A DNA stretch of 64,000 nt from the NCBI GenBank assembly GCA_937935355.1, contig CALGYR010000143.1, positions 8,077-72,076 of the forward strand. The letters run 5' to 3'. The stretch comes from an uncultured bacterium (GTDB lineage: Bacteria > Planctomycetota > SZUA-567 > JAKLDR01). Positions 1 to 64,000 of the stretch are shown here, piece after piece; positions within the stretch are counted from its first letter, which is position 1; every line of letters starts with the position of its first letter. A model generated the notes under the pieces. That model was not told the origin of the DNA and searched no databases. It was given only the letters and a program-made list of their open reading frames with translations. Made by a program: the position numbers and the translations under genes.

Positions 1-121
1 GTTCGATGACATGCGGCTCGGAGCCCATGTACTCGCGCATGTCGGTGAACGGCTTCCAGGACCTCCGGCGGTCCAGGCGGCGCAGGCGCTCGAGCTCTTT
101 CTTCTTCATGACGGTCGGCAT
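1..121 (-). CDS. hypothetical protein, N-terminal fragment (gene runs off window start)
   Basis: Reverse-complement of 1-121 reads ATG..MPTVMKKKELERLRRLDRRRSWKPFTDMREYMGSEPHVIE with no stop before the window edge. Absent from the ORF track only because it is truncated. Composition is plausible, not Arg/Ala/Pro/Gly-skewed. Confidence 0.3.
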   Translation of the reverse strand, partial: MPTVMKKKELERLRRLDRRRSWKPFTDMREYMGSEPHVIE

Positions 122-224
122 GGCAGGCTGGCTCCGGTCCGGGGACGCCCCCGCGCATGGCGGCGGCGGCAGACGAGCCTATCCGGCGCCGCCGGGCTGT
201 CAACCGCGCCGAGTTGGCAGACTA

Positions 225-314
225 GCCACAGATTAACACAGATGAACACAGATGGATCAGGGCAGATCCGGTCTGACAACTGGTATCTGTGTTCATCGGT
301 GTTCATCTGTGGCT
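225..314. repeat. MITE-like palindromic element, copy 1 (GCCACAGAT(T/G)AACACAGATGAACAC ... GTGTTCATCGGTGTTCATCTGTGGCT)
   Basis: AT-richer ~90-bp inverted repeat in a 70% GC background. The same element recurs at 32615, 44254 and as a half-copy at 46755. Confidence 0.7.
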
Positions 315-439
315 GACTGGCTTCCGGCGGCTGTGCCACTGGTGAAGGCCTTGAGCAGGCCGCGCTCCCGCAGTGGCGCGCCTCGCGCCGCGCCGCTACA
401 ATGTTGGGCAGACCGGACGACGTCGAAAGGAGCCTGCGC

Positions 440-1378
440 GTGACCTTCGCCTTCAAGCCCCTCGTCGAGGGCGTCAGCTACCTGGAGATCACCGACTCGG
501 GCGGGTTCTCGAGCGTCTACATGCTCGGCTCGCCCGGCGACGCGATTATCGTCGACAGCTCGGTCGCCTCGAACGCCGGGGAGCTCATCGCCTCGCTCGA
601 GGCCGCCGGCGTCGGGCCCGGGACGGTGCGGGCGGTCGTCGTCACCCACGGCCACCAGGACCACTTCGGCGGCGCCGGGGCGCTCTCGAAGTGGAGCGGC
701 GCGCCGGTCTGGGCCAGCCTCTCGGCGGCGTTGCAGATGGAGGATCCCTGGGGCTACTTCGCCGCCCCGAACTGCTGGTCGCCGAACGCGACCACCCGAG
801 ACTGGGAGACCTTCCAGAAGGGGGCCGGGGACGGCGCGCGCGCCGGGCGCATCCTCCGCGAGGGCGACGTCGTCGAGCACGCCGGGATGCGCTTCGACGT
901 GCTGCTGCTGCCGGGCCACGACCGCGGAGAGATCGGGCTCTGGGAGCGCTCCCGCCGGCTCGTCTTCACCGGCGACCTGATCCAGGGCGGCATGGACGCC
1001 TCGAAGAACTGGCTGGGCCTCTTCACCGATCCGGCCAGCCAGCGCCAGAGCCTGCAGCGCGTCGCGGCGCTCCGGCCCGAGTGGAACTTCAAGGGCCACC
1101 GCAAGGCGCGCTCGGGCGAGGAGGTCCAGACCGACATCGCCGCGGCCCTCTCGCGGCTCGCCCGCATCGAGGACTCGCTCGGCAAGGCGCTCGCGGAGCG
1201 ATCCCCGGCCTCGCTCGTCGGGCTCACGCGTGCGGCCTTCCGGGGCGTGCTCGGCATGGAGGTCGAGACCCCCGGCAACTACGCCCTGGTGTCGGTGAAC
1301 GCCTTCCTGCTGGACATGGCCCGGCGGGGACTGGCGCGCCAGAACGCCGGGCTCGAGTGGGAGCCGGCAGAACCGTGA
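440..1378 (+). CDS. MBL-fold metallo-hydrolase
   Basis: ORF-track frame 401..1378. It carries the THGHQDH (HxHxDH) metallo-beta-lactamase motif plus downstream His/Asp ligands. AAGGAG lies 7 nt upstream of GTG 440, so 440 is the likely true start (401 ATG is the alternative). Confidence 0.8.
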   Translation: MTFAFKPLVEGVSYLEITDSGGFSSVYMLGSPGDAIIVDSSVASNAGELIASLEAAGVGPGTVRAVVVTHGHQDHFGGAGALSKWSGAPVWASLSAALQMEDPWGYFAAPNCWSPNATTRDWETFQKGAGDGARAGRILREGDVVEHAGMRFDVLLLPGHDRGEIGLWERSRRLVFTGDLIQGGMDASKNWLGLFTDPASQRQSLQRVAALRPEWNFKGHRKARSGEEVQTDIAAALSRLARIEDSLGKALAERSPASLVGLTRAAFRGVLGMEVETPGNYALVSVNAFLLDMARRGLARQNAGLEWEPAEP

Positions 1379-1583
1379 CGTATTCACCGCGGAGGCGCTG
1401 AGACGCAGAGACAGCTTACTGGCCGCGGCTGAGGCTCTCCATACACGGCAGGCCTCAGCCGCGTTCATGACATCCCCCTCTGCGTCTCCGCGCCTCTGCG
1501 GTGAAACCGTCCTGCATCGAAGCAGTCCGACTTCCGCCGGCATCGCTGGCGCGCGGCCGCGGCGCCGGTACAATCGCCTGCGC

Positions 1584-2930
1584 ATGAAGCCTTCCAGCTG
1601 CAGTGTCCTGGTGATCGGCGCCGGTCCGGCCGGGCTCGCCGCGGCCCTGGCCGCCGCGTGCGCCGGGCGTTCGGTCTTGGTCCTCGAGAAGAACGATCGA
1701 CCGGGCCGAAAGCTGCTCCTGACCGGCGGCGGGCGCTGCAACCTCACCGACCCGGGCCGGCCGGCCGTCGAGTTCCTCGAGGCCTTCGGCCGGAGCGGCC
1801 GATTCCTGCGCCAGGCCCTGTCCGCCTTCGACCTCGCCGCGTTCCTGGCCTCCCTCGGAGTGGAGACGGAGGGCGGCGGAAGCGCCCACCCCGCCCCTCG
1901 CCCCCCGCCCCCGGACCCCGTCTACGTCAAAGGCGGCGCCGGGCGGTTCTTAGAGGCGCTCCTGGCCGAGTGCGCTCGGCGCGGCGTGCGCATCGAGACC
2001 GGCGCGGCGGTCGAGTCGGCCCGCCGGCGCGACTCCGGCGGCTTCGAGGTCGAGACCTCGAGAGGGGCATTCTCCTCGTCCGCCCAGCTGGTGATCGCCT
2101 CCGGGGGCATCACCTACTCCTCTACCGGCTCGACCGGCGACGGCTACCGGCTGGCCGGGGCCTTCGGCCACGAGATCGAGCCGCCGCGCTCGGCCCTGGG
2201 CGCGCTCGCCACCGATCCGTGCTTCCCGGAGCTGGCCGGCATCTCCGTGGAGGACGCCGAGATCGCGCTCCTGGCCGGCGGCAAGAAGGCCGCGGCCCGG
2301 ACGCGCGGGGCGCTGCTGCTCACCCACGCGGGCATCTCCGGCCCGGCGGCGCTCGATATGAGCCTGGAGATGGCGCGGCTCGCGGAAGGCAGAAGGCAGA
2401 AGGAAGAAGGCAGAAACGAGGAGGGGCCTGCGGCCGGCGATCCTGTTTCTTCCTTCTGCCTTCTTCCTTCTGCCTTGCCACCGTCTTCCCTTCTGCTCGA
2501 CCTCGCCCCGGCGCTCTCGCGCGAGGAACTGGTGGCCGGCATGGTCGCCCGGGCGCGGGCCGAGACCAAACGGACCCTCGAAAACGCGGGGCTCTCCGGC
2601 CTGCCCGTCCCGGCGCGGCTCTCGGCCGAACTCGCCCGCCGCTCGGGGCTCGACCCCGGCCGGCGGATGGGCTCGCTCTCCGAGCGGGACTTCGGCAACC
2701 TCGCCGGGGCGGCCAAGGCCCTGGCTCTGGCGGTGACCGCGCCGCCGAAGGCCCGCGAGGCCATGGTCACGGTCGGCGGCGTCTCGACGAAGAACCTCGA
2801 TCCCCGGACCCTGGAGAGCCGGTTCGTCCCGGGCCTGCGCTTCGCCGGCGAGCTGCTCTCCCCGGCCGGGCCCTGCGGGGGCTACAACCTGCTCATGGCC
2901 TTCGCCACCGGCACGGCCGCCGGCGGCTGA
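1584..2930 (+). CDS. NAD(P)/FAD-dependent oxidoreductase, HI0933/BaiN-like flavoprotein
   Basis: Inside ORF 1467..2930. Start taken at ATG 1584 (MKPSSCSVLVIGAGPAGLAAAL, a GxGxxG dinucleotide-binding fold). C-terminal ...GGYNLLMAFATG is typical of this family. Contains an in-frame palindromic insertion at 2385-2477. Confidence 0.8.
   Translation: MKPSSCSVLVIGAGPAGLAAALAAACAGRSVLVLEKNDRPGRKLLLTGGGRCNLTDPGRPAVEFLEAFGRSGRFLRQALSAFDLAAFLASLGVETEGGGSAHPAPRPPPPDPVYVKGGAGRFLEALLAECARRGVRIETGAAVESARRRDSGGFEVETSRGAFSSSAQLVIASGGITYSSTGSTGDGYRLAGAFGHEIEPPRSALGALATDPCFPELAGISVEDAEIALLAGGKKAAARTRGALLLTHAGISGPAALDMSLEMARLAEGRRQKEEGRNEEGPAAGDPVSSFCLLPSALPPSSLLLDLAPALSREELVAGMVARARAETKRTLENAGLSGLPVPARLSAELARRSGLDPGRRMGSLSERDFGNLAGAAKALALAVTAPPKAREAMVTVGGVSTKNLDPRTLESRFVPGLRFAGELLSPAGPCGGYNLLMAFATGTAAGG
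2385..2477. repeat. imperfect inverted repeat (arms GGAAGGCAGAAGGCAGAAGGAAGAAGGCAGAAAC / GTTTCTTCCTTCTGCCTTCTTCCTTCTGCCTTGCC) embedded in-frame in the oxidoreductase gene
   Basis: Purine-rich AG arm, ~25-bp spacer, pyrimidine-rich CT arm. It is strongly off-composition for this genome. It encodes RLAEGRRQKEEGRNEEGPAAGDPVSSFCLLPSALPPSS. Confidence 0.7.
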
Positions 2931-2945
2931 TCTTTTCCCCCACCC

Positions 2946-3314
2946 ATGCGCATGTGGATGGTCGATCCCCGCGGGATGTGCCGCCGGCACCTGCTCGGCG
3001 AGCACGTCGAGTGTCACATGTTCCTGGCCACCTTCCGGCTGGGCCGGAGCCTGGCCGGCTACGTCCGGAACGGCCTGGTCGAGCTCGACCGGCTCAAGGC
3101 GCGCCACGACGCGCTCGCCGCCGAGATGCTCCGGCGCGGCTACCGGCACCGCTCGCCGCTCGCGCCCGGCCGGCGACTGCCGGCCATCGGGCAGGTCGAC
3201 CCGGCCGCCAACCGCCGGGAGCTCGCGCGCCGCTGCGCGGAGTGCCGGCGGCGGCTGCATCCGGAGGCAAACCAACCACTAAGACACAAAGGCACAAAGA
3301 GAACACGAAGCTGA
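2946..3314 (+). CDS. pyrimidine-dimer DNA glycosylase (DenV/endonuclease V-like) family protein, tentative
   Basis: N-terminus MRMWMVDPRGMCRRHLLGEHVECH resembles the MRLW..P...L..EH motif of the bacterial Pyr_excise family. The C-terminal tail is encoded by the left arm of hairpin 3269-3360. Confidence 0.45.
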   Translation: MRMWMVDPRGMCRRHLLGEHVECHMFLATFRLGRSLAGYVRNGLVELDRLKARHDALAAEMLRRGYRHRSPLAPGRRLPAIGQVDPAANRRELARRCAECRRRLHPEANQPLRHKGTKRTRS

Positions 3315-3360
3315 GACGGGCTCCTTCGTGTCTGCTTTGTGTCTTGGTGGCTTGGTGGTT
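3269..3360. repeat. imperfect inverted repeat hairpin (AACCAACCACTAAGACACAAAGGCACAAAGAGAACACGAAG ... CTTCGTGTCTGCTTTGTGTCTTGGTGGCTTGGTGGTT)
   Basis: ~40-bp AT-richer arms with a ~10-bp loop. The left arm supplies the last 15 codons and the stop of the DenV-like gene. Likely a terminator or REP-like element. Confidence 0.65.
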
Positions 3361-3450
3361 GAATACGCTCAAAGCGGCTTGACTCGGCCGCGCCGCCGGT
3401 AAGATGCGCTCGGACGCCGGGCTTCCCGGCGCCGGAAGGAGGCTGCCGCC

Positions 3451-4230
3451 GTGATCCGCGTGACCGTCTGGGGCGAGAACGTCCACGAGCAGAAGAGCGA
3501 GGTCGTCCGCAAGGTCTATCCCGAGGGCATGCACGAGTGCATCGCCGCCGGGCTCCGCGAGGACGCGGGTCTCGCGGTGCGCACCGCGACGCTCCAGCAG
3601 CCGGACCACGGCCTGACCCCTGAGGTCCTGGCCGAGACCGACGTGCTCACCTGGTGGGGCCACTGCGCCCACAAGCAGGTCGACGACGCCATCGTCGAGC
3701 GCGTCCAGGAGCGGGTGCTCGGCGGGATGGGGCTGATTGTTCTGCATTCGGGGCACTTCTCGAAGATCTTCAAGCGGCTGATGGGCACGTCCTGCGCGCT
3801 CAAGTGGCGCGAGGCCGGCGAGCGCGAGCGCGTCTGGGTCTGCAATCCCGGCCACGCTATCGCCCGGGGGCTGGGCGAGTGCTTCGAGCTGCCCAACGAG
3901 GAGATGTACGGCGAGCCCTTCGGCATCCCCGCGCCGGACGAGCAGGTCTTCATCGGCTGGTTCGAGGGCGGCGAGGTCTTCCGCTCGGGCTGCTGCTGGC
4001 GCCGCGGGGCCGGCAAGGTCTTCTACTTCCAGCCGGGCCACGAGACCTATCCGATCTACCGCGACGCGAACGTGCAACTCGTGCTCCGCAACGCGGTCAA
4101 CTGGGCCGCGCCCGAGGGCGGCTGGGCCGAGCCGCTTAAAGCCCCCAACGTCCCGGTCGAGAAGGCCCGCGAGAAGCTCACGCCCAAGGGTCCGAGCCTG
4201 CACAAGCCGGGAGAGGCGGGGTTCCGGTAG
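3451..4230 (+). CDS. thuA: ThuA-like trehalose-utilisation family protein (class-I glutamine amidotransferase-like fold)
   Basis: Good match to the ThuA family ([14 protein letters not shown]..., ...LIVLHSGH...). RBS AAGGAGG sits 8 nt before GTG 3451. Confidence 0.8.
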
Positions 4231-4275
4231 GCTGGGGGCGTCTGCGCGGCGACCGACGCGCGCGTACGGGGCGTA

Positions 4276-4470
4276 ACAACCAACGTCCAACGTCCAACAA
4301 CCAACAGCCAATACGTGGAGAGTTGCTGCTTGTGGCCAAGAGAGGGCGCTGACGCCGGCGCGCCCTCTCGCGGCGGAACAAGTGGCAATAGACTCCCACC
4401 GCATCCATGCCGCGGCAACCCGCGGCATCCTCAGCCTTGTTGCATGTTGGATGTTGGTGGTTGCTGTTCG
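4276..4470. repeat. complex structured palindromic element: outer arms (CAACCAACGTCCAACGTCCAACAACCAACAGCCAA / TTGTTGCATGTTGGATGTTGGTGGTTGCTGTTCG) enclosing two perfect internal hairpins (GAGAGGGCGC..GCGCCCTCTC; ATGCCGCGG..CCGCGGCAT)
   Basis: Nested inverted repeats seen directly. It lies between thuA and tRNA-Lys with no credible ORF. Candidate ncRNA, terminator or MITE. Confidence 0.6.
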
Positions 4471-4522
4471 TCGCGGTCCTTGATTCCCGCGCGGCCCGCG
4501 GCTATACTCCGCGCCGGCCAGA

Positions 4523-4599
4523 GAGGGCGTAGCTCAGCCTGGTAGAGCAACGGCTTTTTAAGCCGTGGGCCGAGGGTTCGAATCCCTCCGCCCTCACCA
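4523..4599 (+). tRNA. tRNA-Lys (anticodon TTT)
   Basis: Manual cloverleaf fold: acceptor GAGGGCG/CGCCCTC, U8, D-arm GCTCAGCCTGGTAGAGC, anticodon arm ACGGC-TTTTTAA-GCCGT, T-arm GAGGG-TTCGAAT-CCCTC, encoded CCA. Coordinates are +/-1. Confidence 0.85.
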
Positions 4600-4705
4600 A
4601 GCCTCGTCCGGCGGGATGCCGAAGCGAGGCTTGGTGCCGCGGCGAAGCCAAGGATGGCGGAGCCGGGCACCAGTCCGGGTTACACCCGAACATCGCCACC
4701 GGGGC

Positions 4706-4783
4706 GACCCCATCGTCTAGCCTGGCCTAGGACATAGGCTTTTCAAGCCTAGAACACGGGTTCAAATCCCGTTGGGGTCGCCA
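4706..4783 (+). tRNA. tRNA-Glu (anticodon TTC)
   Basis: Acceptor GACCCCA/TGGGGTC, D-arm GTCTAGCCTGGCCTAGGAC (matches the tRNA-Glu consensus GTCTAG..GG.C.AGGAC). Anticodon arm TAGGC-TTTTCAA-GCCTA, T-arm ACGGG-TTCAAAT-CCCGT, then G+CCA. Confidence 0.85.
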
Positions 4784-4929
4784 CTGTCGTACCGTACATG
4801 GCAGCTGCCGGGACGATTTTGAACCTCAGCAGTTGCCTTTGCTTTCCGTCCGGCCCAAGATCGCTTTTCAGGGTGGCATCCTGGACCAGCTGGGCCAGGG
4901 CTGCCCTCAACTCGGGGGGCGGCGTAGGT

Positions 4930-5110
4930 GGACGCGGCGAGATAGATAAACTTCCTGTGCTACCTGAAGGGCCGAGGGCTCGAAGGCGTGAAGCTGATCA
5001 CCTCGGACAAGTGCCTTGGGCTGTGGAGCATCTGGGCGAGTTCTGCCGGGAAGGTCCAGCCTGCGCCCTTCTCTTCATTCCATGAAGGCAACAGGGGGTG
5101 CGAGCGGATT
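4930..5110 (+). pseudogene. IS256-family (Mutator-like) transposase remnant, frameshifted/truncated
   Basis: One frame reads ...FLCYLKGRGLEGVKLITSDKCLGL... This resembles the conserved IS256 transposase core (...ERGL.GV.LVISD...GL..AI...W.RC.VHF.RN). Only ~50 codons are recognisable and they are broken across frames. Confidence 0.4.
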
Positions 5111-5261
5111 TCAGGTATAGGGCCTTTCTGTTAGATGCGCCTCACAAGCCTCGTGAATAGAGCGGCTTGCGGCGTGACCCCCTGAGCTCGCGCAGGCGGC
5201 GACCCCCGATTAAGGTATAATTAGCGCAACGTATGCGCAACGCGAGTATCTTCTTTCCGCC

Positions 5262-5290
5262 TTGACAGCATGGGTGCGCATTGCTATATT
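5262..5290 (+). promoter_or_regulatory. sigma70-type promoter (TTGACA-17 bp-TATATT) upstream of the island HEAT gene
   Basis: Near-consensus -35 TTGACA at 5262-5267 and -10 TATATT at 5285-5290, separated by a 17-bp spacer, in an AT-rich tract ~70 bp upstream of ATG 5359. Confidence 0.45.
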
Positions 5291-5358
5291 TCGCGCTCGC
5301 CGTTGAGATGACATCTTGATCTTGAGTCAGCGTAGAGCAGAGGGAGGCCGGTCTGCTG

Positions 5359-6255
5359 ATGCAAGAGAGCCCAGCGAAGCGCCCATGGCTGCGTCCCGTG
5401 GTTTACGGGGCGGTGGCCGTCGTGGCAGCCACGTCGATCTACCTGGTCAAGCACCCGCCATTCCACGCCGAGCTTCCTCCGAAGAAGGAAGTCCCCTACA
5501 CGCCTCCGCCGACCAAGGCTCCGAAGCTCTCCGGCTTCGTGAACCGCGAGGAGGCCTATGAGAAGCGGGTGACGCCTGATATGGACACGAGGCTCCCCGA
5601 GGTCAAGGAGACCCAGGACGTCTCGGCGGTGATCCAAGTGCTGATGGACACCAAGGACAAGGACGCCACCCGGAACGAGGCGGCCAACCTCCTCCGTCGC
5701 TCGGGCAGCAAGGATCTTAGCGGCCGACTCATCCGGATACTCTGGAACCCGCAGGAGGGTGAACGTTTCCGGGGGTTCTGCGTTCAACACCTCTCGCTGA
5801 ACCTCCCCCAGGCGGGGGAAACAGAGAAGGCGGAGATCATCGCCACACTGCATAAATGCCTGGCTGACAAGCACTTATCCGTGCGCCGGGAGGCACTCCT
5901 GGCGCTCTCCTATGCCAATGACGCCGAAGCCCCGAAGGTGGCCGTGAAGTGGCTCTCTGCCTCCGAGGGCGAGGGTGCCCGCGACTTGGCCATCCGTTGT
6001 GTGGAGATCCTCGGGCTCAAGGACCAGATCCCCGAGATCCGGAAGTTCCTCAACTCTTCATCTGAACCCGAGCGCAAGCAGGCGATAGTGGTGCTCAGCC
6101 AGTGGGGCGACGAGGCCAGCCGTCCGGCCATCGAGGAGGCGGCCAAGTCCAAGTCGGTCCAGCTGCAGACCGCCGCCCAGATGGCGCTCAAGCGGCTGGA
6201 TGAGGCGAAGGCTGCCCCGGAGCGGGTCAAGGTTGACAGCGAATCGAAACCGTAA
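5359..6255 (+). CDS. HEAT/PBS-lyase-repeat protein with N-terminal transmembrane anchor
   Basis: TM segment WLRPVVYGAVAVVAATSIYLV. Repeated helical HEAT-like units follow (...LSVRREALLALSYANDAEA..., ...RKQAIVVLSQWGDEAS...). Confidence 0.7.
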   Translation: MQESPAKRPWLRPVVYGAVAVVAATSIYLVKHPPFHAELPPKKEVPYTPPPTKAPKLSGFVNREEAYEKRVTPDMDTRLPEVKETQDVSAVIQVLMDTKDKDATRNEAANLLRRSGSKDLSGRLIRILWNPQEGERFRGFCVQHLSLNLPQAGETEKAEIIATLHKCLADKHLSVRREALLALSYANDAEAPKVAVKWLSASEGEGARDLAIRCVEILGLKDQIPEIRKFLNSSSEPERKQAIVVLSQWGDEASRPAIEEAAKSKSVQLQTAAQMALKRLDEAKAAPERVKVDSESKP

Positions 6256-6331
6256 GGCCAGACAGGCTGGCCGCGGTAATGTGGCAGTGGATCAGTAAGG
6301 TGTGGGGTCAGTGAGATCCGGAGGACTATCC

Positions 6332-9300
6332 ATGAGGAAGTGGAGTTCGGTGCTGGCGGCGTCCCTCGTTGTGTTGGCTGGCGTTCTGAGCGGAGGCCGG
6401 TCCCTGGCCGCAGATTGGGTCCAGGCGTCGAGCTACGCCGATGCCGAGGGAAAGTGGACCTACGAGACGAGGGCCTACGACCTCAACACCGGTACCTATA
6501 GTCCCGACGGCTCGAATCGAGCTGGTTGGGGCGCGGTCTTGAAGCTCAACTACGCCACGCCGGTGGATAGCGACCGCGTGCGGGTGAGCACCGACTTCGG
6601 CTATGGGGTGGTCGACAAGGTCAAGCTGACGGTGACCTATAGCGACGACTCCACCGCCTCGATGGAGTACGGTAGCCCGGTGGTCCAGGACGTCACCTAC
6701 TCGACCCTGACTTTCACCAGGGGCCTGGTCAAGTCGGTCGAGTTCAGCTACCACTATCTATCCTCCGGATGGATCTTCTGGCTCTACGAGTGCCAGCTCT
6801 ACCAGTGCCCGGCAGCCCCCGATCCACTGAGCGGAACCACCCTCGAGCCCTCGAGCATCAACGCCACGAGCGCCGTGCTCCACGGGAAGGTCGTCAGCAA
6901 CGGCGGTCTGCCCTGCTGGGGCCGGTTCGTCTACTGGAAGTCCCCTGAGACCAAGCTCTACACCCCCTGGAGGAGCGACCTCGGCAACAACCAGGAGTTC
7001 ACCGCGGCGGTGAGCGCCCTCGACGAGAACGCCGGCTACGCCTATCAGACGCAGCTGGCGGTCAGCGCCAACCCGGCGGCAGAGGACATCGTCACCTGCG
7101 AGCCGCTCAATGCCTTCACGACCGTCAAGGTCGATGAGACGAGCAGCATTGAGTGGGTGAGCCCGAGCCTCGCCTGGGCCGATGCCGGCACCTGGGAGTT
7201 CGCCGATCAGGGCATGGACGATGACACGGCCACCTTCGCCCGCTGCTTCCACGAGATCGACACCGACACCTGGAGCCCCTTCGTCCACTACAGCACCGAC
7301 CTCCAGTCGAACGGCATCCGCGTTTTCGCATCGGCCACCAACACGGACATGGTGGACATCGACATCCTGAAGGATGGCGTCTGGCAGGATCTCTATCAGG
7401 GCATCTTCACGGGCGGCACCTGGCAGCAGTTCCCCTTCGAAAAGGGGCTGGTGACTGAGGCGAGAATCCGGCTGCATGGGTCGATAGGCTACGCCAGCTT
7501 CTACTGGAACCTGATGGAGGTGGACTTCCATCAGAAGGACGAGCTCCGGACCACCCGTTTCTTCGTGGGGCCTGGCTCCGACTGGAGCAGCGCGGCCAAC
7601 TGGAGCGCGGAGTCGGGCGGAACGGGCGGGGCGAGTGTCCCGGGCACGGGCTGTGTCGCCATCTTCGATGCCAACTCCCCGAACTGCACGCTGAGCGCCA
7701 ATATCAGCGTGGAAGTCATTCGCCTGGAGGCAGGGTACACTGGTGTCTTCGACGCCGTGACCTCCTCGATCACCATCGAGCGCAACCGCGGCTTCGGCGA
7801 GCTCAAGGTCGCTGGCGGCGAGATCCGGCTGGGTAGCGCCACGCACACTATCAAGGACAACCTGCGCGTCGCCGGTGGAACGGTCACCCCTGGCACCTCG
7901 ACGGTCGGCTTCCTGGCCCCCGGCGACGGGAGCTTTGAGGTCGCCGGCAGCGTCGGCCTGAATAACGTCCGCTTCTACCACTCGAACTCCGGCTCCAACA
8001 ACAAGGTCGTGACCATCAATGGCACGGTGACGGCCAATGGCAGCCTGACCATGGAGGGCTACGCCTCGGGTGGCTGGCATCTCTACCTCAATAGCGGCGA
8101 GATCGTCGCCAAGGGTGCGATCAACGGCAACGGCAAGGTGATCCGCGGCACGGCCAACCTCACCGTGGCCGGCGATGCCGCGGACCAGGTCCAGACCAAC
8201 CTCCAGTGGGGCACGAGCGGCACCTACACCGTCAACAAGCCCGCTGGTAAGCTGATCCTTGCCGCCAACGAGAAGTTCGGCGAGACGGCCGACACTAAGG
8301 TGGTCATCAACTCCGAGGTGGATGCGGTCAGCATGCAGCCGACCGTGTGGCTCTGCGGCTACGCCTACGGTGACGTCAAGATTACCGGCAACTTGACCGC
8401 CTGGAATGTCAACTTCTACCGCAACGGCGGCACCGGCACCTCGAACTTCGACCTTAGCTCCGGCACTCTGACAGTCCTCAACACCCTGAACCTTAACATG
8501 ACCGCCGATGGTGGCTGGCGCGTGAACCTGGTCTCCGGCGGGACCGTCGACTGCAAGGGCAACGTGACGATGACCAGTGTCACGGGCGCCTATTGGAGCG
8601 GGGCAACCCTCCGCGTGAGCGGGACCGGCGACCAGAGCATCGCGCTCGGCACGTTGCCGTTGGGCACCACGGTGGTCGATAAGGCCAGCGGCACTGCCTC
8701 CTTTCCGGATGGGCTCAAGAGCACGACCATCACACTGCAGCCGGGCTCAACCGTGGCCTTTGGGGCGGGGAAGACGGTCGGCACCAGCAATATCAGCTGG
8801 CGCGGCGAAGAAGGCCTGAAAATCACCCTGCGCAGCACCGTGGACGGCCAGCGCTGGCTCTTCAAGCTTCCCGAGCGCTACGTCATGGACGAGTGTTACC
8901 TGGAGTGGGTCGACGTGAAGGACAGCGACGCGTCCCTCGGTCAGCCCGCCGTCGTGGCCGTAGCCGGCACCGATTCCGGCAACAACATCAACTGGGACTT
9001 CCTGCTCCCGGTGGATGTCCAGATCACGACCCCGGCCGAGAGCGCCACGAGCCCCGCGTGGGTGGAGGGGACGGTTGGGCCAAATGTGACCGAGATGGAT
9101 GTCTCCGTCAACGGCGGAGCTGCGTTCCCCGCGACGCGTGATGCGGTGATCAAGTGGTTCGCCAACAACTCCACGAACTCCGCCATGGGCGTAGGGCTCT
9201 CGCCCACGGAGGCGACCCAGGTCGTGGTGACTGGGCGCACTTGCACCGGCCGGGAGGCCAGCGCGTCCCAGAACATCGTCTGGGCGGCGACCGACCTCCG

Positions 9301-17502: not shown

Positions 17503-18873
17503 CTATCTCGCCATCTCCGGCACGTATCCGCTCTCGCGGACGACCCCCTGCCCCTCGGGGGAGAGCAGCCACCGGACGAGCTTCATGGTCGGGCCGTCGG
17601 GTTTCGCGTCGGCGCGGTAGGCGACGTAGACCTTGGTCGTCCAGGGATACTTGCCCGAGGCGATGTTCTCGGCGGTGGGTTCGACGCCGTCGATGGCCAG
17701 CACCCGGGTGCGGGGGCTCGCCGCCATGAAGTGCTCGTAGTAGTAGACCGAGTAGCCCAGCCCCGCGGGGTCTCGCGTCAGCTGGCTGTAGGGCCCGCCC
17801 ATACCGAAAGAGTAGAGCATCCTGACCCTGTCGTCCTCCGGCTTGGTCTCGTCCCGCATCACCAGCCGGTCGAAGAGCTCGCGGCTGCCGGAGTCGCGCT
17901 CCCGGCGGTAGGCGGCGATGGGCCCCTTCGCCCCGCCCAGGTCGCCCCAGTCGGTCGTCCGGCCCTCGTAGATGTCCCGGACCTGCCGGCTGGTGAGGCT
18001 CTTTACCGGGTTCTGGTGGTTGACGATCATCACGAAGGCGTCGCGGGCGATGGGCTCGAGCTCGATGGCCACGCCCTTCTCCTTCGCGAGCTTGAGCTCG
18101 CTCTCCGACGGCTCGCGGGCGGTCAGGTTGAGGTCGGACTTGCCCTCGATCAGGTTCACGTAGCCCTGGTGCGTGGAGGCGTTGGCCGCGAGGTAACCGT
18201 TGACGAGCATGGCGGTCCGCTCGTCGCGGCCCTTTTCCGACTTCGCGTAGACCCGCAACGTCGAGAGGTAGAACTCGGTGTCGGGGGCGCGGTAGGCGCC
18301 GAACATCGCGTGTCTCAGCTCCTCCGGCTGCCAGTTGTTGGCCCAGAGATTCCCCGACGGCTCGGGGTAGGACCACTCGTAGGGCGAGCCGAGCAGCCGG
18401 CAGGCCATGATGATGCTCAGGGGCTGCGTCGAGGTGGACCCGTCCACCTTCGGGTAATCGACCAAGCTGAGCCCGAGCTTCGCGGCCTCCGGCAGTTCCG
18501 GGCGGGCCGCCTTCCTGATCTCCTCGTGCCTCGCGGAGTAGAGGGCCTTGGCGGCTTCGGCCATGGCCTGGCGCTCCACCGACCAGGCGTCACGGCGTTT
18601 GTCCGCCAGCTCGTCGCGCTTCTTCAGGTAGTCCCGATAGGCCTCCGATCGCTGAAGCGCGTTCAGCTTCTCGCGTATCTCCTGGGCTTGCTTGTTGGGC
18701 ACGGCGTAAATGTCCTCGATGGCCTTCTGGAGGTCCCTGTACTCCGCGGCCACCGGGCACTTGTCGAGCTCCGCTATCTTCTGCTCGGCCTCGTCCGTCC
18801 GGGGGAACGGTGCCTCCTGGCCGAGCGCGGCCGTTGTCAGTGCGAGCAGCAATGCTCCGAGAATCCGCTTCAT
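17503..18873 (-). CDS. PstS-like phosphate-binding (periplasmic binding protein) domain protein with N-terminal coiled-coil extension
   Basis: Signal peptide MKRILGALLLALTTAALG. C-terminal half has the PBP-fold hallmarks (...DGSTSTQP..., ...GYSVYYYEH...). Confidence 0.6.
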   Translation of the reverse strand: MKRILGALLLALTTAALGQEAPFPRTDEAEQKIAELDKCPVAAEYRDLQKAIEDIYAVPNKQAQEIREKLNALQRSEAYRDYLKKRDELADKRRDAWSVERQAMAEAAKALYSARHEEIRKAARPELPEAAKLGLSLVDYPKVDGSTSTQPLSIIMACRLLGSPYEWSYPEPSGNLWANNWQPEELRHAMFGAYRAPDTEFYLSTLRVYAKSEKGRDERTAMLVNGYLAANASTHQGYVNLIEGKSDLNLTAREPSESELKLAKEKGVAIELEPIARDAFVMIVNHQNPVKSLTSRQVRDIYEGRTTDWGDLGGAKGPIAAYRRERDSGSRELFDRLVMRDETKPEDDRVRMLYSFGMGGPYSQLTRDPAGLGYSVYYYEHFMAASPRTRVLAIDGVEPTAENIASGKYPWTTKVYVAYRADAKPDGPTMKLVRWLLSPEGQGVVRESGYVPEMAR

Positions 18874-19155
18874 GCCAAGACCTCCAAGTCCCGTATCCGG
18901 AGCGCCCCCGGCTCCCGCCTTGCCCGGCCGGCGCGAGGGCCTCCATAGTCATTCGCTATCGCGGCATTCTCGCCGGCGCCGCGGCGGGGCGCAAGGGTCC
19001 TACTTGAACCTGTTTAGCGATCGACGGACGTCATGGTCTGGACTAGATGCTGCTCGACCATGTCGATGTAGTAGCCTCCGCCGTCCCGGATTCCGGCTTT
19101 GCTTCCAGTTGTGCCGGACATGGCTCCGATCACGTCAAAATGCTCAATGGCGTAT

Positions 19156-19190
19156 CTGACCAAACTAACGCTAGTCGTTACTTTGGTCAG
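19156..19190. promoter_or_regulatory. perfect 9-bp inverted repeat (CTGACCAAA-N17-TTTGGTCAG) ending 1 nt before the start codon of the AAA/DUF4143 gene
   Basis: Seen directly. Candidate operator, or an RBS-sequestering hairpin. Confidence 0.3.
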
Positions 19191-19191
19191 C

Positions 19192-20415
19192 ATGAAAAAC
19201 CGAGCCCTGGCGGCAGCCATCGAGGAGTTGGCCTTCTCCGGCCACAAGATCGCCTTCGTCTCCGGGCCGCGGCAGTGCGGCAAGACCACTCTTGCCAAGA
19301 TGCTGCTCGAACGGCGCGAGGTCGGTTCCTACCTCAACTGGGACGATGTGGAGTTCCGCCGGGCCTGGGCCAAGCATCCGTCGGCGGTAGTTCCCGGCGG
19401 CGCCGGCAAGGACGTTGTTCCCCTCGTCGTGCTCGACGAGTTGCACAAGGACCGGCTCTGGAAGCGCAACCTCAAGGGCGTTTTCGACACCCTGACGACG
19501 CCGTGCGACTTCCTCATTACTGGCAGCGCGCGGCTCAACGTCTACATGAAAGGCAGCGACAGCCTGCTGGGCAGGCACTACAGCTTTCGCCTGCACCCGT
19601 TCTCGGTGCGGGAGATGGAACACCCCGACGTCCCGGCGCCCGAGGAGATGCTGGGCGCGCTATTCTCCCGGGCCGGTCGGGGAGGCGAAGCCGCCGAGGA
19701 CAACCTGGAAGCGCTCTTGACCTACGGGCCGTTTCCCGAGCCACTTCTGGAGCAGGACGCCCGCAAAGCCAACCTCTGGCGGCGCAACCGCGAGCAGCTC
19801 ATCGTCCGCGAGGACCTGCGCGACCTGAGCCGGCTTCTGGAGCTCGGCCGAATCGAGATGATGGCCGCTCTGTTGCCCGAGCGCGTCGGGGCGCTCTTCA
19901 GTCCGACGGCGCTGGCCCAGGACCTGGAAGTGAGCATTCCGACCATCAAGCGGTGGACGTCCTATCTGAAGGAGCTCTATTACCTCTTCGAGGTCAAGCC
20001 CCACACCCGGCATGTCGTCCGCTCCCTGCGGCGCGACGGGAAGATCTACCTTTGGGACTACGGGGCCGTCAAGGACGAGGCCGCACGCTTCGAGAACCTG
20101 GTGGCCTGCCACCTGCTCAAGACCTGTCAATTCTGGACCGACACCGGCGAGGGGGAGTTCGAGCTCCGGCTCCTGCGCAACAAGGAGGGTCAGGAGATCG
20201 ACTTCCTGATAGTGCGCGACGGCCAGGCGTGGCTGCCGGTGGAAGTCAAGCTGTCCGACACCGAGCCCTCCGCCGGCTGGAAGAAGTACGCCCCGATGCT
20301 GCCGTGCAGACGGGCGCTGCAGGTCGTGCGCCAGCCGCACTGGAAGATTCACGAATACGGCGACACAGAAGTGCTGGTCGCCGGAGCGGCCGAGGCGCTG
20401 GGGCACTTCGCCTGA
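19192..20415 (+). CDS. AAA+ ATPase with C-terminal DUF4143-type domain
   Basis: Start at ATG 19192 inside ORF 19099..20415. Walker A GPRQCGKTT and Walker B VVLDELH. The overall architecture is the widespread 'ATPase (AAA+ superfamily) + DUF4143' protein. Confidence 0.75.
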   Translation: MKNRALAAAIEELAFSGHKIAFVSGPRQCGKTTLAKMLLERREVGSYLNWDDVEFRRAWAKHPSAVVPGGAGKDVVPLVVLDELHKDRLWKRNLKGVFDTLTTPCDFLITGSARLNVYMKGSDSLLGRHYSFRLHPFSVREMEHPDVPAPEEMLGALFSRAGRGGEAAEDNLEALLTYGPFPEPLLEQDARKANLWRRNREQLIVREDLRDLSRLLELGRIEMMAALLPERVGALFSPTALAQDLEVSIPTIKRWTSYLKELYYLFEVKPHTRHVVRSLRRDGKIYLWDYGAVKDEAARFENLVACHLLKTCQFWTDTGEGEFELRLLRNKEGQEIDFLIVRDGQAWLPVEVKLSDTEPSAGWKKYAPMLPCRRALQVVRQPHWKIHEYGDTEVLVAGAAEALGHFA

Positions 20416-20496
20416 GGCGGACGCCTTGCGCTCCATGGGGGCGAGCGCCCCCGGCAGCCGAAGATACAGCCGCCGCTTGCACGCGGCGCGCTCCCG

Positions 20497-21015
20497 TCAC
20501 TTCGCCCCCCTGCGGCGCGAACGCAGGACGTGCAGGACCTCAGCGGCCCGCCGCTGTACCTCGGGATGGCGAGAGCTCAATCTCGTATTCATGGCTGGGG
20601 TGACTTCGTCAAGGGCCAAGGCGCCGGCCAGTCTGGCATAGCCATGAAACTCGCGGCGACCGCCGCCGTCCACGCTGCGGACAACCAGTCTGCACAGGAC
20701 CAGCTTCTGGTGATTTGTTAGTGGCGCGTGCTTCAGGCGCCGCAGGATCGTCTCCTTGATGTAGCCTGAGCGGAAGAATCTCGGATCCGCGTCCAGGAAG
20801 TCCACGGCGAGGGCGACGGTCTCCGCGTCGCAGCTTTCCAGGCGGGCCATCCCTCTATTCAGGCCACCGGGAAAGGCCAGTTGGTCGTAGCGTCCGTGGA
20901 ACTCGGTGCAGGCCTCCTCGTGGGCGGCGGGGTCTTTCGCCGTCGACCGCACGCGGGCGTCGAGCTCCCTCAGTATCGCTGCATTCTGCACGAAGACTGA
21001 CGCCTTTGTGGCCAT
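20497..21015 (-). CDS. hypothetical protein
   Basis: 172-aa ORF with balanced, protein-like composition. Likely the last gene of a minus-strand operon with the two genes upstream. Confidence 0.45.
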   Translation of the reverse strand: MATKASVFVQNAAILRELDARVRSTAKDPAAHEEACTEFHGRYDQLAFPGGLNRGMARLESCDAETVALAVDFLDADPRFFRSGYIKETILRRLKHAPLTNHQKLVLCRLVVRSVDGGGRREFHGYARLAGALALDEVTPAMNTRLSSRHPEVQRRAAEVLHVLRSRRRGAK

Positions 21016-21113
21016 TGCCGCGCTCCTAAGAGTCGATCAATCGCTGCGAGACGTCATTACGCGCTCCGAAACGCCCGGCGGCCGGGTGCCGGGCTTGGAG
21101 TTGCCATGATCGT

Positions 21114-21913
21114 TCACGGCTTGGGCCTCTCCGCCTTGGCCTCTTCCTTTGCTCCCCGGATCTTCGCGAGCGCTGCGGCGGCGGCTTTCTGAACCTGCGA
21201 AACTGAGCGTACTTGTCCGTCCGCATTGCCGCGACGGATTTCAAGCAGCCTGGGGACGGCCGCAGCGGCGTCCGGTCCGATGCCACCGAGTGCTCCGATG
21301 GTCGCCAGGCGCATCTCTGCGTCTTCCGAGTCGAGCAGTTCGATCAGCCGTGGCACCGCCGCCCTGGCCTCCGGGCCGATCCGGCCAAGCGCAAAGGTCG
21401 CATACCACCGGAGTTGCCAGGGATCATCGCGGCAATAGTCCAGGCTCCCGTACCACGGTCCGGTCTCGAGCTTGATGGGATCAATCTTCCGGTCGTCGTC
21501 GAGCGCAGCAACGAGTGCAGGCACGGCCGGGCCGGCCTCGGCGCCGATCCGCCCCAGCCAGTGCGCCGCCTGTCGCCGGGTTTCGGGGTCCGGGTCGGCG
21601 AGGAGCCCGGCCAGGGCGTCGACCGGAGGCCGTCCTTCTGGCTCGCAGGCGTTGAAGAGCACGAGGGCGTACGCCTTGCACGGCGCCAGCCGGTCCGGCA
21701 GCCGCAGGTAGAGCGCGAGCCGATCCGCAGCCCGTCGCCTGCCCCCCAGCCCGGCGACGGTCCGGTCGGCCAGCTCGGAGGAGGAACTGGTGAAGCCTTC
21801 CCACTGAGAGGACTCCACGGCGCGACACACCTGCCAAATCGGCACAAGCACAGCCCCGACGAACCAAGCCAGACCCAGCGCGGCCAGGAGGCCGGCGGTC
21901 CAGAGGACCATGG
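21114..21913 (-). CDS. membrane-anchored HEAT-repeat protein
   Basis: Real start at MVLWTAGLLAALGLAWFVGAVLV (TM helix) inside artefactual ORF 21114..22631. C-terminal HEAT units (RRQAAHWLGRIGAEAGPAVPALVAALDDD; RWYATFALGRIGPEARAAVPRLIELLDSED; RLATIGALGGIGPDAAAAVPRLL). Confidence 0.55.
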
Positions 21914-21979
21914 GCCGCCAGGTGCGGGGCGGTTTGCGTGCGACCGGGCCGTCGCCGGGTCGTGGCGGAGCGTCCCCTA

Positions 21980-22936
21980 TCACTTCGGCCCCGCCGTGGC
22001 GTGCTTCTTGTCGGTGTTCACGGCCCGCCACTCGCCGGAGGGCAGGGCCTCGAAGTGCCCGCGGTAGGACCAGAAGGCCGCCTCCGATGCGACCGTCGCA
22101 GTGTAGCTGCTGCAGGCGACGTTCACGGCGAAGGCGCCCCAGGAGTACCGGCCGGGGCCGACGCGCTGCATCTCGAGGCCGGCGAAGCGCTCGGGATCGG
22201 CGCCCTCGAAGAGCCTGGGGTCGCTGCGCATGAGCGCCAGGAGCGCCGCTTTGGCCCTGGGTGCCTGCCGAGTCCAGCGGGCCTCCAGGTCGTCGCCGTA
22301 GATGTCGAGCGTCGTCCAGCCCAGGATGAAGTCGAGCAGCTCGCCGGGGTTGAAGCCCAGGCGGAGCGTCCCGCCCAGACCGGCGGCGACTTCCACCTGG
22401 GTGTAGTAGTGCGCCCGGTTGCCGATCGCGACGACGGGCACGTAGGCCGAGAACGCCATGTAGGTCTTGCGGCGGGCCTCCGTCCTGCCCGTGGACTCGT
22501 GGAACCAATCCAGCCCAGCCAGGAGCATGGTGCACTTGCCCCTCTCGAACATCGGGATGGGAAGGGGGCTGACCATCTCCGAGCAACTGAGCGCATGGAG
22601 GCCCGAGAACTCTCCGCCGCGAAGCCCCCACCGGTCATGATTGACCAAGGCGCCGACCTGCAGCGGTCCCACGCGAGCCTTGGCCCCGGCGCCGACCCCG
22701 CCAGCGACCGTGAAGATGTCCTTGGAGTCGTTCCATCGGTCAGAGAAGTAGCCCCGGGGAGACACGCACCCGATCGCTCCCGCCGACAGGAACAGGACGG
22801 CCACGAACTGGACCAACCGTATCGTCAGAATCACCGGCGCCTCCGGAAGCCTTCCAGACGGAGACAGTCTGCCGGCGGGGGCGGCGGTTGTCAACATCCG
22901 GCTGCCGACGTACGAGGCGGCGAGGCGGCCATGCAA
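21980..22936 (-). CDS. hypothetical lipoprotein
   Basis: Protein-like composition. Lipobox-like LSAGAIGCVS near the N-terminus. The ORFs on the other strand here are GC artefacts. Confidence 0.5.
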   Translation of the reverse strand: MHGRLAASYVGSRMLTTAAPAGRLSPSGRLPEAPVILTIRLVQFVAVLFLSAGAIGCVSPRGYFSDRWNDSKDIFTVAGGVGAGAKARVGPLQVGALVNHDRWGLRGGEFSGLHALSCSEMVSPLPIPMFERGKCTMLLAGLDWFHESTGRTEARRKTYMAFSAYVPVVAIGNRAHYYTQVEVAAGLGGTLRLGFNPGELLDFILGWTTLDIYGDDLEARWTRQAPRAKAALLALMRSDPRLFEGADPERFAGLEMQRVGPGRYSWGAFAVNVACSSYTATVASEAAFWSYRGHFEALPSGEWRAVNTDKKHATAGPK

Positions 22937-23026
22937 GGTCCGTTGCCGTAGGCATGATGTTGTAGGGGCGGGTTTGAAACCCGCCCCTACGCGGTCAAGA
23001 CGACGAGCAAGCCGTTCTCCCCTCTA

Positions 23027-23087
23027 TGTCCCCATGTCTCCGTGTCCCCGTGTCCCCGCGTCGCCACGTCCCCGCGTCCCCGTACAT
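23027..23087. repeat. heptamer array A4 (forward orientation)
   Basis: tgtccccatgtctccgtgtccccgtgtccccgcgtcgccacgtccccgcgtccccgtac, in a divergent intergenic region. Confidence 0.7.
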
Positions 23088-23282
23088 TTCCGCCGCCCCG
23101 GCGGAATTATCCGCCTCCCGACCGCACGCCCTCCCCCGGCCCCGGCGCTCCACGCGGGGCGCAGGTCGCGTCATCTTCGGGGGATGCGGGCACTGCGGGG
23201 CAATTCCTGCCGCCGGTGGTACGCGACGTGCTTGGTTCGATCTCCGATCAGGTCCGCCCGAGAGAGGATGGGAGTCCCTGCC

Positions 23283-23918
23283 ATGCTTACGTCCGTATCC
23301 GCCGTGGGAAGCTACGCGCTCGGCGCCGGCAATCCGGCCGGCGGGGAGGAACTCTCCGCGCTGCGCCAGCAGTGGATGGAGCAGCTCTTCAACCGCGCCG
23401 ACTCCGACCAGGACGGCCGGCTGACTCTCACGGAGTTCTCCGCGGCCTACAGCCGGTTCCGGGCGCAGGCTGGCGGCGGCTCCGGGCTGCCCCAGGCCGA
23501 GAGCCTCTTCAAGGACGCCGACGCCGACAGCGACGGCGCCATCTCCCGGCAGGAGTTCGTCGACGCGCTCCAGAAGCTCTACGGCGATACCGGCGCCGCC
23601 TCGGCGCAGGGCTGCGGGACCGCGGCCGGCGCGAGCGCCAGCCAGGCCACGGCCGAGGAGATGCTCCTCTCCCTGCGGCAGGGCCTGGGCCTCGAGAACT
23701 ACCTCGGGACCGGCAACTCGTCGGGCGCCGGCGCGCTGGCGTCGGTCGTCCCCGGTCCGGTGCTCAGCCCGGCCATGCAGGTGATGGCCGAGAACGCCAA
23801 CGCCAGCACCGCCTCGGTCGAGGCGCTGCTCGCGGCCATCGGCGGTGGCGGCGACGACGGCGCGGAGAAGTCCAACCAGGCCTCGTCCGGCGGCTCGCTG
23901 CTCGACTTCACGGCCTGA
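23283..23918 (+). CDS. EF-hand calcium-binding domain protein (two EF-hand loops)
   Basis: DSDQDGRLTLTEF and DADSDGAISRQEF are canonical 12-residue EF-hand loops. GGAG RBS lies 8 nt before ATG 23283 (alternative ATG 23268). C-terminal Gly/Ala/Ser-rich tail. Confidence 0.65.
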   Translation: MLTSVSAVGSYALGAGNPAGGEELSALRQQWMEQLFNRADSDQDGRLTLTEFSAAYSRFRAQAGGGSGLPQAESLFKDADADSDGAISRQEFVDALQKLYGDTGAASAQGCGTAAGASASQATAEEMLLSLRQGLGLENYLGTGNSSGAGALASVVPGPVLSPAMQVMAENANASTASVEALLAAIGGGGDDGAEKSNQASSGGSLLDFTA

Positions 23919-24245
23919 GAGGATCGGGAACGTTCGCAGGGGCCCGGGGGCGGTTTGGGGGGCCGCCCCTGGGTACCGCGGACGAATGCCGATACGAGCG
24001 CTCGATAACAGCATTGGCTGCGCCGCCGTTGTCATCGGCGTGAATCGGCGTGCATCTGCGGTTTCCGAATGTCTCCGGCCCATTCCCCGGATGCACTTGC
24101 CCTCCGCCGCCGGCGCTGCTCGCCTCGGTGCCGGTCTGCCTGCTGCTCAAGCCCTCGGCCCACCACCGCCGCAAGGTCGTCGGGCCGGAGAAGGCGGCGG
24201 TCGAGGCCGAGGGGATGGGCGGGGCCTGAGGGGCCCGTCCTGAGC

Positions 24246-24369
24246 GTTCACCACAGAGGACGCGGAGGACACAGAGGCCAGGGGCATGGGTATGGCTGAG
24301 CCTCACTTTGCGGACGGAACTTCGCCATGGACAAGGCTTCCTCCGTGTACTCTGTGTCCTCTGTGGTGA
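24246..24369. repeat. inverted-repeat hairpin with arms built from CACAGAGGA(C) tandem units
   Basis: TTCACCACAGAGGACGCGGAGGACACAGAGG ... CCTCCGTGTACTCTGTGTCCTCTGTGGTGAA, ~95 bp upstream of degP. Confidence 0.6.
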
Positions 24370-24462
24370 AAGGCTCCGCCTCGTCGTGGAACTCCCGTGA
24401 CTTGCGCTGCGCCGGGCGTTTAGATACCCTTCATTAGTCGTTTTCCAGGGACCGATCGGGGG

Positions 24463-26556
24463 ATGCTCCACATGATGGGCGGAACGGGTCTTGCCTTCCG
24501 GATGGCGTTGGCGGCCGCGCTCGGCGCGGCCTTTCTTTGCGGGTGTCGCTCGGCGGAGACCTCCGTGCCCGAGTGCCCGTCGGCCGCCGGCGCGGCCGGG
24601 GTCTCGCAGGCCCAGGTCGACGAGGCCATGGGCAAGGTCTTCCCGGCGCTCATCCGCATCTACGTGGTCAGCAAGTACTCCGGCGACGGCCGCGAGCAGA
24701 AGTCCCAGGGCGCCGGCTCCGGCGCGATCATCTCTCCGGACGGCTACGCGGTCACCAACCACCACGTGGTCGGCAAGGCCCGGCACATCCGGGTGACGCT
24801 GTCCAACCGCGACGAGGCCGAGGCCACGCTGGTCGGCACCGACCCGCTCGCCGACATCGCGGTCATCAAACTCAAGCCCGAGACCCTGCGCCATCCGGTG
24901 AAGACCTTCCCCTTCGCGGAGTTCGGCGACTCCTCGAAGCTCAGGGTCGGCGACGTGGTCCTGGCCATGGGCTCGCCCGGGGCGCTCTCCCAGTCGGTGA
25001 CCAAGGGCATCGTCAGCAACACCGAGATGGTCATGCCCGGCGGGGGCATGAACCTCGACGGCGAGCCGGTGGGTTCGCTGGTCCGCTGGATTGCGCACGA
25101 CGCGGTCATCTTCCACGGCAACTCCGGCGGGCCGCTCGTCGACCTCGCCGGCCGGATCGTGGGCGTCAACGAGATCGGCGTGGCCTCCCTCGGCGGCGCC
25201 ATTCCCGCCAACCTGGCCCGCAAGGTGGCCGAGGAGCTCATCCGCAAGGGCGAGGTCAGCCGCAGCTCCATCGGCGTCGAGGTCCGGCCGCTCTTGCGCG
25301 GCTCCAAGCTCGACCGCGGCGTGCTGGTCAACGCCGTGGTCGACGGCTACCCGGCGGCCAAGGCGGGGCTGAAGCCCGGCGACGTGATCGCCTCGTTCGA
25401 CGGGCATCCGGTGCAGGTGCGCTGGGCCGAGGAGCTCCCCGGGTTCAACCGCCTGGTGCTCGAGACCCCGGTCGGCAAGCAGGTGACCGTCGAGTACCTG
25501 CGCGACGGCAAGGCCGCGAGCGTCCGGCTCGTCACCATCGAGCGCGGCCGGGCCCGGGACGAGGACGAGGAGGTCCGCTCCTGGGGCGCGACCCTCCGCG
25601 ACCTGACCGAGATCGACGCCCGCGAGCGCAAACGGCCCAACACCGACGGCGTCCTGGTCACCTCGGTCCGGCCGGGCGGCCCGGCGGGGCAGGCCAAGCC
25701 GCAGATGATCCCCGGCGACCTGGTGGTGCGCGTCGGCGAGCGCGAGGTGAAGAACCTCGAGGACCTCCAGAAGGCCAGCGCCGAAATCACCGCGGGCAAG
25801 ACCGAGCCGGTACTGACCGTGGTGGCCTTCGACCGTGGCACCGAGCAGTTGCTGACCGCCGTGCGCATTGGGCCGGGCGAGGACGAGAGCCGCTCCCCGG
25901 AGGTGCGCAAGGCCTGGTTTCCGGCGGGCGTGCAGGTCTTCACCCGCAGCCTCGCCGAGGCCATGAACCTGAAGGGCACCAAGGGCGTGCTGGTCACCCA
26001 GATCTTCCCGGGCAGCGCCGCCGAGAAGGCCGGCTTCAAGCTCGGCGACATCATTGCCCAGGTGGACGGCTCGCCGGTGGAGGCCTCCCAGCCCGAGGAC
26101 GAGGGCGTCTTCCCGGCCATGATCCGCCGCTACAAGATCGGCTCGGAGGCCGAGATGACCGTGGTCCGCGGCGGGAAGACCTCGAAGATCAAGGTGGAGC
26201 TCGTCTCGGCGCCGGTGCCGGTGGCGGAGATGAAGCGCTATCGGGACGAGGTCTTCGAGTTCACCGGCCGCGACGTGGCCTTCACCGACCGGGCCCGCAA
26301 CAACTGGGAAGAGTCCCAGGCGGGCGTCTTCGTCGAGGCCGTGGAGCAGGCCGGCTGGGGGGCGCTCGCCGGGCTGTGCGTGGGCGACCTGCTGCTGCGG
26401 ATCGACGGCCGGCCGGTCGGCGACGTGGCCGGGCTCGAGAATATCCTCATGGAGCTGCGCGAGTCGAAGCCCGCCGACGTGGTCTTCTTCGTGAAGCGCG
26501 GCGTGCACACCATGTACCTGGAGCTCGAGCCCGACTGGGCCGGCTCCGGCAACTGA
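24463..26556 (+). CDS. degP: HtrA/DegP-family serine endopeptidase with multiple PDZ domains
   Basis: Trypsin-like catalytic motifs DGYAVTNHHVV, DIAVIKL and GNSGGPLVD, followed by PDZ-like segments. Lipoprotein-type signal AAFLCGC. Confidence 0.85.
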   Translation: MLHMMGGTGLAFRMALAAALGAAFLCGCRSAETSVPECPSAAGAAGVSQAQVDEAMGKVFPALIRIYVVSKYSGDGREQKSQGAGSGAIISPDGYAVTNHHVVGKARHIRVTLSNRDEAEATLVGTDPLADIAVIKLKPETLRHPVKTFPFAEFGDSSKLRVGDVVLAMGSPGALSQSVTKGIVSNTEMVMPGGGMNLDGEPVGSLVRWIAHDAVIFHGNSGGPLVDLAGRIVGVNEIGVASLGGAIPANLARKVAEELIRKGEVSRSSIGVEVRPLLRGSKLDRGVLVNAVVDGYPAAKAGLKPGDVIASFDGHPVQVRWAEELPGFNRLVLETPVGKQVTVEYLRDGKAASVRLVTIERGRARDEDEEVRSWGATLRDLTEIDARERKRPNTDGVLVTSVRPGGPAGQAKPQMIPGDLVVRVGEREVKNLEDLQKASAEITAGKTEPVLTVVAFDRGTEQLLTAVRIGPGEDESRSPEVRKAWFPAGVQVFTRSLAEAMNLKGTKGVLVTQIFPGSAAEKAGFKLGDIIAQVDGSPVEASQPEDEGVFPAMIRRYKIGSEAEMTVVRGGKTSKIKVELVSAPVPVAEMKRYRDEVFEFTGRDVAFTDRARNNWEESQAGVFVEAVEQAGWGALAGLCVGDLLLRIDGRPVGDVAGLENILMELRESKPADVVFFVKRGVHTMYLELEPDWAGSGN

Positions 26557-26603
26557 GAGGCCTGCACCCGCGACGGGAAGCCGGCAAGCAGAAAGGAAGT
26601 CTC

Positions 26604-27437
26604 ATGAAGCTCAAGCTCGGAACGATCGGCGGGACCCTGGCCATGGCGGCCGCCCTGGCCCTGGCCCCGGTCGGGGGCGCAGCGATCGGCGGGGAATCCG
26701 TGAAGGAAACCGCCCGCCAGCTCGTCGATCGGCACAAGGACGCGGTGGTCCTGGTCGAGGTGGTGGTCAACATGAAGCTCAGCGCCGGAGGCCAGAGCCG
26801 CGAGCAGGAGCGCAAATTCGAGGCCAACGGCACGGTGATCACGGCCGAGGGGCTCACCGTGGTCTCCAACGCGAGCGTCGATCCGACCGCGGCACTGGAG
26901 CGCATGCGCATGAAGGCGGACGTCTCCACCTCGGACGTCAAGATCGTGACCGCCGACGGCACCGAGCTCGAGGCCGAGATCGTTCTGACCGACAAGGACC
27001 TGGACCTGGCCTTCGTCCGCCCCAAGGCCGCGGCCAAGCTGCCCTGCGTGGAGCTCAAGAAGGGCCCGGAGCCGGCGCTGCTCGACACCCTGGTGAGCAT
27101 TACCCGGCTCGGGCGCAAGGCCAACCGCGAACCTGGCGCGGCCCTGAGCGAGGTGCTCGCCGTCATCCACAAGCCCCGCACGCGCTACCTGGCCTCCGGC
27201 CAGATCTTCCAGGGATGTCCGGTCTTCACCGGCACGGGCGAGCTGCTGGGCCTGGCCCTGATGCAGACCGACGGCGCGGCGGGCATCACCGTGCTGCCCT
27301 GCGAGGACGTCCTCGAGGCCTTCAAGCAGATCGGCCAGAAGAAGGAGGCCAAGGGCGACGGCGAGGAAGCCAAGCCCGAGGCCAAGGCGCCGCCCGTCGA
27401 CGATCCGGCGGCCGGCGACGACAAGGGAGCCTTGTAG
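26604..27437 (+). CDS. trypsin-like (S1C) fold protein with degenerate catalytic triad, probable inactive protease homologue
   Basis: Starts at ATG 26604 (GAAAGGAAG RBS) in the frame of artefact ORF 24537..27437. It aligns to the DegP protease core, but the His region reads GLTVVSNASV and the Ser region reads QGCPVFTGTGELLG in place of GDSGGP. Confidence 0.55.
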   Translation: MKLKLGTIGGTLAMAAALALAPVGGAAIGGESVKETARQLVDRHKDAVVLVEVVVNMKLSAGGQSREQERKFEANGTVITAEGLTVVSNASVDPTAALERMRMKADVSTSDVKIVTADGTELEAEIVLTDKDLDLAFVRPKAAAKLPCVELKKGPEPALLDTLVSITRLGRKANREPGAALSEVLAVIHKPRTRYLASGQIFQGCPVFTGTGELLGLALMQTDGAAGITVLPCEDVLEAFKQIGQKKEAKGDGEEAKPEAKAPPVDDPAAGDDKGAL

Positions 27438-27488
27438 CGGATCGTCCCGTCGGGGCGGGTCCGGACGGGCGACGAGGAGGGAAGGATC

Positions 27489-28508
27489 ATGATCAGCGCC
27501 GGAAGACTCGGCAGGTACTGCATCGGATTGGCCGGCGCCGCGGGATTGCTCGCGGCCTCCGGCTGCCACTTCGAGGCCACCCGGACCAGGACGGCGCCGC
27601 CGCCCCCTCCCCCGCCGCCCCGGGTGGTGGTGGTCGAGCAGCCCGCCCAGATCGTGGTGGTGCACACCGCGCCGCCCGCTCCGCGGGGCGAAGTCATCCC
27701 GCCGGCCCCGTCCCGGAACCACGTCTGGGTCCCGGGACACTGGTTCTGGCGCGGCGGCCAGTGGGTGTGGCTCTCCGGCCACTACGAGGCCCGTCCGCAC
27801 GCCGACTCCGAGTGGGTAGCCGCCGACTGGAAGCGCAAGGGCGGACAGTGGGAGTACGCTCCCGGCCACTGGCGCGACAATTCCCGTCGCAATGACCATC
27901 CCGTCCCGCCCCCGCCCCAACCCAAGCCCCAGCCGCCGGTGACGCACGCGCCGCCTCCGCCGCCGCCGCCCGCGCCGCATCGCGACGTGGTCCTCAGCGA
28001 GCAGCCGCGGGTGGTGGTGGTGGTCCGCACCGCCCCGCCGGCGCTGAAGCCGGAGGCGGTCCCGCCGGCCCCGTCGAAGAACCACGTCTGGATGCCCGGT
28101 CACTGGTACTGGAGCGACAACCAGTGGGCCTGGGTCAAGGGCTCCTACGCGGCCAGGCCGCACGCGGACGCCCGCTGGGTCCCGGCCTGCTGGCGCGAGG
28201 AGCGCGGCGAGTGGCGCTACGTCCCGGGCAGCTGGAGCGCGCCGGCCGCCAAGACCCCGCCGTCCCGCCCGGTCGTCCCCCCCGGCCATGACAAGGACCA
28301 GGACCGGGGGCATGGCAAGTCCGCTCCGCCGGTCCAGGAGCCGGCCCGGCCCGTCGTTCCGTCGCGCGGCAACGACCGCGACAACGGCAAGTCCTCCCCG
28401 CCGCCCAAGGCCGGCGACAAGGACAACGGCAAGGACAAAGACAGGGGTAAAGGCAAGGACAAGGATAGGGACGAGGACGACTCCGGCGGCCCTGCCAGGA
28501 GGCGCTGA
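27489..28508 (+). CDS. proline-rich lipoprotein with two copies of a Trp-rich WXXGXW-type module
   Basis: Lipobox LLAASGCH. Internal duplication: NHVWVPGHWFWRGGQWVWLSGHYEARPHADSEWV vs NHVWMPGHWYWSDNQWAWVKGSYAARPHADARWV. C-terminal K/D/G-rich tail. Confidence 0.65.
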   Translation: MISAGRLGRYCIGLAGAAGLLAASGCHFEATRTRTAPPPPPPPPRVVVVEQPAQIVVVHTAPPAPRGEVIPPAPSRNHVWVPGHWFWRGGQWVWLSGHYEARPHADSEWVAADWKRKGGQWEYAPGHWRDNSRRNDHPVPPPPQPKPQPPVTHAPPPPPPPAPHRDVVLSEQPRVVVVVRTAPPALKPEAVPPAPSKNHVWMPGHWYWSDNQWAWVKGSYAARPHADARWVPACWREERGEWRYVPGSWSAPAAKTPPSRPVVPPGHDKDQDRGHGKSAPPVQEPARPVVPSRGNDRDNGKSSPPPKAGDKDNGKDKDRGKGKDKDRDEDDSGGPARRR

Positions 28509-28509
28509 A

Positions 28510-28576
28510 GGCGAAGTTCCTGGTTCGTGGCTGTGAACCAGGAACGACGAACCAGGAACCAAGAACCAGGAACCAG
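28510..28576. terminator. hairpin between convergent genes; arms built from (GGTTCCT)/(GAACCAG) tandem units
   Basis: GTTCCTGGTTCGTGGCTGTGAACCAGGAACGACGAACCAGGAACCAAGAACCAGGAACCAGGAACC. Probable bidirectional terminator; there is no T-run. Confidence 0.5.
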
Positions 28577-28586
28577 GAACCCGCTG

Positions 28587-30245
28587 TTAGTCGGCGATCC
28601 GCTTCCAGTCCAGTCCGAACCTCGCCAGGTACTTCCTGAGCCGGTCGGCGTCATTGGTGCGGCTCCGGCGCAGCCGCGAGGTGGCGAATAGCGCCCGGCC
28701 GGCATCCGAGAGCGAGCGCGAGCGGCGGCAGACCCGCACTACTCCGGCCAGCTGCATCCGGTCGAATAGGTCGAGCCCGCCGAGCCGCTCGGCGCCCAGC
28801 AGCGCTCCGAGCTCCCCTTCCCCGTCGCCGGCAGCGTCCACGCCTGCCGCCCCTGCCGCCCCTGCCGCCCCTGCTGCCCCCGATGCCGGGCTCTCCGGGT
28901 CACGCCAGGACTCGAGCAGCCTCGCGAGCTCCTCCTCGACGATCTCGATGTTGATGCGGCCTCCGGGCGCCAGCGTCGCCATCCGGGTGATGGAGGCGTC
29001 GAGGTCGCGGAAGTTGGCCGCCCAGCGCGCCTGGGGCGAGGTCGCGAAGGCCAGATAGCGGTCGCGGGCCTCCTTGTTGAAGGTCACGTGGGCGCCGCTG
29101 GTTCGCGCGTAGCCGTCGAGTTCGTACTGGAGATTGGGCTCGATGTCCTCGGCGCGCTCGCGGAGCCCGGGGAGCCGGAAGGTCCAGAGGTTGATGCGGG
29201 TGAGCAGGTCCTCGCGGAAGCGCCCGGCGGCGACGTCCGCGGAGAGGTCCCGGTTCGTGCCGCAGATCAGCTGGAAGTCGCTCCCGGCCTCCTCGTCGGC
29301 GCCCATGGGCAGGAAGCGCTTTTCCTCGAGCGCGCGCAGCAGCATGGCCTGCTCGTCGAGGCCGAGCTCGCCGACCTCGTCGAGGAAGAGCATGCCGCCG
29401 TCGGCGGCGCGGAGCAGCCCGGCCCGGTCCTGGAGCGCGCCGGTGAAGGCGCCCTTCCGGTGGCCGAAGAGCGCGCTCATGGCCGCGTCGCCGCGCAGCG
29501 TCGCGCAGTTGACCTCCACGAAGGCGCCCTCGAACTGCCGCCGGGCGCGCTTCAACTCGTAGATCCGCCGGGCGAGCTGGCTTTTCCCCGCGCCCGTGGG
29601 GCCCATGAGCAGCACCGGCGCCTCCGAGTGGATGGCCACGCGCTCGATCTGTTCGATCATCCGGTTGAAGGCGGCGTTGCGGGTCTCGATGCCTGACTTC
29701 AGGAGCGAGACCTCGTCGGCCTGCTCCTTCCGGAAGCGCGTCGCGATCCGGTCGTACTTCGAAAGGTCCAGGTCGATGATACGGTACTCGCCGGGCGACT
29801 CGATGATGCTGCGCTTCGGCGGGCTCGACTGGACGAGCCGCGCCGGAAAGGCCCGCGACTCGGTGAGCAGGAAGAGGCAGATCTGGGCCACGTGCGTCCC
29901 GGTGGTGATGTGGACCAGGTAGTCCTCCTCGTCGGGGTCGAAGGGGTAGGCGTGGGCGAAGTCGTGGAGCGCGCCGTAGACCTCCTCGAAGTCCCAGGGG
30001 TCCTGGAGCTCGACCTCGGTGCAGCGCACCTCGGTCTCGGGCGAGACGTCGCGGACGTCGCGCGCGAGCGTCTCGCACAGGCGCGTCCAGCGCTTCTGGT
30101 AGAGCAGCTCGTAGCGGTCGACGATCAGGTCCTCGTGCTGGCACAGCGACACCGACGGCCGCCACTTCTCCCAACGCCGGTGGCCGGCCCCCTCGTCGAG
30201 CGTGGGGCCGAGCAGGCCGATGAGGACGGTCTTTTTGGCTGTCAT
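28587..30245 (-). CDS. rtcR: sigma54-dependent transcriptional regulator RtcR (CARF-like N-domain, AAA+ sigma54-interaction domain, C-terminal HTH)
   Basis: The N-terminus aligns closely with E. coli RtcR (...RWEKWRPSVSLCQHEDLIVDRYELLY...PETEV...ELQDPWDFEEVYGALHDFA...YLVHITTGTHVAQICLFLL...ARLVQSSPPK). Central domain has GPTGAGKS Walker A and the GAFTGA motif. Confidence 0.9.
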   Translation of the reverse strand: MTAKKTVLIGLLGPTLDEGAGHRRWEKWRPSVSLCQHEDLIVDRYELLYQKRWTRLCETLARDVRDVSPETEVRCTEVELQDPWDFEEVYGALHDFAHAYPFDPDEEDYLVHITTGTHVAQICLFLLTESRAFPARLVQSSPPKRSIIESPGEYRIIDLDLSKYDRIATRFRKEQADEVSLLKSGIETRNAAFNRMIEQIERVAIHSEAPVLLMGPTGAGKSQLARRIYELKRARRQFEGAFVEVNCATLRGDAAMSALFGHRKGAFTGALQDRAGLLRAADGGMLFLDEVGELGLDEQAMLLRALEEKRFLPMGADEEAGSDFQLICGTNRDLSADVAAGRFREDLLTRINLWTFRLPGLRERAEDIEPNLQYELDGYARTSGAHVTFNKEARDRYLAFATSPQARWAANFRDLDASITRMATLAPGGRINIEIVEEELARLLESWRDPESPASGAAGAAGAAGAAGVDAAGDGEGELGALLGAERLGGLDLFDRMQLAGVVRVCRRSRSLSDAGRALFATSRLRRSRTNDADRLRKYLARFGLDWKRIAD

Positions 30246-30512
30246 CTTATGTCTCCGGCTAAAGAAGTAGCATATAAGATAGTACTAGCAGGTGGTCTGC
30301 AGTCAATCGCAAACGTCGACTTCTCTGGCTGCACAACGTAAGTGACGGATATGCGCTTGTTGCGCCTTGAGCGCCGAAAATCTCGGTGCGTTCCGACTTC
30401 TGGCACGTGCCGTGTTATTGGAGCCTCCCGGTTGACACGGCCGGGCCGGCGGCGCACGAGTCTCACCCGGTGATCGACGACGTGCGTTCCGCGGAGGGAT
30501 CTGACGATGGCG

Positions 30513-30585
30513 TGTCAGCAGCGAGTGTCGCTCAACGGCAGAGCACCGGGCCTGTAGCCCGGGGATGCGGGTTCGAATCCCGCCA
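30513..30585 (+). tRNA. tRNA-like cloverleaf A (Thr-like; anticodon-position TGT); atypical, possibly a pseudo-tRNA or mimic
   Basis: Fold: acceptor GCGAGTG/CATTCGA with a G1:A72 mismatch. D-arm GCTC-AACGGCA-GAGC, anticodon arm CCGGG-CCTGTAG-CCCGG (C at position 33 where U is near-invariant), T-arm GCGGG-TTCGAAT-CCCGC. No CCA. Its 3' end overlaps the next element by ~3 nt. Confidence 0.4.
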
Positions 30586-30588
30586 TTC

Positions 30589-30672
30589 GATCGGACAGCC
30601 CAACGGCTGGGCACCAGACTGAGGATCTGGCGAGCGTAAGCTCATGCAGGTTCGAATCCTGCTCCGAAGGCC
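30589..30672 (+). tRNA. tRNA-like cloverleaf B (class II, Leu-like; anticodon GAG); acceptor end imperfect
   Basis: D-arm GCCC-AACGGCT-GGGC. Anticodon arm CCAGA-CTGAGGA-TCTGG (U33 present). Long variable arm C-GAGC-GTAA-GCTC-AT. T-arm GCAGG-TTCGAAT-CCTGC. The acceptor GATCGGA/TCCGAAG pairs in only 5 of 7 positions. Confidence 0.45.
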
Positions 30673-31185
30673 TTTAAGGCTTTCCAAACGGCTGGAGGGG
30701 AGCGGCCGCTCGACCTGCCGGCCGGGAAGAGGACTCCGGTGGAACCTCGCCCGGCAGCATGCGAGCTCGCCCTGAGGCGCGCGGATACCGTCCCGCCCGA
30801 AACCCCGCGACGGCCCCGGGAAGAAAGTCGAGGCCCGCACGGCTCGATGGATTCCCCGCGCCAGAGCGGGTTAGTAGGGCAGGTCTCAAACGCGACCCCG
30901 CGAAGGAACTGCGGTGGACGGACGGCCGCTCCCTGAAGGCTAGCACATCGAGCGATTGGAGGGCGAGGCTCCTGCCGAGCCGCGCCCCACATCGAGAGAA
31001 GAACGAACCGGCTCGCCAGGAGGCTCGCCCTCCAGACGGCCGCAAGAAGAAATAAGCCTACGGAGAGAAGAGAAACGATGAGAGCACCAAGCTGGTCGCT
31101 GGCCTAACGGGAAGGCGACCGGTCGCGACGGAAGGTCCCGGGGAGTCTCCGGGGCGATCAGTCAAAGCTGAAAGGGGGAATGGGT

Positions 31186-31257
31186 TGGCTGCTAGCTCAA
31201 GCGGCAGAGCACCCGCCCGCAAGGCGGACCATCCTGGCTCGAAACCAGGGCAGTCAG
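31186..31257 (+). tRNA. tRNA-like cloverleaf C (Cys-like; anticodon GCA); atypical C33 and C54
   Basis: Acceptor TGGCTGC/GCAGTCA (7 bp including one G:U), U8. D-arm GCTC-AAGCGGCA-GAGC. Anticodon arm CCCGC-CCGCAAG-GCGGA (C33, G38). T-arm CCTGG-CTCGAAA-CCAGG (C54). Discriminator G, no CCA. Confidence 0.5.
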
Positions 31258-31264
31258 CCGGAAC

Positions 31265-31340
31265 TGGTCGCTAGCTCAAGGGATAGAGCGTCCGCCCGCG
31301 AAGCGGGAGAGTCCTGGTTCGAATCCGGGGCGACCAGCCA
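31265..31340 (+). tRNA. tRNA-like cloverleaf D (Arg-like D-arm; anticodon-position GCG); atypical C33
   Basis: Acceptor TGGTCGC/GCGACCA, U8A9. D-arm GCTC-AAGGGATA-GAGC. Anticodon arm TCCGC-CCGCGAA-GCGGG (C33; a GCG anticodon is not normally used in bacteria). T-arm CCTGG-TTCGAAT-CCGGG. G + CCA encoded. Begins 5 nt after element C. Confidence 0.5.
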
Positions 31341-31350
31341 GACGCTGGAA

Positions 31351-31412
31351 GGCACATAGGCACATAGGCACATAGGGACTGAGGCACTGAGGCACTGAGG
31401 CACTTAGGCGCT
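31351..31412. repeat. tandem octamer repeats (GGCACATA)x3 then (GGCACTGA)x4
   Basis: ggcacataggcacataggcacatagggactgaggcactgaggcactgaggcacttaggcgctgag, directly after tRNA-like D and upstream of the SPFH gene. Confidence 0.7.
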
Positions 31413-31417
31413 GAGCG

Positions 31418-31434
31418 AAGGCAAGCGCGTTGCC
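31418..31434 (+). promoter_or_regulatory. sigma54-type promoter candidate (aGGCAAG-cgcg-TTGCc; GG-N10-GC)
   Basis: Matches TGGCACG-N4-TTGCW at 12 of 14 positions with correct -24 GG / -12 GC spacing, 14 nt upstream of the SPFH start codon. Expected for an RtcR-controlled operon. Caveat: the predicted TSS would leave almost no leader. Confidence 0.35.
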
Positions 31435-31447
31435 GGAGGGAAGAACG

Positions 31448-32554
31448 ATGTTGTTCGTGAAGCGGATCAAGATCGCCAAGCTCGAGAAGGGGCTCTACTT
31501 CAAGGACCGGGAGTTCCAGGGCATCCTGGAGCCGGGCAAGTACCGGTTCCTCGACCCGCTCGGCAAGGTCCGGGTCGAGGTCGTCTCGGTGCGCGACCCG
31601 TGGCTGGTCCACCGCGAGCTCGACGTGATCGTCAAGTCGGGCGCGCTCAAGGACCGGGCGGCCGTCGTGGACCTGAAGGACCACGAGCGGGCCCTGGTCT
31701 GGATCGACGGCCGGTTCGACACGGTGCTCGACTCGGGCCTCTGGGCGCTCTGGACCGGCTTCCGCGACGTCAGGGTCGAGATGGTCGACGCGCGGCAGGT
31801 GCGGTTCGAGCACGCCGAGCTCCAGACCATCCTAAAGGCCAAGGGCGCCGACGCCGTCTTCAACGTCTTCACTGTCGAGGACGGCCACGCGGGCCTGTAC
31901 TTCAGGGACGGCGAGTTCGCGAGCCGTCTGGGTCCGGGCACCTACGCCTTCTGGAAGAACGTCGGCAGGGTGAAGCTCTACCAGGTCGACATGCGCGAGG
32001 CGGTGGCCGACGTCGCCGGTCAGGAGATCATGACCGCCGACAAGGTCACCCTGCGACTCAACGCGGTAGTGACCTACCGCGTCTCGGACCCGGTGAAGAC
32101 CGTGACCGAGGTGGAGGACGCCAGGCAGGCGCTCTACCGCGAGGCGCAGCTCGCGCTCCGCGCGGTGATCGGCACCCGGGAGCTCGACGCGCTGCTCTCG
32201 GACAAGGACGCCGTGGCCCGCGAGTGGGAGGACATGGTGCGCCGGCGCGCCCCGGCCTTCGGCATGGGCGTGGTCGCGCTCGGCATCCGCGACGTGATCC
32301 TCCCCGGGGAGATGAAGGAGCTCATGAACAGGGTCACCGAGGCGAAGAAGGCGGCCGAGGCCGCGCTCATCACCCGGCGCGAGGAGACCGCCGCGATGCG
32401 CTCGCAGTCGAACACCGCCCGGATCCTCGCGGAGAACCCGACCCTCATGCGCATCAGGGAGCTGGAGGTGCTGGAGAAGATTGCCGGCAAGGCCAGGCTC
32501 AACGTGGTCCTGGGCGACAAGGGTCTGACCGAGAAGGTGGTCAACTTGCTATAG
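31448..32554 (+). CDS. SPFH/band-7 (slipin/stomatin-like) domain protein
   Basis: Start at ATG 31448 (GGAGGG RBS) inside ORF 31430..32554. The central region (...ADKVTLRLNAVVTYRVSDP...GIRDVILPGEMKELMNRVTEAKKAAEA...) is typical of the SPFH domain. Confidence 0.8.
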   Translation: MLFVKRIKIAKLEKGLYFKDREFQGILEPGKYRFLDPLGKVRVEVVSVRDPWLVHRELDVIVKSGALKDRAAVVDLKDHERALVWIDGRFDTVLDSGLWALWTGFRDVRVEMVDARQVRFEHAELQTILKAKGADAVFNVFTVEDGHAGLYFRDGEFASRLGPGTYAFWKNVGRVKLYQVDMREAVADVAGQEIMTADKVTLRLNAVVTYRVSDPVKTVTEVEDARQALYREAQLALRAVIGTRELDALLSDKDAVAREWEDMVRRRAPAFGMGVVALGIRDVILPGEMKELMNRVTEAKKAAEAALITRREETAAMRSQSNTARILAENPTLMRIRELEVLEKIAGKARLNVVLGDKGLTEKVVNLL

Positions 32555-32614
32555 AAGGGAGGTGGAGGGGGCCGGGCCGGGGCGTGTGGCCCGGCCCCCG
32601 GGGAAGGCTCATCA

Positions 32615-32687
32615 GCCACAGATAAACACAGATGAACACCGATGAGGACGACCTATAATCTGTGTCCATCTGTGTGCATCTGTGGCT
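32615..32687. repeat. MITE-like palindromic element, copy 2
   Basis: gccacagataaacacagatgaacaccgatgaggacgacctataatctgtgtccatctgtgtgcatctgtggct, 25 nt upstream of the rtcA start. Confidence 0.7.
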
Positions 32688-32711
32688 AAGAGCTGCTTCT
32701 GGAGTGAGGCC

Positions 32712-33731
32712 ATGATTACGATAGATGGTTCATTCGGCGAAGGCGGCGGGCAGATCCTCAGGACCGCCCTGGGCCTCTCGCTCGTCACCGGCAAGCCCTT
32801 CCGGATCGAGAAGATCCGGGCGGGTCGCAAGAAGCCTGGGCTCTTGCGGCAGCACCTCACTGCGGTGAACGCCGCGGCCGAGGTCGGCCGGGCCGGGGTC
32901 CGCGGCGCGGCGCTCGGCTCCGGTGAGCTCGTCTTCGAGCCGGGCCAGGTGGCTGGCGGGCGCTACCGCTGGGCCATCGGCACGGCCGGCAGCGCGACGC
33001 TCGTGCTCCAGACCGTTCTGCCGGCGCTCTTGACCGCCAGGGAGCCGAGCTCCTTGAAGCTCGAGGGCGGCACTCACAACCCGTTCGCTCCGCCCTTCGA
33101 CTTCCTCCAGAAGGCCTTCCTGCCGCTGGTATGCCGGATGGGCCCGAAGGTGGAGGCGACGCTCGTCCGGCCCGGCTTCTATCCGGCCGGCGGCGGCTGC
33201 TTCAAGGTGGAAGTCGCGCCGGCGGAGCGGCTCTCGCGGATCGACATCCCCGAGCGGGGCGAGGTCCGGCGGCGGCTGGCCCGGGCGCTCGTCGCCAACC
33301 TGCCGCTGCACATAGCGACGCGGGAGCTCACGGTCATCGGCCGGAAGCTCAACTGGCCGGACGAGTGCCTGAGGGCCGAGCCCGTCGAGGGCTCGCAGGG
33401 GCCGGGGAACATCGTGGTGATCGAGATCGAGGGCGAGGGCGTCACCGAGGTGGTCACCGGCTTCGGCGAGAAGGGCGTGCCCGCCGAGAGCGTCGCCGAC
33501 GCAGCGGTCCGGGAGGCGCGGGAGTACATCGCCGCGGGGGCCCCGGTCGGCGCGCACCTGGCCGATCAGCTCTTGGTGCCCATGGCGCTCGCCGGCGGCG
33601 GGAGCTTCCGGACGGCCGCGCCGACGCGGCATACCACGACCAACGCCAAGATCATCGGCCGGTTCCTGGATGTCGCGGTGAGGATCGAGAGGGAGGATTC
33701 GGCGACCTGGAAGGTCGCCATTTCCTCGTAG
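32712..33731 (+). CDS. rtcA: RNA 3'-terminal phosphate cyclase RtcA
   Basis: MITIDGSFGEGGGQILRTALGLSLVTGKPFRIEKIRAGRKKPGLLRQHLTAV is the hallmark N-terminus of RtcA. Full-length similarity to the family. GGAGTGAGG RBS before ATG 32712. Confidence 0.9.
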   Translation: MITIDGSFGEGGGQILRTALGLSLVTGKPFRIEKIRAGRKKPGLLRQHLTAVNAAAEVGRAGVRGAALGSGELVFEPGQVAGGRYRWAIGTAGSATLVLQTVLPALLTAREPSSLKLEGGTHNPFAPPFDFLQKAFLPLVCRMGPKVEATLVRPGFYPAGGGCFKVEVAPAERLSRIDIPERGEVRRRLARALVANLPLHIATRELTVIGRKLNWPDECLRAEPVEGSQGPGNIVVIEIEGEGVTEVVTGFGEKGVPAESVADAAVREAREYIAAGAPVGAHLADQLLVPMALAGGGSFRTAAPTRHTTTNAKIIGRFLDVAVRIEREDSATWKVAISS

Positions 33732-33734
33732 ACT

Positions 33735-33835
33735 CCTTCTCCCCTTGAGGGAGAAGGTCGGGATGAGGGGTGTGCCCCGGAGCTGAACCCCTCACCCTAG
33801 CCCTCTCCCTCAGGGGGAGAGAGAACCTGAGACGA
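33735..33835. repeat. REP-like 100-bp palindromic element, copy A (CTCCCCTTGAGGGAGA..GTGAGGGGT..ACCCCTCACCCT..CCCTCTCCCTCAGGGGGAGAG)
   Basis: Internal inverted repeats (TCCCCTTGAGGGAGA / TCTCCCTCAGGGGGAGA; TGAGGGGT / ACCCCTCA). A near-identical copy lies 600 bp downstream. Confidence 0.65.
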
Positions 33836-33860
33836 GATGAACTCGACAAGGGAGTCATGA

Positions 33861-34463
33861 ATGCCCATCTACGGAGACGCTCCCAAGCTGCGCGCGGAAG
33901 TCGACCGTCAGTTGCTCGAGGATCTGCGACACTACGGCTTCGACACGGCCGGGTTGCGGATCGACTGGTCGGATGGCTGCCAGGAGGGTCATAGTGCCAG
34001 GTTCATGGATGGTGAGTTGGAGGACGACTCTTCGGTTGGGGTCCTGGATGCCGCGGGCAACGCCGTGGCCGGAGGCGCCATCAATTTCCAAAACGACGGC
34101 GACCGGGAGTTGGTGGTGTACTGGGAGGGCTTGTCTCGCTTTCAAGGGAAGGAACCGGTCGTGCTCACACGGACGTGCTGGGCTCCTTTTCCGGAGCACG
34201 TCTGGGAGCGAATGTCGGACCGTTTGAAAGACATCTGCGCACGGAAACACGCGGTGCGTTGGACGAACTCGGACCGGTGGACGAGAGAGAAGTGGCAGAA
34301 GGAGAACCCGGGGCTGGTGGCAGCCATGGAATCTTCCGCTCGTACCCCCTCTCCCCTTGAGGGAGAGGGCGGGGGTGAGGGGTTAGCCCCGGAGCCCACC
34401 CCTCACCCTGACCCTCTCCCCCAAGGGGAGAGGGGACCTAAGAGGATGGAGAATTCGGCATGA
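33861..34463 (+). CDS. hypothetical protein embedded in the rtcA-rtcB interval
   Basis: 200-aa ORF with an RBS. No recognisable domain. Its last ~40 codons (..TPSPLEGEGGGEGLAPEPTPHPDPLPQGERGP..) are encoded by REP-like copy B. Confidence 0.45.
   Translation: MPIYGDAPKLRAEVDRQLLEDLRHYGFDTAGLRIDWSDGCQEGHSARFMDGELEDDSSVGVLDAAGNAVAGGAINFQNDGDRELVVYWEGLSRFQGKEPVVLTRTCWAPFPEHVWERMSDRLKDICARKHAVRWTNSDRWTREKWQKENPGLVAAMESSARTPSPLEGEGGGEGLAPEPTPHPDPLPQGERGPKRMENSA
34338..34442. repeat. REP-like 100-bp palindromic element, copy B
   Basis: ccctctccccttgagggagagggcgggggtgaggggttagccccggagcccacccctcaccctgaccctctcccccaaggggagagg. Direct repeat of copy A. Confidence 0.65.
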
Positions 34464-35137
34464 AGCCGCGGCCTTGTCCTGAGCGCTACGCCGGGTACGT
34501 GGAGCATCCGCGATACGGCCGTGCGCCTCGCCTCACCGGCCTGGATCCCGATCCGGACTCGCCGGAGGTGCGCCTGCACTGGAACACGCGGCACTGCACG
34601 GATGCTCAGTTGAAGACGATGAAGAGGCTTCTGGGCTGGAGCCCGGCCTTCCCCGACGACGGCACACGGATGGTGCCCGGCACGGCCGTGGCCGCGGACG
34701 TGGCGCGCCAGACGCCCGCGACCGTGCCTGTCACCCACTACTACGACATCGACAAGGTCTGCCGGGACTGTCGCCGGAGATTCATCTTCTTCGCCGAGGA
34801 GCAGAAGCACTGGTACGAAGAGCTCGAATTCCCGCTCGATGCCGACGCGGTGCGCTGCGCTCCCTGTCGGAAGCGCATGCAGCACATCGGTCGGGCACGC
34901 AAGCGTTACGAGCAGTTGTCCCACGTGGCATCCCGGAACCTCGAGGAGACTCTGGAGATGGCTGACTGCTGCCTGATGCTGATCGAGGAAGCCGTCTTCC
35001 ATCAACGGCAGGCCGAGCGCGTCCGGATGCTCCTCGGGCGCGTTCCTGAGGCTGCAAAACGGGATCGGCGAGTAACGGATTTGACCGCCCGCCTCCGCGC
35101 TGTCGAGGCGGACGCGAAGCAAGGAGGTCGCAAGTGA
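34460..35137 (+). CDS. hypothetical zinc-ribbon protein, translationally coupled to rtcB
   Basis: Cys pairs CRDCRRRF...CAPCRKR suggest a zinc ribbon. Its stop overlaps the rtcB start (ATGA at 35134-35137) and its start overlaps the upstream stop. Unknown family. Confidence 0.5.
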   Translation: MKPRPCPERYAGYVEHPRYGRAPRLTGLDPDPDSPEVRLHWNTRHCTDAQLKTMKRLLGWSPAFPDDGTRMVPGTAVAADVARQTPATVPVTHYYDIDKVCRDCRRRFIFFAEEQKHWYEELEFPLDADAVRCAPCRKRMQHIGRARKRYEQLSHVASRNLEETLEMADCCLMLIEEAVFHQRQAERVRMLLGRVPEAAKRDRRVTDLTARLRAVEADAKQGGRK

Positions 35138-36528
35138 AGCCCAAGGAACTGATTGCGCTGGGTATTCCCCAGGGGGAGGCTACGAAGCGGGCCATCGCCG
35201 CCGTCCGGGCCGCGTCGCGGGCCGGCAAGGAGAAGATGGAGGTCGAGTCCGACCTCATCGCCCTGGTCGAGGACCCGGACCGGTTTGTCGAGGACGAGGT
35301 CTACGGCGAGCTCGCCGGCTACCTCGCCGAGGCGCAGCAGGCGCCGCCGGTCCGCGAGTCGCCCGTGCCCTACCGGCGTTGGGGCGAGGGGATCGAGCCC
35401 ACCGCCATCGGCCAGATGGAGAGCGCCTGCCGGCTGCCCGTCTCGGTCCGAGGGGCCTTGATGCCCGACGCCCACCAGGGCTACGGCCTGCCCATCGGAG
35501 GGGTGCTCGCCGTGCGCGACGCGGTCATCCCCTACGCGGTGGGCATGGACATTGCCTGCCGGATGAAGATGACCGTCCTCGACCTGCCCGTCGAGGCCTT
35601 GAAGCGGGATGAGAAGCGGCTGGAGGCCGCGCTGGTCCGCGAGACCGACTTCGGCATCGGTGCGTCCTTCGCCAGGCGGCGCGAACATCCGGTGATGGAC
35701 GAGGACTGGTCGGTGAGCCCCGTCACGATCCGCCACAAGGACCGCGCCTGGGCGCAGCTCGGCACCTCGGGCAGCGGCAACCACTTCGTGGAGTACGGCG
35801 TGCTCACCGTCGAGAGCGAGGCCGGCGCGCTGGGCCTCGCGCCCGGGACGTACCTCGCGATCCTGAGCCACAGCGGCAGCCGCGGCACGGGCGGCGAGGT
35901 CGCGCGCTACTACAGCGACCTGGCCATGCGCCTGCACCGCGATCTGCCCCGGGAACTCCTGCACCTGGCGTGGCTCTCGCTCGAGAGCCAGGAGGGCCGG
36001 GAGTACTGGGCGGCCATGGAGCTCATGGGCCGCTACGCCGCGGCCAACCACGAGCTCATCCACCGGCACATGGCCAGGGCGCTGGGCGTCAACGTGCTCC
36101 TCGACATCGAGAACCACCACAACTTCGCCTGGCGGGAGGAGCACTATGGCGAGGGGGTGGTGGTCCACAGGAAGGGTGCCACCCCGGCGGGGGAGGACGC
36201 CATCGGGATCATCCCCGGCTCGATGGCCACGCCGGCCTTCGTGGTCCGGGGCAAGGGCGAGCCCGAGTCGCTCAACTCCGCCTCCCACGGCGCAGGCCGC
36301 AAGATGAGCCGCACCGAGGCCAAGCGCCGCTTCCGACAGCACGACTTGGACGCCTTCCTGGCCGAGCGCGGCGTGAAGCTGCTCTCGGCGGGCATCGACG
36401 AGGCGCCCATGGCCTACAAGAAGATCGAGGAGGTCATGGCGGCGCAGACCGATCTCGTCGAGCCGCTGGCCAGGTTCGAGCCGAAACTGGTGCGCATGGC
36501 ACCGGGCTCTGAGAGAGCCGAAGATTAG
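35134..36528 (+). CDS. rtcB: RNA-splicing ligase RtcB (3'-phosphate/5'-OH RNA ligase)
   Basis: Signature RtcB metal- and GTP-binding motifs: MPDAHQGYG, GTSGSGNHF, SHSGSRG, NHHNF, SASHGAGR. Carries a ~70-aa N-terminal extension. Confidence 0.9.
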   Translation: MKPKELIALGIPQGEATKRAIAAVRAASRAGKEKMEVESDLIALVEDPDRFVEDEVYGELAGYLAEAQQAPPVRESPVPYRRWGEGIEPTAIGQMESACRLPVSVRGALMPDAHQGYGLPIGGVLAVRDAVIPYAVGMDIACRMKMTVLDLPVEALKRDEKRLEAALVRETDFGIGASFARRREHPVMDEDWSVSPVTIRHKDRAWAQLGTSGSGNHFVEYGVLTVESEAGALGLAPGTYLAILSHSGSRGTGGEVARYYSDLAMRLHRDLPRELLHLAWLSLESQEGREYWAAMELMGRYAAANHELIHRHMARALGVNVLLDIENHHNFAWREEHYGEGVVVHRKGATPAGEDAIGIIPGSMATPAFVVRGKGEPESLNSASHGAGRKMSRTEAKRRFRQHDLDAFLAERGVKLLSAGIDEAPMAYKKIEEVMAAQTDLVEPLARFEPKLVRMAPGSERAED

Positions 36529-36540
36529 GCGGTTCCTGGT

Positions 36541-36574
36541 TCCTAGTTCCTGGTTCCTGGTTGGTAGGACGGGG
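36541..36574. repeat. (GGTTCCT)n tandem array, complementary to the arm units of hairpin 28510-28576
   Basis: ggttcctggttcctagttcctggttcctggttgg, downstream of rtcB. Confidence 0.6.
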
Positions 36575-36694
36575 CGTTGCCGAGTTGCCGGGTTCCGGGT
36601 AAGGTTCGGAAGCGGTCGCCCCGGGTTGTCATGCTGAGCGCAGCGAAGCATCTTCCCGGCAGGCGATTCTGGCAAAAGGCTGCCCGGCAGGAGA

Positions 36695-37507
36695 ATGGAG
36701 ATGGCGATGTTCGACGTACGACAGGCTGACTTGGCGAAGCTGAACAGCCTCACCAAGTACCCCTCGATACCGACCTATCACGTGCTCGACGAGGGCAACG
36801 GCAGCCTCGGGGAGGACCATGTGGCCTTCGATGGCCGGGTCCTGGCCACTGAGAAGGTCGACGGCACCAATTCGCGCGTGATCTGTCTGCCGGACGGCAG
36901 CTACCTGCTGGGCAGTCGCGAGGAGTTGCTCTACGCCCGGGGGGATCTCATCGGCAACCCGTCGATGGGCATCGTCGCCGCCATGAAGGACAAGGCGGAT
37001 GAGCTCCGTGGCCGCGCCCCCGACCGTGTGCGCGTCTTCTTCTGCGAGTTCTACGGCGGGGCGGTGACGGCCAACAGCCGGCAGTACACGGGGGAGCGCC
37101 GTGCGGGCTTCCGGCTCTTCGACGTGGCCGAGATCGAAGATTACGCCGCCGTCCTCGACCGTCCGGCGGCGGCGATCGCCGCATGGCGGGACGGGGGCGG
37201 GCAGCGCTACCTGGCCGAAGACGATCTCCGGCAGTTGGCCGCGGCGTCCGGCCTGGAACTGACGCCCCGCGTGGCCGAGTTGGATGCCGGGGCGCTTCCC
37301 GGGAGCCTGGTCGACGGTCTGGCCTTTCTGCAGCGGACGATCACGAAGAGCGGCTGCGTGCTCGACGACAAGGCCGGCGGCAGGCCGGAGGGCCTCGTGG
37401 TGAGGACGCCCGACCGTCGGGTCATCGCCAAGCTGCGGTTCCAAGACTACGAGAGGACGCTCAAACGGCGCGAGAAGGACGCCGGGAGCGGCAGGCGAAA
37501 GGAGTGA
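36695..37507 (+). CDS. ATP-dependent RNA ligase (Rnl-type covalent nucleotidyltransferase)
   Basis: Motif I TEKVDGTNSRV (KxDGxN). Downstream ...FFCEFYGG..., EGLVVRT (motif IV EGxV) and VIAKLRF (motif V lysine). Compact 270 aa with no obvious OB or extra domains. The true start may be ATG 36701 or 36707. Confidence 0.7.
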   Translation: MEMAMFDVRQADLAKLNSLTKYPSIPTYHVLDEGNGSLGEDHVAFDGRVLATEKVDGTNSRVICLPDGSYLLGSREELLYARGDLIGNPSMGIVAAMKDKADELRGRAPDRVRVFFCEFYGGAVTANSRQYTGERRAGFRLFDVAEIEDYAAVLDRPAAAIAAWRDGGGQRYLAEDDLRQLAAASGLELTPRVAELDAGALPGSLVDGLAFLQRTITKSGCVLDDKAGGRPEGLVVRTPDRRVIAKLRFQDYERTLKRREKDAGSGRRKE

Positions 37508-37530
37508 GGCAGCGCGGTTGCCGACGCATC

Positions 37531-38307
37531 ATGGATACCAGGCATCTTATCGCCCAGTTCGGGAGGATCGGTGCGCGCCTGCAGGTCAGGAGCGCTCCGG
37601 AAGATCGCCGCGTGCGGGTCTTGGGGTTTGCGCTGGATGTGCGCGGCGACCGACGCGGTGAGTTTTTCGAACTCATCGCACCGCAGGACCGCGGCTTCCG
37701 GGTGTTGGCCCTGGACGCGAAGGATCGCCATCTCCTGCTGGAGGCCGAGGCCGACAGCGAGCGCTTCCTCTGCGGTCACGACGAGCGCCACTGGTTCGTG
37801 GCCGGCGTTAGCAACCGGGTGAGCTCGGTCCGGGCGGCAAAAGAGTCGCTGAGGCCCGAGATCGTGAGCCGGTCGCTCGAGGATCACGGTGTCCGGCCCA
37901 AGGACCGCGACCGGCGGCGGAACAAGGGCTTCGTGCGCCAGGGCGAATGGTTCTTCATTCCGGTCGGGAGGCTGGCCGTCAAGGAGAAGCTGATCCTGCG
38001 CAACGAGCCGCTCGTGCGCGGCCGTGGCAAGCCCCACATGGCCGAGGAGCTCTACCGCGAAGGCGGCCAGACCGTCCACGTCTGCCCGAAGTATCCGAAT
38101 GGCGTCACGCCGAAGGAGTACGCGGAGCTGATCGCAGCCCGGCCCGATCTCCGCCGGCTGAACTGGCGGGTGATGAGCCGCAACCCGCGGGCCTACGTCC
38201 GCGGCCGGATCCGCCATCCGGACCACAAGACCGTCCTGCTCCGCGTCTGGCACCGGGTGGTGCCCAACCAGGAGCGGATGAGCCAGAACATGGCGTTTCT
38301 GGACTGA
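37531..38307 (+). CDS. hypothetical protein (257 aa), immediately downstream of the RNA ligase
   Basis: Starts at ATG 37531 inside artefact ORF 37183..38307. Protein-like composition with no recognisable motif. Confidence 0.5.
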   Translation: MDTRHLIAQFGRIGARLQVRSAPEDRRVRVLGFALDVRGDRRGEFFELIAPQDRGFRVLALDAKDRHLLLEAEADSERFLCGHDERHWFVAGVSNRVSSVRAAKESLRPEIVSRSLEDHGVRPKDRDRRRNKGFVRQGEWFFIPVGRLAVKEKLILRNEPLVRGRGKPHMAEELYREGGQTVHVCPKYPNGVTPKEYAELIAARPDLRRLNWRVMSRNPRAYVRGRIRHPDHKTVLLRVWHRVVPNQERMSQNMAFLD

Positions 38308-38340
38308 ATAGGTTACAGTAGGCGGGATTCGAGGCTACTG

Positions 38341-39201
38341 ATGGACGCCAAGCGATCACGATTGTTGAAGGCAGCCCGGGCCGGCGATGCCAACGCGCAG
38401 TGTGAACTGGCGTGCTGTTACGATTTCGATCCACCTAAAGATCGAAGGCGAGCCTTTCGGTGGTATCTCAAGGCGGCGAAGAAAGGCCACGTAGAGGCTC
38501 AGAACTTCCTGGCAGAGGCCTACCGTGATGGGGCGGGAACCACACCATCGCGCAGGAAAGCGCTGCCATGGTTTCGTCGGGCGGCTGAGCAAGGAGATGC
38601 GGATGCCCAGCTATCGTTGGGCTGTGCGCTTTTCTACGGCGAAGGCTGCGGCAGGGACCGGAAGGAAGCCCTGTACTGGTACCGCAAAGCGGCTCGCCTC
38701 GGGCAGAGTTCAGCCATGCTCAACATCGGGCACATGTTCAGGCGAGGTGAAGGGCTGCCGCAGAAATGGGCAAGCGCCATCCAGTGGTACAAGAAGGCTG
38801 CCGCCAAGGGAAACGTGGCCGCCATGCACTGGCTGGCCAGGGTCCATGGCGGCCAGGAGAAGCATCCTGTAGACAGCCGTGAAGCCTTGAAGTGGCTCCA
38901 CAAAGCTGCAGCTAGGGGCGACGCGCAGTCGCAGTGCAACCTTGGCGTCCACTACATCAATGGCGAGGGCGTCCGTAAGAATGCTCGGAAGGGAGCGGCC
39001 CTGTACCGCCAGGCTGCCGAGGGTGGAGATGAGTGGGCCTTCTATCTGCTGGGGCTCTGCTATAGTGATGGGCTCGGTGTCAGGAAGAACATCCGCGTCG
39101 CGCGTGCTTGGTTCCATAAGGCGGCCGCACGGAAAGTCGCCGAGGCGAAAGAGACCATGAGAGCCATGTCTGGCGGCGCGATAGCAGGAACCAGGAGCTA
39201 G
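38341..39201 (+). CDS. Sel1-like repeat (SLR/TPR-like) protein
   Basis: Repeated ~36-aa units with the A..G.A.AQ..LG..Y..G.GV..D...A..W..KAA pattern. Locally lower GC. Confidence 0.75.
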   Translation: MDAKRSRLLKAARAGDANAQCELACCYDFDPPKDRRRAFRWYLKAAKKGHVEAQNFLAEAYRDGAGTTPSRRKALPWFRRAAEQGDADAQLSLGCALFYGEGCGRDRKEALYWYRKAARLGQSSAMLNIGHMFRRGEGLPQKWASAIQWYKKAAAKGNVAAMHWLARVHGGQEKHPVDSREALKWLHKAAARGDAQSQCNLGVHYINGEGVRKNARKGAALYRQAAEGGDEWAFYLLGLCYSDGLGVRKNIRVARAWFHKAAARKVAEAKETMRAMSGGAIAGTRS

Positions 39202-39210
39202 GAATCGCCC

Positions 39211-40614
39211 ATGCTCCTAACCATCACCACCACTCACCGCCCGGCCACCGACCTCGGCTGGCTGCTCCACAAGCACCCGGGGAAGTGCCAGTCGTTCGAG
39301 CTGCCCTTCGGGAAGGCCCACGTCTGCTATCCCGAGGCCACCGAGGAGCGCTGCACGGCGGCGCTGGTGCTCGACATCGATCCGGTGGGCTTGGTCCGCA
39401 AGCAGGGTGGTCCATCGGGCCGGGACTGGTCGCTCGAGCAGTATGTCAACGACCGGCCCTACGTGGCCTCGTCGTTCCTGAGCGTGGCCATCTCCCGGGT
39501 CTTCGGGACCGCCGTCTCCGGCACCTGTAAGAGTAAGCAGGAGCTCGCCGACTCGAAGCTGCCCTTCGAGGTCAAGCTCGCCGCCGTGCCCTGCCGGGGC
39601 GGGGAGACGCTGCTGCGTGCGCTCTTCGAGCCGCTCGGCTACTCGGTGACCGCCCGCCGCCACACGCTGGACACCAAGTTCCCGGAATGGGGCGAGAGCC
39701 TTTACCACACCGTGGAACTCGCCGGGACGGTGCGGCTGGCCGACCTGCTCTCCCACCTCTACGTGCTGGTCCCCGTCCTCGACGACGACAAGCACTACTG
39801 GGTGGGCGAGGCTGAGGTGGAGAAGCTCCTGCGCCACGGCGAAGGCTGGCTGGCCGACCATCCGGCCAAGGAGCAGATCGCCAGGCGGTATCTCTCGCAT
39901 CGCCGGAACCTGACCCGCGAGGCGCTCGCGCGGCTCGCCGACGAGGACGCCCCCGACCCGGAGGCCGAGGGCCGCTCGCGGGCTCGCGAGGAGGAGGAGG
40001 TCGAGAAGGCGCTCAACCTCAACGAGCAGCGCCTGGGCGCGGTCCTGGCGGCGCTCCGCTCGGCCGGCGCCCGGCGGGTGCTCGACCTCGGCTGCGGCGA
40101 GGGCCGGCTGCTCGGGAGCCTGATCAAGGACAAGAGCTTCACGGAGGTCGTCGGGCTCGACGCGTCCGTGCGGGCGCTCGAGATCGCCAAGCGCCGCTTG
40201 AAGCTCGACCGCCTCTCGCCCGCCGACCGCGAACGCGTGAAGCTCCTCCACGGGGCGCTCACCTACCGGGACAAGCGCCTGGCTGGCTTCGACGCCGCCG
40301 CGGTGGTGGAGGTCGTCGAGCACCTCGACCCGCCGCGCCTGGCGGCCTTCGAGCGCGTCCTCTTCGAGTTCGCCAGGCCCGCGGCCATCGTGCTCACCAC
40401 CCCGAACGTGGAGTACAACGCCAGGTTCGAGAACATGCCCGCCGGCAAGCTCCGCCACAAGGACCACCGCTTCGAGTGGACCCGCGCGGAGTTCCGGGCC
40501 TGGGCGGAGGCGGTTGCCGGACGCTTCGGCTACGCGGTGCGGTTCCTGCCGGTGGGGGCGGAGGACCCACAGTTCGGGCCGCCGACGCAGATGGCGGTAT
40601 TTGTGAGGGTCTGA
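39211..40614 (+). CDS. hen1: bacterial Hen1 RNA 3'-terminal ribose 2'-O-methyltransferase
   Basis: The MLLTITTTHRPATDLGWLLHKHP N-terminus is characteristic of bacterial Hen1. The C-terminal methyltransferase has the SAM motif VLDLGCGEGRLL and ...VVEVVEHLD... Confidence 0.85.
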   Translation: MLLTITTTHRPATDLGWLLHKHPGKCQSFELPFGKAHVCYPEATEERCTAALVLDIDPVGLVRKQGGPSGRDWSLEQYVNDRPYVASSFLSVAISRVFGTAVSGTCKSKQELADSKLPFEVKLAAVPCRGGETLLRALFEPLGYSVTARRHTLDTKFPEWGESLYHTVELAGTVRLADLLSHLYVLVPVLDDDKHYWVGEAEVEKLLRHGEGWLADHPAKEQIARRYLSHRRNLTREALARLADEDAPDPEAEGRSRAREEEEVEKALNLNEQRLGAVLAALRSAGARRVLDLGCGEGRLLGSLIKDKSFTEVVGLDASVRALEIAKRRLKLDRLSPADRERVKLLHGALTYRDKRLAGFDAAAVVEVVEHLDPPRLAAFERVLFEFARPAAIVLTTPNVEYNARFENMPAGKLRHKDHRFEWTRAEFRAWAEAVAGRFGYAVRFLPVGAEDPQFGPPTQMAVFVRV

Positions 40615-40624
40615 GAGGAGCCCC

Positions 40625-40834
40625 ATGGCCAACTCACGCGCCTTCAATCCCAACATGGTCGTCTCTGCCGGCACCCAGGTGGTGTCGCTGAAGGAGGTCC
40701 GCGGCACCAACGGCGCCATACTGCACCCCAGGGGCGCGGTGGGAGTCATCGTCAAGTCGCCGGTCGACAACGATCTGCTGATCAGGCTGAGGGTCGATCA
40801 TCTAGCAGACACAAGGCGCCTCGAACATGTCTGA
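40625..40834 (+). CDS. small hypothetical protein (69 aa)
   Basis: AGGAG RBS 5 nt before the ATG. Balanced composition. Its end overlaps the next start by 8 nt. Confidence 0.4.
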   Translation: MANSRAFNPNMVVSAGTQVVSLKEVRGTNGAILHPRGAVGVIVKSPVDNDLLIRLRVDHLADTRRLEHV

Positions 40835-41636
40835 GCGGGCGCAGGTGCGTGAGGCTGCCGTCCTGGCGGCCATTGAGGATCTCTTCGCGATCTTCGCCGC
40901 GTATCCACTGCAGCCCGTTGTCCATGGCTGTCCGCACTGCATTACCGAGCACGACAACGCACTGCTTCACTCCAGGCCGCTTCGACGGCTGACTTGGGTC
41001 GAGCTGGAACGGTACGCCTTCAAGGCTCTGACGACTTGGGGAAGTGTCGAGGATTTCAAGCACTTCCTGCCGCGGCTATTCGAACTGATCGCAGGTGAAG
41101 AAGAGTCGGTGATAGATTCCGAAGTGCTGGTCGGCAAACTTGCTGTCGGTCAGTGGGCCAGCTGGCCAGCCGCTGAACAAGGAGCGATCCGCTCATTTCT
41201 GATGGCGTGGTGGATCAAGACCATCCATGCACGAGTGGATCCATCTGAGTTTGAGCTGGATGGTGGCGTCCCTTGGAGTCATGGCGGCACACCCGCCGAT
41301 CATGTGCTATGTTGCATCAGTCGGGCCGAGGCAGATGTCGGGCCATATTTGCAGGCCTGGCTGGACGCCCAGGGCGTCGAGCCCAGTTATCACTTGGCCG
41401 TCTTCATTTGGGGCAACCTGGCCGCGATTCAAAAGGGGCGCACGACGGACAGCGCGTGCCCGGAACAGCCACAGATGGAGCAGGTGATCGCTTGGCTCCT
41501 GAAGGCCGACACGGCCAAGCACCTTGAGAAGGCCGCTGAGCGATACTGGGACAGCCCCTACGTGATCCTGATCTTGCAGGCCAGCGAGCAGCTGGACAGT
41601 CTGCGCCAGACCTTTCCGCCCAAAGCGAGGCCCTGA
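40827..41636 (+). CDS. hypothetical protein (269 aa), low-GC insertion between hen1 and pnkp
   Basis: Protein-like composition (W/F/H/Y-rich, e.g. ...HGCPHCITEHDNALLH...). Its stop lies 1 nt before the pnkp start. No family recognised. Confidence 0.5.
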   Translation: MSERAQVREAAVLAAIEDLFAIFAAYPLQPVVHGCPHCITEHDNALLHSRPLRRLTWVELERYAFKALTTWGSVEDFKHFLPRLFELIAGEEESVIDSEVLVGKLAVGQWASWPAAEQGAIRSFLMAWWIKTIHARVDPSEFELDGGVPWSHGGTPADHVLCCISRAEADVGPYLQAWLDAQGVEPSYHLAVFIWGNLAAIQKGRTTDSACPEQPQMEQVIAWLLKADTAKHLEKAAERYWDSPYVILILQASEQLDSLRQTFPPKARP

Positions 41637-41637
41637 A

Positions 41638-50296: not shown

Positions 50297-51643
50297 CTAT
50301 CGTTGGTCTCCGCGTGCACTCCCTGTCTTCAATCCCTGATACCATGCGTCAAAGCCCGGGATGTTGGCCAGCCTGAGCATCACCGACGGACTAAGCACGA
50401 GATCACCGAGACTGGAGCCGGCGTTGAGGGCCTGGCTGATGCTGCCAAGCTCGGAGCTGCCAGAGCAGCGCAGGAACTGCTCCTCTGTCAGACTGCCGGT
50501 AATGTAGATCTCCTCTGCCAACTTCGCGGCAATCCTAAACTCCGGCACATCCGCGAGGCGCACCGTGTATTGACGGCCGCTCGAGGGGTCCATGATCTCG
50601 GCGCTGTCGGGCATCCGGGGCTGCTTGCCGGGCAAGCGGGCCATCAGCGCCCGACCGAACGCGAACGGAAGAAATGTCACTATCAACTCGGCTTTGAGCC
50701 GGGAGTGGCCGTCGGCAATCAGACGCTTGACCATACCTTCCTCGCCTTCTTCTGGCGGCGTGGAGGCCATACTGATGGCCGCGGCCAGCATCTTGTCAAG
50801 CTCGGGATCCCTTGTGACCGACTGGCCAGACACCGTGATATCCACGCCAAGCTTGATCAGACCTTGCGCCGCATTGGCCATGAATCGGTGGGCCAGCAGA
50901 ATCCAGTGAGGATGCCCCGCGGCCTTGGAGGCCACCATGGCCATCGATTCACGGCACCCGCAGTCGCAGGACGGGATGCCTTCGCTGATAGCGGTCATCG
51001 ACTCGCGATAGAAACGCTCAGCCGCCTGAGAGTCCCCCATCTCTCTGGCCACGTGCCCCCGGTTGCACAGGGCACCCCCCAGGTGGACGCGGTTCTCGCC
51101 GTCATCCGGAAGCCGCTTGGCAATCTCCCTGCGCATCCTGATGGCCTCATCCAGCGCAGGCACAGCCTTCTCTCGAGGCCCCAGCTCCATGTACAACAGG
51201 CCGAAGTGATTCTTGCATGCCGCCAACTGACTGAGGGCAAACGGACGGTGTTTCCTGTGGTTGCTCAAGCGCGCCAGGAAAGACTCAGACCGGGCATAGC
51301 TCTCCTCCGCCTCGCTTTTCATACCCAGTTGCCGCAAGCCAGATCCTAGGTCGAAGTAGCCTGCTCCCAGAAGCCGCTGTACCACGGGGATGCTCTGCTC
51401 GGGCAGGAGGGATTCAAGATACGAACGAAGTTCTGCACAGCACGCCTTTGCCAGGTCCAAGTCATTGGCCGCCAGCGCCCTGTCCACTGCGTTGGAGAGC
51501 GTTATGAGCTTCGCTGACTGAGAACAATCCCGACCCAGCAGCTTGCGCTTAAGAGCATTCAGGAATTCCATGACCGTGCTTCCCTTCGTCCCCTCCCCAT
51601 TGTCAATAACTTCTGGCGCTCCTGCAAGGACATCAGTAGACAT
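50297..51643 (-). CDS. TPR-repeat hypothetical protein (low-GC segment)
   Basis: Helical repeat composition. Lower GC than flanking DNA. Likely co-transcribed with the HNH gene. Confidence 0.55.
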   Translation of the reverse strand: MSTDVLAGAPEVIDNGEGTKGSTVMEFLNALKRKLLGRDCSQSAKLITLSNAVDRALAANDLDLAKACCAELRSYLESLLPEQSIPVVQRLLGAGYFDLGSGLRQLGMKSEAEESYARSESFLARLSNHRKHRPFALSQLAACKNHFGLLYMELGPREKAVPALDEAIRMRREIAKRLPDDGENRVHLGGALCNRGHVAREMGDSQAAERFYRESMTAISEGIPSCDCGCRESMAMVASKAAGHPHWILLAHRFMANAAQGLIKLGVDITVSGQSVTRDPELDKMLAAAISMASTPPEEGEEGMVKRLIADGHSRLKAELIVTFLPFAFGRALMARLPGKQPRMPDSAEIMDPSSGRQYTVRLADVPEFRIAAKLAEEIYITGSLTEEQFLRCSGSSELGSISQALNAGSSLGDLVLSPSVMLRLANIPGFDAWYQGLKTGSARGDQR

Positions 51644-51735
51644 GGCCGCCCCGACCGTGACCCCCGCCGGCGCTCCGGGTTAATCAGTACGCTTCGGGTC
51701 CGGGGACAGGCCCCGGCCGGATGGGAGGGTTGGCT

Positions 51736-53121
51736 ATGAGCGAGACCCTGCAGAGCGCCTTCAACCGGCTGTGCCTGGAGCCCGACAACGCCGAGGCCCG
51801 CGCGGCCTACCGGCAGAAGCAGCGGGGCGTCTTCAGGCCCGAGCAGCGCAGCCAGCTCCTCGAGGCTCCCTTGTCGCTGCTGGCCATCAAGATGGCTCTG
51901 GGCACCAGGTCCGACCCGGACGAGGTCATGCGGGCCTGCGAAGAGCAGCTCCAGAAGAACCCATTCGACGTCAACATCCTCCTCCGGCTCGGGGAGGCGG
52001 CGCGCAAGGCCGGTTACCGAGCGACTGCCGTCTACACCTTCAGCGATATCCTGGCCCTCTGCAAGGGCAGCCCCCGGCTCGCCAAGATCGAGCGGGTGGC
52101 CATGAAGGCCCTGGGCCTGGTCAGGTACGAGGCCGGGGAGCTTCTCGAGGCCCAGAAGGTGCTCGACGCCTACGCCCAGCGCTACGGGCTCGAAGAGGAG
52201 ACGGACGACTTCCGCAAGCTCGCCGAGAAGGATCTGCCGGCCAGGATCGCCGCCATCCCCTACGAGGGGGCCGAGAGCTCCCGGCAGGTGATCCGCCGGC
52301 CGGAGGAGACCGAGCGCCTTGCCCAGGCGGAGCGGGGGCTGCACAGCGAAGCCGAAAAGCTCGCCAGGATCGATGAGTTGGCCAAAGTGGCCTCGACGGC
52401 CGAGCGCAAGCCGCACGAGAGATACCGCGCTGCCATGGACGCGGCCGCGCTCTGCAAGGAGCTGAAGCTCTACGATCGCGCGCTCCAAGTCCTGCAACAG
52501 GCCGCCGGCTTAGACCGCACCAGCCAGACCGAAGTGGCCATAGCCGAGACCCTGGTTGCCAGGGCCAACCACGAGCTCGCGGCGCTCAAGACCGAGGCCG
52601 ACGCCGACCCGGCCAACGATGCGGTCAAGGTCAGGCTGACCGAGGCTGAGCGGCGCAAGTGGGCGCTGGTCGCCGAGAAGTACGAAAGCCTGGCCCGCCG
52701 ATCCCCCACTGAGGAGGCCTACCAGCTGGTTCTCGGCGAGGCTCGCTTCCACCTGGGCGTCCTGACCGGCGATCTGGAGCAGATCAAGGCCGCAGTCAGC
52801 CAGTTCCAGAGGCGCTACACCAAGGAGGAGCACGCCCACAAGGCGGCGGTGTTCCTCGGCAAGGGCTTCGCCCGCATGGGGCTGATCCCGCTCGCCAAGA
52901 AGCAGTTCCAGAGAATTCTCGGCTCGGTGGACAGCGACGACCCGGCCAGGCACGAGATCGCCTTCCGGGCCCTCTACGAGCTCGCCCAGGTGCAGCTCGA
53001 GGCCGGCGACCGGCAGGGCGCCTTCGAGAGCCTCAGCGAGATCTACTTCCGCAACCGGTCCTGGGGCCACGTTGAAGAGCAGTTCCTGTGCCTCAACAGG
53101 GAGTTGGCCAAAGGGCCATAG
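51736..53121 (+). CDS. TPR-like helical repeat hypothetical protein
   Basis: Start likely ATG 51736 (MSETLQ...) within ORF 51721..53121. Protein-like composition. Confidence 0.5.
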   Translation: MSETLQSAFNRLCLEPDNAEARAAYRQKQRGVFRPEQRSQLLEAPLSLLAIKMALGTRSDPDEVMRACEEQLQKNPFDVNILLRLGEAARKAGYRATAVYTFSDILALCKGSPRLAKIERVAMKALGLVRYEAGELLEAQKVLDAYAQRYGLEEETDDFRKLAEKDLPARIAAIPYEGAESSRQVIRRPEETERLAQAERGLHSEAEKLARIDELAKVASTAERKPHERYRAAMDAAALCKELKLYDRALQVLQQAAGLDRTSQTEVAIAETLVARANHELAALKTEADADPANDAVKVRLTEAERRKWALVAEKYESLARRSPTEEAYQLVLGEARFHLGVLTGDLEQIKAAVSQFQRRYTKEEHAHKAAVFLGKGFARMGLIPLAKKQFQRILGSVDSDDPARHEIAFRALYELAQVQLEAGDRQGAFESLSEIYFRNRSWGHVEEQFLCLNRELAKGP

Positions 53122-53534
53122 GACTGTGAACGGAGTGACTGCCCAGGTTCGGCCACTTGGCCGCATTTTCCGGCATTATTCTTAAGGCGATTCCCAAACC
53201 ATACGTTATACCTTGTCGAGCCAGGCTGTCTGGCGCAGGAAGAGAAGGGAGCGTTACCGTGCTCGCTGCAAAATGCCCGATCGCCGAGCGGGGCAACGGG
53301 TCTCTCGCCCTCTCCTGCGGCCGCTCGCCCGTCTAGAAGACCTTCTTCGGGACGGGCCGGCCGCGGTGAGGTCGAGCCCGTCATCCCCAAAACGTCGAGT
53401 GTAGTTTGGAGGCCCCGCGCCGCGGGCCCGGCGTCGTTCGTGCGCCGCCGCAGCCGCGCGGGCCGAGAGGACCCGGTCTGGAGCCTTGCTCCGAACGGAG
53501 GAGGCCCGTCGCCTGGATGCGCGGGTCAGGAATC

Positions 53535-55430
53535 ATGGGCAAGAACAAGAAGAAGGACGACAGGAAGAACAGGAAGCTGAAGCTGCCCGGCAGCTCGGCT
53601 GCCTTCGCATCGCACGACGCGCTGCTCGAGGGCGCGCGCCGGATGCTCGAGGCCCGCGCCGCGCGCGTCGAGGCCGAGGGCGACGATGATGCCACCGCCG
53701 GGCGCGTCGCGGCCACCCGCCGGGCCGACGGGGCCTGGCGGCGCTGGTGGCATCGTTCGCTCGACGCGACCCCCGACGCGGTCGGCTTGGCCGCGGCCTG
53801 CCGCCGCGCGGGGCTCGACGGCTTCGAGCGCGAGGCGCTGGCCGCGCTGGTGCTGGGCCGGCTGTCGCTCGTCAAGGGCGAGGTGGGCAGGCTTGCGGAG
53901 CTCGCCGACTGCCTGGGCGTCCCCGCGGGCGGGAAGCTCGCGGCCATGCGCCGTTTCCTGGACGGCGGCAGGCTTCAGGCCGGCGGACTGATCCACTGCC
54001 TCAATCCCGACGCCGAGCCGACCGAGCGGCGGATCGTGCCGGATCCGGCGCTCGTCGAGGAGGCGCTCGCATCCGGTCGCGCGACCGCTCCGTGGCCGGT
54101 GCGGAGCGAGGCGGAGCTGCATCAGCGCTTGCTGCAGCTTACCTGCGCGCTGCACGCCAGGTGGGACGCCTGCGACGACGAGCGCCGCGGCCGGGGCGAC
54201 CCGGAGGAGCTGTTCGCCTCCGCCCGGCGCGTCGAGCGCCTGGTGGCCCGGCTGGCGGCGACGCTGGAAGGACATCCGGAGTGGCACCTGAACGCCCTGT
54301 TTGCCGAAGCCGGCCTGGTTCGCGGCCAAGCCGAGCGTCTGATGCTTCTGGCGCTGGTCGGGAGGGAGCTGGGACACCTGCCCGATGACGACCCGCTCTT
54401 CACGGGCGGTGGCCTGGCCCTGGCTTCCGGCGGCCCCCCCGGCGAGGTGGGCACGGGTCTGGCGGCCCTGGCCGGCGACGGCCGCCTGGCGGAGGCTGGC
54501 CTCATAGAGGAGGCGGCCGGTCACAAGCTCCCTGGCTCCGGCCAGGTCTCGGCGATCGAGAAGACCGCCTTCCGGCTGGGCCCCGTCGCCCGCTGCGTGC
54601 TGGGGCTGGAGGACCTCCGCGTCCGCCGGGGCAGCTCGGACTTCGCGGTCCGCGAGCCGGCGGTCAGGATGGAAGCCCTGGTGCTCGACGAGCGTGTCGA
54701 GCGGACGCTCGGCATGGCGCTCGCCCAGGCGCGGGGCGGGGCGCAGGTCTTCAGGGACTGGGGCATCGAGGCGGTCCTGCCGTACGGGCGCAACGTCACG
54801 CTGCTCTTTGCCGGACCGCCCGGAGTGGGCAAGACCGCCTGCGCCGAGGCGCTGGCCGGTGAGCTTGGCCGGCCGATCCTGGTCGCCGACTACGCGCGGC
54901 TGCAAAGCTGCTGGATCGGCGAGACCGACAAGCACATCGTGGCCATCTTCCGGGAGGCCCGGCAGAGCGGCGCGGTGCTCTTCTGGGACGAGGCCGACTC
55001 GATGTTCTTCGACCGGGAGAACGCCTTCCATGCCTCGGAGGTCCGCACCGTCAACGTGCTCCTCCAGGAGATCGAGCGCTTCGACGGCGTCTGCGTCCTG
55101 ACCACCAATCGGAGGGTGGCGCTCGACCCGGCTCTGGAGCGCCGAATCACCCTCAAGGTGGAGTTCGGCGCCCCCGATCGGACCATGCGCCGGCGCATCT
55201 GGGAGAAGATGCTGGGCGGCCGGCTGCCGCTTTCCGGAGACGTGGATCCCGGCTGGCTCAGCCAGGCGGAGCTGACCGGCGGCCAGATCAAGAACGTGCT
55301 GCTCAACGCCGCGCGGCTGGCCCTGGCCGAGCGCGCGGCCGGCCCCGTGACCCGGGCCGACTTCGAGGCGGCCATGGCCATGGAGACCCAGGAGCCCGAC
55401 GAGGATCCCCGGGGCCGGATCGGGTTCTGA
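53535..55430 (+). CDS. AAA-family ATPase (C-terminal classic AAA module, N-terminal domain unknown)
   Basis: Start at ATG 53535 (MGKNKKKDDRKNRK) inside ORF 53406..55430. Walker A GPPGVGKT, Walker B LFWDEAD, and arginine-finger region ...LDPALERR... Confidence 0.75.
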   Translation: MGKNKKKDDRKNRKLKLPGSSAAFASHDALLEGARRMLEARAARVEAEGDDDATAGRVAATRRADGAWRRWWHRSLDATPDAVGLAAACRRAGLDGFEREALAALVLGRLSLVKGEVGRLAELADCLGVPAGGKLAAMRRFLDGGRLQAGGLIHCLNPDAEPTERRIVPDPALVEEALASGRATAPWPVRSEAELHQRLLQLTCALHARWDACDDERRGRGDPEELFASARRVERLVARLAATLEGHPEWHLNALFAEAGLVRGQAERLMLLALVGRELGHLPDDDPLFTGGGLALASGGPPGEVGTGLAALAGDGRLAEAGLIEEAAGHKLPGSGQVSAIEKTAFRLGPVARCVLGLEDLRVRRGSSDFAVREPAVRMEALVLDERVERTLGMALAQARGGAQVFRDWGIEAVLPYGRNVTLLFAGPPGVGKTACAEALAGELGRPILVADYARLQSCWIGETDKHIVAIFREARQSGAVLFWDEADSMFFDRENAFHASEVRTVNVLLQEIERFDGVCVLTTNRRVALDPALERRITLKVEFGAPDRTMRRRIWEKMLGGRLPLSGDVDPGWLSQAELTGGQIKNVLLNAARLALAERAAGPVTRADFEAAMAMETQEPDEDPRGRIGF

Positions 55431-55448
55431 GCCGCCCTCGCCGCTTTC

Positions 55449-57626
55449 CTACTTGTACCTGAACGCGTGCATGTCCCCGCCGCGGCCGCAGCCCAGGAAG
55501 ACCTTGTGACGGGTGTCGTAGACCAGGCACTCCTCGACCGCCTTGGTGTCGGCGCCCAGGTCCTTCCAGGTCTTGTCCTTGAGCGTCAGCGCCCAGGTCC
55601 TGCCGTCGAGGACGCAGAGGAAGACGTCGTTGTCGCGGTCGTAGGCGGCGGTCGGCCGGCCCTTGCCCGACGGGGTCGGGCCCTTGGTCTCGACCTCCTC
55701 CCACTTGCCGGCCGCGGCGTCGTAGGCCAGGAGCTTGTTGCCGTCCTTGCCGGGCTCGATGACCAGCAGGCGCTTCAGGCTGTCGCAGAAGTCGCCGTAG
55801 GTGTAGGCCTCCGCCCGGCAGGGCGCGCCGGCCTTCCAGGCCTTGGCGGCCGGATCGAAGGCGAAGGCGTTCCCCGCGTAGGCCTTGGCGTCGACCACGA
55901 AGAGGTTGTTGGCCCGGTCGTAGCAGCAGACCACCCCGGCGCCCACCTTGGCCGCGCCCGAGTGCGGGACCATGAAGAAGCGGTCCTTCAGGCCGTCGTA
56001 GCACCAGGTCCCGCTTCCGCCCGGCCAGTCGGCCGGCAGGCTGCTGGCCAGGCCGTTGCCGGCCGTGCCGCCCACGAACCAGTCGACCTTGCGCACCGGG
56101 TCGTAGGCGTAGTAGCGCGTGCAGCCGTTCACCGGCCGTGGAGCGCCCGCCGGATCGACCCAGCGCAGCGCCATCCAGCGCTCGGTCGCGGGGTCGTAGG
56201 CGGACAGGTCGTTGCCGTAGCCCGAGGCGAAGGTGGTGCCGCCGTTGTTGCAGCCGCCGTACTTCAGGCAGAAGCCGGTGGCCTCGTCGTAGATCATGGG
56301 CACCTCGCCGCCGCCGAGCGCCCCGCCGCCCCCGAGCTTGACCCACTTGCCGGGCTCGAGCCCCAGGAGCTTCTTGTTGGGCTCGGCCTGCTTGTAGACC
56401 GGTTCCTTGGGCTCCTCGACCTTGTCGAACGGCGCGGCGGCCGCGGCCACCTCGATCTTCGGCAGGGGCTCGGCCTTCCCGGCGCGGTAGCGCAGCGCCC
56501 AGACGCCGAAGGTCGGGGCGCTGACCACCACGGCCTTGTGCTTCGTGTCGTAGTCCATGGCCTGGCGTAGCGGGAAGCGCGGATTGGCTCCCTCGCCGTT
56601 GAGCTTGGGGATCTCCGGAGCGCCGACGTCCAGCTTGAGCCACTTCTTGCCGGCCAGGTCCAGTGCCCAGGTGTCGCTGAGGGCCACGCCGCCGCCGCGG
56701 TGGCCGAAGCCGTACTTGTCGCCGCCCGGATGGCCGATGCCGCCGTAGACGATGGTGACCTTGTTATGCGGATCGTAGCACGAGCCCGCGTAGGTCCGGG
56801 CCTCGGGGGATTCCTTGAGCTCCAGCTTGGTCCAGGCGTTGGCCGCCGCGTCGTAGGTCCAGGTGTCGGCCGGCTGCTTCTTGCCCGCGCCGGCCAGGAA
56901 GACGGCCACGCCGGCGGACTCGTCGAAGGACCAGACCGTGCAGCTGAAGGCCTTGGGCGAGCCCTTGGTCTGCCGGCCCTCCCATGCGTTCTTGTTGGGG
57001 TCGTAGACCCAGGTCCGCTCCCGGTTGTGGATCACCGCCCAGGAGCTGTCGTCGGCCGGCTGGCGCAGCACCAGGTCGTTCTTGCCGTCGTAGACGATGC
57101 GCCCGCCGCCGGCCGGCCACTTCTGGCTCTTCATGGCCTTGAAGGTCCCGGCCGCGGGGTCGTACTGCCAGATGTCCTGGTAGAGCTCCTTGCGATAGCG
57201 CGCGGCCGCCCCGAAGCCCCCGTGCATCCAGATCACCTTGCGCTTGGAGTCGTAGGCCATGCTCCACCAGGCGCCGGCGCCGGGGCGGTCCTCCTTCGGC
57301 GGCCAGGAGCAGTCCGCCTTGAGGGGGTTCTCCCACTTGCGCGCAGCCAAGTCGAACGTCCAGAGCGCATTGCAGTCGGTCGGGGTGTACCCGCCGTAGC
57401 GCAGGAACTTCGCGCTTGCCGGGTCGAAGCACCAGAAGGCCCCGCGCCCGGGCTGGAGCTCGCGCCCCAGCGGGTCGGGCGGACAATCGGCCAGCTTGGT
57501 CCAGCGGTTTTCGGGGAGCGTCTCGCCGCCCCGCGCCACCGCGGCCGCGCAGAGGAGAATGGCCGCCGCAGACAGCAGTCCGGGGATGGCACGCATCAGG
57601 GCCGAGACGGGCTTATAGACAGGCAT
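55449..57626 (-). CDS. secreted Kelch-repeat / galactose-oxidase-like beta-propeller protein
   Basis: Real start at nt 57626 (MPVYKPVSALMRAIPGLLSAAAILLCAAAVA, a signal peptide; AGGAGGAGG RBS). The N-terminal 2.4 kb of ORF 55449..60071 is an artefact. Recurrent ...W..YD......W... Kelch-like blade motifs. Confidence 0.75.
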   Translation of the reverse strand: MPVYKPVSALMRAIPGLLSAAAILLCAAAVARGGETLPENRWTKLADCPPDPLGRELQPGRGAFWCFDPASAKFLRYGGYTPTDCNALWTFDLAARKWENPLKADCSWPPKEDRPGAGAWWSMAYDSKRKVIWMHGGFGAAARYRKELYQDIWQYDPAAGTFKAMKSQKWPAGGGRIVYDGKNDLVLRQPADDSSWAVIHNRERTWVYDPNKNAWEGRQTKGSPKAFSCTVWSFDESAGVAVFLAGAGKKQPADTWTYDAAANAWTKLELKESPEARTYAGSCYDPHNKVTIVYGGIGHPGGDKYGFGHRGGGVALSDTWALDLAGKKWLKLDVGAPEIPKLNGEGANPRFPLRQAMDYDTKHKAVVVSAPTFGVWALRYRAGKAEPLPKIEVAAAAAPFDKVEEPKEPVYKQAEPNKKLLGLEPGKWVKLGGGGALGGGEVPMIYDEATGFCLKYGGCNNGGTTFASGYGNDLSAYDPATERWMALRWVDPAGAPRPVNGCTRYYAYDPVRKVDWFVGGTAGNGLASSLPADWPGGSGTWCYDGLKDRFFMVPHSGAAKVGAGVVCCYDRANNLFVVDAKAYAGNAFAFDPAAKAWKAGAPCRAEAYTYGDFCDSLKRLLVIEPGKDGNKLLAYDAAAGKWEEVETKGPTPSGKGRPTAAYDRDNDVFLCVLDGRTWALTLKDKTWKDLGADTKAVEECLVYDTRHKVFLGCGRGGDMHAFRYK

Positions 57627-57691
57627 GTCGACCTCCTCCTGCTGAATGGGACTCTGCCGTCCATCATGGACGACCCGGCGCCCCCGCGCCA

Positions 57692-60064
57692 TCACTTTCC
57701 GCCGGCGCCGGGCAGGCGCTTGACGTAGACCTCGCGCATCCGGCCCTCGCCGTAGACGTGCTCGCTCCAGATCACGACCGGCTCGCCCTTGAAGACCGCT
57801 ATCCGGGCGGTCTGGGCGCTGCCCCTGAGCGGGTCGGTGTTGAGGCTTGCGCCCGGAGCGGTGTCGCTTATCCATTTGGCGCCGTCCCAGTGCTTGACGA
57901 AGACCTGGGGCGGAGTGCCGTTGACGTGCTCCGTCCAGCAGACGTAGGGCACGGTCTTGCCGCCGGACTTGGCGAGGGCTATGCCCGGCGAGAAGGCCCA
58001 GTCGTCGAGCTTGGGGTCGAAGACGTTGAGCGGCCCGCCGAGCGCCTGCCAATCCTTGCCGTCGAACTTCTTGACGACCAGCAGGTTGGGTTGGCGCCCG
58101 TGGTGGTGGCGGGTGAGGTAAGCGACGTAGCTGTCCTTCCCATCGGCTGCCCCGGCCGGCCAGGTGGCGACCTGCTCCCCGGCCTTCTCGTCGCCGGTCT
58201 GCGGAGAGGGCAGTTCGCGCAGGCCCTTGCCATCCCACAGCACGGCCTTCAGGGCGATGCCGTTCCTGGCAGGGTCCTCGTCCCTGGCTCCCAGCTTGGT
58301 GACGGCCTCGGACCAGACGAGCATCAGGCCGTCGTCGCGCTCCACGCTCGTCCAGGAGCGCTGGATCACGTCGCGGCCCTTGGCGTTCAGCGTGGGGGCG
58401 TTTTTGCCCGGGCCTTCCCACTTGTCGTCGGTGCCGTTGCCGAAGGCGTCGGGCTCCCAGGTCTTGCCCGTCCAGCGCAGGTGGTGCAGGAAGTTCTCGT
58501 TGCGCCAGGGGCCGTAGCCCAGGCCGAGAATGTGCGGCTCGCCCTTGTGGAAGCCGGGTACCGGGGCGCCGATGCTCGGGAGGATGTTCTTTTTGAACAT
58601 CTCCTGCTTCTTCGCGTCGGTCTTCTCCGGCGCCACGCCGCCGCCGAGCACCTCCCAGGCGGCCGCGCCGTCCTTGAGGAGCTGCGCGCGCGGGTACTTC
58701 GCCCCCCAGAAGCTCTCCCCGCTGTATGCCAGCAACACCGAGTCCGCCGAGGCGGCCAGGCAGGGGAAGTCGCAGGCGCTCCTGGCGGCCTCCTCGGGGT
58801 CGAGGGGCTGCCAGCTCGCGCCGTCCCAGCGCCCGGCCTTGACTCCGTGCGGATACTCGGTCCAGGCGGCCACCAGCTGCTTGTCCGTCGCGGCCAGCGC
58901 CGGGTGGCGCGCCCAGCCGTCCTCGGTGTGCGGCTCCAGCTTGCCGAGCGGCTGCCACGCCGGGTCGGTCCTGGCGATCGGCGCGAAGTCCCCGGCCGGC
59001 GGCTCGGGATAGGCCGGCAGCGGCGGCGGGGCCGTCTCTCCCTTGGGCCGGTACTTCAGCACGTACAGATCGCGCCCGTCTCCGAAGAAGAAACAGTCGT
59101 AGTCCTCGGCGTAGGCCAGGTGCCAGCCGCAGCCGGTGTGCGCGTGCACCTTGGTCGCCTGCTCGGCGCCCTCCAGGCGCGACCACTTGTCGGCCGCAAC
59201 ATCGCAGATCCAGGTCTCGCCGTTCTTGCCGACGGACATCAGGGCGCCCCGCCGGCAGTCGACGGCCAGGTGGTCGAATACGCCGCCGGCGAGCGCCTCG
59301 GCCGGGATGGGCCGCTCCTCGCACTTGAAGCCGTTCTTGGGGTCGATGACGTGGAGCGCGTCCTTCTTCTTGGCGTCCGAGGTGTGGTAGATGTAGAGGT
59401 CGTTCCTGCCGTCGTACATGAGCAGGTTGCGCCCGGCGGCCCGGGGCAGCTTGAGGCTGAAGGGCTTGGTGATCTCGCCGGTCTTCAGGTCGACGACGTT
59501 GCCGTTGGCGGCAACGAGCAGGTTGCGCTTGTAGTCGACCACGCGGGCGTCGCCGGCCACGATCTCCTGGTAGTACGAGCGGCCGATGTTCCCGCGGAGG
59601 TCGTAGACCATGTTGGGGTTGCCGTTGCTGCCCATCGAGTAGCCGCCGACCTGCAGGTACTGTTGGCGGCAGGGTTCGTAAGCCGGAGTGGTGTTCGAGT
59701 GCTGCGCGGGGGGCACGAACTCGGACCGGTCCGACCACTCCTGGCCCAGGTCGCGGATGTTCCAGGCGTTCTCCTCGGGCGAGAAGGCCATCCAGGCCTC
59801 CTGCGACTCGGAGGAGGCCGAGGTGTAGCCGCAGTTGACCAGCAGCGACTTGCTGGAGCGCTCCCACACGAACATCTCCCAGCCCTTGAGGCTGGGCCGG
59901 AGCTTGGTCGCGGGGCTGACTGCGGACCACTGGTTGTCCGGCAACTGGTCGAGCCAGGCGACCTTCGCCGGGGCCGTCTCCGCGGCCCGAACGGTTGACT
60001 GTGCCTGATAGAGCATCCCGGCAACCGCCAGAACGAGAACCGGTCTTCCGAAGCGCACGCTCAC
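57692..60064 (-). CDS. secreted beta-propeller (Kelch/BNR-like) repeat protein
   Basis: Signal peptide MSVRFGRPVLVLAVAGMLYQAQS. Trp/Asp/Gly-rich repeat blades. Tandem with the downstream propeller gene. Confidence 0.7.
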   Translation of the reverse strand: MSVRFGRPVLVLAVAGMLYQAQSTVRAAETAPAKVAWLDQLPDNQWSAVSPATKLRPSLKGWEMFVWERSSKSLLVNCGYTSASSESQEAWMAFSPEENAWNIRDLGQEWSDRSEFVPPAQHSNTTPAYEPCRQQYLQVGGYSMGSNGNPNMVYDLRGNIGRSYYQEIVAGDARVVDYKRNLLVAANGNVVDLKTGEITKPFSLKLPRAAGRNLLMYDGRNDLYIYHTSDAKKKDALHVIDPKNGFKCEERPIPAEALAGGVFDHLAVDCRRGALMSVGKNGETWICDVAADKWSRLEGAEQATKVHAHTGCGWHLAYAEDYDCFFFGDGRDLYVLKYRPKGETAPPPLPAYPEPPAGDFAPIARTDPAWQPLGKLEPHTEDGWARHPALAATDKQLVAAWTEYPHGVKAGRWDGASWQPLDPEEAARSACDFPCLAASADSVLLAYSGESFWGAKYPRAQLLKDGAAAWEVLGGGVAPEKTDAKKQEMFKKNILPSIGAPVPGFHKGEPHILGLGYGPWRNENFLHHLRWTGKTWEPDAFGNGTDDKWEGPGKNAPTLNAKGRDVIQRSWTSVERDDGLMLVWSEAVTKLGARDEDPARNGIALKAVLWDGKGLRELPSPQTGDEKAGEQVATWPAGAADGKDSYVAYLTRHHHGRQPNLLVVKKFDGKDWQALGGPLNVFDPKLDDWAFSPGIALAKSGGKTVPYVCWTEHVNGTPPQVFVKHWDGAKWISDTAPGASLNTDPLRGSAQTARIAVFKGEPVVIWSEHVYGEGRMREVYVKRLPGAGGK

Positions 60065-60106
60065 GAGTCACCTCCTGATGTCAGCGCGACCAGAACGAGA
60101 CGATGC

Positions 60107-61177
60107 TCAAAGCCCCGGCACCAGCCGTACCGGGATGTTTATCCGCACGGTCCGCAGCTGCGGATTCCTGCGGCGCAGCTCGATGCGCTCGAGCGCGACC
60201 GCGGCCATGTCGCGGTGATCCCAGACGACCATCGCCGGGCGCCGGCCGCCGGCGAACTCCTCCTCCATCAGGCTGCGGTAGCCGTCCTGGGTGGTCCAGC
60301 CGGCGACGTCCAGGTCCCGGCCGATCTCCAGGCCCAGCTCCCGCGCGGCCCGGGCGACGTGCGCGGTTCGCATCCGCCACATGGCCAGCACCGCCGTGGG
60401 GCGGTCATTTCCCGAGAGAAGCCGCCTGGCGGCCTCCGGGTCGCCGGCGTCCGCGACGACGTGCTCGCGGCGCATCTCCAGGCCGTGCTTGAGGAGGGCC
60501 GCCTGCGCGCCGGTGAAGCGTTCCAGGCTGTGGCGCGACTCGGTCACGTCGCCGAGCCAGCCGATCTTCCGGTGGCCCTTCCCGATCAGGTGTTCGGCCG
60601 CGGCCCGGGCCCCGCCGTGGTTGTCCTGGAGCACGCAGTCCATGGGCAGGTCGTCGGTGACCGCGTCGACGGCCACGCAGGGCAGGCCGCTCTGGTGCAG
60701 CAATTCGTGCAGCGCGCGGCTGTTGTTCTCGACCAGCACGCCCCAGGCGCCGGCGTCGGCGATGATGCGCATGACCTCCTCGGCTGGCCGGCCCCGGACG
60801 CCCACGGTCATCACCTGGGATTCGGCGCGGACCAGCATGTCCTGCACCACAGCGGCGACGCCGCCGTCGGCCTCCGCCGGTCCGCGGTGTTCGACGTTGC
60901 TGACGAAGACCAGCGGGCTGCCGGGCTTCTCGCCGGCCGACTTCAGGAGCGCCCGGTAGCCGTGGCCCCGCTCGGGCCGCACGAGCCCCTCGGCCACCAG
61001 CCGCTTGAGCGCCCGGCGCACCGTGCCCCGGCCCACTCCGTAGCGCGCGGCCAGGTCGCGCTCGCCGGGCAGGTAGTCGCTGGGGGCGGTCCGCCCGCCC
61101 AGGAGATCCCGCCGGATCTCGTCGACCATCCGCTCAGTGGCCGGGGCTTTGCTGTTAGCCTTGGCTGGCGCTGACAT
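60107..61177 (-). CDS. transcriptional regulator: GntR-type HTH N-domain + periplasmic-binding-protein (LacI-type) sugar-binding C-domain
   Basis: HTH ...LPGERDLAARYGVGRGTVRRALKRLVAEGLV... The C-terminal domain is the Peripla_BP fold. It is the first gene of a minus-strand operon with the two propeller genes. Confidence 0.7.
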   Translation of the reverse strand: MSAPAKANSKAPATERMVDEIRRDLLGGRTAPSDYLPGERDLAARYGVGRGTVRRALKRLVAEGLVRPERGHGYRALLKSAGEKPGSPLVFVSNVEHRGPAEADGGVAAVVQDMLVRAESQVMTVGVRGRPAEEVMRIIADAGAWGVLVENNSRALHELLHQSGLPCVAVDAVTDDLPMDCVLQDNHGGARAAAEHLIGKGHRKIGWLGDVTESRHSLERFTGAQAALLKHGLEMRREHVVADAGDPEAARRLLSGNDRPTAVLAMWRMRTAHVARAARELGLEIGRDLDVAGWTTQDGYRSLMEEEFAGGRRPAMVVWDHRDMAAVALERIELRRRNPQLRTVRINIPVRLVPGL

Positions 61178-61282
61178 CCACTGGTCCCTTCGTAGGTATC
61201 ATGACTGGTTCCATGTGATACACCGGTCAGGTGCCGGTGTTGATGGAAAAGTCTGAAGTCAGATGGGCCGAGACTGAGACAG

Positions 61283-61505
61283 ACTCAGGTCGGTCGGACG
61301 GTCAGAAGCCAACAGCCAACAGCCAACAGCCAACAGCCAACGACTGACAGGCAATGCCTTTACCCTGAGACAGGAGCAGGCCATGGCGGTCGGACTTGCC
61401 TGCGGCCTACCGCTCCGCCATAGCAGTCCGGTGCTCCTCAATGGTTGTTGGTTATTGGTTTGTTGGCTGTTGGTTGCTGGTTGCTGGTCTGTTGGTTGTT
61501 GGCTG
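61283..61505. repeat. inverted repeat with arms of (CCAACAG)n and (CTGTTGG)n tandem units
   Basis: agccaacagccaacagccaacagccaacagccaacgactgacag ... ggttgttggttattggtttgttggctgttggttgctggttgctggtctgttggttgttggctgttcg, ~110-bp spacer. Confidence 0.7.
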
Positions 61506-61532
61506 TTCGTCCCCATCTCGGGAAAGAGGCCC

Positions 61533-63968
61533 TCACTCGCCCCGTTCCGGCGCCTCCTCGCCCTTAAGCCTGAAGTAGTGGCTCCGCGGCGAGCGGCTGG
61601 GCCGCACCTTCTCGATGACGCCCTCGGCGCAGAGCTGTTGGAGGTCGCTGGTGGCCGTCGGCAGTGAAATGCCCAGCGTCGCGGCCGCCTCCTGGCGGGT
61701 GAGCCGTCCGTGTTCGCGGAAGAGCTCCGCGAGGCGCTCGAGGCGGCGGATGGTGCTCGTGCCCTTGCGGAGCGGCCCGTCGATGTTTGCCGGCGCTCTT
61801 GCGGACGGTTGTCTGGCCTCCGGAGCCGCCGGCGCTCCGCCCAGGTCCTCGAGCTCGTAGGCCAGCTTGTCGGAGTTCATCAGCCGCATGCGCTCGACGG
61901 CGTTCCGGAGCTCGCGGACGTTGCCGGGCCAGTCGCGCCGCTCGAGTTCGGCCTTGAGCGCGTCGGACATGGCCGGACGCCGCCCGTCGCGGCGGTTCTC
62001 GGCCAGGAAGTGCCCGGCGAGCGGCAGAACGTCCTCTCGCCGCTCGGCGAGCGGAGGGATGTGGATCTCCAGGCGCTTGAGCCGGAAGAGCAGGTCGGGG
62101 CGGAATGCTCCCTCCCGCGAGCGCCGGGCGAGGTCCGCGTTGGTGGCGGCCAGCACCCGGCAGGCGAGGCGCCGGCTGCGGTTGGCGCCCACCGGGCGGA
62201 TCTCGCCGCTCTCGAGCACCCGCAGCAGCGCGGCCTGCAGCCGCGGCGAGACGTCGCCGATCTCGTCCAGGAACACCGTGCCGCGAGCCGCCTCCTCGAA
62301 GATGCCCCGGCGCGCGCGGGCCGCGCCGGTGAAGGCTCCGCGTTCGTGGCCGAAGAGCTCGCTCTCGAGCAGGTTCTCGGCGATGGCCCCGCAGTTGATG
62401 GCGAGGAACGGTCCGCCGGCGCGCGGCGAGAGCTCGTGGATGGCCCGGGCGACGAGCTCCTTGCCCGTGCCGGTTTCGCCGGTGACGAGCACCGGGGCGT
62501 CGGCCGGCGCCATCCGCGCGACCGCCTCGCGGACTGCGACTATGGCCGGGCTGTGGCCGACGATCCGCTCGATGCCGGTCGGGGCGGGACGCACCGTTCC
62601 GGCGCTCGCGGCGACGACCGCGGATGCGGCCGGATCGGAGAGACCGTCCGCGGCCGGCTCGCGCGCGGAGCGCTCCAGGAAGAGCACGTCGCCGGGCGAG
62701 AGCTCGCAGGCCAGGCGCAGTTCGAGCTCCAGCCGGCCCTCGGCCCGGTAGCGCCGCACGGCCCGCGAAAGCGCCGCGAAATGCCGCGCCGCCGCCGGGC
62801 GGTCCCCGGCCAGCAGTTCGGCGCGCGCGAGGTACAGGTCGTCCATGTAGTGCCGGTTGCCCAGGCCGCGCCGCTGTTCGACGATTCGCCGCGCGGCCTC
62901 GCCGTTGCCGCAGGAGAGCTCGCAGCGGATCAGGTTGAAGGTGTCGAAGCCGATGCCCTGGAGGTGGTGATCGCCCTGTTCCCTGGCCCGGAGCCGGGCG
63001 GCTTCGAGCGCCTCGGTCGGACGCCGGGCCGCGAGGCGGTCGACCACCGGGAGCCAGCTATCCTCCACGTCCTCCCAGCCGGGCTTGAAGGGCATCTCCG
63101 GCACCGGGCCGTAGCGGCCCTTCGGGATCCACCGGTCGAGCATGGCGCTGAGCAGGTTGAAGTAGTTGAAGTGTCCCTGCCTTCTGTTGAACGACACCTT
63201 GTCGGGGTCCACCTCGAGGGCCGGCAGAAGGTCCAGCGCGGGGCGCACTTGGATCGTCTCGACGTAGTGGGTGAAGCGGCACAGGGCCACGACATATGAA
63301 GCTTCGGCGTCCCCATGGGTCAGAAGGCGGTCGAGATCGCGATCGGCGTCGGGGCCCATGCCCAACTGGGCCAGGAACCTGCAGCGGACCTCCGCCCCGA
63401 TGCAGAAGCCGTCCGGCGGCAGGATGGCCATGGCCTGCTTGAGGAGTTCGCAGCGACGCACCTTGTCGCCCAGCCGGCTGGCGTGCAGGCCCTCGTAGAT
63501 GAGCACCATGGCCCTCAGCTCGGGAGGGTCGCGTTCGGTCACCGCGGATCTCATGCGGTTGACCACGGCGCTCATCTCGTCGAGCAGATCGAGCCGGCTG
63601 TCCAATTCCGCCCAGGACGACCAGAAGATGATGGCCAGGTCGAGCCGGTCGAAGCTCTTGACCTTGCGGGCCTGAGCCAGTGCCTCCTTGGCGGGAGCCT
63701 GGCCGTTGAGCGCTCTGCAGATGGCGGTCACGGCCTCCAGCACCGGCTCCCGGGGACCCGAGTAGGCCTTCAGCGCCGCGGTCAGGGATTGACCGCGGAA
63801 GTGGTATTCGACCACCGGATGGAAAGTGGTGCGCGGAGTCTCGGCGTGCAAAGCTCTGCCCCCATTGCTCCATTGGTTGTCTGCAGGTAAAAAATAGGAT
63901 AAGCGTCCATCTCGATTAGTCAAATCACTCTCTATGACAATCTGGGCGTTGATCGCAAGGAGCGTCAT
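61533..63968 (-). CDS. sigma54-dependent transcriptional activator with ~480-aa N-terminal sensor/TPR-like domain and C-terminal Fis-type HTH
   Basis: Central AAA+ domain has VLVTGETGTGKE (Walker A), ESELFGHERGAFTGA (the GAFTGA sigma54-contact motif) and GTVFLDEIG. C-terminal HTH ...AAATLGISLPTATSDLQQL... Confidence 0.8.
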   Translation of the reverse strand: MTLLAINAQIVIESDLTNRDGRLSYFLPADNQWSNGGRALHAETPRTTFHPVVEYHFRGQSLTAALKAYSGPREPVLEAVTAICRALNGQAPAKEALAQARKVKSFDRLDLAIIFWSSWAELDSRLDLLDEMSAVVNRMRSAVTERDPPELRAMVLIYEGLHASRLGDKVRRCELLKQAMAILPPDGFCIGAEVRCRFLAQLGMGPDADRDLDRLLTHGDAEASYVVALCRFTHYVETIQVRPALDLLPALEVDPDKVSFNRRQGHFNYFNLLSAMLDRWIPKGRYGPVPEMPFKPGWEDVEDSWLPVVDRLAARRPTEALEAARLRAREQGDHHLQGIGFDTFNLIRCELSCGNGEAARRIVEQRRGLGNRHYMDDLYLARAELLAGDRPAAARHFAALSRAVRRYRAEGRLELELRLACELSPGDVLFLERSAREPAADGLSDPAASAVVAASAGTVRPAPTGIERIVGHSPAIVAVREAVARMAPADAPVLVTGETGTGKELVARAIHELSPRAGGPFLAINCGAIAENLLESELFGHERGAFTGAARARRGIFEEAARGTVFLDEIGDVSPRLQAALLRVLESGEIRPVGANRSRRLACRVLAATNADLARRSREGAFRPDLLFRLKRLEIHIPPLAERREDVLPLAGHFLAENRRDGRRPAMSDALKAELERRDWPGNVRELRNAVERMRLMNSDKLAYELEDLGGAPAAPEARQPSARAPANIDGPLRKGTSTIRRLERLAELFREHGRLTRQEAAATLGISLPTATSDLQQLCAEGVIEKVRPSRSPRSHYFRLKGEEAPERGE

Positions 63969-64000
63969 TATGTGTGTTGAGCGACTTGGCGGCAGTGCAC

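Follow-up and report, generated by a model that had tools for sequence, protein, structure and literature searches.

Genes of the repair operon

The window, i.e. the whole stretch of 64,000 nucleotides of planctomycetotal DNA that was analysed, carries four tRNA-like cloverleafs (A to D) on one strand between rtcR and a gene for a Band-7 protein, and all four are called by ARAGORN. The rtcR gene (28587..30245, minus strand; Pfam RtcR 6.8e-85, Sigma54_activat 5e-50) is divergent from the operon, and according to Pfam it encodes a sigma54-dependent activator whose N-terminal domain is of the RtcR/CARF type. On the plus strand, the first gene 3' of the cloverleafs encodes a Band-7/SPFH protein of the slipin family (31448..32554), followed by RtcA (32682-33731), an unknown ORF (33861-34463), a zf_Tbcl protein (34460-35137), RtcB (35134-36528) and an RNA_ligase (PF09414, 36695-37507), with domain names as assigned by Pfam. 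The neighbourhood of RtcR and the downstream position of RtcA and RtcB had been claimed in an earlier sequence-only reading of this DNA and are confirmed. The same reading mentioned neither the Band-7 gene as the first downstream gene nor the structured RNA in the spacer between B and C. Relatives have an identical order of repair genes, plus Hen1 and RlaP, and a repair context of RtcA, RtcB, RlaP and Hen1 recurs across loci. No TROVE domain was found in the nine flanking ORFs scanned with Pfam.

For comparison we used relatives whose Band-7 proteins are 96%, 90% and 69% identical to that of the window; L081, L085 and L089 are loci of relatives. A putative sigma54-type promoter motif, TGGCACGTGCCGTGTT (30401..30416, plus strand), has a perfect -24 and an imperfect -12 element. 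Since the sigma54 pattern has 15 matches in the window against 22.6 expected, which is not above chance, this site is supported by its position and conservation and not by the match count. It recurs as TGGCAC..GCCGTGTTAT in L081 and L085, while the remainder of the rtcR-proximal spacer diverges, and as TGGCACGCATCGTGT in L089. At the other end of the region, about 7.5 copies of an 8-nt tandem repeat similar to AGGCACTG (31350..31415, plus strand; TRF) occupy the 5' UTR just before the ribosome-binding site of the Band-7 gene; L085 and L081 carry them in another copy number and with a different sequence. There is no intrinsic terminator-like site between the leader, as we call the region of the cloverleafs, and the Band-7 gene.

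Four cloverleafs with unconserved anticodons

On the plus strand, ARAGORN calls A (30521-30592) as tRNA-Thr with anticodon TGT, B (30589-30672) as tRNA-Leu (GAG), C (31186-31259) as tRNA-Cys (GCA) and D (31265-31340) as tRNA-Arg (GCG). Only A and D, with 51.9 and 54.3 bits, pass the gathering score (29) of the Rfam tRNA model RF00005. The best Rfam match of B is tRNA-Sec with 20.5 bits and the Rfam scan returned no tRNA match for C; for comparison, the real tRNA-Lys and tRNA-Glu of the window reach 75.4 and 60.2 bits. Membership in YrlA (RF02553) was rejected, since the model gave 20.0 and 15.5 bits where 69 would be required; these matches span the junction of two tandem cloverleafs and only reflect a permuted reading order.

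The elements depart from canonical tRNAs, which have U33 and T54, in several positions. The anticodon loops of A (CCTGTAG), C (CCGCAAG) and D (CCGCGAA) have C33, and the T-loop of C (CTCGAAA) has C54; U33 is present in the anticodon loop of B (CTGAGGA) and in the tRNA-Lys and tRNA-Glu of the window, and A, B and D share the T-loop GGTTCGAATCC. Moreover, A has a G1.A72 mismatch, the acceptor of B has two terminal mismatches and C ends in G73-CC. By the rules of amino-acid identity, G73 is odd both for B as 'Leu' and for C as 'Cys'. The acceptor stem has the full 7 bp in D and partly so in C, and D also encodes G73-CCA. Because D combines these features with a passing Rfam tRNA score, it could possibly be aminoacylated. 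Alignments to R1, a covariance model of the b7a elements discussed below, bear out the earlier claim of U33 in the two true tRNAs, and the peculiarities named at that time, from the C33 of three elements, the mismatches in A and B and the C54 of C to the common T-loop and the GCG of D, are also present.

The overlap of A and B and the frayed end of B had been regarded as further oddities. The overlap exists (4 nt in the ARAGORN calls), but both features turned out to be family traits. A, delimited as 30521..30591, is an extra tandem copy in head-to-tail fusion to B, which has a 5-bp acceptor stem and a CCAGA/TCTGG anticodon stem. As an acceptor of the b7a type comprises 5 bp, position 72 of A (30590) merely abuts the first paired base of B (30591). 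The long variable arm of B is lineage-specific and missing from an orthologue. D and C are paralogues with 74% identity; C is a clade-specific extra copy 3' of the large RNA described below, where the lineage of the window adds both C and D.

In a comparative alignment of the kind proposed in the sequence-only reading, all four modules are kept in the relatives at 96%, 90% and 69% Band-7 identity with compensatory changes in their stems, and the cloverleafs are therefore more than chance. The orthologues of A keep their stems by compensation (acceptors CGAGTG/CATTCG, GGATG/CATCC and CGGGACG/CGTCCCG), and the loop CCTGTAG of the window and L081 is ATCGGGT in L089 (anticodons TGT, TGT and CGG). 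Orthologues of B have the acceptor TCGGA:TCCGA or GTGAC:GTCAC and the anticodons GAG, GAG and TGG. Those of C keep the CTCGAAA T-loop and the acceptor stem, with the loops CCGCAAG, CTCTTAA and CTCCAAA (anticodons GCA, CTT and CCA). For D, the loop is TTGCGAA, with U33, in L081 and CTGTTAA in L089 (anticodons GCG, GCG and GTT). Hence, in the window and the relatives compared, the anticodon is not conserved at any of the orthologous positions. Since the stems are compensated and the anticodon at the same position varies, A to D are not decoding tRNAs. Judged from this pattern of substitutions, they are real, conserved and tRNA-derived look-alikes, i.e. mimics apparently under structural and not under decoding selection. 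The descent from tRNA and the departure from ordinary decoders, both proposed before, are supported.

There is one setting that could speak for decoding. An array of about 20-40 tRNA genes of conserved order has this module as its last part in many Planctomycetota and Acidobacteriota; the number of same-strand tRNA genes at homologous loci reaches 39, and HNH genes lie within the arrays or next to them. A to D might therefore be supernumerary tRNAs, the shrunken remnant of a horizontally transferred L-array that is induced under translational stress as in Anabaena, where the L-array tRNAs are functional and stress-induced; Planctomycetes are among the phyla listed with L-arrays (PMC8421152). 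The finding that homologous modules close arrays of 20-39 genes on their 3' side, the scores of the array members (31-74 bits on the Rfam tRNA model) and the passing scores of A and D fit such an origin. However, the window has four elements only and not the 20 or so closely spaced, same-strand tRNA genes that make up an L-array. The anticodons differ between close relatives, A, C and D have C33, C has C54, and B and C fail the tRNA model. Furthermore, B is a 'Leu' with G73 whose orthologue lacks the long arm, C is a 'Cys' with G73, and the best non-orthologous matches of A to D are elements at the b7a position and not array tRNAs with the same anticodon. A decoding role is thus very unlikely.

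The b7a-tRNA class and its structured neighbours

A 2018 preprint (bioRxiv 10.1101/312249) quotes the b7a-tRNA as a predicted tRNA-like non-coding RNA beside a Band-7 domain protein in RtcB neighbourhoods, proposes that it is functionally redundant with YrlA and states for the underlying prediction (Burroughs and Aravind 2016) that there was no experimental test as of 2018. A search by that name found nothing later in the literature covered. By position and fold, A to D belong to this predicted class. B, the b7a-tRNA proper, stands exactly at the quoted site and has paralogues in A, C and D. The Band-7/SPFH gene is adjacent on the same strand (D ends 107 nt upstream of it), a layout that recurs in about 75 related loci, and RtcA, RtcB and RNA_ligase in the operon provide the RNA-repair neighbourhood. 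Unlike the b7a-tRNA as quoted, the element is present in the window in four copies, of which two lie 3' of a large structured RNA; the original definition is represented here by that quotation only, which mentions no 5' element, no RNA of 220-450 nt and no long tRNA arrays.

All four elements adopt the cloverleaf fold (ARAGORN) and score 42.8-58.1 bits on R1 (B 43.8 and C 42.8 bits). The tRNA-Lys of the window scores higher, with 72.9 bits, and R1 was therefore dropped as a test of membership: where a model ranks a true tRNA above A to D, sequence and structure alone cannot separate mimics from tRNAs.

Three additional traits of the class were derived in this study, namely a 5-bp acceptor stem, an unconserved anticodon and a site between a 5' element and the large RNA. 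B possesses all of them, and so does A, as a tandem copy fused to it; in C and D the anticodon is likewise unconserved, whereas their acceptors comprise 7 bp and their site is 3' of the large RNA. An alignment of 37 elements from the b7a position displays a cloverleaf with a 5-bp acceptor, in which 14 of 19 pairs are compensatory and the CCAGA/TCTGG anticodon stem is strongly conserved. Matches of the Rfam tRNA model to such elements are local (model positions 3-68, 4-67 or 5-66). The 37 loops measure 6-8 nt, are unconserved and often hold unnatural anticodons, with C33 in roughly a third of them. Anticodons with A34 (ATG, AAC, ATT, AAG, AAA), which real bacterial tRNAs hardly use, account for 12 of the 38 ARAGORN calls at this position. 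A search for long-range pairing between the two sides of the element, by which it would be enclosed in a stem as in YrlA, found none.

The recurrence of altered anticodon loops, both as C33 in A, C and D and in the aligned elements, together with the fast turnover of this loop between close relatives, would fit a sponge. In this case nuclease-resistant mimics, mass-made upon activation by RtcR, would capture anticodon nucleases or other tRNA-targeting toxins without serving as productive substrates and spare the real tRNAs during repair by RtcB, similar to the bait suggested in the sequence-only reading. The idea has precedents, since YrlA's tRNA-like domain is not cut by a Salmonella anticodon nuclease and the same inhibitor function was raised for it (PMC7790460), as were sponges for the array tRNAs of Anabaena (PMC8421152). 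However, the many A34 anticodons and the occasional loops of 6 or 8 nt indicate that the mimics copy no specific target, which weakens the bait proposal, and a sponge leaves unexplained why 5' element, large RNA and Band-7 gene are so strictly linked to the mimics. We therefore regard it as rather unlikely.

Concerning this linkage, the mimic is almost always flanked by two further structured RNAs, followed by the Band-7 gene. The first, a 5' structured element of about 90 nt (30431..30516, plus strand; nhmmer, RNAalifold), starts just 3' of the predicted transcription start. Iterative nhmmer searches detected it in 79 loci, usually 3-20 nt 5' of the first tRNA-like element. Its fold has 15 pairs, 10 of them compensatory (RNAalifold), with 92.6% pairing versus 81.6% in shuffled alignments (0/500) and 29-49% in slid controls. 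The second is a large multi-helix RNA (30691..30940, plus strand; HMM match 30675-30945), identified by nhmmer and covariation and present in 76 of 95 sources across phyla (nhmmer) with a length of about 220-450 nt (221-447). Its alignment A3 (MAFFT and RNAalifold) contains 45 pairs, 37 of them compensatory. Pairing amounts to 91.2%, whereas shuffled alignments give 77.3% (0/500) and slid controls 36-50%; the covariation is 0.492 versus 0.237. It was this combination of programs that yielded a usable structure; nhmmer match columns gave a part of it and a column-pair scan few helices. No Rfam family matches either RNA. Both may be newly seen here as neighbours of a b7a element, with a prior description being possible in the original definition, known by quotation.

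The 'spacer' of about 510 nt between B and C contains the large RNA. A coding function of this spacer was ruled out by a 110-nt indel relative to L081, the length range of 221-447 nt and the covarying helices. It also holds a long perfect hairpin (30956..31035, plus strand; fold z-score -3.2), which belongs to an insertion of about 110 nt specific to the lineage of the window and is absent from L081; an Rfam match to mir-967 at this hairpin is spurious. Two short hairpins 5' of C (31091..31160, plus strand) are common to L081 (alignment A2, fold).

B ends 3 nt 5' of the large RNA, as at other loci, and a b7a-type element was found within 150 nt in 74/74 large-RNA loci with enough upstream sequence. 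When the large RNA was searched for irrespective of the protein, a Band-7 gene lay downstream in 51 of 53 cases. Such an arrangement could also mean that the cloverleafs merely serve as punctuation, i.e. as cis-acting sites for RNase P and RNase Z that free the 5' element and the large RNA and set the 5' end of the Band-7 mRNA, with the excised mimics being functionless. MALAT1-mascRNA and the tRNA punctuation of mitochondria are precedents. The large RNA is bracketed by tRNA-like elements in the window, L081 and L089, a tRNA-like element lies 3-104 nt 5' of it at the other loci and, in the majority of loci, 3-20 nt 3' of the 5' element, and the arms read by the processing enzymes (acceptor, T and D) are conserved while the anticodon varies. 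On the other hand, neither enzyme needs the conserved CCAGA/TCTGG stem, and a frayed 5-bp acceptor is a poorer and not a better processing substrate. The number of tandem copies, 2-3 upstream and 2 downstream, exceeds the need, and most loci have no mimic 3' of the large RNA. A role confined to punctuation is thus unlikely.

Proposed working and relation to known systems

Distant RtcR-linked loci have TGGCAC-N5-TTGC or TTGA at a distance of 204-357 nt 5' of the large RNA (274 nt in the window), and sigma54-type motifs at a comparable upstream site occur at RtcR-linked loci only. Most of the homologous modules are located behind tRNA arrays and have no RtcR within 6 kb, so that RtcR control would be one regulatory option and not a defining property. 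A role of the cloverleafs as sensor ligands of RtcR, as the sequence-only reading had suggested, finds no support. In a feed-forward loop of this kind, cleavage of the mimics would give 5' halves with a 2',3'-cyclic phosphate which bind RtcR's CARF domain and sustain the induction. The mimics do adjoin rtcR, but they lie 3' of the RtcR-dependent promoter and therefore cannot start the signal. Together with the many modules lacking a nearby RtcR and the finding that YrlA is not cleaved in Salmonella (PMC7790460), this makes a feed-forward loop hardly probable at all.

We prefer a different reading, to which we give slightly less than an even chance: A to D may be structural mimics of tRNA that are induced by RtcR and act, along with the large RNA, as partners of a Band-7 oligomer in tRNA repair. 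It is nearly an even call, too, whether they are modules of a structured non-coding leader of about 1 kb before a Band-7(SPFH)-RtcA-...-RtcB-RNA ligase operon with an RtcR/sigma54-type promoter. We infer the transcription, processing, protein binding and function of this leader, in which the 5' structured element would be followed by the mimics A and B, the multi-helix RNA of about 250 nt and the mimics C and D. RtcR would sense broken tRNA ends and the promoter would fire; the modules would then be recognised by RNase P and RNase Z on account of their tRNA shape, and the leader would be cleaved into stable pieces. Mimics and large RNA could assemble with the Band-7 oligomer, which has no predicted membrane anchor, into an RNP by which tRNA-shaped substrates of RtcA and RtcB would be recruited, held or shielded, without the mimics reading any codon.

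A broader proposal is possible, though the balance leans against it. It assumes a composite ornate RNA class not described before, consisting of a 5' element of about 90 nt, 1-3 tRNA-like modules and a multi-helix 3' domain of 220-450 nt, as the dedicated partner of an SPFH protein that is soluble and possibly forms a vault-like cage, and the unit would act as a tRNA damage-response RNP either at the ends of mobile arrays of 20-40 tRNA genes or under RtcR. If true, the RNA would be GOLLD-like and have a protein partner and a pathway that can be identified. Apart from this proposal, the unit may be driven by RtcR/sigma54, or it can stand last in a long mobile tRNA array. The locus bears on the role of bacterial RtcB repair operons and their tRNA-shaped RNAs. 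As a defined RNA-protein system it has cultured carriers (Adhaeretor mobilis, Lacipirellula limnantheis, Aeoliella and Bremerella), and these allow the study of how tRNA mimics and large RNAs contribute to tRNA repair and of the large ornate RNAs that recur inside tRNA gene clusters.

The predictions for the Band-7 protein show three beta repeats at the N-terminus, an SPFH domain and a long helix; neither an N-terminal helix or membrane anchor was predicted nor an RNA-binding domain recognised. This order of beta repeats, SPFH-type domain and long helix resembles that of the major vault protein (MVP), which together with vault RNA and TEP1 forms the vault, has an SPFH-type shoulder and a long cap helix, and houses small RNAs. 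In the PDB comparison MVP was the match with the longest alignment, and a mini-vault is weakly supported by these predictions. No close homologue of the Band-7 protein was found in isolated phages; one IMG/VR contig carries the whole module.

With L-arrays of the Anabaena type, the homologous loci share a conserved order as well as HNH endonuclease and RNA-repair neighbours (PMC8421152). The window itself differs from them, since it has four mimics with unconstrained anticodons and no array, whereas the L-array tRNAs of Anabaena are reported as decoders. GOLLD is a large ornate RNA with an embedded pseudo-tRNA in a cluster of about 32 tRNA genes with an HNH endonuclease, and it is found in mycobacteria and phages inside tRNA clusters that have been transferred horizontally (PMC6582537). 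The composite RNA resembles it in having a tRNA-like module and in ending arrays of 20-39 genes with HNH genes nearby, but it is smaller, and a Band-7 gene and repair enzymes accompany it in tight linkage. The Rfam models of GOLLD and ROOL gave no match at E<=10 in positions 30200-31500 of the window or 5330-5990 of the locus L012, and none at the gathering score in six array loci.

YrlA is a tRNA-mimicking non-coding RNA of the Salmonella rsr-yrlBA-rtcBA operon, which is controlled by RtcR and sigma54 and encodes the scaffold protein Ro60/Rsr beside it (PMC7790460). The parallel to YrlA without Ro60, already drawn in the sequence-only reading, is supported. There is no TROVE/Ro60 gene among the operon ORFs of the window, and YrlA is a circularly permuted tRNA-like module in a Y-RNA stem, whereas A to D are cloverleafs of ordinary order. 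As in the case of YrlA, however, the mimics are found in an RtcR-linked operon with RtcA and RtcB and with a protein gene alongside, and the handling of substrates that we propose for the Band-7 RNP would be the same role as that proposed for Ro60-YrlA in enterobacteria.

Four tRNA-like cloverleafs ahead of a Band-7 gene

Of the six tRNA-type genes that ARAGORN calls in the 64-kb window, four lie within 820 nt on the forward strand: Thr(tgt) (A, 30521-30592), Leu(gag) (B, 30589-30672), Cys(gca) (C, 31186-31259) and Arg(gcg) (D, 31265-31340). The irregularities on which the sequence-only reading had built its case are present in the sequence and in the ARAGORN drawings, namely C33 in A (CCTGTAG), C (CCGCAAG) and D (CCGCGAA), the G1.A72 mismatch of A, two unpaired positions at the acceptor end of B, the aberrant T-loop CTCGAAA of C and the GCG anticodon of D. 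The Rfam comparison proposed there divides the four elements, as only A and D exceed the tRNA gathering score, with 51.9 and 54.3 bits. B reaches 20.5 bits against tRNA-Sec, C gives no Rfam tRNA match at E ≤ 10, and the ordinary tRNA-Lys and tRNA-Glu of the window obtain 75.4 and 60.2 bits.

Upstream lies RtcR (28587-30245, reverse strand; Pfam RtcR and Sigma54_activat), and downstream follow a Band_7/SPFH protein (31448-32554), RtcA (32682-33731), a zf_Tbcl protein (34460-35137), RtcB (35134-36528) and an RNA_ligase (PF09414, 36695-37507). According to these Pfam assignments, the first gene 3' of the cloverleafs is therefore the Band-7 gene and not rtcA. The predicted fold of the Band-7 protein has no N-terminal helix; its first ~180 aa (31448-31990) comprise three tandem five-strand beta repeats, after which the SPFH domain follows. 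The longest-aligning PDB match is the major vault protein, with modest scores. A forward-strand ORF (37183-38307) without a Pfam match overlaps the 3' part of the RNA-ligase ORF, and its homologues (47-49% identity) are located inside the tRNA arrays of the related loci L022, L041 and L050.

Between D and the Band-7 ribosome-binding site an 8-nt unit (AGGCACTG/AGGCACAT, 31350-31415) is repeated about 7.5 times; copy number and sequence vary among close relatives. Intergenic tandem repeats of 7-10 nt are abundant in this genome (in the window at 227-311, 32617-32684 and 46763-46789, and also at 16078-17497, 23027-23083, 28416-28581 and 61307-61507), and in at least three places, one of them the Band-7/RtcA spacer, a CACAGATGAA array precedes its inverse ATCTGTGTCC.

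Stems and anticodons in close and distant relatives

Relatives of the Band-7 protein number in the thousands, and four sets of loci were collected: 80 genome loci, close relatives with 96% (L085), 90% (L081) and 69% (L089) Band-7 protein identity, 3 viral-contig loci, and 80 metagenome loci retrieved by DNA pattern. Cloverleafs fill all four positions in the three close relatives, where the expected covariation was indeed found. Compensatory changes affect the acceptor stems of B (TCGGA:TCCGA versus GTGAC:GTCAC) and A (CGAGTG/CATTCG, GGATG/CATCC, CGGGACG/CGTCCCG) and the D-stem of C (GCTC/GAGC versus GCTT/AAGC). The anticodons across orthologues are TGT, TGT and CGG at position A, GAG, GAG and TGG at B, GCA, CTT and CCA at C, and GCG, GCG and GTT at D. 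Since, position by position, the stems are compensated while the anticodons vary, the alignments indicate that A-D are under selection for shape rather than for decoding. The CTCGAAA T-loop of C is retained in all three lineages compared. The C33 of D is U33 in L081, whose B orthologue has neither the long variable arm nor the unusual D-arm, and L089 contains three head-to-tail cloverleaf fusions like A/B. That A-D are real supernumerary tRNAs, the third in likelihood of four alternatives to our preferred reading, is thus hard to reconcile with the non-conserved anticodons, with C33 and C54, and with the failure of B and C in the tRNA models.

About 60 distant loci carry a tRNA-like element with variable anticodon approximately 250-620 nt, mostly 430-560 nt, upstream of the Band-7 start. 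In an alignment of 37 such Band-7-associated (b7a) elements, 14 of the 19 cloverleaf pairs show compensatory changes and the anticodon stem CCAGA/TCTGG is strongly conserved. The anticodon loops measure 6-8 nt, with triplets that include ATG (six times), AAC, ATT, AAG, AAA and TTA, but also 2- or 4-nt "anticodons". The acceptor stem has only 5 bp with positions 1-2 unpaired, and the elements align to the Rfam model only locally (model positions 3-68, 4-67 or 5-66). The frayed end of B and the overlap of A and B, which had been taken to prevent intact excision of both, are therefore family traits: the ARAGORN calls do share 4 nt, but A72 (30590) merely abuts the first paired base of B (30591).

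The nearest matches of A, B, C and D by identity are elements in the b7a position elsewhere and not array tRNAs that share their anticodon; between C and D the identity is 74%. A covariance model of b7a elements scores A-D at 42.8-58.1 bits and the genuine tRNA-Lys higher, at 72.9 bits, so that b7a membership rests on position and features and not on the model score. CCA is encoded in about a third of b7a-position elements versus 14% of array members; several b7a-type elements (L006, L020, L022, L041, L043, L048) encode the 3' end CCACCA (ACCGACCACCA).

A larger conserved RNA unit

The mimic forms part of a conserved composite RNA unit that consists of a 5' element, one or more tRNA-likes and a large 3' RNA. 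Iterative nhmmer searches seeded with 30673-30945 of the window found a large-RNA homologue in 76 of 95 sources, with occurrences in Planctomycetota, Acidobacteriota, Desulfobacterota and Omnitrophota, always 3' of a tRNA-like and mostly 20-250 nt before the Band-7 gene. In the window it covers 30691-30940 (HMM match 30675-30945), closed by a helix of 30691-30706 with 30925-30940, and is assigned to the forward strand because G-U pairs are frequent. Its length ranges from 220 to 450 nt (other examples: L012 5558-5855, L010 5587-5948). An insertion of ~110 nt, which includes a long hairpin (30956-31035), was found in the window lineage only. MAFFT/RNAalifold analysis of 43 representatives gave 45 consensus pairs in nested helices plus one side hairpin, 37 of them with compensatory changes. 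Pairing was observed in 91.2% of cells, compared to 77.3% after shuffling (0 of 500 reached the observed value) and 36-50% after sliding; the covariation scores were 0.492, 0.237 and 0.09-0.15, respectively.

The 5' element (30431-30516, ~90 nt) is a conserved structured RNA between the promoter motif and A. Searches recovered it from 79 loci, as a rule with 3-20 nt between it and the first tRNA-like downstream; it has 15 pairs (10 compensatory; 92.6% pairing versus 81.6% shuffled and 29-49% slid) and the conserved blocks CCAGCGGCG...GTGTTCCG...GGGTTCTGAC. No conserved pairing was detected across the tRNA-like element, from one flank to the other. Neither the large RNA nor the 5' element matched a family in Rfam 15, and no description of the complete unit was found in the literature searched.

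The linkage of these parts is strict. Of the large-RNA loci, 74 extend 70 nt or more upstream, and every one of these has a b7a-type element within 150 nt (median gap 28 nt). A protein-independent search of metagenomes with the 19-mer TGYAGTGYGTGGATACCGC matched 80 loci, of which 72 have the large RNA; of the 53 real cases that extend 500 nt or more downstream, 51 are followed by a Band-7 gene, 49 times within 400 nt. Clear copies of the large RNA without a Band-7 gene were restricted to the metagenome loci L118 and L149, for which 850-1000 nt of downstream sequence are available. The likeliest of the four alternatives, that the mimics are nuclease decoys, is weakened by this linkage to other RNAs as well as by the unnatural anticodons. 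Second in likelihood is that the cloverleafs serve purely as processing punctuation; the large RNA is bracketed on two sides in the window clade, as this would predict, but the conserved anticodon stem and the presence of several copies speak against it.

Upstream contexts, possible role and known parallels

In many Planctomycetota and Acidobacteriota the module closes a tRNA gene array on its 3' side. The arrays comprise up to 39 genes, all on one strand, and their conserved order terminates in Trp, Thr, three to four Arg and Cys. Arrays of 20-39 genes end at the module in L010, L004, L012, L050, L022, L023, L028, L030, L019, L013, L091, L092 and others. Where 1.5 kb or more of upstream sequence is available, five or more tRNA calls precede the module in 23 of 54 genome loci and in 20 of 43 metagenome loci. 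With the Rfam tRNA model the array members reach 31-74 bits; 14% have C33, and their anticodons include GCG and TAT, which bacteria rarely use. L004 and L010 represent two array-module units 50 kb apart on one contig, and L092 is such a unit on a 94-kb IMG/VR viral contig.

No array was found at the RtcR-linked loci (window, L001, L029, L033, L062, L081, L089), and the module therefore has two alternative upstream contexts; its 5' element starts right after either the last array tRNA, Cys(gca), or the sigma54-type promoter. In the window this motif, TGGCACGTGCCGTGTT (30401-30416), is a pattern match not above chance by itself in the sigma54 pattern scan. In relatives it is the only block conserved in the half of the spacer nearest rtcR, and it reappears as TGGCACGCATCGTGT in L089. 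In distant RtcR-linked loci the consensus TGGCAC-N5-TTGC/TTGA precedes the large RNA by 204-357 nt; the window distance, 274 nt, falls in this range. The least likely of the four alternatives, that A-D are a ligand source for RtcR, fits poorly with their location downstream of the promoter and with the many modules, in fact most, that lack RtcR.

Our preferred reading starts from the demonstrated structure, conservation, linkage and promoter motif of the leader. RtcR activation would trigger its transcription, the tRNA-shaped modules would guide processing by RNase P and RNase Z, and the mimics and the large RNA might assemble with a Band-7 oligomer into an RNP that helps RtcA, RtcB and the ligase to repair tRNA.

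In Salmonella, the CARF domain of RtcR binds 5' tRNA halves with 2',3'-cyclic phosphate and RtcR then activates the sigma54 operon, whose tRNA-like YrlA is uncleaved and possibly a cofactor or inhibitor (PMC7790460). The idea that this RtcR repair operon has tRNA mimics as a counterpart of YrlA, with no Ro60, was broadly right, and it coincides with an existing prediction. Wang et al. (bioRxiv 10.1101/312249) describe certain bacteria in which a Band-7 domain protein and a predicted ncRNA are encoded as neighbours of RtcB; the ncRNA bears a strong likeness to authentic tRNA and is proposed to be redundant with YrlA, and in the relevant passage, which cites Burroughs and Aravind 2016, it lacked experimental validation. 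The window locus matches that passage's description of the b7a-tRNA, a term not found outside Wang et al. in the literature searched, and is a four-copy variant of this arrangement.

The arrays preceding the module are the L-arrays of Santamaria-Gomez et al. 2021 (PMC8421152), for which Planctomycetes are among the carrier phyla and HNH and rtcB neighbours are known in cyanobacteria. HNH endonuclease and RlaP genes also occur in or beside the present arrays. One HNH gene lies inside the array of L010 (3864-4676, His-Trp gap) and another ~110 nt past the last downstream array tRNA of L091 (9501-10091), as reported for cyanobacterial and mycobacterial L-arrays. A close known parallel is the mycobacterial cluster of 32 tRNAs, which contains the GOLLD RNA with an embedded pseudo-tRNA together with an HNH endonuclease (PMC6582537).

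What the first reader, a model, noticed from the sequence alone, without database searches (positions are those of the whole stretch)
36695..38307. Compact ATP-dependent RNA ligase (KxDGxN) paired with an uncharacterised 257-aa protein immediately downstream of rtcB
An Rnl-family ligase sits directly after RtcB. The two seal different end chemistries: Rnl joins 5'-P/3'-OH, RtcB joins 3'-P/5'-OH. The pairing implies a locus able to repair both classes of break. The downstream 257-aa ORF has no recognisable motif and may be an end-healing or specificity partner.
Basis: partly seen in the sequence, partly recalled or inferred. Interest (0 to 1): 0.55.

Follow-up and report, generated by a model that had tools for sequence, protein, structure and literature searches.

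The report
RNA ligase plus unnamed RNA-repair protein
Right after the RNA-repair ligase gene rtcB sit a stripped-down second RNA ligase and a protein from a large, unnamed family that turns up beside RNA-repair genes in many bacteria and large phages, so it is probably an unrecognised repair component rather than the ligase's private partner.

Summary
Both ORFs are real genes with many conserved homologues. They lie inside a 16-kb same-strand RNA-repair island: rtcR | four tRNA-like genes, band-7, rtcA, two small ORFs, rtcB, ligase, X, sel1, hen1, orf269, pnkp.

**Ligase (36695-37507).** It is a single-domain ATP-dependent RNA-ligase-type nucleotidyltransferase (Pfam PF09414) with motifs I-V present. 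Its fold is closest to Rnl2, Rnl3 and Rnl5, not to DNA ligases. It belongs to the uncharacterised "divergent actinophage" ligase clade. That clade recurs beside RtcB or Ro60.

**258-aa protein "X" (37531-38307).**
- No Pfam, NCBIfam, PADLOC or PHROG family matches it, and no solved structure resembles a confident model (pLDDT 88).
- The family is large: 2,681 clusters at 50% identity.
- It is not ligase-specific. None of 80 species-representative X loci has the ligase within 10 kb. A 67%-identical relative sits directly after rtcB with no ligase.
- Twenty-seven of those 80 loci carry RtcB, RtcA, RtcR, Ro60, Tpt1 or Hen1/Pnkp on the same strand. Viral contigs add HNH, NADAR, PTH2 and NAD-salvage genes.
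- Invariant D84, R136-Q-G-E139, H169, H229, H232, N246 and a C-terminal Asp, with pI 10.9, suggest a metal-dependent RNA-end enzyme. This is inferred, not shown.

The "dedicated partner" reading does not.

The parts
36695..37507 (+). Compact single-domain ATP-dependent RNA-ligase-type nucleotidyltransferase (270 aa; the true start is probably 36701 or 36707). Motifs: I E53-K54-V-D-G-T-N59, Ia S74-R75, III E118, IIIa F142-D143, IV E232-G233...R237, V K246-L-R248.
   Evidence: Pfam PF09414 at 61.5 bits, E 1.4e-16. PHROG 548 'RNA ligase'. AF2 pLDDT 93.6. Foldseek top hits are T4 Rnl2, PabRnl and NgrRnl. hhalign register with T4 Rnl2. Invariant residues in 31 homologues.
37531..38307 (+). Protein X: 258 aa, pI 10.9, member of a large unannotated family. 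Family-wide invariant residues are D84, E85, R136-Q-G-E139, H169, H229, H232, N246, E248 and the C-terminal D258.
35134..36528 (+). RtcB, the 3'-phosphate/5'-OH RNA ligase (464 aa).
   Evidence: Pfam RtcB 293.5 bits.
36529..36694 (+). rtcB-ligase intergenic spacer. It holds a GGTTCCT x4.6 tandem repeat (36531-36562) and shows no sigma-70 promoter or terminator consensus.
28587..30245 (-). RtcR, a CARF + sigma-54 activator, transcribed divergently from the island.
   Evidence: NCBIfam RNA_repair_RtcR 828 bits.
30521..31340 (+). Four tRNA-like genes in two pairs (30521-30592, 30589-30672; 31186-31259, 31265-31340) upstream of band-7. They are candidate band-7-associated tRNAs.
   Evidence: ARAGORN. 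Rfam tRNA at 51.9 and 54.3 bits. Literature on b7a-tRNA.
31430..32554 (+). SPFH/Band-7 protein.
   Evidence: Pfam Band_7 97.8 bits. The same protein at 55-65% identity lies next to X in L010, L017, L050 and L065.
32682..33731 (+). RtcA, the RNA 3'-terminal phosphate cyclase.
   Evidence: NCBIfam 452 bits.
33861..35137 (+). Two small ORFs between rtcA and rtcB: orf200 (33861-34463, no family) and a treble-clef zinc protein (34460-35137, zf_Tbcl).
38341..39201 (+). Sel1-repeat protein.
   Evidence: Pfam Sel1 189 bits.
39211..44238 (+). hen1 (39211-40614), orf269 (40827-41636) and pnkp (41638-44238). Together these are the Pnkp/Hen1 heal-methylate-seal system.
   Evidence: Hen1_L 391.9 bits and PNKP_ligase 609.4 bits.

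Best explanation
The interval encodes two co-transcribed accessory genes of an RtcR-controlled RNA-repair (most likely tRNA-repair) island.

**Gene 1: a minimal ATP-dependent RNA ligase.** It consists of the nucleotidyltransferase domain only. From the conserved motifs it should self-adenylylate on Lys54, transfer AMP to a 5'-phosphate RNA end, and seal it to a 3'-OH. That complements RtcB, which seals 3'-P or 2',3'-cyclic-P ends to 5'-OH. Ends would first have to be healed by Pnkp, encoded 4 kb downstream, or by another enzyme.

**Gene 2 (X): a free-standing module, not the ligase's private partner.** It belongs to a large unannotated family that plugs into RtcB, Ro60, RtcA, Tpt1 and HNH operons in Planctomycetota, Verrucomicrobiota and Acidobacteriota, and into RNA-repair and NAD-ADP-ribose islands of large viral contigs. 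In the window's lineage the ligase gene lies between rtcB and X.

**Most likely role of X (inferred, about 0.35 on its own).** It is a metal-dependent enzyme acting on broken RNA ends or their phosphate adducts. Candidate substrates are 2',3'-cyclic-P, 2'-P, 3'-P or ADP-ribose-cyclic-P. It would prepare or clean substrates for whichever sealing or clean-up enzyme it is encoded with.

The gene identities, family memberships and neighbourhood statistics are shown. Transcription as one RtcR/sigma-54 unit, all enzyme activities and X's chemistry are inferred.
For: **Ligase**
- PF09414 match.
- Confident model whose best solved matches are all RNA ligases.
- Motif register with T4 Rnl2: K54=K35, R75=R55, E118=E99, F142-D143=F119-D120, E232=E204.
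- 42% identical over 90% of its length to Streptomyces phage JustBecause gp136, AYD81305.1. Iyer et al. 2021 name that protein as a divergent RNA ligase outside Rnl1 and Rnl2.
- RtcB lies next to ligase relatives in 12 of 80 metagenome loci, Ro60 in 6 and Band-7 in 5.

**X**
- 554 confirmed relatives in species-representative genomes.
- Of the best 80 loci, 27 have RtcB, RtcA, RtcR, Ro60, Tpt1 or Hen1/Pnkp within 8 kb, nearly always on the same strand. The count is 32 if Band-7 and HNH are included. The ligase is in 0.
- Recurrent gene orders: RtcR<|>RtcB-RtcA-X-Ro; X-HNH-..-Ro-RtcB; RtcR<|>RtcB-X; X-Tpt1 with a gap of about 100 nt, seen five times.
- These contexts span several deep branches of the X tree.
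- In IMG/VR contigs X sits beside RtcB, HNH, Ro60, PTH2, NADAR, NAD-salvage genes, a metallophosphoesterase and, once, the ligase.
- Residues invariant across 127 sequences down to 24% identity: D84, R136-Q-G-E139, H169, H229, H232, N246 and the C-terminal D258.
- pI 10.85.
Against: - No biochemical data exist for either family.
- About 60% of X loci show no RNA-repair neighbour. A large Planctomycete clade is mostly solo, so X may have a housekeeping role independent of these operons.
- The model matches no known hydrolase fold. An enzymatic role therefore rests only on the pattern of invariant His, Asp, Glu and Asn residues.
- Healing ends to 3'-OH would work against RtcB, so one single chemistry does not obviously suit all contexts.
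- The sigma-54 promoter candidate at 30401-30416 is not above chance.
- I could not read Burroughs & Aravind 2016. That paper may already name X.
Confidence: 0.7

Rival explanations
1. One reading: X is a dedicated end-healing or specificity subunit of the compact ligase, and the two work as an obligate pair.
For: - The two genes are 23 nt apart here and in L083.
- In every ligase-containing RtcB operon with enough upstream sequence, X is present: window, L083, L089, L093, L095 and L097.
- One viral contig has X and the ligase 1 kb apart (L210).
- The ligase lacks the accessory domains that Rnl2 and Rnl5 use to engage substrate, so a trans-acting partner is conceivable.
Against: - None of 80 species-representative X loci has the ligase within 10 kb.
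- L084 has RtcB-X with no ligase.
- In L089, L093, L095 and L097, X is 2-3 kb from the ligase, with RtcB and small ORFs in between.
- L121 and phage JustBecause pair the ligase with Ro60 and lack X.
- 67 of 83 ligase loci have no repair neighbour at all, and about 20 of those are longer than 5 kb.
Confidence: 0.08
2. X is a non-catalytic RNA-binding adaptor or cofactor. It could be an archease-like activator of RtcB or a Ro60-associated RNA chaperone that recognises broken tRNA.
For: - Very basic protein, pI 10.85.
- The commonest neighbours are RtcB and Ro60.
- The invariant C-terminal F-L-D tail could be a docking peptide.
Against: - Nine polar residues are invariant down to 24% identity: three His plus Asp, Glu, Asn, Arg and Gln. 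That is more typical of an active site than of a binding surface.
- X also pairs with Tpt1, NADAR and PTH2 where RtcB and Ro60 are absent.
- No similarity to archease or any Pfam RNA-binding domain.
Confidence: 0.2
3. X is a nuclease, toxin or regulator. It would either create the RNA or DNA damage, or control transcription of the operon, rather than repair anything.
For: - X is often the first gene of X-HNH-... operons.
- Weak AP2-like DNA-binding resemblance.
- Defence-type genes (AAA_21, Schlafen/AlbA_2) flank the island.
Against: - No PADLOC hit.
- X coexists with the dedicated regulator RtcR and lies internal to its operon: L056, L067, L082, L084, L093 and the window.
- No adjacent antitoxin-like partner is conserved.
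- There is no helix-turn-helix.
Confidence: 0.07
4. The first ORF is a DNA ligase or an mRNA-capping-type nucleotidyltransferase rather than an RNA ligase.
For: The KxDGxN form of motif I (Asp rather than the His of T4 Rnl2) is shared with DNA ligases. Foldseek also lists DNA ligases.
Against: - DNA ligases score three or more orders of magnitude worse than RNA ligases.
- There is no OB domain.
- The Pfam and PHROG hits are to RNA ligase only.
- All genomic contexts are RNA repair: RtcB, Ro60, tRNA genes.
Confidence: 0.03

Closest known systems
Divergent actinophage-type RNA ligase (Streptomyces phage JustBecause gp136, AYD81305.1), noted by Iyer et al. 2021 as lying outside Rnl1 and Rnl2
   Same: 42% identity over 90% of the length, E 9e-50. 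Same size, about 250 aa, and single-domain. Encoded next to RNA-repair partners: Ro-like protein and tRNA genes in the phage, Ro60 or RtcB in cellular relatives.
   Different: The window copy sits after rtcB in an RtcR island with no Ro60. No member of the clade has been characterised biochemically, as far as the papers I could read show.
T4 RNA ligase 2 (Rnl2), nucleotidyltransferase domain
   Same: Best structural match (2hvr, 1s68; E about 1e-8). The catalytic motif register is conserved: K35, R55, E99, F119-D120 and E204 have counterparts.
   Different: Only 15-18% identity, and sequence searches against the PDB find nothing. It lacks the Rnl2 C-terminal domain. Motif I has Asp where Rnl2 has His37. 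The second basic residues of motifs IV and V are Arg, not Lys. It has a conserved 50-aa N-terminal segment (LNSLTKYPSIPTYH) and a helical insert at about 150-215.
RtcR-regulated rtcBA / rsr-yrlBA-rtcBA RNA-repair operons (E. coli, Salmonella) and the Band-7 + b7a-tRNA variant predicted by Burroughs & Aravind 2016
   Same: Divergent RtcR, with RtcA, RtcB, Band-7 and upstream tRNA-like genes all on one strand.
   Different: This island adds a second ligase, X, a treble-clef protein and a Sel1 protein, and is fused to a hen1-pnkp cassette. That puts three sealing enzymes in one 16-kb block.
Fungal/plant Trl1 + Tpt1 heal-and-seal pathway (2H cyclic phosphodiesterase, kinase, ATP-dependent ligase, then Tpt1)
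   Same: X is found next to each kind of player in that logic: an ATP-dependent ligase (window), Tpt1/KptA (five X-Tpt1 operons) and NADAR with NAD-salvage genes. That is the position a cyclic-phosphate or 2'-phosphate processing enzyme would occupy.
   Different: X has only one H-x-T motif (H232-K-T234) and no 2H fold. No Tpt1 is present in the window. This is a functional analogy only and is untested.
Archease (RtcB activator)
   Same: A small accessory protein encoded with RtcB.
   Different: No sequence or fold similarity. X also occurs without RtcB.

Membership tests
ATP-dependent RNA ligase / covalent nucleotidyltransferase (Pfam PF09414 RNA_ligase) | Profile match above the curated threshold | tested here: met
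   61.5 bits against a cut-off of 27. Residues 48-247 cover profile positions 2-170 of 171.
ATP-dependent RNA ligase / covalent nucleotidyltransferase (Pfam PF09414 RNA_ligase) | Motif I KxDGxN lysine nucleophile, plus motifs Ia, III, IIIa, IV and V | tested here: met
   E53-K54-V-D-G-T-N59, S74-R75, E118, F142-D143, E232-G233..R237 and K246..R248 are invariant in 31 homologues. Motifs I-IV are in register with T4 Rnl2 by hhalign. Motif V is placed by inspection only.
ATP-dependent RNA ligase / covalent nucleotidyltransferase (Pfam PF09414 RNA_ligase) | Fold closer to RNA ligases than to DNA ligases or capping enzymes | tested here: met
   Foldseek ranks 1-30 are all RNA ligases (Rnl2, Rnl3, Rnl5, REL1), E 9e-9 to 2e-6. 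The first DNA ligase appears at 3e-5.
ATP-dependent RNA ligase / covalent nucleotidyltransferase (Pfam PF09414 RNA_ligase) | ATP-dependent self-adenylylation and 3'-OH/5'-P RNA sealing | not testable with these tools
   Needs purified protein.
Rnl2 family proper (T4 Rnl2, REL1) | C-terminal helical domain after motif V | tested here: not met
   The protein ends 22 residues after K246/R248, in a single helix. There is no significant sequence match to any Rnl2 chain.
Rnl5 family (DraRnl, NgrRnl) | N-terminal OB-like domain before the nucleotidyltransferase domain | tested here: not met
   Only 53 residues precede Lys54. They form one helix and short strands.
Divergent actinophage-type RNA ligase clade (AYD81305.1) | Full-length sequence similarity to the named exemplar | tested here: met
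   tblastn 41.9% identity, 90% coverage, E 9e-50 to JustBecause gene 136 = AYD81305.1. The exemplar is cited in PMC7824862.
RtcR-regulated Rtc RNA-repair operon | Divergent RtcR (CARF + sigma-54 AAA+), with RtcB and RtcA on the opposite strand | tested here: met
   RtcR 828 bits, RtcA 452 bits and RtcB 293 bits. All island genes are on the + strand.
RtcR-regulated Rtc RNA-repair operon | Sigma-54 promoter, and co-transcription of the ligase and X with rtcB | tested here: inconclusive
   TGGCAC-N5-GTGT at 30401-30416 has 2 mismatches and is not above chance. No terminator or sigma-70 site lies between rtcB and X. There are no expression data.
Any curated protein family or solved fold (for X) | Significant profile or structural match | tested here: not met
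2H phosphoesterase (cyclic phosphodiesterase), considered for X | Two H-x-T/S motifs on a 2H fold | tested here: not met
Archease, considered for X | Archease domain | tested here: not met
   No Pfam hit at E<=1 in 36 members. No structural match.

The most novel reading that the evidence does not exclude
X founds a previously unrecognised class of RNA-repair enzyme, with a fold not represented among solved structures. It would be a metal-dependent processor of damaged RNA termini or their phosphate/ADP-ribose adducts, working with RtcB, Ro60, Tpt1/KptA and ATP-dependent ligases in bacteria and large phages. Its X-Tpt1 operons could reveal what generates the substrates of bacterial Tpt1, whose role in taxa without fungal-type tRNA splicing is still open.
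Probability: 0.3. Interest if true: 0.8.

Novelty: new variant of a known kind. Interest (0 to 1): 0.6.

Why it matters
RNA-repair operons are known to be modular, but the parts list is incomplete. The in-vivo logic of bacterial RtcB, Ro60 and Tpt1 is still unclear.

This locus points to a large protein family with these properties:
- 2,681 clusters at 50% identity, found in several bacterial phyla and on large viral contigs.
- No annotation and no detectable solved-fold relative.
- An active-site-like set of invariant residues.
- Genomic linkage to nearly every known RNA-end enzyme.

If X is an end-processing enzyme or an RtcB/Ro cofactor, it would fill a gap in how broken tRNAs are prepared for resealing. 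It would also give a handle on the unexplained bacterial Tpt1.

The compact ligase is a natural minimal RNA ligase from a clade noted in the literature but never characterised. It could be of enzymological and biotechnological interest.

Tried and rejected
- **AlphaFold-database fold search (afdb50).** Not installed, so annotated AFDB neighbours of X could not be checked.
- **Burroughs & Aravind 2016.** Not held under DOI or PMC id. I cannot exclude that X is named there.
- **Exact look-up of X (P0001).** No record.
- **Internal duplication in X.** hhalign of the N-terminal half against the C-terminal half gave probability 0.7%. Rejected.
- **Fusion clue P0363 (735 aa, X core + WD40).** It is a single case and probably a gene-call chimera. 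Uninformative.
- **The 276-aa ORF that follows the ligase in L088-L093 as a hidden X homologue.** hhalign probability 1.2%. Rejected.
- **Weak Pfam hits in a few X relatives** (S1CSD-TOTE-2 E 0.005, MunI, Ntox1). All below significance.
- **X on plasmids or in GenBank phages.** No match, although IMG/VR contigs do carry it.
- **Sigma-54 promoter scan.** No enrichment over shuffles.
- **P-loop reading of R-G-x-G-K-P-H in X.** The Lys is not conserved. Rejected.
Full report
**1. The observation**

The window at 36695-38307 contains two adjacent + strand ORFs.

- **Ligase.** It runs 36695-37507, 270 aa from the first ATG. Public gene calls start at 36701, giving 268 aa. Homologues begin at the equivalent of Met5, position 36707.
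- **Second ORF, here called X.** It runs from ATG 37531 to the stop at 38307. It starts 23 nt after the ligase stop.
- **rtcB.** It runs 35134-36528 and ends 166 nt upstream of the ligase. The spacer has a GGTTCCT x4.6 repeat. It contains no sigma-70 promoter or terminator consensus.

Both ORFs are real genes. They have 1,277 and more than 6,880 database relatives respectively. Two independent assemblies call the same genes.

**2. The surroundings**

The pair sits in a 16-kb one-strand RNA-repair island. Its gene order is:

| Coordinates | Strand | Gene | Evidence |
|---|---|---|---|
| 28587-30245 | - | rtcR | NCBIfam 828 bits |
| 30521-30672 and 31186-31340 | + | four tRNA-like genes in two pairs | |
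| 31430-32554 | + | SPFH/Band-7 | Pfam |
| 32682-33731 | + | rtcA | NCBIfam |
| 33861-34463 | + | orf200 | no family |
| 34460-35137 | + | treble-clef zf_Tbcl protein | Pfam |
| 35134-36528 | + | rtcB | Pfam |
| 36695-37507 | + | ligase | Pfam |
| 37531-38307 | + | X | no family |
| 38341-39201 | + | Sel1 protein | Pfam |
| 39211-40614 | + | hen1 | Pfam |
| 40827-41636 | + | orf269 | no family |
| 41638-44238 | + | pnkp | Pfam |

The locus therefore encodes three sealing enzymes: RtcB, the compact ligase and the Pnkp ligase domain. The tRNA-like genes upstream of band-7 occupy the position of the "band-7-associated tRNA" predicted by Burroughs & Aravind 2016. I know that prediction only as quoted in bioRxiv 10.1101/312249.

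**3. The ligase**

- Pfam RNA_ligase (PF09414) matches at 61.5 bits against a cut-off of 27. PHROG 548 "RNA ligase" matches at 1.4e-9.
- Sequence searches of the PDB find nothing, either with the single sequence or with a family profile.
- An AF2 model built on 31 homologues is confident: pLDDT 93.6, pTM 0.90.
- The 30 best Foldseek hits for that model are all ATP-dependent RNA ligases. They include T4 Rnl2 (2hvr/1s68/2hvq), Pyrococcus and Methanobacterium Rnl3, Naegleria Rnl5 and TbREL1, at E 9e-9 to 2e-6. DNA ligases begin at 3e-5.
- hhalign of the family profile against that sequence puts the catalytic residues in register: K54=K35, R75=R55, E118=E99, F142-D143=F119-D120, and E232-G..R237=E204-G..K209.
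- Motif V (K246-L-R248) follows. I placed it by inspection only.
- All of these residues are invariant in 31 homologues.

The protein is only the nucleotidyltransferase domain. It has no Rnl2 C-terminal domain and no Rnl5 N-terminal OB domain. It has a conserved N-terminal LNSLTKYPSIPTYH segment and a helical insert.

It is 42% identical over 90% of its length to gp136 of Streptomyces phage JustBecause, AYD81305.1. Iyer et al. 2021 cite exactly that protein as a rare divergent RNA ligase outside Rnl1 and Rnl2 (PMC7824862). In the phage it lies next to a Ro-like protein and tRNA genes. The clade has thus been noticed. I found no characterisation of it in the papers I could read.

**4. Is RtcB-ligase a recurrent pairing?**

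Yes, for a sub-clade. Among 80 metagenomic loci of ligase relatives, neighbours within 8 kb were counted:

| Neighbour | Loci out of 80 |
|---|---|
| RtcB | 12 (usually immediately upstream) |
| Ro60 | 6 |
| Band-7 | 5 |
| X | 4 |

- L083, from a MAG, has ligase at 70% and X at 71% identity. It repeats RtcB-ligase-X exactly.
- L121 has HNH, an EF-Tu paralogue, Ro60 and the ligase, with no RtcB.
- Most ligase relatives are solitary. Examples are Tahibacter, L085 and L086. In all, 67 of 83 loci show no repair neighbour, and about 20 of those are longer than 5 kb.

**5. X is not a ligase partner**

A scan of one genome per species found 554 confirmed X relatives.

- In the best 80 loci, with up to 10 kb on each side, the ligase is present in none.
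- The next-closest relative (67% identity, L084) has RtcR<|>RtcB-X. X starts 23 nt after rtcB, and no ligase lies between them.
- In the window's lineage the ligase gene therefore lies between an RtcB-X pair that is contiguous in L084.
- Where ligase-containing Rtc operons are long enough to judge, X is present in all six: window, L083, L089, L093, L095 and L097. In the last four it lies 2-3 kb away, upstream of RtcB.

The ligase-bearing operons are a small subset of X-bearing operons, not the reverse.

**6. What X travels with**

Within 8 kb, the 80 unbiased loci show these neighbours:

| Neighbour | Loci out of 80 | Note |
|---|---|---|
| HNH endonuclease | 14 | nine within 300 nt downstream |
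| RtcB | 13 | |
| Ro60 (TROVE + vWA) | 12 | |
| Window-type Band-7 | 6 | |
| Tpt1/KptA | 5 | each about 100 nt downstream on the same strand |
| RtcA | 3 | |
| True RtcR | 3 | |
| Hen1/Pnkp | 1 | |

- Overall, 27 of 80 loci have at least one repair enzyme or Ro60. The count is 32 of 80 with Band-7 and HNH.
- Almost all of these neighbours are on X's strand.
- My own estimate, not computed with a tool: a single-copy gene in a 5-9 Mb genome would lie within 8 kb of a random gene well under 1% of the time.
- A neighbour-joining tree shows the RtcB, Ro, HNH and Band-7 contexts spread over several deep branches. A large Planctomycete branch is mostly solitary or paired with Tpt1.

IMG/VR viral contigs hold 104 further relatives, some down to 24% identity. 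Many of these contigs are 100-500 kb. There X neighbours RtcB, HNH (11 loci), Ro60, PTH2 peptidyl-tRNA hydrolase (directly upstream) and NADAR (directly adjacent). It also neighbours PncA-NadE-NAPRT NAD-salvage genes, a calcineurin-type phosphoesterase, ARPP-1 and, once, the ligase.

These are the gene sets that the Aravind laboratory describes as phage tRNA-repair and NAD-ADP-ribose counter-defence modules (PMC9503650, PMC7824862).

**7. What X is**

- No Pfam, NCBIfam, PADLOC or PHROG family matches X or its relatives. No PDB sequence matches either.
- An exhaustive profile search finds 2,681 representatives at 50% identity with E<=1e-3, and 628 at E<=1e-30. Nearly all are stand-alone proteins of 250-290 aa.
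- The AF2 model is confident (pLDDT 88.4, pTM 0.77). It is largely beta, with two halves joined by two helices and a basic linker.
- pI is 10.85.
- Across 127 sequences, including 35 viral relatives below 32% identity, these residues are 90-100% conserved: D84, E85, R136-Q137-G138-E139, H169, H229, H232, N246, E248 and the very C-terminal D258.
- Three histidines plus Asp, Glu, Asn and Arg is the signature of a metal-dependent active site. This is an inference from sequence only.

**8. Mechanism proposed**

*Shown:* gene identities, family memberships and neighbourhood statistics.

*Inferred:*
- The island is one RtcR/sigma-54-driven unit, activated by broken tRNA as in Salmonella (PMC7790460).
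- RtcB reseals cyclic-P/5'-OH breaks.
- Pnkp/Hen1, and the compact ligase after healing, reseal 3'-OH/5'-P breaks.
- X acts on RNA termini or their phosphate adducts.

The recurring theme among X's partners is cyclic- or 2'-phosphate chemistry:
- RtcA makes 2',3'-cyclic-P from 3'-P or 2'-P ends (PMC3854526).
- RtcB consumes it.
- Tpt1 removes 2'-P and releases ADP-ribose-cyclic-P.
- NADAR is proposed to process ADP-ribose derivatives.

I therefore favour an end- or adduct-processing hydrolase, at about 0.35. Next comes a non-catalytic RNA-binding cofactor of RtcB or Ro60, at about 0.2. A nuclease, toxin or regulator role and the dedicated-ligase-partner model are each below 0.1.

**9. Comparison and novelty**

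- The ligase is a new member of a noted but uncharacterised divergent RNA-ligase clade.
- The island is a variant of known Rtc, Band-7 and Pnkp-Hen1 systems.
- X is the novel element. It is a widespread, unannotated family with no solved-fold relative, and it is firmly embedded in RNA-repair contexts.
- I could not read Burroughs & Aravind 2016, so prior naming of X cannot be excluded. Pfam contains many domains defined by that laboratory, such as zf_Tbcl and ARPP-1, but has none for X.

**10. Verdict**

The ligase call and the dual-chemistry reading hold. The dedicated-partner reading does not.
- Interest is 0.6, driven by X.

Noticed in passing
window 30521-30592, 30589-30672, 31186-31259, 31265-31340: Four tRNA-like genes in two tandem pairs lie between rtcR and band-7. 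ARAGORN calls them Thr-tgt, Leu-gag, Cys-gca and Arg-gcg, and the first pair overlaps by 4 nt. Two pass the Rfam tRNA threshold (51.9 and 54.3 bits). Their position matches the predicted 'band-7-associated tRNA'. The 510 nt between the pairs contains a hairpin with 26-nt arms at 30957-31034.
   Followed up: partly
window 33723-33835 and 34344-34446; also 32614-32687: Two copies of a palindromic element of about 100 nt (81-84% identical, each self-complementary) lie within the operon. One is in the rtcA-orf200 spacer and one is in the 3' end of orf200. A third, unrelated 30-nt-arm hairpin lies in the band-7-rtcA spacer. Rfam flags all of them only as spurious miRNA-like hairpins.
   Followed up: partly
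window 36531-36562 and 31350-31415: Short tandem repeats lie in operon spacers: GGTTCCT x4.6 between rtcB and the ligase, and AGGCACTT x7.5 just upstream of band-7.
   Followed up: no
window 30401-30416: A sigma-54-like element, TGGCAC-N5-GTGT, lies 105 nt upstream of the first tRNA-like gene. It has 2 mismatches and is not above chance for the window.
   Followed up: partly
window 44471-49931: Immediately downstream of pnkp are three further genes: an AAA_21 (AbiEii/OLD-like) ATPase (44471-45685), a Schlafen AlbA_2 + HATPase_c_4 + wHTH protein (46866-48308) and a Volactin-family protein (48489-49931). The first two suggest the repair island abuts defence-type genes.
   Followed up: no
L007, L015, L016, L026, L077 (X at about 10001-10804, Tpt1 about 100 nt downstream); L001: Two-gene X-Tpt1/KptA operons occur in five Planctomycete genomes. 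In Paludisphaera borealis, Tpt1 lies 1.4 kb upstream on the opposite strand. This is a possible handle on the unknown role of bacterial Tpt1.
   Followed up: partly
L121 2589-8783; also L079 3642-4808, L016 8730-9911: An operon encodes HNH, a 474-aa EF-Tu paralogue, Ro60 and the compact ligase, with no RtcB and no X. EF-Tu paralogues also lie near X in two other loci.
   Followed up: partly
L193, L194, L197, L202, L205, L184, L185 (IMG/VR contigs): In large viral contigs, X is flanked by a PTH2 peptidyl-tRNA hydrolase fused to an NrdR-type zinc ribbon, by NADAR, and by a PncA-NadE-NAPRT NAD-salvage block. Another group of contigs has ARPP-1 plus an unannotated 537-aa protein.
   Followed up: partly
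L089 1845-2102, L093 4149-4406, L095 3606-4010, L102 351-608: A small SEC-C-motif protein recurs directly downstream of X in Ro-X-...-RtcB-ligase operons. It occurs near X in about ten loci overall.
   Followed up: no
L088, L089, L091, L092, L093 (e.g. L093 9021-9851): A conserved 276-aa protein with no Pfam family follows the ligase in these operons, between the ligase and band-7. It is unrelated to X (hhalign probability 1.2%).
   Followed up: partly
L249 (Streptomyces phage JustBecause 82465-91181): The phage homologue of the ligase (gp136) sits between a tRNA gene cluster and a Ro-like RNA-binding protein (gp135). This independently repeats the ligase-Ro60 pairing.
   Followed up: yes
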